A DNA stretch of 64,000 nt from a virus. The position numbers were made by a program, and so were the translations under genes. Every line of letters starts with the position of its first letter. Position 1 is the stretch's first letter. The DNA lies in IMG/VR virus record IMGVR_UViG_3300021963_005690, positions 1 through 64,000 of that record; one strand, given 5' to 3'. The notes below the pieces were generated by a model that was not told where the DNA came from, ran no database searches, and saw only the letters and a list, made by a program, of their open reading frames with translations. Shown in pieces: positions 1-64,000 of this stretch.

Positions 1-98
1 ACCGATAGTCCTAAATGGATGTATTACATGGATGGAATTGTTTTTGCAGTTAATTTTGCAATTGTTTTTAAATACTTAACCGATATGATTGGAATATA

Positions 99-329
99 AT
101 GTTTATCACATTAACAAACGCAAATGATGCACACAAGGGAAATAAAATTTCAATCAATATTGATTTGATTGCAACAGTATTCAATACACCTAATCTTGCT
201 AAAAAAGAAGATGGTATAATTGAAAATATTACATATGTTTTTTGCCCTCCTCATGGTACATGGGAAGTACAGGAATCATTAGATGAAGTAGTAGCAGAAT
301 TAAACAACTTTAGATGGAATAAAAAATGA
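99..329 (+). CDS. small protein, FlbD/SwrD-like
   Basis: MFITLT..INIDLI..V.ESLDEV pattern recalls FlbD-like family; stop overlaps next start. Confidence 0.4.
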   Translation: MFITLTNANDAHKGNKISINIDLIATVFNTPNLAKKEDGIIENITYVFCPPHGTWEVQESLDEVVAELNNFRWNKK

Positions 330-607
330 ACGAAGATACTAGAGAAATACTTTTAATCTTACAAGAAGAATGTGCCGAAGTTACACAAGCTGTAAGTAAG
401 TGTTTTAGATTCGGACCAGATCAAATGAAACCAAATAAGCCAATGACTAATATCCAAATGCTTGAAGAAGAATTAGGAGACCTGTTAGCTATGATTGAAT
501 TGATTACAGATAACAATGTGGGTATTACTACAATGGGATTAGAGCAGGCCAAAAAGAATAAATTTAAGAAATTAAAGAAATGGTCTAACTTAACTATCAA
601 TAAATAA
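326..607 (+). CDS. MazG-like nucleotide pyrophosphohydrolase
   Basis: EECAEV and EEELGDLL acidic motifs of all-alpha NTP-PPases. Confidence 0.75.
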   Translation: MNEDTREILLILQEECAEVTQAVSKCFRFGPDQMKPNKPMTNIQMLEEELGDLLAMIELITDNNVGITTMGLEQAKKNKFKKLKKWSNLTINK

Positions 608-611
608 TAAT

Positions 612-941
612 ATGACATTGCTAGATATTATTCTTATATTGGCTCTAGGTTGGGTTATGGGTGAGTTTTATACTATCTATAAGTTACGTAAAAACCTTCG
701 TTCAGTAATTATTATTCAGGAAGAAGTATCAAGACCCAATGTTTTTAAATTAGAAACAGAAGAGGTAGACAATACTATATTGTTATATGACCGAGATACA
801 AACGATTTTATTTGTCAAGGTACTTCATTAGAGCAACTAGCACAACTAAGTAGAGAATACAAGAAAATTGAATATGCTACAGTAAAGCACGGAGATTATT
901 TTGTTGCATTTATTGAAGGCAAGGTAACGGAAAAAGTATGA
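612..941 (+). CDS. hypothetical protein with N-terminal membrane anchor
   Basis: hydrophobic N-terminus; tight operon packing. Confidence 0.6.
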   Translation: MTLLDIILILALGWVMGEFYTIYKLRKNLRSVIIIQEEVSRPNVFKLETEEVDNTILLYDRDTNDFICQGTSLEQLAQLSREYKKIEYATVKHGDYFVAFIEGKVTEKV

Positions 942-1474
942 AAGTAAATATTGGCAAGTACCCTAACAAAGGGACTCGCAGAAAAATCAATGTACAAATT
1001 GATAGATTTGATACTTGGAGTTTAGACCACACTCTAGCTATTATTATCTATCCAGCATTGATACAACTAAAACAAACTAAACAAGGTATCCCTAATGACT
1101 TTGTAGACGTTGGTGGCGAAGAATATAGTAGTCAACAAAGTTTTGATTTCTATGTTGAATCACACGATGCGGCATGGGAAGAAGGTGCTAAACGCTGGGA
1201 TGAAACATTAGATAAAATGATTTGGGCCTTTCAACAAATTGCATTTGAAGATTATGGGGACAAATATCATCATGGTGATAGTGCGTATGATTGGATTAAA
1301 AGTGATAAATCATATACTAATCCTGTAACAGGTAAAATGGAAGATACATGGCAAATGGTTGATAAAGATCCTGACGCACATTGGTATGATGCTGAAGGGC
1401 ATAAACTACATGAAGAACGTATCCAAGAAGGTTTGGATTTGTTTGGTAAATATTTTAGAGCTTTGTGGGATTAA
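938..1474 (+). CDS. hypothetical phage protein
   Basis: 178 aa ORF, ATGA overlap with upstream gene. Confidence 0.65.
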   Translation: MKVNIGKYPNKGTRRKINVQIDRFDTWSLDHTLAIIIYPALIQLKQTKQGIPNDFVDVGGEEYSSQQSFDFYVESHDAAWEEGAKRWDETLDKMIWAFQQIAFEDYGDKYHHGDSAYDWIKSDKSYTNPVTGKMEDTWQMVDKDPDAHWYDAEGHKLHEERIQEGLDLFGKYFRALWD

Positions 1475-1477
1475 TTA

Positions 1478-1717
1478 ATGTTTGATAAAATGGCGCAACA
1501 ACTAGACTTACAAACTCTAGGTAAAGGTAAAAAAGATTTTAAAATTAGTAAACAAGAGTTTGAAAGTTTTTGCAAAGGGTTTCTGTTTGAAGAACTCAAA
1601 GGTGATACTAGAATAGGTGAAGCCTTTTGTAAAAAGTATGATGAACCAAATTACGTACTAAGTATATTACCCGACCCTAGTGCAAAAGCACATATTAAAA
1701 AATTCTACGTTAAATGA
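1478..1717 (+). CDS. hypothetical protein
   Basis: ORF in tightly packed operon. Confidence 0.55.
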   Translation: MFDKMAQQLDLQTLGKGKKDFKISKQEFESFCKGFLFEELKGDTRIGEAFCKKYDEPNYVLSILPDPSAKAHIKKFYVK

Positions 1718-2214
1718 AACAAAAATTTATAGACTATTACATGGATATTGCTGACCTAACTAGTAAGCTAAGTTCAGCTATCAGACTAAATGTTGGCGCA
1801 GTTATCGTTAAAGGTAATAAGATTCTAGGTACAGGATACAACGGAATGCCAACTGGATGGACTAATGAATGTGAATATAAAGAATACATGCCCGGTGATA
1901 CTTGGGATGGAAATTTATATCCATTTGAAGAATATGATAGTACTGTAGAAAGTAATCGTAGATATCGTTTAGTTACTAAGGATGAGGTATTACATGCGGA
2001 AATGAATTGTTTGATGAAAGTGGCAACAAGTACTGAATCTAGTGAAGATGCTACATTGTTTATTACACATGCACCCTGCATACACTGTGCAAAAGCTATA
2101 TATCAATCTGGTATCAAAAATGTCTTTTATAGAGAATCATATAGAGATACAAAAGGATTAGAATTTTTAGAACAAGGCGGAGTAAGTGTCACCCGATACC
2201 CAATACAAAACTGA
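1714..2214 (+). CDS. dCMP deaminase (ComEB-like)
   Basis: GYNG, HAEMN and PCxxC zinc motifs. Confidence 0.93.
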   Translation: MKQKFIDYYMDIADLTSKLSSAIRLNVGAVIVKGNKILGTGYNGMPTGWTNECEYKEYMPGDTWDGNLYPFEEYDSTVESNRRYRLVTKDEVLHAEMNCLMKVATSTESSEDATLFITHAPCIHCAKAIYQSGIKNVFYRESYRDTKGLEFLEQGGVSVTRYPIQN

Positions 2215-2389
2215 AATGTCAATCGGCTACGGTCAATTAAAATCAATCATTGAATGGTGTCAAAGAAACTGTGCCAATGATTGGGGATATAATTGTCTAG
2301 AATTTGCAGGCGGAAGTGATGGTGGATTATATAATTTCTATTTTGAAACAGAATCCGATTACATAAACTTTATACTTTGGAAAAAATGA
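2186..2389 (+). CDS. hypothetical protein
   Basis: WC...F.F..ESD...F.LW pattern common in small phage proteins. Confidence 0.5.
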   Translation: MSPDTQYKTEMSIGYGQLKSIIEWCQRNCANDWGYNCLEFAGGSDGGLYNFYFETESDYINFILWKK

Positions 2390-2655
2390 AATATTATACT
2401 TTTTACCGTGAAAACAACGACTTTACTGATATACTAACAGACACCAACATTAAAAAAGTGGTTGATATGAAAATATCTTGGTATAGACATTTAATGATTG
2501 GAATGCAAAAAACTACGAATAGCGGTACATTCAGCTATATTACCTTGAAGTACGGTGATGAAATGATACCTAGTCTTACTAAAGATTATAGTCCGGTACC
2601 TGGTGTTGACTATGTACCTAAGAAAGATATCACAAAGTACGGACCTAAAAATTAA
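2377..2655 (+). CDS. hypothetical protein
   Basis: ORF continuing operon. Confidence 0.5.
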   Translation: MEKMKYYTFYRENNDFTDILTDTNIKKVVDMKISWYRHLMIGMQKTTNSGTFSYITLKYGDEMIPSLTKDYSPVPGVDYVPKKDITKYGPKN

Positions 2656-3383
2656 TAAAGCATAGATAGCATCTTTGCTTCTGGGATACGAGTTTTAGTA
2701 TTCTTTGAACCCAACAGGACTACGGTCCTGATTCCATTTGCGGTATCTATCATCATAACAATACATCCACCTGATTTAGTAATCCATCCTGTTTTGCTTA
2801 CTAGAAATGAATTATTTGGTCCTACTAGCGTGTTAGTATTTCTAAATTCTGCTATTTTCTTTTTATTAATTGTCCATCGTACCGCGTCCATATTACTTGC
2901 TTCTACTATTAGTGGATATTTACTAGCCGCAAATACTAGTTTAATTAAATCTTGTGCGGTGCTAACATTTGTAGATAGTAATCCAGTAGGATCAGTAAAA
3001 GCACTGTTATTCATTTGTAATGATATTGCTTTAGCATTCATTGCATTAATACAATTATTATATCCTCCCGGATAGTACTCACATAACAATTTGGCTGCAT
3101 TGTTATCTGATTTAACGATTGCCAAATCAATTAATGTTTCTCTTGTTAGTTGTTTGTTGTACAGTTTTTTTGGAATTATTTCTGTTAATGATTGACCACT
3201 ATCTAGTATTACCATAGCAGTCATTAATTTAGTGATACTAGCTATGCTACGTATTTCATGCATATTAGAAGCTTCAAATATTCTTCCACTATGATCTGCT
3301 ACTATCCAAGCTTGTGCCGTTAACGGTGAAGCGTGTACTGAAGAAACTATTAATGTTAGTATTGTTATTAGTTTTTTAATCAT
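2652..3383 (-). CDS. D-alanyl-D-alanine carboxy/endopeptidase, peptidase S11 (PBP7-like)
   Basis: signal peptide; SxxK (SITK), SxN (SDN), KTG motifs. Confidence 0.9.
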   Translation of the reverse strand: MIKKLITILTLIVSSVHASPLTAQAWIVADHSGRIFEASNMHEIRSIASITKLMTAMVILDSGQSLTEIIPKKLYNKQLTRETLIDLAIVKSDNNAAKLLCEYYPGGYNNCINAMNAKAISLQMNNSAFTDPTGLLSTNVSTAQDLIKLVFAASKYPLIVEASNMDAVRWTINKKKIAEFRNTNTLVGPNNSFLVSKTGWITKSGGCIVMMIDTANGIRTVVLLGSKNTKTRIPEAKMLSMLY

Positions 3384-3697
3384 ATTGATGTTCCCATCTT
3401 GTAATTAATTATTTTAATATCAGTTCCCATACCAACAATACAACTACTATCTTGTTTAGTAGCAACAATTGTCCAATTCTTTTCTATAGGGTGCATCCAA
3501 ACACTAAGTGTTGATTTAGCTTCATCAGATACCTTGCCTGTTAGTAGTGGCATTTCTTTATATTTCTCCCTAAGACTTTTAAAGAGTTCCGTTGTATTAT
3601 AACAGGGGAATTCTGTTTCTATAGTTTCTGTTAATTCTTGTGAGTGGGATATATTTGATAATAATATCAATCCAATGGTAAGGTAAATTGCTTTCAC
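3380..3697 (-). CDS. hypothetical secreted protein
   Basis: signal-peptide-like N-terminus, two Cys. Confidence 0.55.
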   Translation of the reverse strand: MKAIYLTIGLILLSNISHSQELTETIETEFPCYNTTELFKSLREKYKEMPLLTGKVSDEAKSTLSVWMHPIEKNWTIVATKQDSSCIVGMGTDIKIINYKMGTSI

Positions 3698-3788
3698 ATG
3701 GTTCTCCTATTTTAACTATTATATAATAATAGCGGTATATATTATGCTAATCAAATTTTACCGTAAGTTGATTAAATGTCTTAGAAAG

Positions 3789-3962
3789 TTATTTATTATT
3801 TTTTACAAACCAATAATGTTTCTGTAATTCTCTAAGAACTTCACTTTCTGGTTGTTTAAATTGTCTTGCTGCCATTTCAACAAAATCTAACCAACGAAAA
3901 CCATAATTATCATTTCCCTGGCACCATTGTTGGTACATTAATTGTAGTTCTCTACTAGTCAT
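3789..3962 (-). CDS. small hypothetical protein (57 aa, MTSRELQ...)
   Basis: translated by hand; ATGA overlap with upstream 51-aa ORF at 3959-4114. Confidence 0.45.
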   Translation of the reverse strand: MTSRELQLMYQQWCQGNDNYGFRWLDFVEMAARQFKQPESEVLRELQKHYWFVKNNK

Positions 3963-4200
3963 TTCTTCTTTTTTTCTTGTTCTGCTAACTTAGCTTTTAC
4001 ACCAGTAACTTCAAGTTTTGTCTCTTTTAATATCTTTTCTGATATAGGACTTGAATGATGTGCATGTAATTTTGGGGGTGTTTTGGGTCTGGGTTTATGC
4101 TTGAACCAACTCATCGGCTTCTCCTTCTGATTGGGTATAAATATATATTTAATTGATTAAATTCAATAAAATAGCATGAGTCATACTAAAAGGAAATAAC

Positions 4201-4737
4201 ATGGCAGAAGTAAAAACATTATCACGTAGTGAACGTGAAGCACAGATTAAAGATAGAGCCGGTTGGGTAATTACTGTTATTGCATTATTATTAGCAATTA
4301 CAACCTATATGTCTAGCGGATTCAGTGGCAAAATATTATCTAACACAATCAAAGCAAACGATACTTGGAACTTTTACCAAGCTAAATCTATCAAACAAAG
4401 TATTGCTGAAGGACAATTAGAAGCTACTACCGATCTAAAACGCAGAGAAGAATTACAAGCTAAGATTGCACGTTATGAATCTGAACCTGACAAAGGTGAG
4501 GGTAAAAAAGAATTAATGGCTAAAGCATTAAAGATTGAAGCTGAACGTGATGAAGCCAAAAAACATACACCATGGTTAACCTTTGCCGCAATGGCATTTC
4601 AGTTAGCAATTGTGTTATTATCTGCTAGTATTTTAGCTGTAGATAAGCGTATGTTTTGGGGAAGTATTGGTGTCAGTATTTTTGGAACAATGCTATTAAC
4701 CCAAGGCATTTGGCTTGTTTTACCTTTTGTGATATAA
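4201..4737 (+). CDS. DUF4337-like membrane protein
   Basis: NDTWNFYQAKSIK motif between TM segments; SD AAGGA. Confidence 0.7.
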   Translation: MAEVKTLSRSEREAQIKDRAGWVITVIALLLAITTYMSSGFSGKILSNTIKANDTWNFYQAKSIKQSIAEGQLEATTDLKRREELQAKIARYESEPDKGEGKKELMAKALKIEAERDEAKKHTPWLTFAAMAFQLAIVLLSASILAVDKRMFWGSIGVSIFGTMLLTQGIWLVLPFVI

Positions 4738-4744
4738 TAAGTTA

Positions 4745-5302
4745 ATGAAAATTAAGGATTTAATGGAAAATACAACTAAAGGGATGCCTCATCTTTACCT
4801 AGATATGGATGGGGTTCAGGCTGACTTTTTTGGGGCTTGGGCACAACGTCACGGTCTTACTCACTATAAAGAAATAGCTCATCCCGAAAATGCCATTAAT
4901 GAATTAGCAAATAGTAGTTCAAAAGAAGTATACAACTTTTTCCATGATTTAAAACCACTACAAGGTGGAATGCAAATCATTCAATGGTTGCACCAAAATA
5001 AGATTCCATTCACTGTATTAAGTGCTCCCTTACGTGGTCCTTATGCTAGTTCTAGTATACAAGCTAAAAAAGATTGGTTAGATAAACATAATCCTGGTAC
5101 TAGCAATAATGCTATCTTTACGGCTGCAAAATACAAATATGCTAAAAAAGATAATGAACAGAATGTATTAGTAGATGATTTTGGTAAGTATTTAGATGCA
5201 TGGAGCAAAGCAGATGGAATTGCTGTGAAACATGAAGATAGTAATACACAACATACTATTAAAGAACTAGAAAAGATTTATGCACCCTATTTAACTAGAT
5301 AA
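4745..5302 (+). CDS. 5'(3')-deoxyribonucleotidase, HAD family
   Basis: LDMDGV motif I, K..WL, LVDD motif. Confidence 0.8.
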   Translation: MKIKDLMENTTKGMPHLYLDMDGVQADFFGAWAQRHGLTHYKEIAHPENAINELANSSSKEVYNFFHDLKPLQGGMQIIQWLHQNKIPFTVLSAPLRGPYASSSIQAKKDWLDKHNPGTSNNAIFTAAKYKYAKKDNEQNVLVDDFGKYLDAWSKADGIAVKHEDSNTQHTIKELEKIYAPYLTR

Positions 5303-5309
5303 GTATAGT

Positions 5310-5495
5310 ATGTCTAAACCAGGTCAAGATCAAACCCGTTATGAAGTAATTACCCAAGAAGATGAAGTCACGGGTGATTTATTATTACCTATCCCTCCGC
5401 AATTACTAGCACAATTAGGATGGAGTGAAGGTGATGAGATTGAATTTGCTATTGATGAACAGGGCAAATATATTTTAAAACGTTCACATAAATGA
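5310..5495 (+). CDS. AbrB/MazE/SpoVT-like DNA-binding protein
   Basis: LPIP..LL.QLGW.EGD.IEF signature. Confidence 0.7.
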   Translation: MSKPGQDQTRYEVITQEDEVTGDLLLPIPPQLLAQLGWSEGDEIEFAIDEQGKYILKRSHK

Positions 5496-5884
5496 GTTAT
5501 CCAACTTACAATAACACTATGATAGGTGATTCATTTAATACAGTTACTGGTCCACCGGTTACTATTACTACATCTAATAATACTTCAAGTGGAAGTTTAT
5601 ATTGGGGAATAAATGGTACATCAAACACTATTATAGCAGAACCTAGCCTTAAAGGCAATTCACTTAGTGTTAAAGGTGATGCTAACTTTGAAGGTGAAGT
5701 AACTATCAAGGGCAAAAGCCTATCTGATATGTTTGAAAAAATTGAAGAAAGATTAGCGATTCTTCACCCAAATCCTGAACTAGAAGATAGATGGAATGAA
5801 CTAAAAGAACTGGCTAAACGCTATAAAGAACTAGAGCAAGAACTCATAGAAAAAGAGAAGGTTTGGGCAATCTTAAAGAAGTAA
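5492..5884 (+). CDS. hypothetical phage protein
   Basis: Thr/Ser-rich N-terminus, coiled-coil C-terminus. Confidence 0.6.
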   Translation: MSYPTYNNTMIGDSFNTVTGPPVTITTSNNTSSGSLYWGINGTSNTIIAEPSLKGNSLSVKGDANFEGEVTIKGKSLSDMFEKIEERLAILHPNPELEDRWNELKELAKRYKELEQELIEKEKVWAILKK

Positions 5885-5887
5885 GAT

Positions 5888-5916
5888 TTGACAAATAATC
5901 CATATTTTGCTATAAT
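5888..5916 (+). promoter_or_regulatory. sigma70-type promoter
   Basis: TTGACA-17 nt-TATAAT, perfect consensus. Confidence 0.8.
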
Positions 5917-5948
5917 AGAAACTGTTTAATAACTATGACACATACATC

Positions 5949-6344
5949 ATGACCATGCACTTAGCACATCCCGCACTAACTATGGGCGGTAAACGCAAAG
6001 GTAAAGTTAAGTTTCGCAATAGCGCAGAGGCACAAAAAGCCCGTCAGCTTGATGCCGACTGGAAAGAACTACAGAAAAAATGGGAAGTTGATGCCGATGA
6101 CAAAAAGCGCAAACGGGCGTTAGCGGCTGAACCATTATCATATACGTTATCCGCACCTGTAGGTCGTGAAACTGTACGAATTGGTAGTTTAGATACAGGT
6201 CACAAGGGTGCGGTTCGTACTAAAGATATTCCAAAATACACTGGTACTAAGATTCTTGGTATCGGAACAATGCATAAGTCTAATGCTGTTCCCGTCTTTA
6301 GTGATGAGGAAGCAAAGGCTATCAGTACTATGCGTAGAAATTAA
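5949..6344 (+). CDS. conserved hypothetical phage protein
   Basis: basic; C-terminal [14 protein letters not shown] motif. Confidence 0.65.
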
Positions 6345-6366
6345 AAAGGAGCTTAAAGCAAAACAA

Positions 6367-6579
6367 ATGGCAAAAGAAGAAGGTTTAAGAATGGACGGAA
6401 CGGTAACTGATGTGTTACCTAACGCCATGTTTCGTGTCAAAATAAATGACACAAATGTAATGGGTTATATCTCTGGTAAAATGCGCCAGCATGATATTAA
6501 AGTTCTACTCGGGGATACAGTAGAATTAGAATTTAGTCCCTATGACTTAACTAAAGGCCGAATCGTGCGCCGACGTTAA
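6367..6579 (+). CDS. infA: translation initiation factor IF-1
   Basis: [37 protein letters not shown]; start moved to ATG 6367. Confidence 0.95.
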
Positions 6580-6614
6580 TCTCCCAATAGTCTTTCATAC
6601 GATAAATATATGTT

Positions 6615-7169
6615 ATGAGAGATATAATTCAATTACTTGAGGATAAAGCTAAACCTCAAGACATAGAAATAATACCACTAAACTTCACTGCGAGTGAGGT
6701 TAAACCTGTATTAAGCCAGGATACACTAGACCTACATTACGAAAAACTAGCCAAGGGCTATGCAGAACGTTATAATAAGGGTGAGGGCGACAAAGATTTC
6801 AATTATGCAGGTGCTTTCTTGCATAACACATTATTCCCTCAGTTCCGTGAAGTTAGAAATAATAATAAACCAAACGGGCCTATGTACGGATTTATCAATA
6901 AACATTTCAAAACATTTGACGATATGAAGTCAAAATTTGAAGAAGAAGCAATGAAGATACAGGGTTCTGGATGGATATATCTAGCATATGATGGTAGTAT
7001 AAAAACAATTAAAAACCATGAAGTAAGAAATGATATTCTACTATTGATTGATTGGTGGGAACATGCCTGGATACTTGATTATGGTGCAGACAAGAAAAAG
7101 TATTTAAAAGAACAATGGAAAATCATCAATTGGAATGTAATTAATACAAGATGGGGTAAGAGTTTATGA
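6615..7169 (+). CDS. Fe/Mn superoxide dismutase
   Basis: LHY, LHN, GSGW and DWWEHA motifs with metal ligands kept. Confidence 0.88.
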
Positions 7170-7492
7170 TAGAAATAACAGAGAATGCTACTATAAAGAT
7201 AGCCGATATTTTAGCGGAAGAAAACAATCCTAAAGCTAAGATACGTGTATTTGTTCAAGGTGGCGGATGTAGTGGAATGCAGTATGGTTTTACCATAGAT
7301 GAAGAACAAAATGAGGATGATTTTGAGATACCTGCAGGATCATTAAGTTTGTTAGTTGATAGTATTTCAGCACAATATTTAACCAATGCAAGCATAGATT
7401 ATGTTGAAGATTTGAACGGTTCACAATTTAAAATCAATAATCCTAATGCGGCAACAACATGCGGATGCGGATCGAGTTTTAGTCCGTCCTGA
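7166..7492 (+). CDS. erpA: A-type Fe-S cluster insertion protein (ErpA/IscA)
   Basis: GGGCSG.QYGF and TCGCGSSF motifs. Confidence 0.88.
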
Positions 7493-7541
7493 CAATATCA
7501 CATTTAGTCCTTATTGATAAATACATAATAAGGATTAAATT

Positions 7542-9038
7542 ATGGCAATTTCAGGATTACAAGTAATTGATATTGGATTACAGAACGAATCTACGGGTAG
7601 TGATAGCCTATATACCGCCTTTAATAAGACTAAAAATAACTTTGCTGTAATAGCTAATACTGCTACACCTTTCCCTACATTTACCGGAAATGCTGGTATA
7701 AATGTAGTTGCTAATTCTAATACAGCAACAGTGGGAATTACAAATACCGGTGTACTTAGTATTATTGCCGGAACAAATATCACAATTGATAGTGCTAACG
7801 GAAATGTAACAATTAATTCGTCCGGTGGTTCTGGTAGTGGAACAGTCACTAGTGTAGGTGTTACTCCAGTATCATCCTCACGTCTTACAGTAACTAATTC
7901 TCCTGTAACAACAACTGGTAACATATCAATTGATTTAGCTAATTCTGGTGTAACTTCCGGAAATTACACATTACCTAATATTACTGTTGATACTTATGGT
8001 AGAATTACTAATATTAGTAATGGTGTAATTATAGGTAGTCAATTAACAAATGGTAATAGCAATGTAATAGTAGGTGCAAATAGTGATGTAACTATCGGTG
8101 TTAACGGTACTGCAAATGTATTAATAATTTCTGATACCACATCTACACTTAACGGAAATTTAGTTGTAAATAATTTGTCAGGCACTTTATTGTCCGGAAC
8201 ATTATCTACTGCCGCACAGCCAAACATAACTAGTTTAGGTTCATTAACAAGTTTGATTGTTACCGGTAATGTTAATGGTGCCAATATAACAGGTAATCAT
8301 TACGGAGCGGCTACTGGATTGACTTCTATTCCAGGTGCCAATGTAACAGGTGAAGTAACATATGCAACAACTGCAAATAGTGTAGCCGGTGCAAATGTAA
8401 CAGGTGCAGTAACATATGCAACAACTGCTAATAGTGTAGCTGGTGCTAACGTTTCGGGTACAGTAGCAAACTCAACATATGCAAACAGTTCGGGCACCGC
8501 AGGAACAGTTACAACAGTAGCACAGCCTAACATAACAAGTGTTGGTACATTATCATCATTAATTGTTAGTGGTAATATTAATGCAGGAAATGTAGGCGGT
8601 GCAAATGCGATAAGCGCCAATTATTTTATAGGTAGTGGTAATAATTTAAGTAATATACAGGCAGCAAATATTACCGGTAGGGTAGCTAATGCAACATATG
8701 CAAATACTGCTGGCTCTGCCACATCAGCTGGCAGTGCCGGTACTGCAACTTATGCTGCCACTAGTGGTTCTGCTGGAAGTGCTATTACTGCTACAACTGC
8801 ACAAACTGTCACATTAGGGGCACAAGGAAATATTACAAGTGTTGGTACATTATCATCATTAATTGTTAGTGGTAATGTCAACGCAGGAAATGTAGTTGTA
8901 AATGGAATATTTAAATTAGGTAGATTAACAAGTGCTCAAATTGCCAATCTAAGTGCAACCAACGGCGATATGGTTTACAATTCAACTCTTAATAAATTTC
9001 AAGGGTATGAAAATGGCGCATGGGCCAATTTGATATAA
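7542..9038 (+). CDS. fibre/baseplate-associated structural protein
   Basis: N-terminal IDIG..NE.TG.D.L..AF.K..NNF resembles T4 gp9/gp10-type N-termini; G/N/T-rich repeats. Confidence 0.65.
   Translation: MAISGLQVIDIGLQNESTGSDSLYTAFNKTKNNFAVIANTATPFPTFTGNAGINVVANSNTATVGITNTGVLSIIAGTNITIDSANGNVTINSSGGSGSGTVTSVGVTPVSSSRLTVTNSPVTTTGNISIDLANSGVTSGNYTLPNITVDTYGRITNISNGVIIGSQLTNGNSNVIVGANSDVTIGVNGTANVLIISDTTSTLNGNLVVNNLSGTLLSGTLSTAAQPNITSLGSLTSLIVTGNVNGANITGNHYGAATGLTSIPGANVTGEVTYATTANSVAGANVTGAVTYATTANSVAGANVSGTVANSTYANSSGTAGTVTTVAQPNITSVGTLSSLIVSGNINAGNVGGANAISANYFIGSGNNLSNIQAANITGRVANATYANTAGSATSAGSAGTATYAATSGSAGSAITATTAQTVTLGAQGNITSVGTLSSLIVSGNVNAGNVVVNGIFKLGRLTSAQIANLSATNGDMVYNSTLNKFQGYENGAWANLI
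8334..8450 (+). repeat. in-frame tandem repeat (GANVTG.VTYATTANSVA), about 2 copies
   Basis: 54-nt unit repeated in DNA and protein. Confidence 0.75.
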
Positions 9039-9056
9039 GAATTTAGGAAAATAAAA

Positions 9057-11975
9057 ATGACAACGATTAAAATAACAGAACTAACTAATATTGGAGCTAA
9101 CTTAGCAAGTACTACAGTTTTTCCTGTAGTAAATATGTCCGGTACACCCACAACAGAAAAAACTGTTTTAGGTAATATAGCTAATGTAATACTTAGTGGG
9201 GCAGGTGGCAATTACGTGGCAGTTGGCGCCGCAACTGTTGCGGCTACTGTAACTACTAATGCACAACCAAATATTACCAGTACTGGAAGTTTAACAGGGT
9301 TGACTGTGAGTAATGCAGCCGGTACTGTTAATTTTAGTAATACAGCAAACGTAACTTTAGGAGCTGTTGGTAATCTACATATTGCAGGTGGTACAGCTGG
9401 ACAATTGTTATCTACTAACGGTAACGGTACTTTAAGTTGGACCACTGATGCTAATTCAAGTTACGGCAATACTAATGTTGCAAACTATTTACCTACATTC
9501 ACTGGTAACGTGGGTGCAGGTAATGTCATTGCTACTGGTAATTTATATTCAGCTGGCTTACTTTCTAATGGTGTAGCAAATATTAATAGTAATCTAGTAT
9601 CTACTAATCCTAATACCGGAGCACTACAAGTACGAGGTGGTGCAGGTGTATTAGGAAATATACATTCCGGTGGTGAAATACATTCATTTGGAAATATTAT
9701 TGTTGGTGGTCATAGTTTATTTGTTGGATCTGGTGCTGACGCTATTGGATTTAATAATGCTACATTAATTGCATTCCATGGTGGCAATGATTATGTACAA
9801 GCCGTATTAAAGAATTCAACAGATTCAGGTAGTGCTGATTGGGTAGCATACGGTGATGACGGCACAGAAGAACAAGGTTGGGCAGACTTTGGATTTACTA
9901 GTTCAGCTTTTGATGATGCTAATTATACTATAACTGGCGCCGGTGATGGTTATTTCTTTGTTAATACGTTTGCGGGAAGTTACGGTGGTAATTTAGTTAT
10001 TGCGACTGGTACTGATGGTACGGTAAAAGATATTATTTTTTCTACGGGCGGATTTTTGATTGCTAATGAATTTGCTAGATTTGATCATTCTGCTAATTAT
10101 TTCCACTTAACACGCACTGGTTCAGGCATTAAATTCCCTGACAATACAGTGCAAACTACTGCATATACAGGCGGAGGTGGTGCTAATACAGGCAATGTCA
10201 CATTTAATAATCAAATCGTCTTAGGCACTGGTAGCAATGATGGCAGTGGCGGATTATATTTGGCCCCTGGAAATGCTAGTATTGCTAATAGCGCAGTACA
10301 ATACTTGAGAGTGCGCGGCGGTGATGCTCCTACACACATACACCTTGACACAGGTAACAACGAATTTTATGACCAATACTTTGGTGCTGACAGTAGGTAT
10401 GTAAAGTTAGAAGCCAACGGCAACGTAGTAATCAACGCTGACGATTACGCCGCTAATTCTGGCACTTGGACATTTGATACAACTGGAAACTTGAACTTGC
10501 CTGTTAACGGTAATATCAATGTTAATAGCGGTGGCATTACTCAAACTATCAATGAAAATTTAGACATAGTTGTTCAAGATGAAGATGATGACGGCTGGTC
10601 ACTACGCAACACTATTACCGACGGCATTGGTAACAATCTATCAGAAACATCACTAGATCGTAGTTCGTTTACAATCACCTTAGATATGTTAGGCACTAAC
10701 AATCAATGGCAGTTTGATGGTAACACATTACAAGTATCAAATGACTCTACAATAAGAAGTTTTGGTTCTAATGTAGTCTTACAGTCTATGAGTTCTGGTA
10801 CTGGCGGTACAGCAAGTTTACAATCAGTAAGTAACACAAATGATCCTAACATATTTACAACTATTGACGCAACAACTACTGGTGCAAACATTAGTGTATA
10901 TAACGGTGGCTCAAATAGTGGTGTAGGTTATACTTGGCAGTTTGCTAATGACGGTAGATTAACATTCCCGGGCACACCTCGTATTGATACAGCCGCAAAT
11001 AACTTTGAAGTTCAAGCGGCAGAGGCTATTAATTTTGAAGCAAACACTGTTGTCAACATTTATACTGATACAGGAAATACCACATATCAATGGCAGTTCG
11101 GTGATGATGGTAACTTAACTCTACCAGACACTACAGGCGTTCTTGCTAACGTAAGCATAACACTTGAAGCAAATGATACTGGAAATATCACGGGATTAAG
11201 TCTAATCGGCGATTCCAACGCAAATCTATATGCTCATGGTAATGTGACGATAGTTAGCGATAGTAGTAACACTACTGCGACTTGGTCGTTTGTAAATACT
11301 GGCGATATAGTCTTACCAAATGATGTTGTTATAGGTGACGACGGCAGCAATGGTATGATGTTGAGTGTACCTACAGTTACACCAGGAACTTATTCTGATT
11401 GGACATTTGACCAAAGTGGTAACTTGACACTACCGACAGGTGGACAAATTATTGTATCAGGTGGATTAGTATCAAGCGGTGCAAGTCCTGCCCCAACAAT
11501 TAATGGATTCAGTATTACTAACTCTGTGGGTATTAGCGGCAATGGTAACATTGCAGGTAATAACATTAGTGCTACTGGTAACGTGACAGCTCAAGGTGTA
11601 GGTACAAACTTGGTGCGCCGTGCTAATACTATTAGTGGTTCTAATACTGCTGTTACGCTTGATAATCTAAACGCATACGTCGGCGGTACTCCAATAAGAT
11701 TGTATATTGGTGCCGCAACAAGCAATATGACAATGGCTGGACAGTCGCAAACAATGAGCACTGGTGCTTTAGCAGTAAGTAGTTGGATAAATGTACCAAT
11801 TGTAACTGGGGTAGGTAATGGCTTTGCTATGAGTGGCGCTATTACCAATGACGGTGATACTGCGGTATTGAATGTTACCGATCAAGGTGGTGGTTCAGGT
11901 ACATGGCGTGTAACTGGTATGATTGCTAATACAAGTGCTAACTTGTACAGCGTAAGTATTGAACGATTAGCATAA
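9057..11975 (+). CDS. long tail-fibre-like protein
   Basis: 972 aa G/N/T-rich; repeated W.F...G.L.LP modules. Confidence 0.65.
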   Translation: MTTIKITELTNIGANLASTTVFPVVNMSGTPTTEKTVLGNIANVILSGAGGNYVAVGAATVAATVTTNAQPNITSTGSLTGLTVSNAAGTVNFSNTANVTLGAVGNLHIAGGTAGQLLSTNGNGTLSWTTDANSSYGNTNVANYLPTFTGNVGAGNVIATGNLYSAGLLSNGVANINSNLVSTNPNTGALQVRGGAGVLGNIHSGGEIHSFGNIIVGGHSLFVGSGADAIGFNNATLIAFHGGNDYVQAVLKNSTDSGSADWVAYGDDGTEEQGWADFGFTSSAFDDANYTITGAGDGYFFVNTFAGSYGGNLVIATGTDGTVKDIIFSTGGFLIANEFARFDHSANYFHLTRTGSGIKFPDNTVQTTAYTGGGGANTGNVTFNNQIVLGTGSNDGSGGLYLAPGNASIANSAVQYLRVRGGDAPTHIHLDTGNNEFYDQYFGADSRYVKLEANGNVVINADDYAANSGTWTFDTTGNLNLPVNGNINVNSGGITQTINENLDIVVQDEDDDGWSLRNTITDGIGNNLSETSLDRSSFTITLDMLGTNNQWQFDGNTLQVSNDSTIRSFGSNVVLQSMSSGTGGTASLQSVSNTNDPNIFTTIDATTTGANISVYNGGSNSGVGYTWQFANDGRLTFPGTPRIDTAANNFEVQAAEAINFEANTVVNIYTDTGNTTYQWQFGDDGNLTLPDTTGVLANVSITLEANDTGNITGLSLIGDSNANLYAHGNVTIVSDSSNTTATWSFVNTGDIVLPNDVVIGDDGSNGMMLSVPTVTPGTYSDWTFDQSGNLTLPTGGQIIVSGGLVSSGASPAPTINGFSITNSVGISGNGNIAGNNISATGNVTAQGVGTNLVRRANTISGSNTAVTLDNLNAYVGGTPIRLYIGAATSNMTMAGQSQTMSTGALAVSSWINVPIVTGVGNGFAMSGAITNDGDTAVLNVTDQGGGSGTWRVTGMIANTSANLYSVSIERLA

Positions 11976-12066
11976 GGATAACAAATGGCAATAGTTTTTG
12001 AAGGTGAAATAGATATTGACTTAGGTTAGTCAGACCTCTGGGATAAGATGAGACAAAAGAAATAAA

Positions 12067-12903
12067 ATGAAACAAGATCCAAGAACAATAATAAACACTG
12101 ACGAGGATCATACCTTCAATCTACCTGCCGACAAAAAAGTCATACCTAGGACACTTGACACATTTTCATTAATATGGAAAGCTGATAAAGTAGATACTAG
12201 AGATTACAAATATCAAATAACATCTAAAGCAAGTCCTAATATTGTAGATTTAAGAAGTTATTGTAGTCCAATTGAAAATCAAGGTAGTCTTGGTAGCTGT
12301 ACCGGACAGGCAATTGCAGGTGCTATAGAACTACTAAATAAACGTAATGGTAATTATAAAGATATCAGCAGGCTATTCATATATTACTATGAAAGATTAA
12401 TACTTGGTACAATAAATTATGATAGTGGTGCTTATATTCGTGACGGTATCAAAGCAACAAATCATTATGGTGCAAGTTTAGAATCATTATGGCCACATGA
12501 TATAAGTAAATTTAAAGTAGAACCTATTACTGAAGCAAAGAATGATGCATTAAATCGTAAAGTAACACGTTATGAAAGAGTAACAAACTTTAATGGCTGT
12601 ATAGATGCATTAACAAATGGCTATCCAGTTATAATGGGTTTTCATGTATATACTAGTTTTATGTCTGCTAATGTAGCAAGGACTGGTAATATGCCGTATC
12701 CTAATACCAGACGTGAACGATTGTTGGGTGGTCATGCTGTACTACTAGTTGGATATGATAAGCGTAAAAAAGTTTTTATTGCAAGAAACAGCTGGGGTAC
12801 AAATTGGGGTCATAAAGGTTACTTCTATATGCCATTTAATGTAGTTACAAATACTAGTATGAGTAGTGATTATTGGATAATTAAGTCAGTTAACAACCCA
12901 TAA
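12067..12903 (+). CDS. papain-family (C1A) cysteine peptidase
   Basis: QGSLGSC, GGHAV..VGY, RNSWG..WG..GY catalytic motifs. Confidence 0.92.
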   Translation: MKQDPRTIINTDEDHTFNLPADKKVIPRTLDTFSLIWKADKVDTRDYKYQITSKASPNIVDLRSYCSPIENQGSLGSCTGQAIAGAIELLNKRNGNYKDISRLFIYYYERLILGTINYDSGAYIRDGIKATNHYGASLESLWPHDISKFKVEPITEAKNDALNRKVTRYERVTNFNGCIDALTNGYPVIMGFHVYTSFMSANVARTGNMPYPNTRRERLLGGHAVLLVGYDKRKKVFIARNSWGTNWGHKGYFYMPFNVVTNTSMSSDYWIIKSVNNP

Positions 12904-12951
12904 GTAACAATTTAGACTAAATACTACTATAACAATTAAAGGACCATTATA

Positions 12952-14841
12952 ATGGCAACATCACCAATGATCGGCGGATCCGATCCAGTAATACTTAAAT
13001 CATTAGAAACACAAACACCATCAGTTGCAAGAACAGCTCCTGCTACTGTTAATACTTCAACCGGCACAGCAACATCAACCGGTAGTTCAGTATCTAGAGG
13101 ACTTGTACCACAAGTCTCAGGTGGAACAGTAACATATAATCAGGCTACACAAGCAACAGCAGGTAATTCAGTTACTGTTACATCATCCACTAGTAATGAT
13201 CCAGGTGATGTAGTAACAATATACACAAGCCCTAAAGCAGTATCTGTGAGCGCAATTAATCAAACAGTTAATACATATAAGGTTAATAACTATGCAGGTA
13301 ATGAATATACTGATAGTAATGTTGCGGCATATCTACCAACATTTACCGGCAATGTAGGTGCTGGTAATGTCAATGTGACCGGTGGAGTATATACTTATAA
13401 TTTAAGTTCTACTGGACTATCATCATTAACTACATTAACTGTTTCTGCTACATCTAATCTTGGTGCAGTAGGTAATGTAACAATTACCGGTGGTACTGCA
13501 GGTCAAGTATTATCTACTAACGGTAGTGGAGTATTAAGTTGGGTAAGTGATGCAACTACATATGGTAATAGTAATGTAGTAAGTTTAATGGGTGCGTTTG
13601 GTAGTAACACAATTACAACGACAGGTAATATTACCGGTGGTAACATTGATATTCCAAATGGTTATGCAAATGTAACCGGTAATGCTAATACAGTTGGCGG
13701 TGGTGCAACAGTTGGAGTACGTAGTATATTAGCAATTGATTCAGCATTTGGTAGCAATGATGCAAATGATCCGGCGAGCGCACAAGCAGTGCGTGGTCGT
13801 GTAACAGGTAGCAATCTAACTAAAACACGCAATTATGTAGCCGGTGTAACCGGTCAATACTTAGTTACTGGTACTAATGCAAGCGAATTTATTAACACCG
13901 GTTTACTTGGTGTTGTAGGAGATCAAACAACTACGGCAAATGCGGCTGTTGTTGCTTACTTAGACGGTGACGGTGGATTGACTACTGCTGGTTCAGCATA
14001 TGGTGTCAGTATGAAAAACTCAACTCCTGGCTCAGGATTTGATTACGGTCTTGACTTGCAATTCATTAATTTAAATGTAGCGGGGACAACCACTCCATTC
14101 AAACAGGCAGATATTCGCTTTAATAACGGTGTGACGCTTGTTGCTAATACAGCTGGTAATATTTCTATCAATGCTAATGTTACAGTAGGAAACATTATAG
14201 GTAATGGTCAAGCGTTAACAGGTATTGCAGGTGCAAACGTAACTGGTAATGTAGGTAATGCTAATTTATCACAATATCTTAATGTATCAGATGTTAATAA
14301 TAACTTCTCATATCACGTTGTATTAAGTGCAGGATCAGGTGATAAGAGTTTACATATCGACGCAGATGACAATTTGCAATATAATCCATCTGATGGTACA
14401 TTAACCTCAACAAGAGTTGATGCTACCTACGTACTTGCTAATTTAAATTTTGCTAATGGATATTTGGCATCTAATTTAGTTGGGTCAACATCTAACATTG
14501 TTAATGGGAATAGTAATGTATCTATTACTACTGCTAACGGTGACATAACATTAAGTGCAGTTGGCACTGCTAATGTACTTGTTATAACTGGCACCGGCGC
14601 TAATATTACTGGTACTGCTAACATATCCGGTACTGCTAATGTCGGAAACTTAAATTCGACTAGCATAGTTAAGACAGGTGTATTTGTTACTGCTAATATT
14701 CCTGCTGCCGCAACTGCTGGTGCCGGTGCTAGAGCATTTGTTACCGATGCTACAGTAGCTACATTTGGTTCTGCATATGTAGGTGGTGCCGCAAATGCAG
14801 TACCTGTATATTCAGATGGCACAGGATGGTTTATAGGCTAA
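12952..14841 (+). CDS. fibre-like structural protein
   Basis: shares LGAVGN..I.GGTAGQ.LSTNG.G.LSW and YLPTFTGNVGAGNV blocks with 9057-11975; VPVYSDGTGW C-terminus. Confidence 0.65.
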   Translation: MATSPMIGGSDPVILKSLETQTPSVARTAPATVNTSTGTATSTGSSVSRGLVPQVSGGTVTYNQATQATAGNSVTVTSSTSNDPGDVVTIYTSPKAVSVSAINQTVNTYKVNNYAGNEYTDSNVAAYLPTFTGNVGAGNVNVTGGVYTYNLSSTGLSSLTTLTVSATSNLGAVGNVTITGGTAGQVLSTNGSGVLSWVSDATTYGNSNVVSLMGAFGSNTITTTGNITGGNIDIPNGYANVTGNANTVGGGATVGVRSILAIDSAFGSNDANDPASAQAVRGRVTGSNLTKTRNYVAGVTGQYLVTGTNASEFINTGLLGVVGDQTTTANAAVVAYLDGDGGLTTAGSAYGVSMKNSTPGSGFDYGLDLQFINLNVAGTTTPFKQADIRFNNGVTLVANTAGNISINANVTVGNIIGNGQALTGIAGANVTGNVGNANLSQYLNVSDVNNNFSYHVVLSAGSGDKSLHIDADDNLQYNPSDGTLTSTRVDATYVLANLNFANGYLASNLVGSTSNIVNGNSNVSITTANGDITLSAVGTANVLVITGTGANITGTANISGTANVGNLNSTSIVKTGVFVTANIPAAATAGAGARAFVTDATVATFGSAYVGGAANAVPVYSDGTGWFIG

Positions 14842-14857
14842 TAAAAATTAACCCAAT

Positions 14858-14884
14858 AAAAAGCCCCAATGAAGGGGCTTTTTT
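14858..14884. terminator. bidirectional intrinsic terminator
   Basis: AAAAAGCCCC-aatgaa-GGGGCTTTTT between convergent genes. Confidence 0.85.
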
Positions 14885-15095
14885 ATTTCATCTTCTCTAG
14901 CATATAGTTAGTGAATTTACTTTCACACATTGCCGGAATCTCAACGAATGGATCCTCAAGAAAGAACGGACAACCAGTTTTCCATTTACCATGTTTCTTA
15001 AAAAATTTGAATTCTAGCAAATCTTTTCTATCTGCAGGATTAAATTCTCTACGAGGGTTAAACGAACGGCGAAAAGTAGATAGATTCATATTCAT
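14883..15095 (-). CDS. hypothetical phage protein
   Basis: W..GCPF.LE.P motif. Confidence 0.6.
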   Translation of the reverse strand: MNMNLSTFRRSFNPRREFNPADRKDLLEFKFFKKHGKWKTGCPFFLEDPFVEIPAMCESKFTNYMLEKMK

Positions 15096-15121
15096 AGTTG
15101 AAGGGCCGAAGCCCTGTAAGT

Positions 15122-15493
15122 TTACTCAGTTACAGCAGACAAAATATCTTCTGCGGACACTTGTTTAGATTTTTTTGCACGTGCTTTAATTGCATCAATA
15201 CTTGGCTTTGTTTTAGAAGCTTTAACTTTAACTTCAGTGGTGCCTTTAGATTTATCTGCAATACTATCAGCAATAGTTGCTTGATCGCTAGCACTAGCAA
15301 ACTCAGGCAGTGTTGCAATATAATTGAGAGCCTCAAGTTTAGTCATTTCAGTTGGCAACTCTACCAAATCAATACGACTTGCACCACCTTTACTGAATTG
15401 TTTAATCCGACGCACCATGTCATCAGTGAAACGGACCTTTGTATTAGTACCATGAGTAGTGATACCAGCGACTTTGAAAGTTTGATTAGCCAT
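15122..15493 (-). CDS. hypothetical protein with basic tail
   Basis: SD AAGGA; promoter upstream. Confidence 0.65.
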   Translation of the reverse strand: MANQTFKVAGITTHGTNTKVRFTDDMVRRIKQFSKGGASRIDLVELPTEMTKLEALNYIATLPEFASASDQATIADSIADKSKGTTEVKVKASKTKPSIDAIKARAKKSKQVSAEDILSAVTE

Positions 15494-15608
15494 TTGAATT
15501 TCCTTTAAATAAAAGCTAAGTTTAAAAAATGTGCCGATACCTCAGCACTGTTATAATGATAACACAATAGCCATTTGTTGTCAACTATTGTGTTACCCAT
15601 TATTTGAT

Positions 15609-16022
15609 TTATTGAACAATATATGGACTGTTCCATTTGCCGATGTTAACATCAACATAGTAGGCAATGTTGAAGTAATCAATCATTGCATCAGATTCGT
15701 CATACCAGTCGGCCGATTTCAATGCCTTGAATGCTTCGGTTAAGAAAGCCTTAGCATCGCCATCATAATGATCCTGAAACCAGTACGGATTTACCTGATC
15801 GTAACCATTATCATTGGGTTTGAAACCGCGTTGTACTTGATAAAAGTCATTGCCACAGACTTTGTTGCTATTGCCAATAAAGTCAATAGCACCGGATTTT
15901 AGGGTCAATACAATAGTCATATGATTGCTAACTGACAAAGATCCTTTAACCTTGTACTTAGCCAAAATAGGCTTAAGTGCTTGTGTAATCTTTGCTTTGC
16001 GTTCTTGATTCATGTAAGCCAT
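15609..16022 (-). CDS. hypothetical early phage protein
   Basis: SD AAGGA and consensus promoter upstream. Confidence 0.7.
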   Translation of the reverse strand: MAYMNQERKAKITQALKPILAKYKVKGSLSVSNHMTIVLTLKSGAIDFIGNSNKVCGNDFYQVQRGFKPNDNGYDQVNPYWFQDHYDGDAKAFLTEAFKALKSADWYDESDAMIDYFNIAYYVDVNIGKWNSPYIVQ

Positions 16023-16055
16023 TTGTTAGTCCTTTGTTTAACTGTCTAAGATTCT

Positions 16056-16084
16056 ATTATAGCACCAAAACCATTTATTGTCAA
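16056..16084 (-). promoter_or_regulatory. sigma70-type early promoter
   Basis: TTGACA-ataaatggttttggtgc-TATAAT. Confidence 0.8.
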
Positions 16085-16414
16085 ATTTAGGAGTTTACCG
16101 TTCTGAACGGGCTAAAAACTTCCTTACTTTTTAAGGAATCGGACACTTCATATACCCAGGTTACAGGTACTTCTAGGACAGCGGAGATAGTTGCAGGGTG
16201 TGTACCTTGCCCTAACATTTCTACAATGTCAATTTGTAAGTCACTCATTTTGCTTTCCTTATGTTTAACAATCCACCTAAAATTACTACAGCTATCCAGG
16301 ACTCTAATGAGTACTTAATAGCTAGTATTGGGAATAGTACGTTTAATGACCAAATAGTCAATAACGGACCAAGTGCAACGAGGGCAATGACGATAACTAT
16401 ACCAACAAAATAAC

Positions 16415-16690
16415 TCATAACACCTCCAACATGCTAGCAGGCACTCTCCAACTACGGAAGTTAGCCGGCTCATCTACAATAATAAATTTACGATTGATTT
16501 TCTTTACAACACCGGAGATTGCACCGCGCTTTGAACTAATGAATTTAACATTAGATCCAACTGTCAATGCCGATTTGTTTCGTACCACTAATTGGGCCCG
16601 GGCAAAACGAATAGCATCATTGATACTGTTCAATTCTTCATTAGTGAAGTCACCTTGCATGATAGCTGTATTAACTTGTTTAATGTTCAT
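16415..16690 (-). CDS. hypothetical protein (SH3-like C-terminus possible)
   Basis: SD AGGAG; promoter upstream. Confidence 0.65.
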   Translation of the reverse strand: MNIKQVNTAIMQGDFTNEELNSINDAIRFARAQLVVRNKSALTVGSNVKFISSKRGAISGVVKKINRKFIIVDEPANFRSWRVPASMLEVL

Positions 16691-16719
16691 AAGAACTCCT
16701 TTTGACTGAATAAGACTCT

Positions 16720-16748
16720 ATTATAGACCCAAAACCATTTATTGTCAA
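16720..16748 (-). promoter_or_regulatory. sigma70-type early promoter
   Basis: TTGACA-ataaatggttttgggtc-TATAAT. Confidence 0.8.
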
Positions 16749-16752
16749 GTTT

Positions 16753-16992
16753 TTATTGTTTGATGTTTTTAATTGAATTTTCCATGTCTTCCAGATGCTT
16801 GCGATACTGGATACGGCCAAGATTGATAGTATACATCACGTAAACCAACATAGCAATACAGAATGTAATTCCAATGTAAGGTACTGCTGACACCGGAATG
16901 AGTGTAAGCAAATAAATAGTTGCGGATCCTGCGATTGCGGCGAGTGCCAATTCTTTTGCTGTCTGGGCGACGGCTTCAGTTTTCATAGACAT
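16753..16992 (-). CDS. small membrane protein
   Basis: two hydrophobic segments; promoter at 17026-17054. Confidence 0.6.
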   Translation of the reverse strand: MSMKTEAVAQTAKELALAAIAGSATIYLLTLIPVSAVPYIGITFCIAMLVYVMYTINLGRIQYRKHLEDMENSIKNIKQ

Positions 16993-17025
16993 TTTTAAGT
17001 TTCCTTTTAAAGTTTCAATACAAGT

Positions 17026-17054
17026 ATTGTATCAGAGATCCGAATTATTGTCAA
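17026..17054 (-). promoter_or_regulatory. sigma70-type early promoter
   Basis: TTGACA-17 nt-TACAAT. Confidence 0.7.
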
Positions 17055-17232
17055 ATTTTGGATGCTTTGATTTGCGAATGTACATGCTTTTTTTAGCCTG
17101 TACGACCTTAGGTTTGAACGGAGTGTCGCTAGAAAACAACACTCTATGTGCCCGATGTTTGGGCTGTTCAATAGTGAATGATAAGATTTTTCGTTTCATA
17201 ATGCATATTATAGCACGGGAAACGTATTTATG

Positions 17233-17610
17233 TCAAATTTTGGCAGTAGTATCAGGGTTCAAGCACCCAAATACAACGACAGGGATAGTGCCGAATGGCG
17301 GGGGCAATAGTATAGTAATAGCAAACCAAGGACTGATTCCGGCATCGTTGCAACGTCTAACTGTGGTAGCAATCCATAGCCAGCATGATAGTACACTGCC
17401 TGCACAAATTACTGCAAGTGATACAATCCAACCAATTATTCCTATTACTACAATAGTAAAAGGTAAACTTAATACAAATAAGATAAAAGCTACTGAACTA
17501 GTCAGACCTAGTAAAAGCCAACTAATTAAGTATACTCCCCAGTATTCACTTCGTGATGATGTGCCAGTAAAGGCAAAGTATTTTTTATATTGTTCTAGTT
17601 TGTTTATCAT
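17233..17610 (-). CDS. DUF805 family membrane protein
   Basis: YF.F.G..SR.EYW and VRR.ND.G.S.W motifs. Confidence 0.8.
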   Translation of the reverse strand: MINKLEQYKKYFAFTGTSSRSEYWGVYLISWLLLGLTSSVAFILFVLSLPFTIVVIGIIGWIVSLAVICAGSVLSCWLWIATTVRRCNDAGISPWFAITILLPPPFGTIPVVVFGCLNPDTTAKI

Positions 17611-17900
17611 ATAACCATCCTTATTAATCCAACACTATCGATTGTTACAAGTAGCAAGTAGTTAGCCAACATGCCAAAAGATTTCCTAGTAAAACTAGCC
17701 CAAGCATAGAGACCACAGCCGATGATCCAAATAGGGTACAAAGTAAGTAAAGGCGGATTGGGGACTGTAAGTGCCATGGCAATCGAACACCCAATACTAA
17801 TGCCCCAAGCAAGCAACTCAATGATAAACCTAAAAGGATGAGTACGGTAGTCATCTTTGATCCAATTAAAAATTCCATAAAAAATATCGTTCATATGCAT
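17607..17900 (-). CDS. small membrane protein
   Basis: three hydrophobic segments. Confidence 0.6.
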   Translation of the reverse strand: MHMNDIFYGIFNWIKDDYRTHPFRFIIELLAWGISIGCSIAMALTVPNPPLLTLYPIWIIGCGLYAWASFTRKSFGMLANYLLLVTIDSVGLIRMVI

Positions 17901-17939
17901 ATTGTAACATAATGAACGATATTATACAAGTGATTTTGG

Positions 17940-18245
17940 TTACTGTGTGCAGGTGCGTTCTCTATAAATTTTACCATCAAATCCTTGAGTTTCTTTCCAG
18001 TCAGTACATGTTATACTAGGCGGTACATTTTGTTGTTGGATTACAACTGGTTGTTGCTGTACGATAATCTGTTGACGACCTAATTCATAACCTATCGCTC
18101 CTACAACCACAGGGGTTACCCACCAACCCATGCCTCGATGATGACCATAATGATGACCATGATGACGAAAACCGTGTCCGTGATGTTGTGACATTACTGT
18201 TCCGGTTACAGCTAATAATGACAATGCTACTAGAATTTTTTTCAT
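17940..18245 (-). CDS. secreted His/Gln-rich protein
   Basis: signal peptide, His-Gly tract, SD AGGAG. Confidence 0.6.
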   Translation of the reverse strand: MKKILVALSLLAVTGTVMSQHHGHGFRHHGHHYGHHRGMGWWVTPVVVGAIGYELGRQQIIVQQQPVVIQQQNVPPSITCTDWKETQGFDGKIYRERTCTQ

Positions 18246-18433
18246 ATCTATCTCCTATACTTATATAACGTATTAGGCAAGTGTTCCGTTGACTTTATGT
18301 TTGTCAATTACTTCCTGCAAGATACTCTCTATCATCTTATTTAGTGTAATATCACGTTTATGCGCTTCCATAGCTAACATATATAGTTCATGCTCATTTA
18401 AATCTAATTCAATTTCTACCCGATTATCTGTTG

Positions 18434-18631
18434 TCATTTCTTTTCTCCTACATGGTTAATTAATGGTTCAATATTATTTTCATAAATTTGCTTCATGGTG
18501 TTATACAATCCTTTACGTTCTTCAGGTGTCATACCTGCACACCATGATGGACTTGACGGATCTTTATCTAATCCATAATCATGGCGATATGTATAACACA
18601 TATCGGTAATAATTTCTTCTTTACTTTTCAT
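18434..18631 (-). CDS. hypothetical protein
   Basis: MCYTYRHDYGL motif. Confidence 0.55.
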   Translation of the reverse strand: MKSKEEIITDMCYTYRHDYGLDKDPSSPSWCAGMTPEERKGLYNTMKQIYENNIEPLINHVGEKK

Positions 18632-18739
18632 ATTCTTCTATTCTATATTGACTAAAGGGATAATTTTCATGTAGCCACTCAATCATACCTTCTTCATACG
18701 GAAGAAAAACTGTACGAGCTTTGTTAGTTATATAAAGTA

Positions 18740-18979
18740 TCATTTTAATTTAACATTCATTTTTTTTAAAATAGTTTCAGCATAAGTGCCACCACCTTGT
18801 TTGTACACATTGTTAACTTCTTTGGCACATTCACGAACAACCAATTCATAAAACTTGTCTAATTCTTTATCATAGGAACTAGACCAATCAATATTACCTT
18901 TACCCGGGCCATGTGGTTCATTAGCCCAAGTAACAAAGCCGGCCTCTTTTGCAAGGTCTTTAATCTTTTTATTCATCAA
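18740..18979 (-). CDS. hypothetical protein, 'I.ELA..AG...KFAELIVREC' family
   Basis: paralog of 19535-19747 and 19744-19974. Confidence 0.6.
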   Translation of the reverse strand: MMNKKIKDLAKEAGFVTWANEPHGPGKGNIDWSSSYDKELDKFYELVVRECAKEVNNVYKQGGGTYAETILKKMNVKLK

Positions 18980-19000
18980 TCAGCCTCCCTAATAATTTAC

Positions 19001-19309
19001 TTATGCCGTAAACCAATCCGCATCATCTTTCAATTCTATTGATTCGTCACCGTCATATTCGTTTACTCTGAACATTGTACCTTTAGGTATCCATGCTACT
19101 TTCAATTCCCACATACCACCTTCATATATATTGGGATATTTTAGTGTAACATACGTTTTCAATTCATCAAACTTTTCTTCCTCTACCAATTGAACGATAG
19201 CAGGATCAAATAACAATTCAGGGTTATTTGGGTTCCATGTATACCATCCTGAACCATAGTCAGGACTATACAATACAGCAACCATTCCATCTCTAACTAA
19301 TTTGTTCAT
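19001..19309 (-). CDS. hypothetical phage protein
   Basis: VAVLYSP.YG.GW.TWN...EYDG.E motif. Confidence 0.65.
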   Translation of the reverse strand: MNKLVRDGMVAVLYSPDYGSGWYTWNPNNPELLFDPAIVQLVEEEKFDELKTYVTLKYPNIYEGGMWELKVAWIPKGTMFRVNEYDGDESIELKDDADWFTA

Positions 19310-19310
19310 T

Positions 19311-19538
19311 TTATCTCCAAGCGTTAACTAAACCAATTAAACAGGTGACTATTGCTACCACATTCACTACTAATTGTGGATTATTCTTTACACGTATTGT
19401 CCATGTCAAAAACATAATTGTACCTAACGTAAATGCTACAATATTGTAGGGATAAACACTAGGTCCAATAGAGTTACAGATATGGCCAACAATAATGAAT
19501 ACTGCCCCAATCCATTGTAATATATCGTTTAATTTCAT
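19311..19538 (-). CDS. small membrane protein
   Basis: likely start MKLNDIL overlapping upstream stop; three TM segments. Confidence 0.55.
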   Translation of the reverse strand: MKLNDILQWIGAVFIIVGHICNSIGPSVYPYNIVAFTLGTIMFLTWTIRVKNNPQLVVNVVAIVTCLIGLVNAWR

Positions 19539-19747
19539 TTTACTCCAAAATGTTCTGACAACCATTGTCTTGCGTGAAAACGTGCTATCAATTGATGCCC
19601 GCCTGGATCTAAAACTTGAATACATTCCTTCACAATCAATTCGGCAAACTTTTCAATAGCCTTACGGTCATAGTCATCCATTTCATCCCAGCATCCTTGT
19701 GCTGTAAGTCCTGCATGATACATCAATTTTTCAATTTGTTCGTTCAT
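19535..19747 (-). CDS. hypothetical protein, 'KFAELIVKEC' family
   Basis: paralogous motif; ends HFGVK. Confidence 0.6.
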   Translation of the reverse strand: MNEQIEKLMYHAGLTAQGCWDEMDDYDRKAIEKFAELIVKECIQVLDPGGHQLIARFHARQWLSEHFGVK

Positions 19748-19974
19748 TCTTCAACTCCAAAATGTATCTTTGTATTCCAAATAGCATCACTAAGACGCAA
19801 CTTAGAATCACTAGCATCAGTCATAATTGTTACGCATTCCTTCACAATCAATTCGGCGAACTTCTCCTTAAAAATTTCGTACCTCAACATACGTTGATAG
19901 TGTGTATAAGGAGCATGTTGCTCTGCCGCATAATCCTCAGCCTGTACAATAAGTTCTTTAATTCTTTCGTTCAT
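19744..19974 (-). CDS. hypothetical protein, 'KFAELIVKEC' family
   Basis: paralogous motif; ends HFGVEE. Confidence 0.6.
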   Translation of the reverse strand: MNERIKELIVQAEDYAAEQHAPYTHYQRMLRYEIFKEKFAELIVKECVTIMTDASDSKLRLSDAIWNTKIHFGVEE

Positions 19975-20312
19975 TACTTTACTCCAAATGTGTTTAATGC
20001 TGGTTGCAATGTGTTAATTAATTCTGTTTCACGGGCATGTGCAGGACGCTTACCACGGACAACTTCCAATGTTCCAAATATAAAACGTTCAGCACCACGC
20101 TCACGCAAAGCACGACTCAGACCCCAGTTTTTGTTTTCTGTCATAGCACGTTGCATATGTTTTTGCATACGACGGCGTAGTGTCAAAAACACGTTGCCTT
20201 TGTATGAAAGTGCTGTTAAACCGATGTAGTACTCAAGTGTTACTGTATCACGGATATAGTATATCACTTGATTGCGATCTGTTCTGCGTTTGCGGACGAT
20301 TTTTGAGTTCAT
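19974..20312 (-). CDS. GIY-YIG-like nuclease
   Basis: VIY....YYIG, R...H, E..LI....P.LN. Confidence 0.65.
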   Translation of the reverse strand: MNSKIVRKRRTDRNQVIYYIRDTVTLEYYIGLTALSYKGNVFLTLRRRMQKHMQRAMTENKNWGLSRALRERGAERFIFGTLEVVRGKRPAHARETELINTLQPALNTFGVK

Positions 20313-20318
20313 AGATGA

Positions 20319-20347
20319 ATTATACGCCCAAATTGATTATTTGTCAA
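20319..20347 (-). promoter_or_regulatory. sigma70-type promoter directly upstream of the GIY-YIG gene
   Basis: TTGACA-17 nt-TATAAT, ATG 6 nt after the -10 box. Confidence 0.75.
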
Positions 20348-20564
20348 ATTTAGGCGTATAATACTTATTTCTTACGCTTGATAACTTCTAGGATCTTAGC
20401 TTCAAAATGCTCTGAATAGTGGCGCTCATCCCTTGAGTTTTCGCTGTTGGGATATTCCAAACATGTACGGAGACTATCAGCAAGTTCCAAAATCTCTTTG
20501 ACTTTGGGATTAACAATGAAAGTATACTTTGACATATCGTCTTCCTTTCTTCTACTGTAAAGAC

Positions 20565-20593
20565 AGTGTAGCATAAAGCCCATTTATTGTCAA
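20565..20593 (-). promoter_or_regulatory. sigma70-type early promoter
   Basis: TTGACA-ataaatggg...-TACACT, 17 nt spacer. Confidence 0.65.
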
Positions 20594-20712
20594 ATATTGG
20601 CAAAAATCGCTAGAAGTGTATCAGAGTGTATACCTGAGTATTCTAGCGATTTTGAAGCCCCTGAGGGGGCTAAATGAGTACTTTTGTTTCTTAAAAATGT
20701 AATACTTAAGTA

Positions 20713-21006
20713 TTAGTGAATTACTTGACCTACACTTGTATTAAGCCACGTTTTAATTTCTTTACGTAATTCTTTTTCTGTATAACCCATTTCTCCTAAA
20801 CGGGCTATTAATGAAACAAATAATCCATGACTTGCAATACCATATATATAAGTATCATCATCATTATCCAGTTCAAATTTATCTAATTGAGATAATAATA
20901 CATCATTAATGAATTCTGATGCGATAATGGCACTATGTTCAAATTGCCACATTTCCGGATCGTCATCTTCTACTTCTTTAACTATTAATAGATTCTCTTT
21001 GCTCAT
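20713..21006 (-). CDS. acidic hypothetical protein
   Basis: ORF with SD GGAG. Confidence 0.55.
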   Translation of the reverse strand: MSKENLLIVKEVEDDDPEMWQFEHSAIIASEFINDVLLSQLDKFELDNDDDTYIYGIASHGLFVSLIARLGEMGYTEKELRKEIKTWLNTSVGQVIH

Positions 21007-21478
21007 TATTATTCTCCGAGTTATTATCTGTATTTACTATCGGTGTATATTCATAATTAATTGTTTCTATATTCTCTCTAAAAATAATAGCCCCATTACG
21101 TAAATGAAATCTCCTAGCCATATTAGTTTTAGGACTTAATGTTACAAATCTAGTAACACTTGGATATTGTTCCTGAATGCCCTTAACCGCTCTATATAAT
21201 AACTCAGCACCTTTACCGGCTTTATAACTCCATATAGTATAGAATACTGCGGTTGTCGGTACTTGTGTAGTGTTATCTAAATCTTTTACATTTTCTGGAA
21301 TAAAATCATGGAAACTAACACATACCATAGCGTCCGGATTATCTTGTGATTCATCGGTTAATGCGGCAACTAATCTCCCATTACTAACTCTAAAATCGGC
21401 TGAAATTTCAGGTCTTACTGGGTCGTCTTTAATAAATTCTAATAGTTTGTGTGTGATATCTTTGATAAAGTGTAGCAT
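20978..21478 (-). CDS. GNAT-fold protein resembling the malonyl-CoA decarboxylase catalytic domain
   Basis: TAVFYTI and P.V.RF.TLSP blocks. Confidence 0.5.
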   Translation of the reverse strand: MLHFIKDITHKLLEFIKDDPVRPEISADFRVSNGRLVAALTDESQDNPDAMVCVSFHDFIPENVKDLDNTTQVPTTAVFYTIWSYKAGKGAELLYRAVKGIQEQYPSVTRFVTLSPKTNMARRFHLRNGAIIFRENIETINYEYTPIVNTDNNSENNNEQRESINS

Positions 21479-21566
21479 TTTAGCCTCAGAGTTGTGTTAT
21501 TCGTATTTAGCATAAATTCAAAATATGCTATTATTTAGCGACTTTTTTTAACCACTAAATATTATC

Positions 21567-22475
21567 ATGAAAAATGTTATTGAATGGAATGTTGGATTAA
21601 ATGGGTTCAAGAAATGTACACTAGAATTAGGAGAAAATTCTCATAAATTTACCACAGAATTATTAGATGTTCCATTTGAATATGGTCGTGATATTACGGA
21701 CATATTTAATGACCATTTATCAAATAGACAGACCAAATATGTAGAGGTATTATATAGTGGTGGATTAGATAGTGAATTAGTATTGTTATCCTGTATTAAA
21801 AACAGTATACCAGTGATAGCAATGACATTAGTTATTAAAATAGAAGGGTTAATCATTAATACACATGATTTATATTATGCTGAGAAGTTTTGTAGAGAAC
21901 ATAATATAATTCATAAACTTGTTGAATTAGATGCCGATAACTTTTTTCAGAATGGTAAACATTTACCTTATTTGACACCTTATTATATCACAGAACCTCA
22001 TGTAGCAACACATTTATGGTTAATTGAACAATGTAATTATTTCCCTATTATGGGCGGTGATTGGCCTTGGGTACAAATCAATAAAGAAAATAAAGTATTA
22101 TCACCTAGTAGACTAGAGTTTTCTAGTTATGAAAGATTTATGACTGATAAAGGTATACACGGAATTGGAAATATGGTTGGGTATAGTTTGGAATCTAGTT
22201 GTAAACTAATACAAATACATTTGAACAATCATACAGTTAATGAATCATCCGTATCTAATTTCAAATCAAGGATGTACCAAACTATGTACTCTGAATTAGA
22301 ACCTAGATTAAGAAGTTATGGATGGGAACATAATAAAACTAATTCATTTAATCTAATAAAGTATAAAATAGAGTTAATTAAACAATTAAAACCTACTATC
22401 CCACTTATTAAATGGAATAACACCATTAAAACACTATTAAACACACCTGTAACAGAAAATGACAAATTCAACTAA
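21567..22475 (+). CDS. PP-loop (ATP pyrophosphatase-like) protein
   Basis: YSGGLDSE motif; paralog of 44602-45468. Confidence 0.65.
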   Translation: MKNVIEWNVGLNGFKKCTLELGENSHKFTTELLDVPFEYGRDITDIFNDHLSNRQTKYVEVLYSGGLDSELVLLSCIKNSIPVIAMTLVIKIEGLIINTHDLYYAEKFCREHNIIHKLVELDADNFFQNGKHLPYLTPYYITEPHVATHLWLIEQCNYFPIMGGDWPWVQINKENKVLSPSRLEFSSYERFMTDKGIHGIGNMVGYSLESSCKLIQIHLNNHTVNESSVSNFKSRMYQTMYSELEPRLRSYGWEHNKTNSFNLIKYKIELIKQLKPTIPLIKWNNTIKTLLNTPVTENDKFN

Positions 22476-23049
22476 ATTTGATACACATGAATCTTTTTAT
22501 CATGGATTAATTAAAAGCAAAATATGGTTATGTGAGGAACTAGAAACAGCTATATACCGTGAATGTATTAGCAAACCCTCATTACATATTCTTGGATGTT
22601 GGGATAATCTATTAGCATTCATGCTACTTACACGTAAACCTACATTCTATTATGAAGTTCATGGTTATGATATAAATCCAGAAGCAATAAGTAATGCCAA
22701 TAAAGTATGTGACATGTGGAAATATGAATCTCCTAAAGTTTATAATCATGTACAGGATGTGAATAACTATGATTATAGTACATGTGTAAACAGTATCTTT
22801 ATCAATTGTAGTATAGACCAAATGGATAGCAATAATTGGTATAATTCAGTACCAAAAAGTAGTTTAGTATGTGTTCAAACTACTAATATGAAAGATCCAG
22901 ACTTTCCGTGGTTTATTAAACAAACAACAAATAGTTTGGATGAATTAGTTGAACGGTTTAATCTGAGTAATTTGATATATTCCGGTGTGACAAACATACA
23001 ATATGAAACTAATGGTTATAAACGCTATATGATTATAGGACGTAAATGA
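22459..23049 (+). CDS. class I SAM-dependent methyltransferase-like protein
   Basis: SKIWL, ILGCW, YDIN, INCS pattern. Confidence 0.55.
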   Translation: MTNSTKFDTHESFYHGLIKSKIWLCEELETAIYRECISKPSLHILGCWDNLLAFMLLTRKPTFYYEVHGYDINPEAISNANKVCDMWKYESPKVYNHVQDVNNYDYSTCVNSIFINCSIDQMDSNNWYNSVPKSSLVCVQTTNMKDPDFPWFIKQTTNSLDELVERFNLSNLIYSGVTNIQYETNGYKRYMIIGRK

Positions 23050-23071
23050 TTAGTAAAGAATAAATACATAT

Positions 23072-23977
23072 ATGGATGATTATAAGCATTTTTCACAATT
23101 ATGCGAAAGCATAGTTTCAGAAGTCAGTACCGCAATGGCACAATTTACTGGACCGGGCGCACAGGAAGTATTAAAACAACTACATTCTAAAGAAGCTTTG
23201 GGACATGATGTTGAACCTGAACCTGCAGTCAGACCTAAATGGACTGATCTCAAAGATAGTCCTGGCACATGGTTGTTAATAGCAGGTAATAAAGGATTTG
23301 GTGCAGTAAGATTTATGGTATCTGATACTTATGGTAGAAGGGCATCAAAGTCTGGTTCGTATCAAATATTTACTAGTAATGGTAGACCTGATCCGGATGA
23401 AGGCAATATGGTATATTCTACCTTTGCAGACAATGTTACTGATGCTAATGGTTTGTTAAAAAGTATTATAGGTGATGCTAGAAAATTTTACTTTGTAGAT
23501 AGTGAGTACTCTAAACAATTAAATCAAACTCGTGGTGAAAATAAACCTATATCAGACTTTAACTCTGTTAATGTAACCACCTTGACCAAACGATTTAAAC
23601 CACTTTTTAGAAAAATATTAGTTGCTTCTAAAGCTGATATTAATGGTGTTATTGCTAGTATGGCAAAAAATGATGCTCATCACAAAGTAGATAAAAAAAT
23701 TGACCAAGTAAAATTAATTGACCAGGCAATCCAGGGTTTAGATAACAATGAGATAAGTGACGTCCTTGGCAATGCAGTTAGTGCTAGCGTAATATTAACA
23801 GCAAGATATTACTATCCGCAACTTACTGGTAATGTAACTAGTGGTTATAGATATCGTGATAATGGTTTAATGGCAGAAAGAAATGACGGTGTGATAAAGG
23901 TATTAGCAGATATATCTAACGGAGATAGAGAGAAATTAAGTGCTGTTCTCGCATATCTAAAAAGGAGTTTAGTATAA
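23072..23977 (+). CDS. hypothetical protein (possible virion protein)
   Basis: 301 aa; TAAATA box upstream. Confidence 0.65.
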   Translation: MDDYKHFSQLCESIVSEVSTAMAQFTGPGAQEVLKQLHSKEALGHDVEPEPAVRPKWTDLKDSPGTWLLIAGNKGFGAVRFMVSDTYGRRASKSGSYQIFTSNGRPDPDEGNMVYSTFADNVTDANGLLKSIIGDARKFYFVDSEYSKQLNQTRGENKPISDFNSVNVTTLTKRFKPLFRKILVASKADINGVIASMAKNDAHHKVDKKIDQVKLIDQAIQGLDNNEISDVLGNAVSASVILTARYYYPQLTGNVTSGYRYRDNGLMAERNDGVIKVLADISNGDREKLSAVLAYLKRSLV

Positions 23978-25194
23978 TGAGAGCAATACACTTTTTAGCA
24001 GAAGCTGATATCAGCACTAATATAATGAAAGATCCTAAGCTAGCAAAAATGTTAGCTATAGCTGTCAGACATGATAGAACATTCCCAAAAAATGAAATAG
24101 CAGATATGGGTCCAAGACCTACTGTTGCTGATTATGTTCAAGCTTGGAGTAAATTAGTTAATCAAACACTAGCTAAGAATGACTACGGTGATCTAAGTAA
24201 AGAAGGTAAGTTTGATAATTGGTTATTAAAACTATATAATAATCACGCAATAGATTATGAAGATTTGAATGGTGAAGGTGGTGACGCATTGGGTGCATGG
24301 CAAGCATTAAGCACACGTGGTTTATTAAAGAAGCCAGACCAAGACTTTAATAAGTTTTCTAGTATACGGTCATTACAACAGGCAATGGAAAAAGACGAGT
24401 ATCGTAATACTCTAAGAAGAATCAAAGATGCTGAAGCATTAGAAAAACATAAACGCACTAGAAAAGAAATAGTACTATTAGATAATGACAGATTTCATGT
24501 TATAATGCCATTAAACTATGGTGCTTGTTATACATTTAATAATCAAACAGGACACATGAGTAATTTCTGTACCGGTGGTTCTAGTGGATTGAATTGGTTT
24601 AATAATTATGCTCCTGATGGTCCTATCATTAGTATAATTGATAAACAAAATGTTGATAATAAGAACGGTAAGTGGCAACTACATGCGCCTACTAGTCAAC
24701 TTGTAAATAGTACGCAGGATCAAAGATATAACAGAACTGGAGCCGATCTTGAGTTTTCTAAAAGATTCCCTGGTTTAATGAAAGAAATTGTTAGAGCTAT
24801 GCTTACAAAAGCAGGTGAAGTAAAAACCGGCAGTAAAGAAATTAGTCCACCTGATGGATATGATGTTAGAGAAGCGGCTAAACAAATAGTAGCAAAATTT
24901 CCTCAAAGTTATAAATCAGTACCAGGTGCGCCGGGCAAAGAAGAAGTGCCTGATAATGTTTTTGTAAATCAACCAGCAGAACCGGAACCAACTCAGGCAA
25001 CGCAACCTACTGAGCCTGAAGGTCCACGTATAAGTGATTGGAGAATCTATAATGCAGGAAGACAGGTTGCTACAGCAGTAAATAAAACACAACAGCAAGC
25101 TATGCAAGAACTAGAAAAATATGCTGTAAAGAATAGAATACCTAGAGGTCGTATGTATATGAGTGATTATTCTAACAATCAAATAGTCAGATGA
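23977..25194 (+). CDS. hypothetical protein (possible virion protein)
   Basis: 405 aa; FCT...WF..Y...GP...KWQLH block. Confidence 0.65.
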   Translation: MRAIHFLAEADISTNIMKDPKLAKMLAIAVRHDRTFPKNEIADMGPRPTVADYVQAWSKLVNQTLAKNDYGDLSKEGKFDNWLLKLYNNHAIDYEDLNGEGGDALGAWQALSTRGLLKKPDQDFNKFSSIRSLQQAMEKDEYRNTLRRIKDAEALEKHKRTRKEIVLLDNDRFHVIMPLNYGACYTFNNQTGHMSNFCTGGSSGLNWFNNYAPDGPIISIIDKQNVDNKNGKWQLHAPTSQLVNSTQDQRYNRTGADLEFSKRFPGLMKEIVRAMLTKAGEVKTGSKEISPPDGYDVREAAKQIVAKFPQSYKSVPGAPGKEEVPDNVFVNQPAEPEPTQATQPTEPEGPRISDWRIYNAGRQVATAVNKTQQQAMQELEKYAVKNRIPRGRMYMSDYSNNQIVR

Positions 25195-25202
25195 TAGCCA
25201 AA

Positions 25203-25228
25203 AAAATAGACCCCGAAGGGTCTATTTT
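25203..25228. terminator. bidirectional intrinsic terminator ending the tRNA operon
   Basis: AAAATAGACCC-cgaa-GGGTCTATTTT. Confidence 0.85.
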
Positions 25229-25829
25229 ACATTGCAGGTCCATTCCCGTTCTTGAATCCTACACTACCACCTTCTGCTTCAATACGTTTGATAACATCCT
25301 CAAACAGTATAGGTCTATAGTCTGTATGCTCAACACAAACACAATGATAACGAACATCAATATAATGTCTAGTACCACGTTGGTGAAACTCATGTAATGT
25401 TTCAACATGTTTCATTACACGATTAGCATGTAAGTGACCGTGAATGTTAGTGCCAAATCGACCCAATGATTCAGTATGAATTGGTATATGACTTAATATC
25501 ATACCGTTCATAACATGATACGCACGTAGTTCACGGAAGTACTGTCTATATTCATCATCACGGAAGATATCGTGGTTACCACGAATCAATACTTTATCAC
25601 CGTTTAAACGACCCATAATCTTTAATGCTTTTCTATTGATAACAACATCACCACAATGATATACTTTATCATTAGGTCGTACTGTTTCATTCCAACGCTT
25701 AACCATTTCTTCATCCATTTCATCTGGGTCAGTCCATGGTCGAAGTTTTGTAACACCGTCGTTACGTGTAAAATGACATACTCCGGCATGCCCGAAGTGT
25801 GTATCCGATACTAAAAATACTGCGGGCAT
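25227..25829 (-). CDS. calcineurin-like metallophosphoesterase
   Basis: SDTHFGH, GD, GNHD, SH.P, HGH.H motifs. Confidence 0.9.
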   Translation of the reverse strand: MPAVFLVSDTHFGHAGVCHFTRNDGVTKLRPWTDPDEMDEEMVKRWNETVRPNDKVYHCGDVVINRKALKIMGRLNGDKVLIRGNHDIFRDDEYRQYFRELRAYHVMNGMILSHIPIHTESLGRFGTNIHGHLHANRVMKHVETLHEFHQRGTRHYIDVRYHCVCVEHTDYRPILFEDVIKRIEAEGGSVGFKNGNGPAM

Positions 25830-25843
25830 ATAATTCCTTTATT

Positions 25844-25920
25844 TGGCATCCCCGGACCGAATTGAACGGCCAACCTTTGAGTTTGGAGCTCACTGCTCTG
25901 CCTAATTGAGCTACGGAGAC
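25844..25920 (-). tRNA. tRNA-Trp(CCA)
   Basis: cloverleaf, loop CTCCAAA, encoded CCA. Confidence 0.85.
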
Positions 25921-25923
25921 ATA

Positions 25924-26538
25924 TTACTTTTGTTTTCTAGGCATACCACCTTTTTTCCAGCCTAGATTTTCATATTCTAAGAGTTCGTTTTTATCTATGC
26001 GTTTGGCACAATTACCGTTATTAACCAGTATTTTACCTAAATTTGCTTCAGCTACTTTAGTATTATGTGCATCAGACCTAGACATTTTAGCGATTGTCTG
26101 CATATGAAGGCGATGTGCTTCAGGATCCTTTTTAGACCAATTATTATCAGAAAGTTTTTTCCTAGTTTTGTCAGTAATTTTTTGTTTCAATGATGCCTGT
26201 CTTTGTTTTTCTTTAGTGGCATCGGTGTGCTTTAATCCAGTAAAGGCTCCCACGATACCTGGATTTCCACCACTGCCTCCTATTTTTAAATTATATGATA
26301 GAGGATCATTTATTAAATTTTCAGTAACAATTTGTCTTTCTAAATCAAACATTTCAATCTTTGAATTTGCAAAATGCAATATTTCCACTTTAAAATTCTC
26401 ATGCCCATATTTTTTTATGGCATGTTTTAAATGTTTGCCGGATCCTAAATAACCATCATTAATATTTGCAGTTTGATGACAACCCACATAATATTTATTA
26501 TTGATTAAATTTGTAGTTCTATATATTATATAATGCAT
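25924..26538 (-). CDS. GIY-YIG homing endonuclease (Seg-like)
   Basis: IIYRTTN.IN.KYYVG.H...DGYLGSG, YN.K.GG, NUMOD-like tail. Confidence 0.85.
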   Translation of the reverse strand: MHYIIYRTTNLINNKYYVGCHQTANINDGYLGSGKHLKHAIKKYGHENFKVEILHFANSKIEMFDLERQIVTENLINDPLSYNLKIGGSGGNPGIVGAFTGLKHTDATKEKQRQASLKQKITDKTRKKLSDNNWSKKDPEAHRLHMQTIAKMSRSDAHNTKVAEANLGKILVNNGNCAKRIDKNELLEYENLGWKKGGMPRKQK

Positions 26539-26562
26539 AATCTATTTATGCATTTAACAAAA

Positions 26563-26593
26563 AACCGGTATGCTGCCATTACACTAGGGAGAT
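26563..26593 (-). pseudogene. 5' half remnant of a tRNA (probably Trp)
   Basis: ATCTCCC-TAGTGTAATGGCAGCATA-CCGGTT: acceptor 5' strand, D-arm and anticodon 5' strand, then breaks off. Confidence 0.6.
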
Positions 26594-26598
26594 TTTGT

Positions 26599-26820
26599 TT
26601 ATAAATTTTTTCTAATACGTTTGAGATATTCTCGTCCAACAAGTCCTTGCTCAATTTCTTCTAATGCAGTTACCATTGGTCCTGATTTAGTATTGAGGGT
26701 AGAACGATGACCACGCTTTAATTCTCTTACTCTTTGTGATGCTATAAGAACTAAATCAAAACGATTACCAACCATGTTTGCGGCTTCTTCACTTGTATAT
26801 CTTGCTCTGCTTTGTGACAT
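26599..26820 (-). CDS. rpoZ: RNA polymerase omega subunit
   Basis: VGNRFDLVLIASQR.REL..G...ALEEI..G. Confidence 0.88.
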   Translation of the reverse strand: MSQSRARYTSEEAANMVGNRFDLVLIASQRVRELKRGHRSTLNTKSGPMVTALEEIEQGLVGREYLKRIRKNL

Positions 26821-26985
26821 ATTTTTCCTTTATCTTGTTACTTTTCTAATTAATTTATACCAATAGTATTTGAAACCACGGAACACTATGATATCAAAAG
26901 TAATTACAGGAGTAACTTCTTTTACAATGTGTCCGTATGCTCTATTGATTACATCTTCACTTTTGCTCATACTTACTCCTTTATT

Positions 26986-27061
26986 TGGTGGGTCGTGACA
27001 GGCTCGAACTGCCGACATTCTGCGTGTAAGGCAGACACTCTACCAACTGAGTTAACGACCC
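26986..27061 (-). tRNA. tRNA-Val(TAC)
   Basis: cloverleaf, loop CTTACAC, CCA. Confidence 0.95.
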
Positions 27062-27433
27062 GATTTTTAACCACCTTGGTTACTATCTTTAACTTCTGAT
27101 TGACTAGCAATTTTTTCAAATGCTTCATCTTCATTCTTTTGATCCTCAATTATTCTTGGATCAGGCTTACGAAAGATATTATCCCAGTTGTTATTAAACG
27201 TTTTTAAATCAACACTATAGGGTCTTGGTAAGCTACCTTTACTCATTTACTATTATCCTTACGAGAACTTGTACGTGAATTGCTTTTTTCAATCTCAACA
27301 TAACTACGAATAAAATCCCCACGTACATGTGCATCACGAATTAGTGTTGCCGCACGTTTAACTGCTTTAGGGATTTTAACTGCCCTTGAATCATAACCTC
27401 TACATGTCATACTATTTCCTTTTTAAAAATTAT

Positions 27434-27510
27434 TGGTCGGAATACAAGGATTCGAACCTTGGACCTCTTGCTCCCAAAGCAAGCGCACTACCAGGCTGTG
27501 CTACACTCCG
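27434..27510 (-). tRNA. tRNA-Pro(TGG)
   Basis: cloverleaf, loop TTTGGGA, CCA. Confidence 0.95.
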
Positions 27511-27512
27511 AA

Positions 27513-27662
27513 TTAACTTGGTATTATATGCGGTATATATGGAACATTACGTGGACCATGTCGTTGTTCAAGTAGTTTTTTAGCTTCTTGCACATTTGGT
27601 GCGTACACTTTGTCCTTCTTATCACCTTCCGGTGTTCTTACTGTTGCTTCATACATTGGCAT
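27513..27662 (-). CDS. small hypothetical protein (49 aa, MPMYEATV...)
   Basis: translated by hand; SD AGGAG. Confidence 0.55.
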   Translation of the reverse strand: MPMYEATVRTPEGDKKDKVYAPNVQEAKKLLEQRHGPRNVPYIPHIIPS

Positions 27663-27676
27663 ATAATTCTCCTATT

Positions 27677-27751
27677 TGGATGCGGGGGACGGATTCGCAC
27701 CGCCGATCTTCAGGTTATGAGCCTGATGAGTTACTACTTCTCCACCCCGCG
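27677..27751 (-). tRNA. tRNA-fMet(CAT), initiator type
   Basis: CGCGGGG start, C1:A72 mismatch, loop CTCATAA, CCA. Confidence 0.9.
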
Positions 27752-27759
27752 GTAATTAG

Positions 27760-27963
27760 TGAGACTGCTACTACACCACATAGCCCAATCTCTGAGTTGT
27801 TACACTGTCCATAACATTTATTCTTTTGGAAAGGTGTTATACCTCACCTAATGCGTTCCCGCCACTCCTTCACAGAGTACAGATGGTCAATGCACTACAT
27901 ACCTAGCACTTTCTTTGGTGACTGCCCCACCCACTTTATAACGTTAAAGTGTAAACGGGTTTC
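27760..27963 (-). ncRNA. structured ncRNA, manA-motif-like (copy A)
   Basis: about 200 nt non-coding; shares ordered blocks with 31405-31594. Confidence 0.55.
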
Positions 27964-27964
27964 T

Positions 27965-28040
27965 TGGTGGAGGAGACAGGGATCGAACCTGCGACCTACT
28001 GGTTGCAAACCAGTCGCTCTCCCAACTGAGCTACACCCCC
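27965..28040 (-). tRNA. tRNA-Ala(TGC)
   Basis: cloverleaf, G3:U70, CCA. Confidence 0.95.
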
Positions 28041-28049
28041 TAAATATTT

Positions 28050-28134
28050 TGGTGCCCTAGGTCGGACTCGAACCGACACATATTTCTACGCCAGAACCTA
28101 AATCTGGTGCGTCTACCAATTTCGCCACCAGGGC
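28050..28134 (-). tRNA. tRNA-Leu(TAG)
   Basis: long variable arm, loop TTTAGGT, CCA. Confidence 0.95.
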
Positions 28135-28197
28135 ATTTAACTATTATATTAGAAAACTATTTATCTGTCTAGTACTTTTGGGTAGCTAAATAAATTT

Positions 28198-28476
28198 ATG
28201 CTACAAAAGAAAGAACGTATACCTCTTAACCTACGCAGTAGAGTTATTGAAAGGGACGGTAAATGGTGTGTCTATTGTGATGAAGACTTGTCCGATAAAG
28301 AAATACACATGGATCATGTTATTGCTGAATCTAAAGGTGGAGAAACCACATACAACAATCTTCAAGTAACTTGTAGAAAATGTAATCTTGCTAAAGGTGT
28401 ATTAACTGAATCAGAATTTGTTGACCAGTTAAGAACCAGAGCAATGAACATTTTAAATAGAATTGGAGCGGGATAG
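28198..28476 (+). CDS. HNH endonuclease
   Basis: RD...CVYC..HMDHVI..KGG...NL...CRKCN..KG. Confidence 0.88.
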   Translation: MLQKKERIPLNLRSRVIERDGKWCVYCDEDLSDKEIHMDHVIAESKGGETTYNNLQVTCRKCNLAKGVLTESEFVDQLRTRAMNILNRIGAG

Positions 28477-28538
28477 CGGATTCGAACCGCTGACGAACAG
28501 CTTGGAAGGCTGACACTCTACCCCTGAGTTAATCCCGC
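28464..28538 (-). tRNA. tRNA-Gly(TCC)
   Basis: cloverleaf, loop CTTCCAA, CCA. Confidence 0.95.
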
Positions 28539-28543
28539 AAATT

Positions 28544-28621
28544 TGGAGCACAGAGTGAGATTTGAACTCACGGTTTTACGGATTTGCAATCCGTCGCATT
28601 TGACCACTCTGCCACCTGTGC
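28544..28621 (-). tRNA. tRNA-Cys(GCA)
   Basis: cloverleaf, loop TTGCAAA, U73, CCA. Confidence 0.92.
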
Positions 28622-28634
28622 ATATAAATACATT

Positions 28635-29180
28635 ATGAAATATTATTCACCTATCTATTTAGAAAATATTAAAATCATTCAAGAAAAGATTTTTGATGTA
28701 TTTCCTAAAACTGAATTATCAAGTAAAGAAAACTTATTCTATATACCTGATAATCTAAAATTATTTTTTGATATACCAGAATTAAAATCTGAATTAGATA
28801 ATATGAACTGGTCACAATATGTTCATTCGTTTGGTTTTTATGTAATTAACAAAACATACGGCACACCTATACATATTGATAGTGGTAATAGTCTTTATAG
28901 TTTTAATATACCAATACTAAATTGTAAAAATACTTTTGTTAATTTTTACAAAACAGATAAAGAACCTGTAAAGAAATCATATGTTACATATAACAAGATT
29001 ATAGACTATTATAGTTTTAATCCTACCGAATGTGTATTACAAGATAAATTAGAAATGACCACTCCACATGTCATAAAAGTCAAAGAGGTACATAATGTAA
29101 CTAACATTAACGATTTACCACGCATTACATTATTAATCAGATTAAAAAAAGAAATTAACTTGGATTACTTATTTCAATGA
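28635..29180 (+). CDS. cupin/2OG-Fe(II) oxygenase-like protein
   Basis: PIHID ... H.V.N...PR; start moved to ATG 28635 after TATAAATA. Confidence 0.55.
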   Translation: MKYYSPIYLENIKIIQEKIFDVFPKTELSSKENLFYIPDNLKLFFDIPELKSELDNMNWSQYVHSFGFYVINKTYGTPIHIDSGNSLYSFNIPILNCKNTFVNFYKTDKEPVKKSYVTYNKIIDYYSFNPTECVLQDKLEMTTPHVIKVKEVHNVTNINDLPRITLLIRLKKEINLDYLFQ

Positions 29181-29614
29181 AATATATAGAATACTTAGAT
29201 TTACCACCAGTACCCGAAAACTTAATTGAATCAATTACGGATATCATTAATAAGCCACCTAAAGCTTATAGTACAGTACCGGCTGAATATAACTTTTTCA
29301 AAACTAGAAATGTTAATGATGATTTAGCAGAATGGTTACAATCTATAGTTGAATACAAAATATATCCACAATATCAATTAATATATAACGGTTTACCTAT
29401 ACATATAGATAACGGTAACAGAATTAATGCCTATAACTATTTGTTAGATACAGGAGGAAAAAATGTTAAAACGGTTGTGTATAATGAAAACTACAAACCA
29501 TTACAAATTGAACAGCTTGAGCTAAAAAGATGGCACCGTATTAATACGGGCATGTTACACGGTGTTCATGGAATTGAACCTGATAAAGTTAGAGTTGCTA
29601 TTAGCATAACATAA
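29177..29614 (+). CDS. cupin/2OG-Fe(II) oxygenase-like protein
   Basis: LPIHID ... WH.I....HGV ... R.AIS. Confidence 0.55.
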   Translation: MKYIEYLDLPPVPENLIESITDIINKPPKAYSTVPAEYNFFKTRNVNDDLAEWLQSIVEYKIYPQYQLIYNGLPIHIDNGNRINAYNYLLDTGGKNVKTVVYNENYKPLQIEQLELKRWHRINTGMLHGVHGIEPDKVRVAISIT

Positions 29615-29632
29615 TCATTTATTTGTGCATAA

Positions 29633-29719
29633 AGCATATTGAAACACACTAACTACCTTGGTATGTACTAAAGTTCAATGAACCGCTACGACCCAATCTT
29701 TAATGTATTTCAATATGCT
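29633..29719 (-). ncRNA. long-stem-enclosed small RNA candidate
   Basis: about 20 bp terminal inverted repeat with G-U pairs on the minus strand. Confidence 0.45.
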
Positions 29720-29914
29720 CTGCATCCCCCGGCGGTAATTATAGTACAGAAAGATATGACGCTATCATACCCCTCACTCGTACCTTCCACCCGCTTCCCG
29801 ACAGGGACCGTTCTCGCATTGCTAGCGGCCTTTGGGTTTAAAGACTACCACCCGTAGTTGTCACACTACTTCTCATCGTGCGGGTCACACTATCCGAAGA
29901 CACTCGGAACGTTC
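29720..29914 (-). ncRNA. unidentified GC-rich structured RNA
   Basis: multiple hairpins plus long-range ACCCGC/GCGGGT pairing. Confidence 0.55.
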
Positions 29915-29929
29915 TTTTATAAATACAGT

Positions 29930-30112
29930 ATGGAACTACAAAACTGTATTGATGTTGTTGAAAAGTTGTTGCGTCAAAACAACCGTAAATATAAAGATAG
30001 CCACGAACAATTATTATATGAACGAGGCTACCTTACTGGTTTACTAGCTAGGATGATGAGTGATGACCCTCACATTTTACATCAAGTCATAAACAAAGCA
30101 AACCATCGCTAA
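29930..30112 (+). CDS. small hypothetical protein (60 aa)
   Basis: TATAAATA 4 nt upstream of ATG 29930. Confidence 0.55.
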   Translation: MELQNCIDVVEKLLRQNNRKYKDSHEQLLYERGYLTGLLARMMSDDPHILHQVINKANHR

Positions 30113-30113
30113 T

Positions 30114-30205
30114 TGGTGGAGACGGTGAGATTCGAACTCACGGTACATATTACTACATACGACAGGTTAGCAACCTGCTGCCTTAGGCCACTCGGCCACG
30201 TCTCC
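30114..30205 (-). tRNA. tRNA-Ser(GCT)
   Basis: long variable arm, loop TTGCTAA, CCA. Confidence 0.93.
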
Positions 30206-30211
30206 TATGTT

Positions 30212-30289
30212 TGGTGCCTCCACCTGGACTCGAACCAGGAACCTAGCGATTATGAGTCGCTTGCAACTAACCAATTGTGCTATAGAGGC
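30212..30289 (-). tRNA. tRNA-Ile2(CAT) (lysidine type; Met not excluded)
   Basis: anticodon arm AGCGA-CTCATAA-TCGCT typical of Ile2. Confidence 0.75.
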
Positions 30290-30294
30290 AATAA

Positions 30295-30909
30295 TCAAAT
30301 ACTCAACTCAAATTTATTTCGTTGAATATTTATTATATCTTGTTTTTGAACTACTAACAACTGTTCTGGGAATTGTACCCACTTTGCGGTGTCTCGTTCA
30401 GTCTTATATCCTTTGACTTCTACATACACTTTTTTTTCAGGCAAATAGAAATCAGGGAAATATGTTCTGGAGCCATTCCATTCATACGGAAATCCTTTTG
30501 TATTCCTAATACAAGGAATATTATTAGCGAGACACCATTTATAAAAATTAAGTTCCCAATTTCCTTGAAATTTAATTCCATTAAAAATAATTTGCTTTAC
30601 TCTTCCCCTATTAGAAGATGAGTATGCTTCTGGATTATTTTCAACTGCTTGTTTCATACTTGATGACAGTTTATTTTTAGATTCGTCAGACCAAACTCTA
30701 TTACGATTTGAATTACGAATAATATCTCTGCCTGTTTCCGTCATAGGAGTAGCAGTGCCTTTAATAAACTGATTACTACCTTGTTTCCCTAACATCCCCA
30801 TTGATGCTTTTTTAACTTTAGCATCAGGATTAGATTTACAATACAGTTCGTGTTGAGCCTTACTGTTGGGTGATTTTTCATCACGGTTACAAAAATTACA
30901 TTTTAACAT
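30295..30909 (-). CDS. PD-(D/E)xK-type endonuclease, probable homing endonuclease
   Basis: N-terminal Zn-finger-like CxxC..H...C; YFPDFYLP...YVEVKG. Confidence 0.75.
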   Translation of the reverse strand: MLKCNFCNRDEKSPNSKAQHELYCKSNPDAKVKKASMGMLGKQGSNQFIKGTATPMTETGRDIIRNSNRNRVWSDESKNKLSSSMKQAVENNPEAYSSSNRGRVKQIIFNGIKFQGNWELNFYKWCLANNIPCIRNTKGFPYEWNGSRTYFPDFYLPEKKVYVEVKGYKTERDTAKWVQFPEQLLVVQKQDIINIQRNKFELSI

Positions 30910-30952
30910 AAATGTATTTAGTCCTAAAGTTCATTGCTCTAACCTTCTATTT

Positions 30953-31037
30953 TGGTGCGAGTGCCCGGAATCGAACCGGGATGCCGTTAAGCGAGAGATT
31001 TTAAGTCTCTTGTGTCTACCTATTTCACCACACTCGC
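30953..31037 (-). tRNA. tRNA-Leu(TAA)
   Basis: long variable arm, loop CTTAAAA, CCA. Confidence 0.95.
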
Positions 31038-31097
31038 ATTATTGTTATCATTATATATCATACAATGATTGTAGTCAAATAATTTGGTCAACTAACT

Positions 31098-31172
31098 TGG
31101 CGGTCCCAGCGGGTAACGATCCCGCTCCTCATGCGTGACAGGCATGTATGCGTCCATGAACACTTTGAGACC
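31098..31172 (-). tRNA. tRNA-Asp(GTC)
   Basis: loop CTGTCAC, G73, CCA; atypical T-loop ATCGTTA. Confidence 0.88.
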
Positions 31173-31245
31173 TAACACTGAATAGGACACCCCTTTGGCC
31201 TAGGTCGTTTAAGAGTACGCCTGCCCAGCGACTCTCCTATATTCT

Positions 31246-31330
31246 TGGTGGAGATTACTGGGATCGAACCAGTCGTGCTATAAAGCGGCGGATTTACAAT
31301 CCACTGCATCACCATTGATGCTTCATCTCC
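31246..31330 (-). tRNA. tRNA-Tyr(GTA)
   Basis: long variable arm, loop TTGTAAA, CCA. Confidence 0.92.
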
Positions 31331-31404
31331 AAGATGAGTTACGGTTGCAAGACCTAGTGTCTCATTACTGAGAGAAGTGTCAGGGCGATGTAACTCAAAA
31401 AATT

Positions 31405-31594
31405 AGTATAAGCTACTGGGTTCCACGCCAGCCCTTAATTGAGCGGTTACTCTGTCCATCTCTTTTATTCTAACGTCTGTGTGCAGAGAGATACTGCCTA
31501 TCAGATTCAGAGGATTTCCCTCGCTAACGGTCTTCTGCCACCGGAACTCTATCGCTATTCAAACGCTATTTTAACGAAAATAGTAACGGGATTC
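31405..31594 (-). ncRNA. structured ncRNA, manA-motif-like (copy B)
   Basis: GAATCCCGTT ... AGAATAAA ... ATGGACAGAGTAACCGCTCA ... GGGCT...AGTAGC. Confidence 0.55.
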
Positions 31595-31596
31595 TT

Positions 31597-31671
31597 TGGA
31601 AGAGCATAGGAGAATCGAACTCCTCTTCTTAGGATGAAAACCTAATGTCCTAACCGATAGACGAATGCTCC
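31597..31671 (-). tRNA. tRNA-Glu(TTC)
   Basis: loop TTTTCAT, CCA. Confidence 0.9.
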
Positions 31672-31672
31672 A

Positions 31673-31800
31673 TGTTATTAGTTTTGCTGACGCACTATTT
31701 GCTATGCTCAACGGAATTGCCAGCTGGACGTACCGTTTATATACATAGTTAGTTAGAGTTGACGTTTACTCAGGCGCTTACATCAGCAAAACTAATAACA
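31673..31800 (-). ncRNA. long-stem-enclosed small RNA candidate
   Basis: perfect 18-bp inverted repeat TGTTATTAGTTTTGCTGA/TCAGCAAAACTAATAACA. Confidence 0.5.
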
Positions 31801-31801
31801 C

Positions 31802-32009
31802 ACTATATGAAAACACACTATGGGAACTACACTTCTAATATAAGACCGTCTCTTATATTTTTAGTTTTGTCATTACTTCCTACATACTCCGTCGCTTCTC
31901 CAGAGCCTAAGCCCCTATTTCATGTACTTAGCTTGAGCGTGGGCGGCCCCACAGTCCTCGCCTTAAGTACCTAACGGTGTAGGTAACCCTTAATATGTTT
32001 ACATATAGT
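31802..32009 (-). ncRNA. long-stem-enclosed structured RNA candidate (about 208 nt)
   Basis: terminal stem plus nested stems CCTACA/TGTAGG, CCGT/ACGG, GTACTTA/TAAGTAC. Confidence 0.5.
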
Positions 32010-32045
32010 CCCTGTAACTTAAACAGGGCTATATGATAACTTAAC

Positions 32046-32057
32046 TTTTTAAAGAAC
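32046..32057 (-). promoter_or_regulatory. boxA-like antitermination element
   Basis: GTTCTTTAAAAA downstream of promoter and a short hairpin. Confidence 0.55.
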
Positions 32058-32095
32058 TCTTTGCAACTGACTCTATCGTTTGTTGCTATGTGTCT

Positions 32096-32124
32096 ATTAT
32101 AACACCGTTTTGATTAATTGTCAA
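32096..32124 (-). promoter_or_regulatory. sigma70 promoter inside tRNA array (P2-like)
   Basis: TTGACA-17 nt-TATAAT. Confidence 0.8.
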
Positions 32125-32177
32125 ATTCTTTTTTGTGTCTCTGTTTCCAAGAACTTCTTCAATCAATCTATACATAG

Positions 32178-32206
32178 AGTATAGCACTATTTGGATTTAT
32201 TGTCAA
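32178..32206 (-). promoter_or_regulatory. sigma70 promoter inside tRNA array (P1-like)
   Basis: TTGACA-17 nt-TATACT. Confidence 0.75.
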
Positions 32207-32235
32207 ACTATTAGTTGTTGTAAATAAACAACATT

Positions 32236-32310
32236 TGGTCCGGGGTACAGGAATCGAACCTGTATTGACTGCTTAGAAGGCAGCTGTATTATCCATTATA
32301 CTAACCCCAG
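32236..32310 (-). tRNA. tRNA-Arg(TCT)
   Basis: loop CTTCTAA, CCA. Confidence 0.93.
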
Positions 32311-32379
32311 ATAAATTTTCAACTTGTCTCTATTGAAGTAGAATTTTGATTTATTGTCAACCTATTACTAAATATCTCT

Positions 32380-33009
32380 ATGATATCATTGTTAAACTTA
32401 CCCAAACCATCTAATGCGGTGTTAGATATGGTCACTCATAACATCAATACATTACAAATAAACAACTCCTCAAAAAAATATTTTGATGGTTCTCAACACA
32501 ATAAAATGAACTGTATTGCAGGTCAAACCTTTGTATGCGATATTCCTATATATTTACAACTTTTTAAAGAGTTTAAATTTTATATTACTGATAGATTTCA
32601 AGCTAGTATTGGCATATTTAAAAATGTTGATACTAGTAAACTATCGTACTTGCCACCGCATATTGATAATGTACGAACACTAAGTTTAAATTATGTTATT
32701 AGTGAAGGAGGAAAAAATGTATTGACTACTATGTACAAAACTACTGCACAAAACGTAACTAAAAGTGCTATTCAAATGGAACTATATGACAATTTAGAAA
32801 TAGATGTTGCAGTAAAAACAGTTGCTAATAACTGGTATGCAATAGATATTCAAAACTATCATAGTGTTGACCATATTGAAAATCAACGTGTTATTCTAAC
32901 GTTAAGTTTTAATCATATAAACTATGATTATTTTACAAGCAAATATGAACATTTGCTTGTAAAAGATTGGCTCCCCAGGATGGGATCGAACCACCGACAC
33001 CCTGATTAA
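32380..33009 (+). CDS. cupin/2OG-Fe(II) oxygenase-like protein
   Basis: LPPHID ... NY..GG ... WY.ID....HSV; related to 29177-29614. Confidence 0.55.
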   Translation: MISLLNLPKPSNAVLDMVTHNINTLQINNSSKKYFDGSQHNKMNCIAGQTFVCDIPIYLQLFKEFKFYITDRFQASIGIFKNVDTSKLSYLPPHIDNVRTLSLNYVISEGGKNVLTTMYKTTAQNVTKSAIQMELYDNLEIDVAVKTVANNWYAIDIQNYHSVDHIENQRVILTLSFNHINYDYFTSKYEHLLVKDWLPRMGSNHRHPD

Positions 33010-33043
33010 CAGTCAGGTGCAACTGCCGCTGTGCTACTGGGGA
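32968..33043 (-). tRNA. tRNA-Asn(GTT)
   Basis: loop CTGTTAA, CCA. Confidence 0.93.
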
Positions 33044-33050
33044 ATAAATT

Positions 33051-33131
33051 TGGGGCAGGGTTCAAACCTACCGCGTTACATACCGTTATCGTTGTAACTC
33101 TGCACTATGTTATAGCCATTGTGTGCCTGCG
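33051..33131 (-). ncRNA. tRNA-like three-hairpin element
   Basis: ends in T-arm-like GGTAGG-TTTGAAC-CCTGCC followed by CCA. Confidence 0.4.
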
Positions 33132-33137
33132 TTTTCT

Positions 33138-33212
33138 TGGTGCCCCAGGTTAGAATCGAACTAACTACCTACCGCTTACAAGGCGGGTGCTCTACCAGTG
33201 AGCTACAAGGGC
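33138..33212 (-). tRNA. tRNA-Thr(TGT)
   Basis: loop CTTGTAA, CCA. Confidence 0.93.
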
Positions 33213-33237
33213 ATTGTTTATTTAATAGTATTATACA

Positions 33238-33798
33238 CTAGCTTAATAATATTCTACTATGTTTTGGAACACCTGCTAACAAATATTCCATTTGGTCAGC
33301 AAGAATTGTTCTATGTTGTAGAATCATATTCTCGTAGTGATTAGGTACATAAGGTGTATATAGTAATTCCATACGCACTTCTTTCAAACTCTTATGTCCT
33401 TTTTTGCTGTTACAATCTTTACATGCTGTAACAACATTCATCCAAGTGTTTTCACCGCCCTTACTTCTAGGGACAATGTGGTCACGACTTAATAGATGAT
33501 AGTTAGGAAAGTGTTCGCCGCAATAAGCACATACATGTCTATCACGACCAAACAATGTTTTATTAGTTAGTGCTACACATGAGTGTTTGTATGGATTAAA
33601 TCCGTGACCTTTGATAGCAATGATACTACTAGCTTCTAAGTAACTTAGTGTACCGTCATTTTGTATGCCACCACGATATCTAGCCACAATATTACCCATT
33701 GACCATGCTATGGCATCTTTTGCTTTATAGGTAATTGCGTCATCATTTGAGATCCATTGCCGGGGAACTCCCGAGATATCTAGTGCTAATACTGACAC
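33238..33798 (-). CDS. HNH endonuclease family protein
   Basis: LFGRD...CAYCG..SRDHIVP.SKGG..W.NVVTAC..CN..KG; SD AAGGAG. Confidence 0.9.
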   Translation of the reverse strand: MSVLALDISGVPRQWISNDDAITYKAKDAIAWSMGNIVARYRGGIQNDGTLSYLEASSIIAIKGHGFNPYKHSCVALTNKTLFGRDRHVCAYCGEHFPNYHLLSRDHIVPRSKGGENTWMNVVTACKDCNSKKGHKSLKEVRMELLYTPYVPNHYENMILQHRTILADQMEYLLAGVPKHSRILLS

Positions 33799-33848
33799 GA
33801 CAAACTCCTTAAAAAAAAGATAAATAAGTATATCACAAAGGGTACACT

Positions 33849-34514
33849 ATGTCTATTTACACAGGTAACAATTATAGAAAAATTTATGAGTCACACTTTG
33901 GTCCCATACCAAAAGACGACCAGGAAAGATCATATGAAATACATCACATTGATGGTAATCGCAAAAATAATGACCCTTCAAATCTACAGTGCCTCGCTAT
34001 TCAAGAGCATTATAACATACATTTTAATCAATCAGATTGGGGCGCATGTTATTTAATTGCTAGAAAAATGAAACTGTCGCCAGAAGAATTGTCAACCTTA
34101 TCTAAAAAAGTTAATCAACAAAGAATACAAACAGGCGAACATCAATTCTGTGGGGATAAGAACCCGCAAAAACAAGAATATAATCGTATTAAATCATCTA
34201 AGAAGATGAAAGCACAATATGAAACAGTTTGGAAAAATAATCCTGAAAACAAAAAAATGCGCTCAGTGTGGGGCAAAAAAGGTTCTGAATTTATGAAGTC
34301 TGCTGAAGGTAGATTACTGGCTTCTAGCAAAACACAATCAAAAAATCCAAATTACGACCATACGATTCTCACATTTGAACACACTGAAACAAATACACAA
34401 TTCACAGGAACTATGTACGACTTTAGAACAAAATTCATGTTACGACAGTCATCAGTGAGTATGGTTGTTGCCGGTAAGCGACAAACAGTTTCTGGTTGGA
34501 AACTTGTCATCTGA
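33849..34514 (+). CDS. HNH homing endonuclease
   Basis: YRKIYE.H.GPIP..YEIHHIDGN..NN...NL....EH..IH; C-terminal HTH-like GW motif. Confidence 0.85.
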   Translation: MSIYTGNNYRKIYESHFGPIPKDDQERSYEIHHIDGNRKNNDPSNLQCLAIQEHYNIHFNQSDWGACYLIARKMKLSPEELSTLSKKVNQQRIQTGEHQFCGDKNPQKQEYNRIKSSKKMKAQYETVWKNNPENKKMRSVWGKKGSEFMKSAEGRLLASSKTQSKNPNYDHTILTFEHTETNTQFTGTMYDFRTKFMLRQSSVSMVVAGKRQTVSGWKLVI

Positions 34515-34539
34515 CTGTCTACATTTATTTAATGCCAAG

Positions 34540-34614
34540 TGGCGGGTCCTGTAGGAATTGAACCCACATCCCGAAGTTCGAAGCATCGTATTCTATCCAT
34601 TGAACTAAGGACCC
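34540..34614 (-). tRNA. tRNA-Arg(TCG)
   Basis: loop CTTCGAA, one mismatch in anticodon stem, CCA. Confidence 0.85.
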
Positions 34615-34770
34615 GATAAAGGTGGGAGCCTAACTATCTTATTGTTAGTAAGCCTCGTTAGATTGTCTCGTATAGGCAAGTTTACACACCCGTCAATCAT
34701 ACTATAGTGTCATCACAGTTAACCCCACTGTGACTAGATTGACAGGGACTCAAACCTATCGTCTATCCCA
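34615..34770 (-). ncRNA. unidentified structured RNA candidate
   Basis: nested stems CTGTCAATC/GATTGACGG and TCACAGT/ACTGTGA; no ORF. Confidence 0.4.
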
Positions 34771-34774
34771 TAAC

Positions 34775-34848
34775 TGGCAGAGGGTACAAGAATCGAACTT
34801 GTGATCTCGGAATCAAAATCCGATGTTATGCCATTTAACTAACCCCCA
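34775..34848 (-). tRNA. tRNA-Gln(TTG)
   Basis: loop TTTTGAT, G73, CCA. Confidence 0.92.
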
Positions 34849-34865
34849 ATAATCTTGCTAAATAA

Positions 34866-35501
34866 TTGATGTTTAATATTACAAAAACCCCAATCTTAAT
34901 TATTTCATCACCTAGAACAGGAAGTTCAGTGTTAGGTTCATATCTACAAACTTTGTGTGACGTGCCTTACTTTAAAGAACCTGATTACACCGGCGGCAAA
35001 GAAATGACTGACTTTTATGATTATTTCTCTCAGTCAAAAAACTTTATTCTTAAATTCCATTATATCCATTTAAATAGATACAGAAGCGATATATCCAATT
35101 ATCTTATTGAAAATTCTTATAAAATAAGAATTAGAAGAAAAAATATTGTTGAACAAATTGCAAGTTTTTACATTGCGACTGAAAGAGATTTTAAGTGGCA
35201 TTTTAGAAACACCGATCAACTAAATTTAGTTGACACTCTTAACATTGATATAGCAAAAATTAAACAAAATATTTTATATATTAAATACGCAAATTATAGA
35301 TTAAACTCAGCACCTATTAAGTTTGATTTAGACTTATATTACGAAGACTTACCCAAAATAAATGATGTAAATTATTATATTGTTCCTAAACCTTCTAACT
35401 ATAATGAGTTGTTATCTACGATAACAGAATTGGTACCGCCACCTGGATTTGAACCAGAGACCTACGCCTTATCAAGGCGGTGCTCTACCACTGAGCTATA
35501 G
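34866..35501 (+). CDS. sulfotransferase-fold (Stf0-like) protein
   Basis: SSPRTGSS PAPS-binding loop, R.NIVEQIAS, YYEDL. Confidence 0.6.
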   Translation: MMFNITKTPILIISSPRTGSSVLGSYLQTLCDVPYFKEPDYTGGKEMTDFYDYFSQSKNFILKFHYIHLNRYRSDISNYLIENSYKIRIRRKNIVEQIASFYIATERDFKWHFRNTDQLNLVDTLNIDIAKIKQNILYIKYANYRLNSAPIKFDLDLYYEDLPKINDVNYYIVPKPSNYNELLSTITELVPPPGFEPETYALSRRCSTTEL

Positions 35502-35505
35502 CGGT
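35431..35505 (-). tRNA. tRNA-Ile(GAT)
   Basis: loop TTGATAA, CCA. Confidence 0.93.
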
Positions 35506-35509
35506 GAAT

Positions 35510-35584
35510 TGGTGGATGTAAGTAGATTTGAACTACTAACCTATTCCGTATGAAGGAATTGCACTACCCTTGTGCTATACATCC
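35510..35584 (-). tRNA. tRNA-Met(CAT), elongator type
   Basis: loop TTCATAC, paired 1:72, CCA. Confidence 0.85.
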
Positions 35585-35585
35585 A

Positions 35586-35662
35586 TGGGGTGCTTGATGG
35601 GATTTGAACCCACGCATATCGGAATCACAATCCGAGGTCTTAACCGCTTGACGACAAGCACC
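35586..35662 (-). tRNA. tRNA-His(GTG)
   Basis: G-1:C73, loop TTGTGAT, CCA. Confidence 0.93.
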
Positions 35663-35668
35663 GTATAT

Positions 35669-35760
35669 TGGTAGAAACGGTGAGATTCGAACTCACGGGA
35701 CCATTGCTGATCCGTCTGATTTCAAGTCAGGTGCATTAAACCGGGCTCTGCCACGTTTCC
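35669..35760 (-). tRNA. tRNA-Ser(TGA)
   Basis: long variable arm, loop CTTGAAA, CCA. Confidence 0.93.
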
Positions 35761-35768
35761 TTTTATTA

Positions 35769-35844
35769 TGGTAGGACCAGGGCGGTTCGAACGCCCGACC
35801 AACGGATTAAAAGTCCGCTGCTCTACCGACTGAGCTATGGTCCC
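35769..35844 (-). tRNA. tRNA-Lys(TTT)
   Basis: loop CTTTTAA, CCA. Confidence 0.95.
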
Positions 35845-35850
35845 ATATAT

Positions 35851-35927
35851 TGGTGCGACCGGAAGGACTTGAACCTCCGACTCCCTATTTCGTAGACAGG
35901 TACTCTAATCCACTGAGTTACGGTCGC
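35851..35927 (-). tRNA. tRNA-Arg(ACG)
   Basis: loop CTACGAA, CCA. Confidence 0.93.
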
Positions 35928-36008
35928 ATTCTAAAACACACATAGTACACTCTAGTCATCAAAGTTGCCCTCTTGGCCTTATTTTCCACTATGTATGCTT
36001 TAGAATGC
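35926..36008 (-). ncRNA. long-stem-enclosed small RNA candidate
   Basis: about 21 bp terminal stem GCATTCTAAAGCATACATAGT/ACTATGTGTGTTTTAGAATGC. Confidence 0.45.
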
Positions 36009-36153
36009 CGTGTATCTCTACACGACATGATAGGGTCAATACCCTACCCAGTAGTCTTACTAACATGTTGTCTCCATGCTTTCATATATACTGTCCGCCC
36101 ATTCTATACATTTTGCGCTGTATTACGGCTCTCGTTGCCTATTCACGCTGTCA

Positions 36154-36321
36154 TCAATCAGTGTAAGTCAGTTGGTTAACTTTCTTAGTAGCCTCATGAT
36201 GGACTCTAGCACGTTCAAGTTTATTTTCTATCAACTGTGCTACTTGTTCCTTAGTCAAAACATGATTGCTAAACCAATCTTGTTTGTTTTCAGAAGTTTT
36301 GTATTGTATCTGTTCATCCAT
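36154..36321 (-). CDS. small hypothetical protein (55 aa, MDEQIQYK...)
   Basis: translated by hand; directly downstream of the attenuator terminator. Confidence 0.35.
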   Translation of the reverse strand: MDEQIQYKTSENKQDWFSNHVLTKEQVAQLIENKLERARVHHEATKKVNQLTYTD

Positions 36322-36331
36322 TTATTGTCAA
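36303..36331 (-). promoter_or_regulatory. sigma70 early promoter downstream of the terminator
   Basis: TTGACA-ataaatggatgaacaga-TACAAT. Confidence 0.7.
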
Positions 36332-36342
36332 ATCCTCTCTGT

Positions 36343-36382
36343 AAAAGCAAAAACCCCTGAGACTTTTTAGTTCCCAGGGGTT
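36343..36382 (-). terminator. intrinsic terminator of putative attenuator
   Basis: AACCCCTGGGAACT-AAAA-AGTCTCAGGGGTT followed by TTTGCTTTT. Confidence 0.85.
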
Positions 36383-36426
36383 AGATAAATGTAGTTATGA
36401 TGTTAACTTGTTACCTAGTCCCCGGG
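36373..36426 (-). promoter_or_regulatory. antiterminator hairpin
   Basis: CCCGGGGACTAGGTAA pairs with TTATCTAACCCCTGGG (14 of 16 incl. two G-U); inner stem AGTTA/TAACT. Confidence 0.7.
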
Positions 36427-36548
36427 CCATGTTCTTGTGAATCATTATTGCCGCGAATACTTGTTGGATATGCTGGTACAAAGGATACACTGGCTAATGA
36501 CAGCCACTGTCCGGTATGTTTCAACATGTTACAAGTTTTATTCATCAT
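36411..36548 (-). CDS. putative attenuator leader peptide (45 aa, all 20 amino acids)
   Basis: MMNKTCNMLKHTGQWLSLASVSFVPAYPTSIRGNNDSQEHGPGTR*; 33 distinct codons; TAAATA box 7 nt upstream. Confidence 0.7.
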   Translation of the reverse strand: MMNKTCNMLKHTGQWLSLASVSFVPAYPTSIRGNNDSQEHGPGTR

Positions 36549-36624
36549 AGTCTTTTATTTAGTCCTGGTTTTAAATTAGTGTAAACAACGGATGTTTTTT
36601 ACACCTTTTCTCAATTCATGCTGA

Positions 36625-36653
36625 AGTATAGCACGGTTTTGAATTAATGTCAA
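36625..36653 (-). promoter_or_regulatory. sigma70 promoter upstream of the leader ORF
   Basis: TTGACA-17 nt-TATACT. Confidence 0.75.
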
Positions 36654-36697
36654 ACTTTCGTTCGCCCATTTTTGCAATTATTTTTTAATACTTATTG

Positions 36698-38203
36698 TTA
36701 AATTTGTCTGTGGGCAAGCTTTTTTGCAATATAGGTTTTTATTATGTATCTTAAATTATTATGAACTTTACCTTCATCGTCTATTACAACCACTGGTTCT
36801 TCCCTCATTTCTGTTATAGGATTTTTATTATCATACAAGCCTTTTATTGATTCATTAAATTTAGTTTGAAGTTCACTTGCTAATTTAGAAGCTGATGAGT
36901 TTGACATATGTTCTGTTTTCCACTGCAAATTTTTGTATAAAATTTTGTTAGTAATTGTATATCCATATTTTTCTGGATTGGATGCAAACTTACTAGAGAA
37001 CATTCTACCTTCTGAATTACGAATTCCCAAAGAACCAACTTTTACATGTTGAGTAAGCGTAGGATTATCAATGAACCATTGAACTGTATCTCTTGCAGTT
37101 TCTTCAGTGTCATGGGGTAGGCCTAATATTAAATTAATTTGAAATTTATTATCGGGAAATCGTTCTCTTAATTGTAATAAAAATGATTTTAATTTGTTGG
37201 GATCAGCTCCTTTACCAACAGCCTTACCACTATCTCGGTTGAAAGTTTCAACACCAAATGTCATTGACCTCCAACCTATTTCAGAAATTAAATCAACTTG
37301 TTCAGTTTTGGATGCAAGCAAATCTAATCTACAATATGCCCAAAATTGAAAATCAATGTTAGTTTCTTCTCTAATTTCTTTAATCATTTGCATTTTTTCA
37401 ATGCTATCGTTAAATGTATCGTCTACAAAAATAAATCTAGTAGATCCATACTGGGTGTACCTATCTACTATATCTCTTTTAATACTTTCTTTATCACGAA
37501 TGTAGGTTCCTAGTTTTTTACCCAGATGGGCAAATTCACAAAAAGCACAATGAAAAATGCAACCTCTACCTATCTCTATAGGAAATACTTCATTGTCACT
37601 TATAAAATCAGTATAATCATAGTTTGTTTCTAGATCGGACAAATCAGTTATCGGGTAATCACGATCACTGTTTACCACTTGCATTCCGTTATATGATTCA
37701 CTAATCAAAGTACCGTTGTTAACCAGATAATTATGTATTGCAATTACAGAGACATCGGAATATCCCATACATACAATATCAAAATCACTTGTCATGTGTC
37801 TAACTAGTTCTGCGTTAGGACCGCCCAATACAAGTTTTTTCTTTCTACTTTTTATATATGAAATTAATTTGTTTTCTCCTTCTACAGAAAAACGAGTGAA
37901 TAATCCTGAACCTTCTATATTTCGTTGTGTTAGATAACTTTGTACACTAAATCCGGGTTGATAGAACTTAGTACTGAATCCAAACCATTCAATGTTTTCA
38001 ATACTATCTAGATATTTAAACAATATATCTAGATCCCAGTGTGATAGGTAATCTATCACTTCTACCTCTAAACCCTGTCTGCGTAATACTGTGGCGATCC
38101 TATAAATCCCAATGGATCTGTTAGGCACGTTAGGACTTTCATTGAATAATATAATCATTTTTTTATTTGTTGTAGTTAAGAATATGTTCCTAAATAATGC
38201 CAT
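36698..38203 (-). CDS. B12-binding-domain radical SAM enzyme
   Basis: GGPN, RGCIFHCAFC, FVDDTFN, GVETF, LGLP.DT; true start may be 38158. Confidence 0.85.
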   Translation of the reverse strand: MALFRNIFLTTTNKKMIILFNESPNVPNRSIGIYRIATVLRRQGLEVEVIDYLSHWDLDILFKYLDSIENIEWFGFSTKFYQPGFSVQSYLTQRNIEGSGLFTRFSVEGENKLISYIKSRKKKLVLGGPNAELVRHMTSDFDIVCMGYSDVSVIAIHNYLVNNGTLISESYNGMQVVNSDRDYPITDLSDLETNYDYTDFISDNEVFPIEIGRGCIFHCAFCEFAHLGKKLGTYIRDKESIKRDIVDRYTQYGSTRFIFVDDTFNDSIEKMQMIKEIREETNIDFQFWAYCRLDLLASKTEQVDLISEIGWRSMTFGVETFNRDSGKAVGKGADPNKLKSFLLQLRERFPDNKFQINLILGLPHDTEETARDTVQWFIDNPTLTQHVKVGSLGIRNSEGRMFSSKFASNPEKYGYTITNKILYKNLQWKTEHMSNSSASKLASELQTKFNESIKGLYDNKNPITEMREEPVVVIDDEGKVHNNLRYIIKTYIAKKLAHRQI

Positions 38204-39336
38204 TTTGTAGCAGTAGGTAAAAACTCTCCATTTTCCATAATACTAGGGATAGAACGGTCTAACATGTTATCGTATGATTTCCAATAATATCTCCATTTTG
38301 CCTTTAGATCAGCAAGCTCAGGTAACGTTTCAATTATTACATCACCCGGTCGCATATCGCTTTTTATACCCCATGAAGGTTTTTCTACTTGAAACTTATT
38401 TTTATCCCATGTTGAGTACAATACTGTACCTGTCAGGTCACAAAATTTTTGCCACTTGGCATGTCCAACTGTATGACCTTGACCAGGCATCTTTTGAATT
38501 ACATATCTTAAATCTTTGTTAATGTCAAAAAATTTAAAAGTTTTGTATGCCATTTCCCATGCTAACTCTGGCATGTCAGGTGACCAATAAAAATACTCAG
38601 TACCATTAGGATTGTGAATTGTAGGACTTGATATAACCATTGGCTTATCTTTAAGATTCATATAGACTTTATCGCCGGATTCTGTTCCTAACGATATTAG
38701 TCTAGGTTTATCGATTCCCCACATTAGAGCTACACTTTTTCCTTTATCTAACATCTCTCGTTCACCTGGATCCACCGCAAAGTTAGCAGACCTAAGCATA
38801 CTACCTAAAAAGTAACCACCCCTAGGATCTATAAACGAATCTTCTTTTAAAGAATTCATAGCAGATTCATCTAACCAATCTAATAATACTATTTTAGTAT
38901 ACGGATGATTTGTTGATACCCATTCAAGCATTGGTTTTATTGTAAAATCCCATTCGCTGTATCGGTTTAATTGTGAAGTATCGTTTTGATTTGGTTTATG
39001 AATATTATTATTTAACGCACTAAAAGGTAGTCTGACTGTTATTTGATCTAACTTAATGTTATTGTTAAGGTAAGTCATCAAAATGTTATGACTATCTGAA
39101 CCACCACTGTAGTTTAGTATAAGATAGTCATACGCATCTCTTAGTTGTAACGCTCGTTGCTTATAGAAAAAATCTAGAGGAAATTTTCCTAAATGTTCTC
39201 TGTTTACCTTTTCAAAGATATCCTCATGATAAAACCAATATATTGGTTGTTTATTTTTTGAGGCTGCAATGTGCGCTAACATACAGCTATAATGTTTTTC
39301 TTCTCCTACTAAGTAATATCCATATTTGGTAAACAT
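38176..39336 (-). CDS. PP-loop (ATP pyrophosphatase-like) protein
   Basis: RA.QLRD.YDYLILNYSGGSDS; GIDKP; EYFYWS. Confidence 0.65.
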   Translation of the reverse strand: MFTKYGYYLVGEEKHYSCMLAHIAASKNKQPIYWFYHEDIFEKVNREHLGKFPLDFFYKQRALQLRDAYDYLILNYSGGSDSHNILMTYLNNNIKLDQITVRLPFSALNNNIHKPNQNDTSQLNRYSEWDFTIKPMLEWVSTNHPYTKIVLLDWLDESAMNSLKEDSFIDPRGGYFLGSMLRSANFAVDPGEREMLDKGKSVALMWGIDKPRLISLGTESGDKVYMNLKDKPMVISSPTIHNPNGTEYFYWSPDMPELAWEMAYKTFKFFDINKDLRYVIQKMPGQGHTVGHAKWQKFCDLTGTVLYSTWDKNKFQVEKPSWGIKSDMRPGDVIIETLPELADLKAKWRYYWKSYDNMLDRSIPSIMENGEFLPTATKWHYLGTYS

Positions 39337-39337
39337 A

Positions 39338-40243
39338 TTAGAGCAAAGATTCTAAAAACATTAATTCTCGTAGGAACTCTTTTTGACCAAACATTGCATC
39401 AGAACTATTTAAGTAAACCTCATTAAATTTTGATTTGTGAGTTTGTATGAACTCTTTAGATATGTCAGTATAAAAATTTATTACATGAGGTGGTGTTCCT
39501 TTTGGAACTACGATCCCTATTAATGCACCAAAATCTTTACCCAATGGATTAATTTTTGAGCTGAACTCAGGTACATTAGTTCCTGAAGCAGTAGTTGCAA
39601 TTGCTACCATTTTTCCTTGTTGAATATAAGTACCAGTTGAAGCCTGTGTTGATATTGCATAGTCAATTATGCCACCTAATAAGTCTCTTGTCACATCACT
39701 ATTGTTTTTGTAGGGTACAACCACTACATCATGATTTAAGGTTTTTGCAAGAGTTTTAGCTAAAATTTCTTGTGTCTCGGTTGAATATGCAATACTAATC
39801 TTCTTTCTAGGTAAAGCTATTAATTGATTGATGGTTTTAACCGAGTTATCAGACCGTGTAACTAAGAACGAAGGTACTTTACCAACTATAGTGATAAGTT
39901 CAAAATCTTTATATGAATGCTTTTTTGACATATATGCGGCCTCATCAGGGTGAACCATCATTCCTAGACCCAATGTCATTAGTAATGAATATCCATTGGG
40001 TTGTTGTTGACTTAAATGTGCTGTTGCTATTTGTCCTTTAGCCCCTTGTTTAACATCAACAAATGCAGTTATACCTTTTGATGATAAAAATCTCTCAAAC
40101 CAAGTTGCAACAAGATGTGTTGTTCCGCCCGGTCCATGGCCACTTATAACTGCAACTGTTTTGTTTTTATCTGGTATCCATTCGGCATGTGCAGAAGTAG
40201 TTATATTTAATAACACGGTTAATAATACAAGTATTTTAATCAT
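39338..40243 (-). CDS. Bug/TctC tripartite tricarboxylate transporter substrate-binding protein
   Basis: signal peptide, PGG, GA.G.I, P.GYSLL, VPYK, DLLGG, PKGTP. Confidence 0.8.
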   Translation of the reverse strand: MIKILVLLTVLLNITTSAHAEWIPDKNKTVAVISGHGPGGTTHLVATWFERFLSSKGITAFVDVKQGAKGQIATAHLSQQQPNGYSLLMTLGLGMMVHPDEAAYMSKKHSYKDFELITIVGKVPSFLVTRSDNSVKTINQLIALPRKKISIAYSTETQEILAKTLAKTLNHDVVVVPYKNNSDVTRDLLGGIIDYAISTQASTGTYIQQGKMVAIATTASGTNVPEFSSKINPLGKDFGALIGIVVPKGTPPHVINFYTDISKEFIQTHKSKFNEVYLNSSDAMFGQKEFLRELMFLESLL

Positions 40244-40272
40244 CTAAGATTCCTTTGTGAGTTAATTATTTA

Positions 40273-40605
40273 GTGATGATAAATACATTATTAATAAAAG
40301 GAATAGCAATGTACAAATATCGTATTGTTACTATAAAAAATGTCAATATTGAATGGTATCCAAAAGATCCTTCGCTGGAAACACATTTAAATGAAACCTA
40401 CATAAATACAGGAATAATGTCATTAGTCACTATTAGTAATGAATCATCTAATAGTACAGATATATTGACCAAAGAAGTGACATTTATAAATGAGGAATCA
40501 TTTGTTAGATATAAAACGGATCCATTAATAGTAGAATATATTGTCGGACGCAATGCGTATGAAGCTAATAATTCAATTGTGAGAATCAAAGAAAATATTG
40601 TTTAA
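40273..40605 (+). CDS. hypothetical protein
   Basis: isolated plus-strand ORF; probable start at MYKY (40309). Confidence 0.5.
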   Translation: MMINTLLIKGIAMYKYRIVTIKNVNIEWYPKDPSLETHLNETYINTGIMSLVTISNESSNSTDILTKEVTFINEESFVRYKTDPLIVEYIVGRNAYEANNSIVRIKENIV

Positions 40606-40619
40606 TATACAAATCAGTG

Positions 40620-41522
40620 TTAATAAGACTTTGCGATGAATGTCTTAACCGTCTCTTCCGCTTTTTGCGGATCACTAGAAACTAATTCAATGTTATCTCT
40701 TTTAAATTCATCCAATGTTGCAGGATCGTTAAGGTATTGATTAATAAAAATAGTCCAAGCTTTTATTACTTCAGTAGTTGTGTCCGGCGGTGTAATCAAA
40801 CAATACCAGTCAAAATCTTCCCATTGAACATAATGTTTTTGCAATAACATTGAATTTGGACTATTTTTTGGCACCGTTGATGAGTTAATAGCAATTATTC
40901 TAATGGTGTCTGTATCTGCATATGTTGATATAATATTATACGGTAGTAATGCAGATGTAATATGACCCCCCAATAAATCTGTTATAACATTTGAACCACC
41001 CTTGTATGCTATATTAATGGGTTCATTTCTTATCTTCATTAATTCAGTTAATTGACTGAAATACATTCTTTGCGCAGGTGCGGCAAATCCAAAACTAAAC
41101 TTTGGATCATTCTTTATTGCATTTTCATAATCGGCTAATGTTTTAATAGGGGATTTAGCATTTACAATCAATGCTATTGGTGCATTTCTAATTCCTATTA
41201 TAGGTTTAATATTATCTGTGTTATTTTTCATTCTATATATAGCGATGTTACCGGTAGTAACTATTCCAACTGTATACCCGTCATTTTTTGACTTAGCTAA
41301 TTCATTCATACCTATCAATCCCTCTGCGCCGGGCCTGTATACAGGAACTAATTTTATATTATGTTTAGTAGCATAGTTCATAATACTTTTGAATGTAGCA
41401 TCTACTCCGCCTCCCGGAGAAAACGGTATAACAACTTTAATTGGTTCTTTTGTTAAGTCAAATGAGTGTGACATTGTAGTTACTAATAACATAGCAACTA
41501 CGATTAATATTTTTTTTATCAT
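40620..41522 (-). CDS. Bug/TctC substrate-binding protein
   Basis: VIPFSPGGGVD, PGAEG.IG, DGYT, YKGG, DLLGGHI. Confidence 0.85.
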   Translation of the reverse strand: MIKKILIVVAMLLVTTMSHSFDLTKEPIKVVIPFSPGGGVDATFKSIMNYATKHNIKLVPVYRPGAEGLIGMNELAKSKNDGYTVGIVTTGNIAIYRMKNNTDNIKPIIGIRNAPIALIVNAKSPIKTLADYENAIKNDPKFSFGFAAPAQRMYFSQLTELMKIRNEPINIAYKGGSNVITDLLGGHITSALLPYNIISTYADTDTIRIIAINSSTVPKNSPNSMLLQKHYVQWEDFDWYCLITPPDTTTEVIKAWTIFINQYLNDPATLDEFKRDNIELVSSDPQKAEETVKTFIAKSY

Positions 41523-42646
41523 ATTAAATTTCCTATTTTAACCCACGGCGATATACAAATACGCTGACAGGTATGATTAAACGTTAATAAGTTTACATCT
41601 ATAGTTGAATACCAACTTGAAAAGTTATAATCCCATCTCTCTTTGTATGATTTAAAATCATTATGGTTTAAGTATATCAAATCTCTAGTACGGCCCATAG
41701 TAGAAAGTTCACTAGTTTTTCCTACTTGAAATTTATAGTCCCATGTATTATAAATTATGGGTATAAAAAAGTTTCTACTTTCATCATGTGTTGCCGATGA
41801 TATTAATCGTTTAACCTCAAATAGTGCTCTATTAGTAGGATCTTTATTTAATTGTTCTAATATAGCTCTAGCCTGTGCATAGAAAATTAAAGGACAATCT
41901 ACTGACCAATAAAATAATTCAGTAGAAGCGTTAGTATCTGATGAATATATCTTATTGGCAACATTAACAGCACCGTCTGTGAAGAATCCAAATAACGTAT
42001 TTTCTTTAATTACAAGATGAGGTTTGTCTATCCCGTAAATGTCTGCTACAGTTTTACCTTTATCTAAACATTTTTGTATTGAATCAGAATATGATGATTG
42101 TCTTAATATTTCAAAAACACCTAAATAATGCCCGGCTCTATCACCTATATCATCATATACCTTTAAGGATTGTGTTTGAAAAATATCATGTATGTTTATT
42201 TTAATATCAGGGTACTCTTTGGCTATCCACTCTAATGTAGGTTTAATTGTGAAGTCCCATTCGCTAAACAGATTTGCGGCTGTCAAATCTGCCTTATTTG
42301 GAGTATATATCTTTTCATCAACTGTAGAACTACGCTGAACATATATTTCATCTAATTTTATGTTATTAGATAGAAATGACATTAAAACATTATGACTGTC
42401 TGCACCGCCACTATAATTTAAAATCAAATAATCATATTTGTCTCTCAACTGGTGTGCTCGTTGTTTATATAGTTCATCCAACGGCGGTATGTATATAGGA
42501 GATTTCCTATAATTTTCATACAAATCAAACCAAATCTCATCATAAAAATACCATTTTAATGGAGATTTACTTTCTGATGCTTTGTATGCCGCTTTGCTTT
42601 TGCTATGAAATATTTCACCGTTAACGGTATAATGTCCAAGTGTCAT
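41519..42646 (-). CDS. PP-loop protein, paralog of 38176-39336
   Basis: YKQRAHQLRDKYDYLILNYSGGADSHN; SEWDFTIKP; GIDKP. Confidence 0.65.
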   Translation of the reverse strand: MTLGHYTVNGEIFHSKSKAAYKASESKSPLKWYFYDEIWFDLYENYRKSPIYIPPLDELYKQRAHQLRDKYDYLILNYSGGADSHNVLMSFLSNNIKLDEIYVQRSSTVDEKIYTPNKADLTAANLFSEWDFTIKPTLEWIAKEYPDIKINIHDIFQTQSLKVYDDIGDRAGHYLGVFEILRQSSYSDSIQKCLDKGKTVADIYGIDKPHLVIKENTLFGFFTDGAVNVANKIYSSDTNASTELFYWSVDCPLIFYAQARAILEQLNKDPTNRALFEVKRLISSATHDESRNFFIPIIYNTWDYKFQVGKTSELSTMGRTRDLIYLNHNDFKSYKERWDYNFSSWYSTIDVNLLTFNHTCQRICISPWVKIGNLI

Positions 42647-43362
42647 GTTAATAAATGATTAATATCTTCAGTGCCATTGATAGATATCATAAAAGTATAT
42701 CTATCATGCTTACTAAAATTAGTTACTGCATGTTTATACCCAGTATTCAAGAAGTATGCATTTCCTGGAGTAAACAATACTGATTCAATATTATTTTTAA
42801 CCCAAAACAAGTTAACACACTCTGGTTCAGCGAATATAGGAATGATAATTCTAACTGCGTAACTAGGGTCATAATCAATATGTGGGGTAATATTATTACC
42901 TGCTTCTAATTTTACTAAACGAATTCTAGTAGGTGTACCTTTAAATTTGCTCAAAACTTTATCAAATATAGTTGCATATTTTTTGTAGATTTCCGTTTTA
43001 TGAACAAATGTTGCTTCATTATGAATACTACTTACGTCGGTACTTAACATCTTTTTTTGACGCATGCCTTTAATCTTACCCTCTTTATGAAAGTCTTTAG
43101 CTATCATTTCTAACTCATCAATAGAGACTTCTTCGTTTGGTAATTCGCTATCGGTTAGACTTATTTGAAAGAAGTTTTTATAAACATCATTAGTTAAATC
43201 ATAATGTACTCCGCATAACTTTTTGTTTACTTTCAGTGCAGACTTGAACTCTGTTTCTAAATTACGTACACAGGTTTGTAGTTCAGAAAGTAAGGTTGAA
43301 TCTAATTTCAAATGTTCTAAAATACTATAGGTTGGTAATAAATGTTTTATTTTTTGTGTCAT
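42643..43362 (-). CDS. Asp/Asn beta-hydroxylase-like 2OG-Fe(II) oxygenase
   Basis: R.RLVKL...ITPHID..R.IIP ... LNTG.KHAV.N...R; start moved to MTQK. Confidence 0.7.
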   Translation of the reverse strand: MTQKIKHLLPTYSILEHLKLDSTLLSELQTCVRNLETEFKSALKVNKKLCGVHYDLTNDVYKNFFQISLTDSELPNEEVSIDELEMIAKDFHKEGKIKGMRQKKMLSTDVSSIHNEATFVHKTEIYKKYATIFDKVLSKFKGTPTRIRLVKLEAGNNITPHIDYDPSYAVRIIIPIFAEPECVNLFWVKNNIESVLFTPGNAYFLNTGYKHAVTNFSKHDRYTFMISINGTEDINHLLT

Positions 43363-43363
43363 T

Positions 43364-44071
43364 TTATTTGACCTTAAGTAACGAATGGAAATGTCCACCC
43401 CAATCAGCCCAGTGTCTAAATGACGGATTAGCAGGTTGGTCGTGATGGTTTTTGTGCCAACCTTCACCTCCGTTTAAGAATCCTAATACTGGTACATTTG
43501 TGGGTCCGTTCTTGTCATGGCAGAATATGTTAATTAAACTTCCACCTAACCACATTAGTACTCCGGGCACTACAAGTAATATCCAATACCATTTCAATGG
43601 TAAAAAGATTAATCCTAATAGGTGAATAGAATACAATACATGAAAATAGTATTTGTGTTGAAACAGATATAATGGTTTTCTTAGCAAGTCAGGAACATAT
43701 TTTACAATATCTTTGTCATTATCTGACATTTGCCAATATGCTCTAAAACGTCCCATAAACTTAGGACTATGTGGGTCTTTTTCTGTGTCACTATATCTAT
43801 GATGTTTTCTATGGACACCTGCCCAAGCTAATGCAGATGAGGTTGCACCTAACCAAGATAACGTTACTAGTATTTTTTCAGCTAACGGATGAATGTCATT
43901 TTTATGTGATACTGTTCTATGGAATAGCATAGTACCACACAACCCAACATATAAAATCTGCGATAGAACAAGTGTGGGTATTGTTATGTACCACGGGTAA
44001 TATAATAACCCTATTACAAATAAAATATGTAAATAAATCTGTGTTATAATGAGTTTTTGTTTGTATGTCAT
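43364..44071 (-). CDS. fatty acid (acyl-CoA delta-9 type) desaturase
   Basis: His boxes HR...H, HRKHH, DPHSP, GEGWHKNHH. Confidence 0.9.
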   Translation of the reverse strand: MTYKQKLIITQIYLHILFVIGLLYYPWYITIPTLVLSQILYVGLCGTMLFHRTVSHKNDIHPLAEKILVTLSWLGATSSALAWAGVHRKHHRYSDTEKDPHSPKFMGRFRAYWQMSDNDKDIVKYVPDLLRKPLYLFQHKYYFHVLYSIHLLGLIFLPLKWYWILLVVPGVLMWLGGSLINIFCHDKNGPTNVPVLGFLNGGEGWHKNHHDQPANPSFRHWADWGGHFHSLLKVK

Positions 44072-44083
44072 GTTACTATTTAT

Positions 44084-44614
44084 TCATAGCTCTAATGTTA
44101 ACAACCATTGTTCTACACCATTAAACATTATAGGTTTGGATGACGCAGTAAAGGTGTGTTCGGGCAATGCCTTAGGTAACATATATTTTTTTGTTAATTC
44201 AAAAAGTTTATAATTGTAATCATTAAATGAAATAATTACACTATGACAACCTAACTCTTTGGCTCTTTCAATTTGGTATTTAGTATTATGAAGGTGTGTA
44301 TATGATTTTACACCTAAACCCTTATGCCTATTATCAGCATCGGAAAAACCACGAAACACCGCCTGATATACTTTATTACCGTTGAACTCTCTGACTATGC
44401 CACCAGTTGCAGTCCAAAATTTCTCATTAACATACAATAATTGATACGTATCAATTGCATCATCCCTTAATAAACTTAACAAGCTCCATGGGTGAGTATA
44501 ATTGTAATTTTCTGGAATCTCTTCTCCAAACTTATCAATCAATGCACGTTTAAGCATGTCAACAAATTTATCTTTATTTTCTTTAGAGAGTGTTATCATT
44601 ACTACTGTGTCCAT
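44084..44614 (-). CDS. hypothetical protein (possible GNAT fold)
   Basis: RHKGLG motif. Confidence 0.45.
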   Translation of the reverse strand: MDTVVMITLSKENKDKFVDMLKRALIDKFGEEIPENYNYTHPWSLLSLLRDDAIDTYQLLYVNEKFWTATGGIVREFNGNKVYQAVFRGFSDADNRHKGLGVKSYTHLHNTKYQIERAKELGCHSVIISFNDYNYKLFELTKKYMLPKALPEHTFTASSKPIMFNGVEQWLLTLEL

Positions 44615-45468
44615 GACAATCTTTCTATCAAATCAAAATACTCATGATTACTTGACCCCCACCATTTATCTTTCCAACTTTTAACTAATTGAATATCGGG
44701 ATGATTGAATATTGGACTTTTTTCTACAACTTCATATCCATGTTGCTTTTGTCGTTGCTCTAATTTAAATTTAACTTGATTATTATAAACATAAACTTTA
44801 CTTGAGTAAGATCCTGTCTTACCTGATATACGATTACTTGCTAATAATAACATTGTAGGGTCAGTAAGGAATGCAAAGTATTGTTCAGAATTATAACTTA
44901 AAAAGAAAGGTGTACCGTGTATATTATTTTTTTTAAAGAAATCAAATTGTCTATATATAGGTTCTATCTCATCTACATACCATTTGCCATTAATGTCTAA
45001 TAGTAAGTGAGGGTCAGAATCACCGGTAATAACTGTTCCTTCTAGTTGAGTAAGTAACCACAAATTGCTAGGCATTTGGTATGCGGCTATTTTATACTCT
45101 GTTGCAATTTTTAAAAATTCACCGGACTCTACAAACTTATCATAATCTAAATCAATAATAATTGGAGTAATGCTATTTTCATCACAATATTTAAATGCAT
45201 ATTGTATATCATGGTGATTATATTGTGTACGCATAATCACAGGAGATATCGGCATACCCAAAGTCCTAAACACAGCTAGTACATATTCGCTATCAAGACC
45301 CCCACTATAACATAAATGAATTTTTCCTTGTTTTTCTGCCCAAATTTTTTCAGCTACTAGTACAGTTTCTTCATAAAAAGATTTAATGGGGCGACTTACC
45401 GAGTTGATGTTTACACACCAACTTGAGCCGGTACCAGACCAAGTTAAATAGCCACTCTGTAAATTCAT
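44602..45468 (-). CDS. PP-loop protein, paralog of 21567-22475
   Basis: LCYSGGLDSE; K.HGYE C-terminal block. Confidence 0.65.
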   Translation of the reverse strand: MNLQSGYLTWSGTGSSWCVNINSVSRPIKSFYEETVLVAEKIWAEKQGKIHLCYSGGLDSEYVLAVFRTLGMPISPVIMRTQYNHHDIQYAFKYCDENSITPIIIDLDYDKFVESGEFLKIATEYKIAAYQMPSNLWLLTQLEGTVITGDSDPHLLLDINGKWYVDEIEPIYRQFDFFKKNNIHGTPFFLSYNSEQYFAFLTDPTMLLLASNRISGKTGSYSSKVYVYNNQVKFKLEQRQKQHGYEVVEKSPIFNHPDIQLVKSWKDKWWGSSNHEYFDLIERLSWTQ

Positions 45469-45474
45469 CAGTTC

Positions 45475-45603
45475 TTAAATAGTTTCGTAATCAGCTTTAA
45501 AACCACCGCACTCTGGGCAAGGAAAGTCTTCTGGCAAATCATCCCATTTACCTTCTGTTTCTTCATCGTGGACATGTCCACAAATTACGCATACATGATC
45601 CAT
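45475..45603 (-). CDS. rubredoxin
   Basis: hand translation MDHVCVICGHVHDEETEGKWDDLPEDFPCPECGGFKADYETI with two CxxCG. Confidence 0.88.
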   Translation of the reverse strand: MDHVCVICGHVHDEETEGKWDDLPEDFPCPECGGFKADYETI

Positions 45604-46067
45604 TATACTGCTCCCTTTGTTAGTTCATCAAGTTTAACTTGATATGCTTCAGCATGGCGCTTCTCTACTTTAGCAAGAGCCGCAAAACGCTTTTCAGCTT
45701 TCTTTAGTATTTCTTGAAACTCACTAGCATGACGCTGTGATTCTTCAATTTGATGTTGTGCTTCTTTTGCCGCAAGTAAATTGCCTTCAAATTCTGCAAT
45801 CTCACGAAACTCAGGATACATAACTTGAAATTCATAAGTTTCACCTTCAATTGCCATCTCTAAACATTGTTTAGTATCTGGCTTCTTAATAAGCAATTCT
45901 AAATGACCCCAGGCATGTAGTAGCTCTTGGTCTGCTGTATGCTCAAAATGTTTTGCAATATCCTCATATCCTTCAGCACGTGCTATTTTTGCAAAATATT
46001 TATATTTTACATGTGCTTGGCTTTCACCGGCTAGTGCCCCTTGTAGGCTAGTTATAGTTTCTGACAT
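45603..46067 (-). CDS. rubrerythrin
   Basis: AGESQA..Y..FA..A..EG, E..HA, GE.YE..MYPEF, E..H. Confidence 0.9.
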   Translation of the reverse strand: MSETITSLQGALAGESQAHVKYKYFAKIARAEGYEDIAKHFEHTADQELLHAWGHLELLIKKPDTKQCLEMAIEGETYEFQVMYPEFREIAEFEGNLLAAKEAQHQIEESQRHASEFQEILKKAEKRFAALAKVEKRHAEAYQVKLDELTKGAV

Positions 46068-46088
46068 AGTTTCTCCTTTGTGTGTAAA

Positions 46089-46391
46089 TCATTCATCAGT
46101 GGGTTTTAATCCATTACTGTGTTTATCTGTTGTTTTTTCAATATCCTGAAATAAACGTTTCTCTTGTGCTGTTAGTTTATCTTTATGTGACCTGCGTGGG
46201 TTACCACATATATAACATTCTTTATTACCACAATCCATAACATGATGTTTTGCTAAACGGTGTGGTTCTTTTATTGCTTTATCTTTATGTGTTAACCCAT
46301 GTGCTTTTGCTATCTTAACTTGTTTCTTAACTGCTGTTTCATCCCGATGACGGCGTTGTGAGTTTAAAAATTTTGCTAATTCATTGGCCAT
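46089..46391 (-). CDS. hypothetical protein
   Basis: CG...C..CGNPR motif. Confidence 0.6.
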   Translation of the reverse strand: MANELAKFLNSQRRHRDETAVKKQVKIAKAHGLTHKDKAIKEPHRLAKHHVMDCGNKECYICGNPRRSHKDKLTAQEKRLFQDIEKTTDKHSNGLKPTDE

Positions 46392-46770
46392 TATATTTCT
46401 TTCTATAATCTTCTACTGCGGCTTTGATGGCGTCTTCGGCGAGGATACTGCAGTGGATTTTGACTGGGGGGAGGGCAAGTTCGTCTGCGATCTGGGAGTT
46501 TTTAATGGATGAAGCTTCATCCAATGTTTTACCTTTGACCCAGTCTGTGACAAGACTTGAAGAAGCAATTGCCGACCCACACCCATATGTTTTAAATTTG
46601 GCATCTGTTATTATTCCTGTTTCTTTATTTACTTTAATCTGTAACTTCATTACATCCCCGCATGCAGGGGCTCCTACCATACCTGTACCTACATCATCCT
46701 CATCTTTACTAAAACTTCCCACATTTCTTGGGTTTTCGTAATGGTCTATCAACTGCGGCGAATAACTCAT
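46381..46770 (-). CDS. iscU: Fe-S cluster scaffold IscU
   Basis: DHYENPRNVG, GAPACGDVM, FKTYGCGSAIASSS, LPPVKIHCS. Confidence 0.96.
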   Translation of the reverse strand: MSYSPQLIDHYENPRNVGSFSKDEDDVGTGMVGAPACGDVMKLQIKVNKETGIITDAKFKTYGCGSAIASSSLVTDWVKGKTLDEASSIKNSQIADELALPPVKIHCSILAEDAIKAAVEDYRKKYNGQ

Positions 46771-47398
46771 ATAATTTCTCCAATGTTATGGAACATTTAG
46801 TCCCTTTTCTTACATTATCAGTACTCAATAAAAATTCTAAATTATATACACTACCAATAATATTGGGAGAAACTTTGTTTTTAAATCCTTCTGATATACT
46901 ATATTTATGATCCAAATGATACTCAGTTTTGCTTCTTTTATCAAAGTTTGCTAACATAGTTAAATCGTTTTTTGAAGTCCAATAATAAACTTTTCTACGA
47001 TACTTTTTAAATTCTAAATATTCAGGATCATCTGGTTTCCACCAAAGACCTTTAGCAATACAGGTATCCTTACGTTTTTGTATAGACTGCTCAGTTACTA
47101 TTTTGCCAGTTAGTGTATTAGATCGTTTTTTGTTTGACTCTACTGATTGCTGTTTTCCGGTCCATGCACTTCTAGTTAGATTAGCAAGGCTATTACTATT
47201 AGTCTGTCTTACTCCAAACATTGGATTGTTTTCTCCTTGTTTAGCTATACTATTCTTTTCTTTCCAGGATTCAGTACGATTATTTGCTGCCCATCGTCTA
47301 GAACAAATTGGTCCACAAAACCTTCTTTTTAAATTTTTTTGATGTAGATTGGGTAATGTAAATTTGATATTACAATGTTCGCAAATTTTAGTTAGCAT
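46709..47398 (-). CDS. homing endonuclease (NUMOD3-like plus HNH-like)
   Basis: GENNPMFG, YHLDH.YS...NL....N..KG. Confidence 0.75.
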   Translation of the reverse strand: MLTKICEHCNIKFTLPNLHQKNLKRRFCGPICSRRWAANNRTESWKEKNSIAKQGENNPMFGVRQTNSNSLANLTRSAWTGKQQSVESNKKRSNTLTGKIVTEQSIQKRKDTCIAKGLWWKPDDPEYLEFKKYRRKVYYWTSKNDLTMLANFDKRSKTEYHLDHKYSISEGFKNKVSPNIIGSVYNLEFLLSTDNVRKGTKCSITLEKLYELFAAVDRPLRKPKKCGKF

Positions 47399-47580
47399 AA
47401 TAGGACTTTCGTTGTGTTCTATTATTTAGTCCTTTATTAATCTTTTTTGAACATAGTCAAAATTTTTGCTTGTATATTCTTTGCAAACTGAGGCTGTGGG
47501 AAATTCCAACCAATAAATGCACCTAGTGCTAACCAAAATAATGTTTCTAACATAATGAGTTCTCCTTGTATGTACTGTAT

Positions 47581-48150
47581 TTAGTGTTCATCAGTATTGT
47601 CTATTACTATCCAACCTAATTTCAACAAATCTTCTCTTATCTCATCAGTTACTACACTTTCAGGTACAAACTTCTTACTTTGTATATAGTATTCTTGTTG
47701 TTCTTTTGTAAGGGCACGAAATTCATCATCATCTAATATCTTACTATCTCTGATACCACTACAATACCAATCAATGTAATCGCCCTTCTCTTGCATATCA
47801 GCAATGATACCACCAGCATGTCTCCAACTACAACTCCACTTTTTCTCAGTTAAGATTGGCCATACATCATTCTTAGTAAAATCATTGTTACACATAGAGG
47901 CATACAAATTTTGTGCATATACTTCATCACCTTTAACTTTGTCAATGATCCATTGCGTACTACGTAGGTCATACTCCATGTTATCTTTTTTCCACTCATC
48001 AGTTTCTTCAAGTTCAAGAGTTTGCTGGTGCCATTCCTCATAGAATTTAATCATTTCTTGTGCTAATTCGGGTGTTTTGGTGCCCTCTTCAACACGCTTT
48101 AATTGAGATTTAATTTGAAATGTACCTTTTTCTGGACTTTTATTTATCAT
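47581..48150 (-). CDS. conserved hypothetical phage protein
   Basis: YAQNLYA.MCNN.F...SWR.AGGI.A...GDY.DWYCSG. Confidence 0.65.
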   Translation of the reverse strand: MINKSPEKGTFQIKSQLKRVEEGTKTPELAQEMIKFYEEWHQQTLELEETDEWKKDNMEYDLRSTQWIIDKVKGDEVYAQNLYASMCNNDFTKNDVWPILTEKKWSCSWRHAGGIIADMQEKGDYIDWYCSGIRDSKILDDDEFRALTKEQQEYYIQSKKFVPESVVTDEIREDLLKLGWIVIDNTDEH

Positions 48151-48616
48151 CTTCTACCTCTATCCAAGTGTGATCACCTAACCATTTAACTTTACATATA
48201 TATTCGTAATCAACTGGTTTACCAGCAGACCAATCATTGGGTCCATGAATACTTAATCTAGTAAACTGTTTACGTGTATCAAACAACAACCAATATATAT
48301 TACCATTTGCTAATTGAAAGTCGTATTTTGCGGCATGAACCATATCAGTTAAATCTAATCTATGTTTAATCTGTTCTGCTTGTTTTTGTAACACATTTAC
48401 CAGTTCCATTATTCTATCATATTCTTGTTTGGCGTGTAATCTAGCAACATTAAGCATAATATCTTTATGCTTTTCAACAGGAACTAAATCAAACTTAGGT
48501 CCACTACTTTCTGTAGCATAAGGTGTTACATTACGGTTAAAGAAATGAATTAGTGAACCTGTACCAGTAGAATCATAACTACTGACACCATTAGCTGAAT
48601 TTGGTTTGTCACTCAT
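48140..48616 (-). CDS. DUF2452-like protein
   Basis: PY.T...GPKF, coiled coil, Y.LY...LS...P..W, D.TW. Confidence 0.55.
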   Translation of the reverse strand: MSDKPNSANGVSSYDSTGTGSLIHFFNRNVTPYATESSGPKFDLVPVEKHKDIMLNVARLHAKQEYDRIMELVNVLQKQAEQIKHRLDLTDMVHAAKYDFQLANGNIYWLLFDTRKQFTRLSIHGPNDWSAGKPVDYEYICKVKWLGDHTWIEVEDDK

Positions 48617-48622
48617 TAGCTA

Positions 48623-49219
48623 TTATATATCATTTTCTGATTTAACTATAATCTTTTGGGTAGGCTTTTTAGCCTTACTGTAGAATATATGATTGCCAAT
48701 TTTTGCTACTTGTTTATAAGGCCACAATGGGTCTACACTTAAATTGTGAAAAAATAGTGTTGATTTTGGTACTACATCAGTATATGCATCATGTGCTAAT
48801 ACATCGTATGCTACTTGTTCTGCTTGTTTATATCTTGTGCTGTTTTTATTTGGCTCACCTTTCCCCTCACATACCCAACTAAACTGACATAGTTTTACCT
48901 TTTGCATTTCATCGTCTATTAGTCTATCTACATGTGATGCTTGATATATTACAGCGCATGGATCTTTGCCAAAGCCATGTGCTATTCTATTCATTACAAC
49001 ACGTGCTACTGCCGCTTGCCCATTTAATGATTCACTACCTGCTTCATAAAATATATTCTTAGCCATACATGTTAATTGATTTGGATCTACTGCTTTTGCA
49101 ATTTTAGTTTCTGCTATTATTAAATTAGTTTCTACTACATTTGTCATTTGGTCAATTATAAAAACAATTGTTAAAAACAATAATGCTATTAAAATTTTAA
49201 TAGGTTGGCTTAAATTCAT
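48623..49219 (-). CDS. SleB-like cell wall hydrolase
   Basis: CMA.NI.YEA, AVA.VV.NR, CQFSW, IGNHIFY. Confidence 0.88.
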   Translation of the reverse strand: MNLSQPIKILIALLFLTIVFIIDQMTNVVETNLIIAETKIAKAVDPNQLTCMAKNIFYEAGSESLNGQAAVARVVMNRIAHGFGKDPCAVIYQASHVDRLIDDEMQKVKLCQFSWVCEGKGEPNKNSTRYKQAEQVAYDVLAHDAYTDVVPKSTLFFHNLSVDPLWPYKQVAKIGNHIFYSKAKKPTQKIIVKSENDI

Positions 49220-49255
49220 AATTTATCCTTTCTGCTTATTTCTAAGCTATGGAAT

Positions 49256-50773
49256 TTAAATGTTATCCCAACAATCGCAATTGCAACGAATTACTTCGTC
49301 TATTGCTTCTTGTACAGAATAAGTTGCAGGTAATAATATGTCAGATGCATATATTACTGATAGCTGAGGTGGTATTAAATTACTATATCTTGATCCTGCA
49401 AAACTACCCGGCTCAACTGCTTCACCTATATCTATTGCAACACCATCACTATAATAACGGTCATCAACTGGATCATAATATCCAAAAGGTACGGGTGATC
49501 CAATTTCAGTTGCTAATGTTGCAGGTACACTGCCGCCTAATATTCCATTAGCAATTAACTCTGATTCTTGTTGTTTAGTTAATTTGTTAGCTATGTTGTT
49601 ATCTACCGGTATACCGGCTTCTTGCAATCTAGCTTGATTACGAGATTCACGTAACATTGCTACTATACTTCTTCCGCCAACAGTATTATAATTAGCAATA
49701 GCTTCTAAGGTTTGTGAATACATATGCGGTTGAGTAAATGTAGCATATCGTGGTATACTATCTACAAAAGCATATTGTGTACTAGGAAATGCCGCTATCG
49801 TTGGTTCTCTTAAATAGCTTGGTGAACTGTTAGGTACACCTATTGTCATACCTGTGGCAATTGCACGTTGTTCTACTGATAATAATGTTCCAGTAAGTTC
49901 CCAATTAGTAATTAACTGTTGTGCTAAAGCCGGCTGACTATTTTTAATTGATAGTATCTCAGCGTTGGCAGCATCAATATAACTTTGAATAACTGTATTC
50001 ATGGTTGGCCAACCACCACCGGGAGGAGGATTTATTACTACAGTACCGGCTGCACCTGAATAACTAATAGATATAATCCTACCATATGTAGTTATATCCG
50101 TAGAATCAGTACCTATTATAGCAGTTGCTGGATTACCACCTACAGTTACGGTGGGTGCGCTTGCATATCCACCACCTTTATTAGTGTAAGTAAAAGATGT
50201 ACCATTCCATGTAGCAGTAGCCTGTTCCCATGTAACTGCTAGATATATATTTTTATAAATGTCAGACAGTGTAGTTGTTTGTACGTTCTTTATTAAACCG
50301 TCGATATCTATACCAAGATAAGGTAATCCACTCATACATCCTAAGAAATTACTCATTGTGTACGTACCATATGGACCATTACCTAATGCAATTAAGGCTA
50401 ATCCTTGAGTTGCTAATGTAGTATCAGTTGGCACACTAGTACCATTCACATTTAAGTTTTTATTTGTTTCTAAACTATTAACTACTTGTGCAAACTTTTC
50501 AATAGGCACACTAGAAATGTTTTTAATCTGTTGCATTGATACACTAAATGATCCAGCCGCTTTAGCAATATCAGGTGGCAATATACCATCTAAATATGCA
50601 CCAAACCCTTGTGGTATGGCTTGTACAGTTAATGGATTAGGTTGTGTAATCTGTTCTGTACTAGATTGAGCAACATTTGTACTAGCTGTGGTAGTTTCAT
50701 ACGCATTGCTAGCAGGTGCATCCATGTCATTACGTTCTGAAGTTAATCTAAGATTTTGAAAAATGCCGGCCAT
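49256..50773 (-). CDS. putative virion structural protein
   Basis: 505 aa next to PAAR gene. Confidence 0.5.
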   Translation of the reverse strand: MAGIFQNLRLTSERNDMDAPASNAYETTTASTNVAQSSTEQITQPNPLTVQAIPQGFGAYLDGILPPDIAKAAGSFSVSMQQIKNISSVPIEKFAQVVNSLETNKNLNVNGTSVPTDTTLATQGLALIALGNGPYGTYTMSNFLGCMSGLPYLGIDIDGLIKNVQTTTLSDIYKNIYLAVTWEQATATWNGTSFTYTNKGGGYASAPTVTVGGNPATAIIGTDSTDITTYGRIISISYSGAAGTVVINPPPGGGWPTMNTVIQSYIDAANAEILSIKNSQPALAQQLITNWELTGTLLSVEQRAIATGMTIGVPNSSPSYLREPTIAAFPSTQYAFVDSIPRYATFTQPHMYSQTLEAIANYNTVGGRSIVAMLRESRNQARLQEAGIPVDNNIANKLTKQQESELIANGILGGSVPATLATEIGSPVPFGYYDPVDDRYYSDGVAIDIGEAVEPGSFAGSRYSNLIPPQLSVIYASDILLPATYSVQEAIDEVIRCNCDCWDNI

Positions 50774-51861
50774 TAAATTACTACTCCATTTTGTTGTACT
50801 GCTGTAGGTGATCTTAGCTGACTATTCAATCCATCATTAACATATATAGGATAATATATTTTACTATTAGCAGGTCCACCAATTGTATTATACACTGGAA
50901 CTGTTAATGTTGCATAGCTATTAGGAAATAACTTTAATGGATTTAATAAATCTGCTAATGATTCTAAACCAACTGTCTTACAATTTAATGATACTAATAT
51001 ATCTTTTAAATCTTGTCCTAAAATAATACCAAATGCTCCGTATATCTTACGTTCTTGTTCTTTGGTTACAGATGAAATATTACCTAATATCTGTTCTAAC
51101 TCTGATACCGTTATATTGCTTGCAATTAGTGCAAGACTTACTGATTTAGTAATAGCATTATTTTTCTGTAGAGTAAATAATAGATTACTAGGCAAACCAA
51201 ATGTAGCAATTGTTTGTAAATTTATTGCTTTTCCACTGGCAATTAAATCTTGACCAAATATAGTAGTTGCTACACTAACACCAGTAATATCACCCGTAGT
51301 TAAATCGTCCATATTACTATATGTACCATCTAAAAATTCTTGTGAATTGTTTACTGCTAGTATAGCATCATTACTAGATTCAATAAAACTGCAAGTTGAC
51401 ATAAAGCCAGATAAGAAATCTTTATATGCTCCGGCATCGGCTGATAAACCGCTATTGTAATTAAATTCGTTATAACCCTGTAATGCAAACAATCTCACAT
51501 AACCCCAACGTGTTACTTCATTAGTATATGTGTAATTGCTAGCCCAATTGGGATATCCACTCCAATTAAATGTTGATGGTGGACTATTACCTAATGCAGG
51601 TATAGTAGTAGAACCAATGGATATTAAATTGTTATAGGTTGTACTATTAACTTGTCCTCTACTATACGCATCATTGATTGAATATGTTAGTAATCGTAAA
51701 CAAGTGTCATTAACAATTTTACCTAATTGTGTAGCAGATGACACACTGGTACTAGAACCAGTAAAGTCTATCATAATAGGGTTAATATTAAATCCAATAT
51801 TTTGTAATAGTGAACTTAATGTATTAACACCTAATGGGCTTTGTTTTCCTGTATCACTCAT
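50773..51861 (-). CDS. putative virion structural protein
   Basis: 362 aa, coupled to PAAR gene. Confidence 0.5.
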   Translation of the reverse strand: MSDTGKQSPLGVNTLSSLLQNIGFNINPIMIDFTGSSTSVSSATQLGKIVNDTCLRLLTYSINDAYSRGQVNSTTYNNLISIGSTTIPALGNSPPSTFNWSGYPNWASNYTYTNEVTRWGYVRLFALQGYNEFNYNSGLSADAGAYKDFLSGFMSTCSFIESSNDAILAVNNSQEFLDGTYSNMDDLTTGDITGVSVATTIFGQDLIASGKAINLQTIATFGLPSNLLFTLQKNNAITKSVSLALIASNITVSELEQILGNISSVTKEQERKIYGAFGIILGQDLKDILVSLNCKTVGLESLADLLNPLKLFPNSYATLTVPVYNTIGGPANSKIYYPIYVNDGLNSQLRSPTAVQQNGVVI

Positions 51862-52142
51862 GGGACAAACACATCAGGACTACCTTGTACGATACTATGA
51901 CCGCAAGTGTTTCCTGATCCTACTCTAAGTACTGGTACCCCCTCACAAAAAACAGTTGGACTACCATCAGTAGTTGTTGCTGCCTTATGCGGCGGATGTC
52001 CTTTTCTACTCCATGGCGCGTGTGGTGTAATCTGACTAACATGTAATCCAACTTGAATTCCATTTGCAAATACAGTGCTAGCACCACGAATTATAGTGCC
52101 ACCCTCTTGATTTGCATCTCCCACACGACTTAATTTTGCCAT
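51858..52142 (-). CDS. PAAR-repeat spike tip protein
   Basis: R.GD, G..TVF.NG, GSPTVF.EG.P..RVG...CGH...GSPDVF. Confidence 0.85.
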   Translation of the reverse strand: MAKLSRVGDANQEGGTIIRGASTVFANGIQVGLHVSQITPHAPWSRKGHPPHKAATTTDGSPTVFCEGVPVLRVGSGNTCGHSIVQGSPDVFVP

Positions 52143-52143
52143 T

Positions 52144-52449
52144 TTATCCCAATACGATTTTTTTACTAGGTACTTTAATACCAGTTGTTGCTTCTAGGTA
52201 CTTATCTTTAATACTATCATCTGTTTCTGCATACATTGCAACATTAGTAGTATTTAGCTTAAATTCACCCTTCGGATTTGCAGTGAAAATGCTTGGAATC
52301 ATTTGCATACCCTGTTGTGATGGGGCAATAGATACTGGTTCTTCAATAGTGATGAACCCATTTTCATCGGATACACTAGTCACTTTAGCTATTAACTCTT
52401 CTCCACTATTCATTTTTATTGTCATGACCGACCCTGTTATAAATTTCAT
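52144..52449 (-). CDS. Sm-like-fold hypothetical phage protein
   Basis: K..SGEE.IA.V ... Y...T.GI pattern; start moved to MKFITG. Confidence 0.55.
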   Translation of the reverse strand: MKFITGSVMTIKMNSGEELIAKVTSVSDENGFITIEEPVSIAPSQQGMQMIPSIFTANPKGEFKLNTTNVAMYAETDDSIKDKYLEATTGIKVPSKKIVLG

Positions 52450-52463
52450 TTTTATCCTTTGTG

Positions 52464-52471
52464 TATAAATA
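52464..52471 (+). promoter_or_regulatory. T4-type late promoter
   Basis: TATAAATA. Confidence 0.7.
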
Positions 52472-52531
52472 ATAGTGTAGTTCGCGGAATTAGAGTTCCC
52501 AACTACTCTAACGCTATGGAGAGCAATCAGC

Positions 52532-53116
52532 ATGAGTATTTATTCACTATATATCAAGACCCATAAAAAGACAGGTCTTAAATATTTCGGTTACACTAAA
52601 CAAAATCCTCACCTATATCCAGGATCAGGTACTGACTGGAAAATTCATTTAAAGAAACATGGTTATGAAGTCCATACTGAAGTTTTATTACAAACTACCG
52701 ATAAGGCTGAAATAGTAAGTTGGGGAATATTATATAGTTCTAAATGGAATATAGTAAACGCACAAGATGATTTTGGTAATAAAATTTGGGCCAACAAGAT
52801 ACCGGAAACAGGTTCCGGGGCAGGTAGAAAGATTGGATCAATTATGCGGTCAGAATCAAAGGAATTGATTAGAGCTAAAGCAATTGGTAGAAAACAATCC
52901 AATGCATGTGTTGAAAAGAGAAGATTAAAAATGTTAGGCAAGACTGTATGGAATAAAGGCAAGTCAGGATATAAACTACCACAGTGTGCTAATAAGGGTG
53001 AAAAGAATCCCATGTACGGAAAATCAGTACCTAAAAAAATATGTCCACATTGCAATAAAGAGGTGGACATAAGGAACTTTGCTAGATCACATGGTAATAA
53101 GTGCAAGTTTAAATAA
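52532..53116 (+). CDS. GIY-YIG-like homing endonuclease with NUMOD3 repeats
   Basis: LYIKTH..TGLKY.G.T...Y.GSG, WAN..PETG, KNPMYG, CPHC. Confidence 0.8.
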   Translation: MSIYSLYIKTHKKTGLKYFGYTKQNPHLYPGSGTDWKIHLKKHGYEVHTEVLLQTTDKAEIVSWGILYSSKWNIVNAQDDFGNKIWANKIPETGSGAGRKIGSIMRSESKELIRAKAIGRKQSNACVEKRRLKMLGKTVWNKGKSGYKLPQCANKGEKNPMYGKSVPKKICPHCNKEVDIRNFARSHGNKCKFK

Positions 53117-53347
53117 CTACGTTGCCTTTGTTAAAAATTGTTTAAGTTCATTAAATCCACCAATCAATTCACCATCTAAAATGATTTGGGGTACTGTTCT
53201 TGCTGACGGGATTGCTTCTAGCAATTCTTCTTTGGTATATCCGTCTCCAATTTTCTTTTCTTCAAACGGAATACCCTTTTGATGTAACAAGGCTTTTGCT
53301 TGGTCACAGTAGGGACAATGGTACTTCGACCAAATAACTGCTTTCAT
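53117..53347 (-). CDS. glutaredoxin
   Basis: CPYC, TVPQI, IGGF. Confidence 0.95.
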   Translation of the reverse strand: MKAVIWSKYHCPYCDQAKALLHQKGIPFEEKKIGDGYTKEELLEAIPSARTVPQIILDGELIGGFNELKQFLTKAT

Positions 53348-53359
53348 TTTTTATTCTCC

Positions 53360-54460
53360 TTAAATATTTGGTAAATCATCATAGTTTAATGATTCTGACA
53401 TTACGCCTATAACGTAATTTGTTGATTCAGTTTCCTGCAATGCAGATTGTTTCTTACTGGTATCACTATGTTTAGTGAACCAGGGGATAGGTGTACTCTT
53501 TGGGGCAGGATTGTTATATCTTATTCCAATTTCTTTCAATGCACCTACAGCAGTATAATCAACAAAGTCTTTTAATACTGCGGCATTTAATCCAATAACC
53601 GGACCCATCTTAAACAAATAATCTGCCCAATCTTTTTCTTCTTTAATCACATCCATATAAAGTTGATAGACTTCACTTTCACACTCTGATTTAACTTGTG
53701 CAAAACGACTATCTTCTTTAACTACTTGATTGATAAGGTAGGCAGTCCAGCCTTTATGTAACAATTCATCTTGGAGAATTAAACTGATAATGTTGCCATT
53801 ACCAATAAAGATTTTGTTTTCAACCATTGCTAACGATGTAGCAAATGATACCATAAATCTAAATGCTTCTAATGCGTAACTGGCATGTAGTGCCATATAA
53901 ATTGCTTTGATATGTTCTTTTTCATTAACATTTTCATCCAACTCTTTACGACAATTTACTTTGTGTAATTCATCATAATATCTGCCAACACTACTTGCCA
54001 TGTCAACAATCTCTTTTGTGTCATGGATAGTATTGAATACATCTTTAGGTACGTTATAGATATTACGAATGATATGACTATAGCTACGACTATGAATGTT
54101 AGTTTCAAAGAATGACCAATTGTATATCAATGCTTCTAATTCAGGTAAACTTACTACTGGAGTAAACACTTGACTAGGTGCACGTCCTTGTAAACTATCT
54201 AATGCTGTTTGACGCAATAGGTTACTGGTAAAGATATGTTTTACTGCGTCACTTGCATCTTTGAAATCATTGGCATCCTTGGTTAGAGAAATTTCTTCTG
54301 GGACCCAAAAGAAACCACGGGCCGTTGTTTCAAAGTCTGCAATCTTTTTATATTTTACTTCTTCAAATCTTTGAATGGTTACGGGACCTTCCGGATCCAA
54401 AAACATTTTTCTATTCAAATAATCTGTCTTAGTGTGTAGGTTGTATTGTTGTTTACTCAT
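53360..54460 (-). CDS. nrdB: ribonucleotide reductase class Ia beta subunit
   Basis: FFW.PEE, DS.QGR, E.IHS.SY, LEA.RF..SF, DE.LH, QE.E...Y. Confidence 0.95.
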   Translation of the reverse strand: MSKQQYNLHTKTDYLNRKMFLDPEGPVTIQRFEEVKYKKIADFETTARGFFWVPEEISLTKDANDFKDASDAVKHIFTSNLLRQTALDSLQGRAPSQVFTPVVSLPELEALIYNWSFFETNIHSRSYSHIIRNIYNVPKDVFNTIHDTKEIVDMASSVGRYYDELHKVNCRKELDENVNEKEHIKAIYMALHASYALEAFRFMVSFATSLAMVENKIFIGNGNIISLILQDELLHKGWTAYLINQVVKEDSRFAQVKSECESEVYQLYMDVIKEEKDWADYLFKMGPVIGLNAAVLKDFVDYTAVGALKEIGIRYNNPAPKSTPIPWFTKHSDTSKKQSALQETESTNYVIGVMSESLNYDDLPNI

Positions 54461-54492
54461 ATTTTCTTTCTTTTTATTCGTTCATTCGCCAT

Positions 54493-55182
54493 TTATTTTC
54501 TATCACCAAACAGTTGTAATAGATTTATAAACAGATTAATAAAGTCCATATATAGTGTTAATGCACCACGTACTTCTGCAACGTCATTAGCTTGTACACT
54601 TAGTTCTTCACGGATCTTTTGTGTGTCATATGCAGTTAATCCAAGAAAGATGATAATAGCTAATGCACTAATTACCATCTGCATAACTGTACTGCCAATA
54701 AAGATATTAACAATGCTGGCAATGATGATAGCAATCAATCCTACAATCATAAACTTACCAACACTATCTAAACTTTGTTTAGTAAAGTAGCCATAACCAC
54801 TCATAACACCAAATAAGATACCTGCACCCATAAATGCTGACACAATACTACCCATAGTGAATACCGCAAAGATTGTAGCAAAGCTTAATCCCATTAATGC
54901 GGCAAAGCCATGTAAACATAATTGTGCTATACTTTTACTTGGATTGTTAGCTAATACATAGCTAACACCAAAGATAGCTAATAGTGGTGAGAAAATCACA
55001 AGCCACTTTGTCCAGCCTGTAAAAAATAATTGTAGCAACTCTGGGCTAGTGCCTACAAAGTAACTGACAAACATTGATACAATAACAGCAATACTCATAT
55101 GTCCATAGACACGACCCATTGCTGAGTTAATTTCGCTGGCGGAACGATATGATATTCCATTTTGATAAGTTGTTTCAAACAT
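54493..55182 (-). CDS. Bax inhibitor-1/YccA family membrane protein
   Basis: seven TM; AYDTQ and AL.LY.DFINLF; start moved to MFETT. Confidence 0.9.
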   Translation of the reverse strand: MFETTYQNGISYRSASEINSAMGRVYGHMSIAVIVSMFVSYFVGTSPELLQLFFTGWTKWLVIFSPLLAIFGVSYVLANNPSKSIAQLCLHGFAALMGLSFATIFAVFTMGSIVSAFMGAGILFGVMSGYGYFTKQSLDSVGKFMIVGLIAIIIASIVNIFIGSTVMQMVISALAIIIFLGLTAYDTQKIREELSVQANDVAEVRGALTLYMDFINLFINLLQLFGDRK

Positions 55183-55192
55183 AGTTTTCTCC

Positions 55193-55843
55193 TTAAAATT
55201 TACCTGAAGCAAGTACAATCTTGCAAATGTGTTCTAATCTTTCTATATGCTCGTAAGCACGCCATGGGCTTGTGTCAATGGCAACTACACCGTGTCCTTT
55301 AATGCCTACAATATCATAAGCAATATTGCCGTCTTTATCTAACTGTAAATTCTTATGACACTTATCTGCTAATTCTTGACTGATGGGAGGAACATCACCT
55401 ACATTTGGTGCTACTTTAGTATAACGATTGAGTTCAGGGAATGAATCACATATTGTGTTTAAATCAATACCGGCATGCATTGCCGCAATACAATAAGTAG
55501 GGTGTAAATGAACTACAACTCTTACATCATTGGCGTGTTGTCCTAATTCTCGTTGTAAACCAAAGTGTAGTGGTATTTCTCCACTAGGTTTTAGTTTCTC
55601 ACTAATGTCTGTATATGCCAATTCTTTCCAAGAATAGTATGGTTTAGGAGGTTGGTCATAGTAGCCTTGTTCAATGCCAATCTTCTTAAATTGATCAGGT
55701 TGCATTGTCTGCTTACGCACACCACTGGGTGTGATGTAAAAATGGTCACGGTCATGATGGCGAATACTTACATTGCCGTCACGACTAGTAATCCAATTAC
55801 GCTTATAAGCGTCTACCATAATATCACAAATTGTTTCTAACAT
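55193..55843 (-). CDS. class II aldolase/adducin family protein
   Basis: GNVS.R, ITPSG, PSGE..LH, VVHLHP, GHG; start moved to MLETI. Confidence 0.85.
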   Translation of the reverse strand: MLETICDIMVDAYKRNWITSRDGNVSIRHHDRDHFYITPSGVRKQTMQPDQFKKIGIEQGYYDQPPKPYYSWKELAYTDISEKLKPSGEIPLHFGLQRELGQHANDVRVVVHLHPTYCIAAMHAGIDLNTICDSFPELNRYTKVAPNVGDVPPISQELADKCHKNLQLDKDGNIAYDIVGIKGHGVVAIDTSPWRAYEHIERLEHICKIVLASGKF

Positions 55844-58164
55844 TATAATTTGCAGGCTAAGCAATCCTCTTCTTCATCTATATCATTAAAGCCACTAGGC
55901 AAATCTAATACAGTTTCATCTTGGCTCTTACTACCTGCTTTGTTAATCAAGCTATAGTAGAATGTTTTTAATCCCCACATATGTGCCTGCATCAAGTTCT
56001 TAGCAATCAATGTTGTTGGAACTTTACGTTCAGGGAAATGTGCAGGGTTATAGAATGTATTAGTTGATATTGATTGATCTACATAGGCTGCAATAACTGC
56101 CGCGGTCTTTAAATAACCATCACAATCTTTTTGATCCCACATCAATTGATATTTATGTTTCAATTTATGATATTCGGGAACAACTTGCACAAAACTTCCT
56201 GCTTTACTTTCTTTTACTGATATCAAACTCATTGGCATTTCAATGCCATTAGTACTGTTGATAACTACTGAACTAGATTCTACAGGAGCCACAGCCATTT
56301 GTGTAGCATTACGGACACCATAACTACGCATCATAGCACGTAATCCTTCCCAGTTAAGTTCTGGATCAAAGTTAGTTAATTCGTTTACACCATTGGCACG
56401 TAATTCCCAAGGAAAGATACCTTGCCCATAACGTGTTTTATCGCTATGTTCGCAACGACCACGTTCTTGTGCTAGTTCTACACTTGCTTCAGTTAAGTAG
56501 AAGGATAGATGTTCCATCCACGTCTTGACTTCAGCCAGGGAATCTTTTTCTCCGTATCTGAGACTTCGTTTGGCGTGCCAGTATGCAAGATTAGTAATTC
56601 CAATTCCGAGAGGTCTGATTTCATCGTTTGATAGTTTAGACTGAATGGATAGAAAGTCTTGATAGTCAAGAATGTTATTGAGGCTACGATGCAATATGCG
56701 ACAAGCACGGCGCATATCTTCTGGGTTACGGAACGCACCCCAATTGATACTGCCCAATGTGCAAAGAGCGATACGACCATCGCTGTCATCCAGACGTTTA
56801 AAGGATTTAGTAGGTAAAAGAATTTCACAGCATAAGTTACTCTGGTAAATTGTATGATATTCAGGATCAAATGGTCCTTGATTCATAACATTGTCAACGA
56901 ACACTAAGTAGATACGACCTGTATCTGTTCGTTCTTTAAGAATGCCCGACTTGAATACTTCTTCAGCACTCATTGTTTTCTTTCTTAAGTCTTTACGTTT
57001 TTCATATTTAATGTATAATTCTTCAAACAATTCAGTATTTGAATAGAAAGCTTGGTAAAGATCAGGAACTTCATTAGGATCAAAGAAGGTTATTTGTTCT
57101 TTGTTTTTAAATCTTCTCCAGAAGAATGCACTAAGAACAACCCCATAGTCCATGAACCTGACACGTGTTTCGTCGGTTCCTTGATTGTTTTTAAGTACGA
57201 TAAGATCATCAAACTGATGATGCCAAATGGGATAAAATACAGTAGCACTTGCATTACGAATACCTCCTTGACTGCAACTTCTTAAGTCACCGAACCATTT
57301 CTTTAAGAACGGAATCATGCCGGTGTGCATAATCTCGCCACCACGAATAGGACTGCCTAATGGTCGTAGTCTACCAATTTCTAAGCCTATGCCAGCACGT
57401 TTGCTAGCATACTTTGCCATCATCTCACCAGAAGCAAATATGCTATCCAGATCGTCGTCACTGCGGATAAGTACGCAACTACTAAACTGTTTAGTAGGAG
57501 TCCCAAGACCAGCGAGAACAGGAGTAGCAAGAGTGAACAACCCATCACTGGCTGCATTGTAATATTCTTTAATATAACGCATACGGGCGTTATTAGGTTC
57601 TTCTTTATGAAAAACTGTAGCGGCTGCAACCATGTATCTAATTTGAGGTGTTTCATATGTTTGTTTTGTTGAACGATTACGAACAAGATATTTTTCAATT
57701 AATTGCTCAATGGCGGCATAACTATATTGTTCATCTTTAGAATGGTCAAGCATGTCATCCATCTTGTTCCAATCATCTTCACTATACCATTCTAGTAGTT
57801 CTGGCGTATATAATCCTGTAGCTACATTAGTTACTACAATATCATAAAGACGGGGAGGTTCATAGTTGCCGTATACTGATTTTCTCAACATAGATAAACG
57901 TTGTTTACCTGCTACATATTGATAGTTTGTATGTCCTACATCTGGATTGTTTTCTACGTCAATCAAGTCAACTACAGCACGTAACGTAATTTCATCTATC
58001 TCTTTTGTGGTTATTCCATCATAGAAATGTAGTTGACTTTTAATTTCCACCATCGATGGACTAACATCTGCTATTCCTTTGCACACTGTAGCAACCTGTG
58101 CTTGCCATTTTTCTATCATTAATGGTTCTTTTTTCCCACTTCGTTTAATAATACTAATATTCAT
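55843..58164 (-). CDS. nrdA: ribonucleotide reductase class Ia alpha subunit
   Basis: ATP cone, QFSSC, SNLCCEI, ALCTL, C-terminal CLAC. Confidence 0.96.
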   Translation of the reverse strand: MNISIIKRSGKKEPLMIEKWQAQVATVCKGIADVSPSMVEIKSQLHFYDGITTKEIDEITLRAVVDLIDVENNPDVGHTNYQYVAGKQRLSMLRKSVYGNYEPPRLYDIVVTNVATGLYTPELLEWYSEDDWNKMDDMLDHSKDEQYSYAAIEQLIEKYLVRNRSTKQTYETPQIRYMVAAATVFHKEEPNNARMRYIKEYYNAASDGLFTLATPVLAGLGTPTKQFSSCVLIRSDDDLDSIFASGEMMAKYASKRAGIGLEIGRLRPLGSPIRGGEIMHTGMIPFLKKWFGDLRSCSQGGIRNASATVFYPIWHHQFDDLIVLKNNQGTDETRVRFMDYGVVLSAFFWRRFKNKEQITFFDPNEVPDLYQAFYSNTELFEELYIKYEKRKDLRKKTMSAEEVFKSGILKERTDTGRIYLVFVDNVMNQGPFDPEYHTIYQSNLCCEILLPTKSFKRLDDSDGRIALCTLGSINWGAFRNPEDMRRACRILHRSLNNILDYQDFLSIQSKLSNDEIRPLGIGITNLAYWHAKRSLRYGEKDSLAEVKTWMEHLSFYLTEASVELAQERGRCEHSDKTRYGQGIFPWELRANGVNELTNFDPELNWEGLRAMMRSYGVRNATQMAVAPVESSSVVINSTNGIEMPMSLISVKESKAGSFVQVVPEYHKLKHKYQLMWDQKDCDGYLKTAAVIAAYVDQSISTNTFYNPAHFPERKVPTTLIAKNLMQAHMWGLKTFYYSLINKAGSKSQDETVLDLPSGFNDIDEEEDCLACKL

Positions 58165-58167
58165 TTA

Positions 58168-58806
58168 TTACCTTTTATTTTTATTTTGACATTTTCCGTT
58201 AAGATGCCATCTATTAAACATACCAATACTTGCTAATATGCCACAGGCGTCACATTTTTTCTTTGAGAGTTTTTTACCATAGTTAGGATTATTTTCTCCT
58301 GTTTTACCATACATTGGGTTTTTTGATCCTGATTGATCAAAATTTATTCGTTTAACTCCTACTTTTGATAACTTTATAGCATCTCTACTTTCGGAAGTAT
58401 GCTTATAGCCATATGCCGGATGTTCTTCTCTTTTTTTACCATGCATGGGATTGTGTTCTCCGGTCATGTCTGGTCGTTTTTTACCATATGCATGGTGTTT
58501 TTCTTTTGTTCTTCCAAACATACCATTTTGTTTTCCAATCAAACGAACACCATCTCCTCCATTAGTTTTATTTCTTAAAATTCCCGTACCCAAATCTATC
58601 CTACCATATGTTTTTATTAAATTAATTTCATGTTCCTTTGCTTCGGTATCAGTTAAATTTTCTTGTAATATAACAATACGTGATATATCTGTTGGTTTGC
58701 CTATTTCATTTTTAGCTTTTGTCCAAGCCCTTTTATCCTTACCCTTACCTATATAGTAAGGGGTACCATCTTCTCGTAAATACGCATAAACATAAAACTG
58801 ATTCAT
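58168..58806 (-). CDS. GIY-YIG homing endonuclease with NUMOD3 repeats
   Basis: FYVYAY...PYYIGKG..R, LRN.T.GGDG, repeated NPM.GK. Confidence 0.85.
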   Translation of the reverse strand: MNQFYVYAYLREDGTPYYIGKGKDKRAWTKAKNEIGKPTDISRIVILQENLTDTEAKEHEINLIKTYGRIDLGTGILRNKTNGGDGVRLIGKQNGMFGRTKEKHHAYGKKRPDMTGEHNPMHGKKREEHPAYGYKHTSESRDAIKLSKVGVKRINFDQSGSKNPMYGKTGENNPNYGKKLSKKKCDACGILASIGMFNRWHLNGKCQNKNKR

Positions 58807-59237
58807 CTTATTTTTTCTTTCAATGAGTCTATACTTATTCGGGTTGATAGCGTAAAATCTGTTGTTTTATTGGTTTGTACAGTGTTAGGCCAATAATTAA
58901 GTACATAGGTATCATATACTATAACTAATGAAACATCATCTCCTTGAGAATCAGTAGCTAACACAAACTCTATATCAGTAATATCCATTAATAGTAGAGT
59001 ATAACACATTCCTAGACCTCTTGCAAGCGTACAATAGGTGTTTTCTACCAAAAGTTCCCAAGGACCGGGCCATGTGGGTAAATCAATTGGATGTAAATAA
59101 TGGTTAACTAATGGGGCACGTTGCCACCATTTGTCTATTTCTACACATTGTTGATCTAAATCAAAATCTTTGATTTGATTGCGTAAATTATACCAGCTTT
59201 GTAATCTATTGTCGTAAGACGATTGAAATGAGTTCAT
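58803..59237 (-). CDS. hypothetical phage protein
   Basis: WP.PWEL motif. Confidence 0.6.
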   Translation of the reverse strand: MNSFQSSYDNRLQSWYNLRNQIKDFDLDQQCVEIDKWWQRAPLVNHYLHPIDLPTWPGPWELLVENTYCTLARGLGMCYTLLLMDITDIEFVLATDSQGDDVSLVIVYDTYVLNYWPNTVQTNKTTDFTLSTRISIDSLKEKIR

Positions 59238-59248
59238 TAGATAACTAC

Positions 59249-60025
59249 TTATCTATTTTCAATATTAGCTAGCGTTTTCCTTGTTTTAGTCATATCAGCA
59301 CATGTGTATTTCTGATAATTGTTTTTCAATATCTCTGGAATCGGAATTTCAACTACTTTAACATTGAAAGTGTTTGCTATATCCAAGAAACTCATAGGTT
59401 TCCCACTACCTACATTAAATATCCCGGATTCTTTCACATTTAAAAACTTTAAGTGAATATCTATTACATCTTCTACAGGAACAAAATCTCTCTTATGTTC
59501 TGCACTATTTTCAAATACACTAATTTCCCCCGTCTTTGATTGCTGATAAAACTGACTGAAGGGGCTTGCTTGTTTATCTTTGTGCTCTTCTCCTATACCA
59601 TTTAATGCATATACATTAAAGTATCTAAATCCTTGTACTATACTTCCTGTAGGATGTTTTTCTACATATCTCTCAAATAAATACTTGCTCCAGGCATAAG
59701 GATTTCTTGGATCAACTGGAGCAGTTTCAGTAAAATCTGTACCCAATCCATACACACTTGCACTACTAGAATATTGCATATTAACTCCAAATGTTTTACA
59801 TTCTTCATATAAGTCTATGCTAAACTCTGTGTTCTGTCTAAGTATCTTATCAATATCACGTTCGGTTGTGCTACTGATTCCACCCATATGAATTACCCAA
59901 TTAAAATCTATTACACTAGGTCTAATGCCATCCGACCACTCATATGTAGTAACATCATGCTCTGCTAGTGCTTTAAGCATATAACTGCCTATAAAGCCTT
60001 TATGCCCTGTTAATAATATTTTCAT
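59249..60025 (-). CDS. hldD: ADP-L-glycero-D-manno-heptose 6-epimerase-like SDR
   Basis: TG..GFIG, H.G.ISSTTE, SSASVYG, YAWSK, RYFNVY, E.HK..QAS, YQ.YT.AD. Confidence 0.8.
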   Translation of the reverse strand: MKILLTGHKGFIGSYMLKALAEHDVTTYEWSDGIRPSVIDFNWVIHMGGISSTTERDIDKILRQNTEFSIDLYEECKTFGVNMQYSSSASVYGLGTDFTETAPVDPRNPYAWSKYLFERYVEKHPTGSIVQGFRYFNVYALNGIGEEHKDKQASPFSQFYQQSKTGEISVFENSAEHKRDFVPVEDVIDIHLKFLNVKESGIFNVGSGKPMSFLDIANTFNVKVVEIPIPEILKNNYQKYTCADMTKTRKTLANIENR

Positions 60026-60315
60026 TTAAAATATGTACCTACGTTAAATGCTTTATCATCAATCCAAATATCATATGCAGGCTTACCCGACTTAGCAGTT
60101 GTATACTTTACACCCCAATCAGCTAATTGCATTAATGTAAGGTTATCCCAATTTTTTCCACTATTAGCACCACGTGCTGTCCAATAATGTATCTCATTAC
60201 CAGCATCATATAACATATTAAAATGTTGTATACGTGATAGATAAGGTTCAGCATTAGCATAATCACCATTGGTTGTAGTACATATTGTACCATCTATATC
60301 TACAATATATTTCAT
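60022..60315 (-). CDS. small HAD-family phosphatase (capsule-biosynthesis type)
   Basis: DIDGT, TARG, GKP, IDDKA. Confidence 0.8.
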   Translation of the reverse strand: MKYIVDIDGTICTTTNGDYANAEPYLSRIQHFNMLYDAGNEIHYWTARGANSGKNWDNLTLMQLADWGVKYTTAKSGKPAYDIWIDDKAFNVGTYFK

Positions 60316-60668
60316 TTTTGACTATCTCCGGGTAGTATTCTATAATTATCTTCTACACTATCGGGTGTACTAACTTCACAAATCACACCCTCTTCAATAC
60401 ATATTAACTGATGCGGTAATAATGGTGGGTTATGCCATGTATCACCCTTCTCTAATATATGTTCGTATTGTGTTGCGTTTGCTGTATTGATACATATAAC
60501 TTTGAACTTACCGGATACAACATGCCAAGTTTCATCTTTGATTGCATGAAAGTGCATACTAAATTTAGAGCCAGTATTAAAGTGCAACATCTTTCCGCAA
60601 TATTTATCATTGGTAGCCCAGATATTTTCTGCTCCCCAACCCTTCTCTACAAATCCTTCAAGTCGCAT
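60312..60668 (-). CDS. cupin sugar-isomerase-like protein
   Basis: KGWG.E, SMHFH..K.ETW, H, EVST. Confidence 0.75.
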   Translation of the reverse strand: MRLEGFVEKGWGAENIWATNDKYCGKMLHFNTGSKFSMHFHAIKDETWHVVSGKFKVICINTANATQYEHILEKGDTWHNPPLLPHQLICIEEGVICEVSTPDSVEDNYRILPGDSQK

Positions 60669-61413
60669 TTATTTCCTTTAATGTAGGTGCATATACACCA
60701 ATGTGCTGTACTGTAATAGAACTAGCTTTAATAGCAAAAGATATTGCTTGTTCCATATCTTTTGTTGTTAAATATCCATAAGTCAATGCTGATAAGAATG
60801 TGTCTCCTGCACCGCACACATCAAATGCATCTACTTTAGGCACGTTGAATGTTTTGTTATTATATGATACACTACTGCCACCATGGGTGATTACCATGTT
60901 AGAACAATCACTAGTTCTGCTATTATACTCTGTTTCATTGATCTTTACTATACATCCTTCAAACAGTTTTAAATCACGTTTCTTTGTATCAACAAAGATA
61001 GGACCATTATACTGTTGTCTAATGCCAATAATCAATTCTTCTGTAACAAAGCCTTTAGCATAATCAGAAATAACTATAGCATCACTATCAGTTATAAATT
61101 CTAATATATAGTCTAATTTGCAAGGATGAGATTTCACATCGTCATCAATACGCATTAGTTGTTGTTTAGATTTTACATCTATTAAGCGTTTCTTTTTAGA
61201 CGGGTCACCTAAGAAAGATGAAACAGTCAATCCCAATGCTAATAGATTTTCTTTTACATTGCTACCCATGCCTGATTTGATATCAGTATGTTTAGGAACA
61301 AAAACGGGTACAGGAGCTTCTGGGCTAATTCTATCTACTGTACCATATTGATATTCATCAATGCAAGTGTCGCCTATTAATGTAATTTTCAATTGTTTTT
61401 GTTGTTGATTCAT
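60658..61413 (-). CDS. heptose 7-phosphate kinase (HldE/RfaE domain I, PfkB)
   Basis: RISPEAPVPV, SDYAKG, DVCGAGDT. Confidence 0.88.
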   Translation of the reverse strand: MNQQQKQLKITLIGDTCIDEYQYGTVDRISPEAPVPVFVPKHTDIKSGMGSNVKENLLALGLTVSSFLGDPSKKKRLIDVKSKQQLMRIDDDVKSHPCKLDYILEFITDSDAIVISDYAKGFVTEELIIGIRQQYNGPIFVDTKKRDLKLFEGCIVKINETEYNSRTSDCSNMVITHGGSSVSYNNKTFNVPKVDAFDVCGAGDTFLSALTYGYLTTKDMEQAISFAIKASSITVQHIGVYAPTLKEINAT

Positions 61414-61765
61414 CTATCGTTCTATCAAAGAATACTAACTCTTTAGCATACTCTGACCCTATTACTGTTTTATCTTTCCAATCACTGCCAACTAGCATTA
61501 TGTCTGGACTGTATTGTTCAATTATGTTTTCTAATTCAAAATCTGTATTAAAAACTAATACTTTATCAACAGCTTTTAAGTTACTAAGTAATGCTATTCT
61601 ATTATCTATTTTATTGAATGGTCTATCACTGCCTTTTTTCTCTGTTACTCTGTTATCGGAATCAATTGCTACTACAAGATATGTACCTAAACTCTTTGCA
61701 TAGTTTAATAGTTCCAAATGGCCTATATGCAATATATCAAATGTCCCGTTAACAAAAACTTTCAT
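61358..61765 (-). CDS. heptose 1-phosphate adenylyltransferase (HldE/RfaE domain II)
   Basis: NGTFDILHIGH, SD..V..KG..RP, STT. Confidence 0.85.
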   Translation of the reverse strand: MKVFVNGTFDILHIGHLELLNYAKSLGTYLVVAIDSDNRVTEKKGSDRPFNKIDNRIALLSNLKAVDKVLVFNTDFELENIIEQYSPDIMLVGSDWKDKTVIGSEYAKELVFFDRTIDESTTKTIENYINRRHLH

Positions 61766-62553
61766 AGTCCCAATGATTTACGAATATTTGTTGCACTTAT
61801 GGCATGTATTTTGTCATCAAATGTTTCTTGTTCAATCTTATATCCAACATCACGTCCATATGTAATATTCACAATGTTTGGCACAACTTGAATCTCATAT
61901 TGACCTTGATATAATGGATCTAAATCACGTTTAATAAATGATTTGACTTTTTCAATTTCAAATGGGTTACTTCCTTGCCAACCTTGACAGTCCCGTATTT
62001 GAATAACAACCTGTCCTGTCTTATTTATAGCACGTTCAAACAATGCACTATGACCATCATGCCATGGTTGCCACCGTCCTAGCATTTGCACCGTTTCTTT
62101 TTTCCAATCAAAAATAGGTCTGCGTCTATTGTCATATAGATGTGCAAATATAAACTCACTCCATTTTTCTGAGTTTTGTTCGGTGATACGGAAATCATAT
62201 ACTTCTGGTGGAATGAATGCTTTGTTAGTATCTTCATAGCGACCCTCTTTTATTGTATCTACCCAAATAGTCCAATCAGCTTTGAAGTTATTACGCATCT
62301 CAACTAGTGGTGCAACAAAGTCACATATAACGTAATCAACATCAGTCATTGCATCTGCTAGTTCACGCATACGCAAACTTTGACGTATACGTCCTTCTTT
62401 GCTGAAATCCCAATCATTATATTTTTTACGAACATCATCTGCGTTTAGCCAAGCTACACGTTTATTAGCTGTTTGTAAGTGACCGAGTAAGTGTTGTGCC
62501 AGATAAGTTTTGCCTGAGCCTGGCAGACCCATAATTAGAATACGTTGTGTCAT
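61762..62553 (-). CDS. adenylylsulfate-kinase-like P-loop domain fused to nucleotidyltransferase domain
   Basis: GLPGSGKT, D.VR...DFS.EGR; GRWQPWHDGH ... ISATNIR. Confidence 0.8.
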   Translation of the reverse strand: MTQRILIMGLPGSGKTYLAQHLLGHLQTANKRVAWLNADDVRKKYNDWDFSKEGRIRQSLRMRELADAMTDVDYVICDFVAPLVEMRNNFKADWTIWVDTIKEGRYEDTNKAFIPPEVYDFRITEQNSEKWSEFIFAHLYDNRRRPIFDWKKETVQMLGRWQPWHDGHSALFERAINKTGQVVIQIRDCQGWQGSNPFEIEKVKSFIKRDLDPLYQGQYEIQVVPNIVNITYGRDVGYKIEQETFDDKIHAISATNIRKSLGL

Positions 62554-62607
62554 GTTTATCTCCTGATATAAAAATATTTATAGTAGAGATATATTACCCG
62601 TTTATTT

Positions 62608-62988
62608 TTAACTATCGTTAACTTTGCCAAATTTTTCATTAGCTATAGAGATTACTGACGGGTGATGGCCTTTTCTGCAATCAAATTGTCTACACGCTAT
62701 GGGTCTATATTCATATATAGAACATTTACCATTTACAAACATATTACAACCTCCACCATTTTTCTTAAAGATTGTTACTATAGGACCTATATTAGGATTA
62801 GCATTACGTTGTTCAAGTGTGGGTGTAACTAAACTTAGTGGATATTTACCTGAACTAATTTCGTCCGGAGTTAAATTAGGAGCAAGTAATTCACAACATC
62901 TAGTACATGTGCCACACGGTACATCCTCAATAGGTTCATCCGTTGTGATAGATGTTAAATTTATAGACAAAATGTTGAAGTGTTGCAT
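62608..62988 (-). CDS. YkgJ-family CxxCxxCC cluster protein
   Basis: CGTCTRCC ... C.IYE.RP..CR.F.C. Confidence 0.8.
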   Translation of the reverse strand: MQHFNILSINLTSITTDEPIEDVPCGTCTRCCELLAPNLTPDEISSGKYPLSLVTPTLEQRNANPNIGPIVTIFKKNGGGCNMFVNGKCSIYEYRPIACRQFDCRKGHHPSVISIANEKFGKVNDS

Positions 62989-63609
62989 TTATTTCTCAAA
63001 TGTGATAAAAAATACTTGAGTTAGTCTGCTATCTTCTTTTGTAGTACCAAAATATTTATTTGACTTATGATAGATATCACCTTTGTATATTACTAACCGA
63101 TTAAACACATTACCAATTATATCTACCGGGGTGAATAGTTGTTGATATAGTTCAACATCTTCTTTTGTGTTAATTTGTTTTAATTTATTATACCCAGCCT
63201 GATCATTCATATAGCTTGTCCATTTATCAACATCATTGCAACGATATAACGTTGTACCCGTTGATGGGTCAGCATTTGGATTCAAGTACAATAATGCGGC
63301 ATAATCAATATTATTATCTTGATGTACCCAACTGTCACCGTCATTTTCAGTTGTTAGCTGAAAATAAGATTTGATACTTAGGCCTTGTTTTCCTGTCATT
63401 CTTGTTATAATATTTGAAACTGCATTAAGTACGTTATCACCGTATATTTTATCAAGATCGTATACATGATCTGTTCTTGAACCTGGCCAATCTGTATGTG
63501 TATTATATTTTTGTGTAAATTGTTGTGCGTTTAAAAATTCTTGTTGTAATGCCCAAGCCCTAACTTGATTTGGATATGGTAAAAAATTATTAATTGTTAG
63601 AGTATCCAT
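62989..63609 (-). CDS. 2OG-Fe(II) oxygenase-like protein (DUF6445-like)
   Basis: WPG.R, WVHQD, YLNP..GT, N.FNRLV.Y....H, RLTQVFF. Confidence 0.7.
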   Translation of the reverse strand: MDTLTINNFLPYPNQVRAWALQQEFLNAQQFTQKYNTHTDWPGSRTDHVYDLDKIYGDNVLNAVSNIITRMTGKQGLSIKSYFQLTTENDGDSWVHQDNNIDYAALLYLNPNADPSTGTTLYRCNDVDKWTSYMNDQAGYNKLKQINTKEDVELYQQLFTPVDIIGNVFNRLVIYKGDIYHKSNKYFGTTKEDSRLTQVFFITFEK

Positions 63610-63940
63610 TATTTAATTCCTTTATTAATAAATCTGCTACATTGATATGTTCTTCTTTTGACCAATATTCTTTATCAGTTTCTTTACCTGGTATATTTCT
63701 AGAAGCATTTAGCAAATTAGTTCCTCTTAATATATAGTTACTTACATCATTGAATTCATTATCTTCACATTGGTCGCACCATACGTCAAATGCTAACCAC
63801 CTACATCCTGCCTTATCTAATACATTTTGACAAGATGTAAACATTACTTTGAACATTTCTTTATACCAAGGTTCAGAATTAAACGGCCCGTAAGCTGACC
63901 ACATAAAGTTTTTAGCATAGTGACAGGTTGTACGATCCAT
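63590..63940 (-). CDS. hypothetical protein (true start may lie outside the window)
   Basis: ORF near window edge. Confidence 0.45.
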   Translation of the reverse strand: MDRTTCHYAKNFMWSAYGPFNSEPWYKEMFKVMFTSCQNVLDKAGCRWLAFDVWCDQCEDNEFNDVSNYILRGTNLLNASRNIPGKETDKEYWSKEEHINVADLLIKELNNGYSNN

Positions 63941-64000
63941 TAAATGGTATGATAATCTTTTAGTTCTTATTCCGTCATCATCTTCATTTAAATCTGTTAT

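What the first reader, a model, noticed from the sequence alone, without database searches (positions are those of the whole stretch)
36343..36653. Candidate pan-tRNA-sensing attenuator: a leader peptide with all 20 amino acids gating the phage tRNA operon
Seen: on the minus strand at the head of the 25-tRNA array, in order, a sigma70 promoter (36625-36653), a TAAATA late-type box, a 45-codon ORF (36548-36411) and an intrinsic terminator (36382-36343). The ORF reads MMNKTCNMLKHTGQWLSLASVSFVPAYPTSIRGNNDSQEHGPGTR. It contains every amino acid and 33 distinct codons, spread across synonymous sets: Leu TTG/CTG/TTA, Ser TCA/AGT/TCC, Gly GGA/GGC/GGG, Thr ACT/ACC/ACA, Gln CAG/CAA, Pro CCA/CCG, Arg CGC/AGG, Ala GCC/GCA. 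Many end in G/C although the genome is AT-rich. The last codons plus stop (CCCGGGGACTAGGTAA) pair 14 of 16 with TTATCTAACCCCTGGG, which includes the terminator's 5' arm, so the two folds exclude each other. Established: trp/his-type attenuators use this logic but carry runs of one amino acid. Inference: a ribosome reaching the stop covers the antiterminator and transcription stops. A stall at any earlier codon, for example after host anticodon nucleases cut a tRNA or during starvation, frees the antiterminator and the phage tRNA set is transcribed. I do not know of a described attenuator that samples the whole tRNA pool.
Basis: partly seen in the sequence, partly recalled or inferred. Interest (0 to 1): 0.97.

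Follow-up and report, generated by a model that had tools for sequence, protein, structure and literature searches.

The report
All-amino-acid leader attenuator before phage tRNAs
Uncultured freshwater phages carry, at the head of their tRNA gene arrays, a short translated leader that always encodes all 20 amino acids and whose last codons can block a transcription terminator, so it looks like a switch that reads the cell's whole translation supply.

Summary
The promoter, the 45-codon ORF and the terminator are at the stated coordinates.

The element is a conserved family. I collected about 170 related loci from viral and freshwater metagenome contigs. The frame is open in all 122 distinct coding sequences, and all indels are in frame.

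- **All 20 amino acids:** 109 of 122 distinct peptides contain all 20. A column-shuffle null gives 35 ± 4, and 0.75% of 45-residue windows in this genome do. When Cys, His, Trp, Phe, Tyr, Asp or Glu is lost from its usual column, it reappears elsewhere.
- **Antiterminator:** the last codons pair with the terminator's 5' arm (-20.9 versus -18.6 kcal/mol). This is the best partner in all 119 units, and it covaries as strongly as the terminator does.
- **Output:** a second sigma70-type promoter follows the terminator, so the tRNAs are not gated by it alone. The start codon of a conserved 55-aa gene lies inside that promoter, so that gene needs read-through.
the peptide has conserved motifs, and the codon diversity mostly follows from the amino-acid diversity.

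I read it as a ribosome-dependent attenuator with a new sensing logic. No experiment has tested this. I found no description of it in the literature.

The parts
36625..36653 (-). P1, sigma70-type promoter TTGACA-17-TATACT with a TG extension
   Evidence: 11 of 12 matches. A P1-like promoter lies within 140 nt upstream of the box in 128 of 130 related loci. L001 has three in tandem.
36578..36605 (-). 5' leader hairpin (transcript positions 14-41). Its sequence varies and it is absent from some relatives.
36555..36567 (-). Invariant box CAGGACTAAATAA, 7 nt before the ATG. It contains an AGGA 14 nt from the start codon. It can pair with AUUUAUCU just 5' of the terminator, or through CCAGG with CCUGG of the terminator's 5' arm, where it is the second-best partner.
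   Evidence: GACTAAATA occurs 4 times in the 83.5-kb genome, each time just upstream of a same-strand ORF.
36411..36548 (-). Leader ORF of 45 codons plus stop, encoding all 20 amino acids.
36487..36510 (-). Covarying hairpin inside the ORF (transcript 109-132), around the Trp codon.
   Evidence: Examples: pair 111/130 UA:43 AU:33 UG:14; pair 116/125 CG:49 UA:19 UG:14.
36450..36461 (-). Region 1, AGUAUUCGCGGC (the S-I-R-G codons). It can pair with region 2 at -11.1 kcal/mol. It is invariant, so there is no covariation evidence either way.
36411..36426 (-). Region 2, the antiterminator 5' strand: CCCGGGGACUAGGUAA (last five codons plus stop).
36373..36388 (-). Region 3, the antiterminator 3' strand: UUAUCUAACCCCUGGG. 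It overlaps the terminator's 5' arm.
36343..36382 (-). Intrinsic terminator: a bulged 13-bp hairpin plus a U-tract.
36396..36414 (-). Conserved post-stop segment GUAACAAGUUAACAUCAUA. In the terminated RNA it pairs with the start region, AUGAUG...ACUUGUAAC (36549-36528).
36303..36331 (-). P2, sigma70-type promoter TTGACA-17-TACAAT, directly after the terminator.
   Evidence: 104 of 120 loci. RNA contigs from three or more metatranscriptome studies end at 36274-36280, a weak hint that a transcript starts here.
36154..36321 (-). orf55, a conserved 55-aa helical protein. Its start codon lies inside the P2 spacer and its SD lies just upstream of the P2 -35, so the full ORF is present only on P1 read-through transcripts.
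35851..35927 (-). First tRNA of the array (Arg-ACG).
   Evidence: A same-strand tRNA lies within 1300 nt of the leader stop in 62 of 68 related loci.

Best explanation
I read this as a ribosome-dependent transcription attenuator. Host RNA polymerase starts at the strong promoter P1 and a ribosome translates the 45-codon leader behind it.

As the RNA emerges, the last codons plus stop (region 2) pair with the sequence that includes the terminator's 5' arm (region 3). This antiterminator lets the polymerase run on into orf55 and the first tRNA cluster.

Only a ribosome that has reached the last ~6 codons or the stop covers region 2. In the long-form relatives it instead sits in the antiterminator loop. 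The terminator hairpin then forms and the transcript ends.

Every amino acid is encoded upstream of that point. Shortage or destruction of any aminoacyl-tRNA, or any general slowing of elongation, should therefore increase read-through.

The output specific to read-through is translation of orf55, whose start codon is missing from transcripts made at the downstream promoter P2. Read-through also adds transcription of the tRNAs.

Shown: the architecture, its conservation, the coding constraint, the all-20 selection signature, and the competing helices with their covariation.

Inferred: that the ORF is translated, that stalling controls termination, what is sensed, and what orf55 does.
For: 1. 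Family and coding.
- 31 IMG/VR loci were found by peptide patterns, at least 118 metagenome loci by a frame-blind DNA pattern, and 40 loci through orf55 alone.
- The leader frame is open in 122 of 122 distinct coding sequences. The other sense frames are never open.
- The ATG-to-AGTATTCG distance takes 7 values, all multiples of 3, in 132 of 132 units.

2. Completeness.
- 109 of 122 distinct peptides have all 20 amino acids. The column-shuffle null gives 35.4 +/- 4.4, with a maximum of 50 in 2000 shuffles.
- Background 45-residue windows reach all 20 in 0.75% of cases.
- The neighbouring orf55 family has 16-19 distinct amino acids and never 20.
- When a residue is lost from its home column it appears elsewhere: His 9 of 10 (at 8 different alignment columns), Cys 7 of 10, Trp 1 of 1 (moved ~27 residues), Phe 11 of 12, Tyr 20 of 20, Asp 59 of 62, Glu 73 of 73. 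The rates of an extra copy when the home residue is kept are 2-32%.
- All 39 leaders found through orf55 have all 20, including a further Cys relocation.

3. The switch.
- Antiterminator -20.9, terminator hairpin -18.6, region 1:2 -11.1 kcal/mol.
- The nascent RNA (positions 1-252) folds with the antiterminator. A ribosome mask up to codon 37 spares it, and a mask from codon 40 onward destroys it.
- In all 119 units the best upstream partner of the terminator's 5' arm lies at the ORF's 3' end. Mean energies are -19.2 (short forms) and -23.0 (long forms), against -17 for the terminator.
- Covariation: AGGUAA/UUAUCU, GAAUAA/UUAUUC, GUUUCAUA/UAUGAAAC. L040 shows a three-way change in regions 2, 3 and 4.
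- Pair counts: antiterminator 87.8% paired, covariation score 0.143 against 0.094 in shuffles (0 of 500 reach it), slid controls 24-70% paired. The terminator scores 92.9% and 0.133 against 0.064.

4. Position.
- Same-strand tRNAs follow in 62 of 68 loci.
- The upstream gene varies between loci.
- The leader and terminator precede orf55 in 39-40 of 40 loci.

5. Placement of residues. In every peptide that has all 20 (114 of 124 distinct ORF-plus-3'-flank sequences), all 20 lie upstream of, or within 2 codons of, the antiterminator's 5' edge. The last codons never carry a unique residue.
Against: - There is no experimental evidence of translation, stalling or regulated termination.
- The AGGA is 14 nt from the ATG, whereas this genome's SDs sit at 5-8 nt.
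- A conserved promoter P2 directly after the terminator would transcribe the tRNAs regardless.
- With the full transcript at equilibrium, the terminator fold is favoured by 2-8 kcal/mol at all stall positions tested except codon 37. The outcome would have to be kinetic. If the region 1:2 pairing acts as it does in trp, early stalls could terminate rather than read through.
- The peptide has strongly conserved motifs (W, FxPxYPTSIRG, PG). This suggests a function of the peptide itself, or of the RNA sequence encoding it.
- Rare residues such as C, W, H, F and Y are the best-conserved residues in ordinary protein families too, so part of the completeness is inherited.
- Synonymous-codon diversity is not significant for the window (P = 0.22).
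- The box and region 1 were part of the metagenome search pattern, so their invariance in loci L034 and later is by construction.
Confidence: 0.6

Rival explanations
1. It is an ordinary small-protein gene with its own promoter and terminator. The 43-59-aa peptide is the functional product, for example a regulator or a ribosome-arrest-type nascent peptide. The structured mRNA and the pairing of its 3' end with the terminator arm serve mRNA stability or translational autoregulation, not control of downstream genes.
For: - The peptide has conserved blocks.
- It has its own strong promoter and a strong terminator, followed by another promoter.
- In the terminated RNA, the start codon pairs with the post-stop segment.
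- The W...IRG...PG pattern loosely recalls arrest peptides such as SecM and TnaC. This is my own recollection and was not tested.
Against: - It does not explain why residues relocate so that all 20 are kept.
- It does not explain why the terminator's 5' arm always has its best partner in the last codons, with covariation.
- It does not explain why orf55's start codon is placed where only read-through transcripts contain it.
- Variable columns are not concentrated at third codon positions (14/13/22), so much of the conservation is at RNA level.
Confidence: 0.2
2. The roughly 275-nt terminated transcript is mainly a trans-acting small RNA with dual function, like rnTrpL in Sinorhizobium. The ORF is secondary.
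For: - The transcript folds with z = -3.35.
- Helices covary.
- Long stretches are invariant at the nucleotide level.
- Attenuator-derived sRNAs are known (PMC6614838, listed; abstract only read).
Against: - The frame is open and indels are in frame in all variants.
- There is a selection signature on the amino-acid set.
- No target was sought or found, and there is no Rfam family.
- This reading is compatible with the attenuator reading rather than exclusive of it.
Confidence: 0.1
3. The peptide is a RiPP precursor modified by the adjacent radical-SAM enzyme (36698-38203).
For: In the window, a 501-aa radical-SAM protein (Pfam PF04055) ends about 150 nt upstream of the small ORF.
Against: A close homologue of the radical-SAM gene lies directly upstream only in the window and in L001/L033, which are one contig. 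In the other loci the upstream genes differ, while the tRNA array and orf55 downstream are constant.
Confidence: 0.02

Closest known systems
Ribosome-mediated transcription attenuators of amino-acid operons (trpL, hisL, pheL, thrL, ilvL)
   Same: A promoter-proximal short ORF, an intrinsic terminator, and a mutually exclusive antiterminator whose formation depends on where the leading ribosome is. A possible region 1:2 hairpin is also present.
   Different: - There is no run of one amino acid. Every amino acid is encoded, mostly once or a few times.
- The ORF runs through the antiterminator strand itself.
- The antiterminator (-20.9) is much stronger than the 1:2 pairing (-11.1), so read-through looks like the default state.
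- The controlled genes are a phage 55-aa protein and tRNAs, not a biosynthetic operon.
Leader-peptide attenuators induced by translation inhibitors (ermC-type, and the bmrCD and vmlR/msrD-type found by Term-seq)
   Same: A generic slowing or stalling of the ribosome in a leader ORF raises expression of the downstream gene.
   Different: Those elements respond to drug-bound ribosomes, often at specific peptide motifs, and show no requirement for a complete amino-acid set. They are host genes, not phage genes. This comparison rests on my own knowledge and on the abstracts listed.
T-box riboswitches
   Same: They sense tRNA charging and act through a terminator/antiterminator switch.
   Different: T-boxes bind one specific uncharged tRNA directly and need no translation. 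No T-box or any other Rfam family matches here.
Phage tRNA sets as a counter-measure to tRNA-cleaving defences (T5 tRNA-Lys against PARIS; anticodon-loop variants)
   Same: The context is a large phage tRNA array that could replace damaged host tRNAs (PMC11464382, listed).
   Different: Those studies concern the tRNAs themselves. I found no description of a translation-coupled switch at the head of such an array.

Membership tests
Ribosome-mediated (leader-peptide) transcription attenuator | A short ORF between the promoter and the first regulated gene, kept as a reading frame. | tested here: met
   The frame is open in 122 of 122 distinct coding sequences and indels are in frame in 132 of 132 units.
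Ribosome-mediated (leader-peptide) transcription attenuator | An intrinsic terminator downstream of the ORF. | tested here: met
   A hairpin of -18.6 kcal/mol plus a U-tract; 92.9% of cells paired, with covariation.
Ribosome-mediated (leader-peptide) transcription attenuator | An antiterminator that excludes the terminator and overlaps the part of the RNA occupied by a ribosome finishing the ORF. | tested here: met
Ribosome-mediated (leader-peptide) transcription attenuator | Regulatory codons enriched for the amino acid(s) of the controlled pathway. | tested here: not met
   There is no run of any one amino acid. Instead all 20 are present. This is the point of difference.
Ribosome-mediated (leader-peptide) transcription attenuator | Read-through changes with ribosome stalling. 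| not testable with these tools
   This needs a reporter, in-vitro coupled transcription-translation, or Term-seq.
T-box riboswitch | A specifier loop, the conserved T-box sequence and a stem I platform. | tested here: not met
   An Rfam cmscan at E <= 1 finds only tRNAs and chance hits in 25000-39000.
RiPP precursor peptide | Conserved co-location with its modifying enzyme. | tested here: not met
   A close homologue of the radical-SAM gene lies directly upstream only in the window and in L001/L033, which are one contig.
Type I toxin mRNA | A small hydrophobic membrane peptide with an antisense RNA. | tested here: inconclusive
   The peptide has no transmembrane-length hydrophobic stretch (sequence). 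No antisense promoter was sought specifically, and the antisense frame is open in only 62 of 122.

The most novel reading that the evidence does not exclude
The module is an inducible counter-defence switch. When host anticodon nucleases or other tRNA-depleting defences, or starvation, remove any one tRNA species, the ribosome stalls in the all-20 leader. The antiterminator then persists, and the phage switches on orf55, an unknown effector, together with extra copies of its own replacement tRNAs. Translation of the leader by the restored pool then shuts the switch off again. This would be a homeostat for the whole decoding set.
Probability: 0.25. Interest if true: 0.95.

Novelty: new variant of a known kind. 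Interest (0 to 1): 0.86.

Why it matters
Leader-peptide attenuators are textbook devices, but every described one that I know of reads one or a few amino acids. A leader under selection to contain every amino acid would be a sensor of total decoding capacity, which is a new regulatory logic.

It sits where it makes biological sense: in front of phage tRNA arrays, whose regulation and purpose are still debated (codon supply or defence evasion). It would also give those arrays a testable control circuit and point to a conserved unknown 55-aa protein as its dedicated output.

The family is abundant in freshwater viromes, with more than 120 sequence variants. The idea is directly testable with a cell-free system lacking single amino acids.

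Tried and rejected
- **Rfam:** nothing matches the element.
- **INPHARED phages:** no DNA or protein match to the region, the radical-SAM gene or the leader peptide. The family has no cultured representative in that collection.
- **RNAalifold on the plain MAFFT alignment:** it returned only the terminator, because indels misalign the ORF.
- **First terminator-arm detection:** it mis-placed the arms in many sequences and was replaced by the method.
- **First forced-pair energy run:** it used distal pairs shifted by one position and is void. One search replaces it.
- **Metatranscriptomes:** no RNA contig covered the leader at 88% or higher identity. Contigs cannot show absence, so nothing is concluded from this.
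- **The search for related loci with the broad peptide alignment:** A DNA pattern was used instead.
- **PHROGs and Pfam:** nothing for orf55, the leader or most large ORFs.
- **AlphaFold model of orf55:** one short and one long helix, pLDDT 76. This is too simple for a fold search, so none was run.
- **RiPP-precursor idea:** rejected on synteny.
- **Codon-diversity/isoacceptor claim:** not significant once the amino-acid sequence is fixed.
- **Equilibrium folding with ribosome masks:** it does not discriminate between stall positions.

Full report
**What is there.**
On the minus strand the window holds, in order:
- a near-consensus sigma70 promoter, P1 (36653-36625, 11 of 12 matches with a TG extension);
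- a ~70-nt leader with a hairpin;
- an invariant 13-nt box, CAGGACTAAATAA (36567-36555);
- a 45-codon ORF (36548-36411);
- a conserved 29-nt spacer;
- a bulged 13-bp hairpin followed by UUUUUGCUUUU (36382-36343; -18.6 kcal/mol).

ARAGORN finds 24 tRNAs and Rfam adds one. The first, Arg-ACG, ends at 35927. No Rfam family matches the element. The P1-to-terminator transcript folds unusually well, at -71.1 kcal/mol with z = -3.35.

**It is a large, conserved family.**
The INPHARED phage collection has nothing similar. The element was found in other collections in three ways:
- IMG/VR holds 31 loci, found with peptide patterns.
- A frame-blind DNA pattern (the box plus AGTATTCGNGG) found at least 118 metagenome loci, mostly from lakes.
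- A search with the neighbouring small protein alone found 40 IMG/VR loci.

One hit lies on a 13.5-kb contig binned into a 'Neisseriaceae bacterium' MAG. The ribonucleotide reductase of this phage is closest to those of Xanthomonas, Ralstonia and Stenotrophomonas phages, at 54-59% identity. Most large ORFs have no PHROG match. This is an uncultured lineage, probably infecting proteobacteria.

The architecture is constant across loci:
- a P1-like promoter in 128 of 130;
- a second sigma70-like promoter, P2, right after the terminator in 104 of 120;
- a same-strand tRNA within 1300 nt in 62 of 68 (median 486 nt).

The gene upstream varies. The radical-SAM gene that neighbours the element in the window does so on only one other contig. 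That rules out a RiPP-precursor reading.

**The ORF is coding.**
- All 122 distinct coding sequences are open, at 43-59 codons. The two other sense frames are never open, and one antisense frame is open in only 62.
- The distance from the ATG to the conserved AGTATTCG takes seven values, all multiples of three, in 132 of 132 units.
- Much of the conservation is nevertheless at RNA level. Among close relatives, variable columns split 14/13/22 by codon position, and long stretches are invariant in all three positions.
- A hairpin inside the ORF covaries while the encoded residues change.

**Every amino acid is kept.**
- Of 122 distinct peptides, 109 contain all 20 amino acids, 11 contain 19 and 2 contain 18.
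- Shuffling residues within alignment columns gives 35.4 +/- 4.4, with a maximum of 50 in 2000 shuffles.
- In this genome's ORFs, 0.75% of 45-residue windows contain all 20.
- The adjacent 55-aa protein family has 16-19 distinct amino acids and never 20.

The most telling evidence is relocation:
- When His is missing from its usual column it is found elsewhere in 9 of 10 peptides, at eight different alignment columns. When the usual His is kept, an extra His occurs in 14 of 112.
- Cys is found elsewhere in 7 of 10, against 2 of 112.
- The one peptide without the usual Trp has a Trp ~27 residues further on.
- Phe is found elsewhere in 11 of 12, Tyr in 20 of 20, Asp in 59 of 62 (against 4 of 60), and Glu in 73 of 73 (against 4 of 49).

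The 39 leaders found through orf55 alone all have 20 amino acids and include another Cys relocation.

These sequences are related, so the counts are not independent events. Rare residues are also well conserved in ordinary proteins. Ordinary conservation does not, however, predict that a lost residue reappears elsewhere.

- 33 codons is rare among random windows (0.6%), but expected given the amino-acid sequence (30.9 +/- 2.0, P = 0.22).
- The family shows a modest excess, 35.3 observed against 31.1 expected.

**The switch.**
Region 2 (CCCGGGGACUAGGUAA, the last five codons plus stop) pairs with region 3 (UUAUCUAACCCCUGGG, which includes the terminator's 5' arm) at -20.9 kcal/mol. The terminator hairpin is -18.6, and a possible region 1:2 pairing is -11.1.

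Folding the nascent RNA up to the terminator loop gives the antiterminator as the minimum-energy state. Masking a ribosome footprint at codons up to 37 leaves it intact. Masking from codon 40 onward removes it.

Across all 119 unique units, the best upstream partner of the terminator's 5' arm is at the ORF's 3' end:
- In short forms it is centred 10 nt before the stop, with a mean of -19.2 kcal/mol.
- In long forms it is centred 30 nt before the stop, with a mean of -23.0. There a terminating ribosome would sit in the antiterminator loop.
- The terminators average about -17.
- The second-best partner is the 5' box, at about -10.

The distal half of the antiterminator covaries: AGGUAA/UUAUCU, GAAUAA/UUAUUC, GUUUCAUA/UAUGAAAC and UAAGUAAAC/GUUUAUUUA. 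One locus (L040) changes regions 2, 3 and 4 together.

On an alignment of 87 short forms:
- The antiterminator is 87.8% paired, with covariation score 0.143 against 0.094 in shuffles (0 of 500 reach it). Slid controls are 24-70% paired.
- The terminator gives 92.9% and 0.133 against 0.064.
- The antiterminator is therefore as well supported as the terminator.

In every peptide that has all 20 amino acids, all 20 lie upstream of, or within two codons of, the antiterminator's 5' edge. The last codons never carry a unique residue.

**What it controls.**
P2 (36331-36303) follows the terminator directly. The start codon of the conserved 55-aa ORF (ATG at 36321, TTG in some relatives) lies inside the P2 spacer, and its Shine-Dalgarno sequence lies just upstream of the -35. 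P2 transcripts therefore lack that start codon, and only P1 read-through RNA can encode the full protein.

orf55 shows a clear synonymous-substitution pattern (read from the alignment). It has 177 or more homologue clusters, none carrying a functional annotation. It is predicted to be mostly one long helix.

The leader and terminator precede orf55 in 39-40 of 40 loci found through orf55. The three parts therefore form one module.

RNA contigs from four metatranscriptome runs, from at least three studies, cover 36089-36280. Their upper edges lie at 36274-36280, about 16 nt below the predicted P2 start. This is a weak hint that P2 is active. The tRNA array also has further consensus promoters inside it.

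The element therefore does not by itself gate the tRNA operon. It can add P1-driven transcription, and it is required for orf55.

**Caveats on mechanism.**
- With the whole transcript at equilibrium, the terminator fold is favoured by 2-8 kcal/mol at all stall positions tested except codon 37. As in classical attenuators, the outcome must be kinetic.
- If the invariant region 1 (the S-I-R-G codons) acts as an anti-antiterminator or pause hairpin, as in trp, then stalls early in the ORF might not give read-through. That would sit badly with a pan-sensor.
- The AGGA is 14 nt from the ATG, whereas this genome's SDs lie at 5-8 nt.
- The box GACTAAATA occurs four times in the 83.5-kb genome, each time just upstream of a same-strand ORF. 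It may therefore be a phage promoter or a translation signal as well as an RNA-pairing element.
- The conserved peptide blocks could mean that the nascent peptide itself matters.
- The box and region 1 were in the metagenome search pattern, so their invariance there is by construction. They are, however, also present in the loci found through peptide patterns or orf55.

**Literature.**
Five full-text searches found no description of a leader peptide with a complete amino-acid set or of an attenuator at phage tRNA arrays. The only earlier notes of this scan on this genome are unchecked first-reader notes.

**Verdict.**
The feature is real, conserved and under selection. It is best read as a ribosome-dependent attenuator with a new sensing logic (confidence about 0.6). 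Its sure output is a conserved unknown 55-aa protein, and its possible output is extra tRNA transcription. It is a new variant of a known kind and well worth bench tests.

Noticed in passing
window 36154-36331 (-): The start codon of the conserved 55-aa ORF lies inside the spacer of a consensus sigma70 promoter, and its SD lies upstream of the -35. This arrangement is kept in most related loci (ATG or TTG at the same place).
   Followed up: yes
window 36089-36149 (-): Metatranscriptome contigs pile up on a ~60-nt piece between orf55 and the first tRNA (summed depth 245 in run X15, against 2-22 beside it). This may be a stable processed RNA. L001 has a conserved counterpart.
   Followed up: no
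window 12915 (+), 47433 (-), 30925 (-), 36566 (-): (A/G)GACTAAATA occurs four times in the 83.5-kb genome, each time 5-28 nt upstream of a same-strand ORF start. It is a candidate phage-specific promoter or translation signal. At 47433, AGGACU pairs with AGUCCU just before the ATG.
   Followed up: partly
window 36605-36618 (-); L001 5500-5700: The start of the P1 transcript carries a conserved CAUGAAUUGA/CAUGAAUUAA, a three-codon ATG-AAT-stop mini-ORF. L001 has three tandem copies of the promoter plus this initial sequence.
   Followed up: no
window 38176-39336 (-) and relatives: A 386-aa protein with a PP-loop motif (SGGSDSH) has no Pfam or PHROG hit. Diverged paralogues (25-45% identity) lie upstream of the leader in several related loci, sometimes in two copies (L030).
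   Followed up: no
window 31249-31330 (-): A tRNA-like gene found by Rfam (35.4 bits) but not by ARAGORN. ARAGORN finds no tRNA-Phe or tRNA-Tyr in the window.
   Followed up: no
L160 and L174 (IMGVR_UViG_3300027749_002876, 524,565 bp): One very long 'viral' contig carries two leader-terminator-orf55 modules about 290 kb apart, with different leader sequences. It is either a very large phage with two tRNA arrays or a chimeric assembly.
   Followed up: no
L152 (CANEUJ010000032.1): The only hit in the species-representative genome collection is a 13.5-kb contig of a MAG labelled Neisseriaceae bacterium. It is probably a phage contig binned with a bacterium, and possibly a hint about the host.
   Followed up: no
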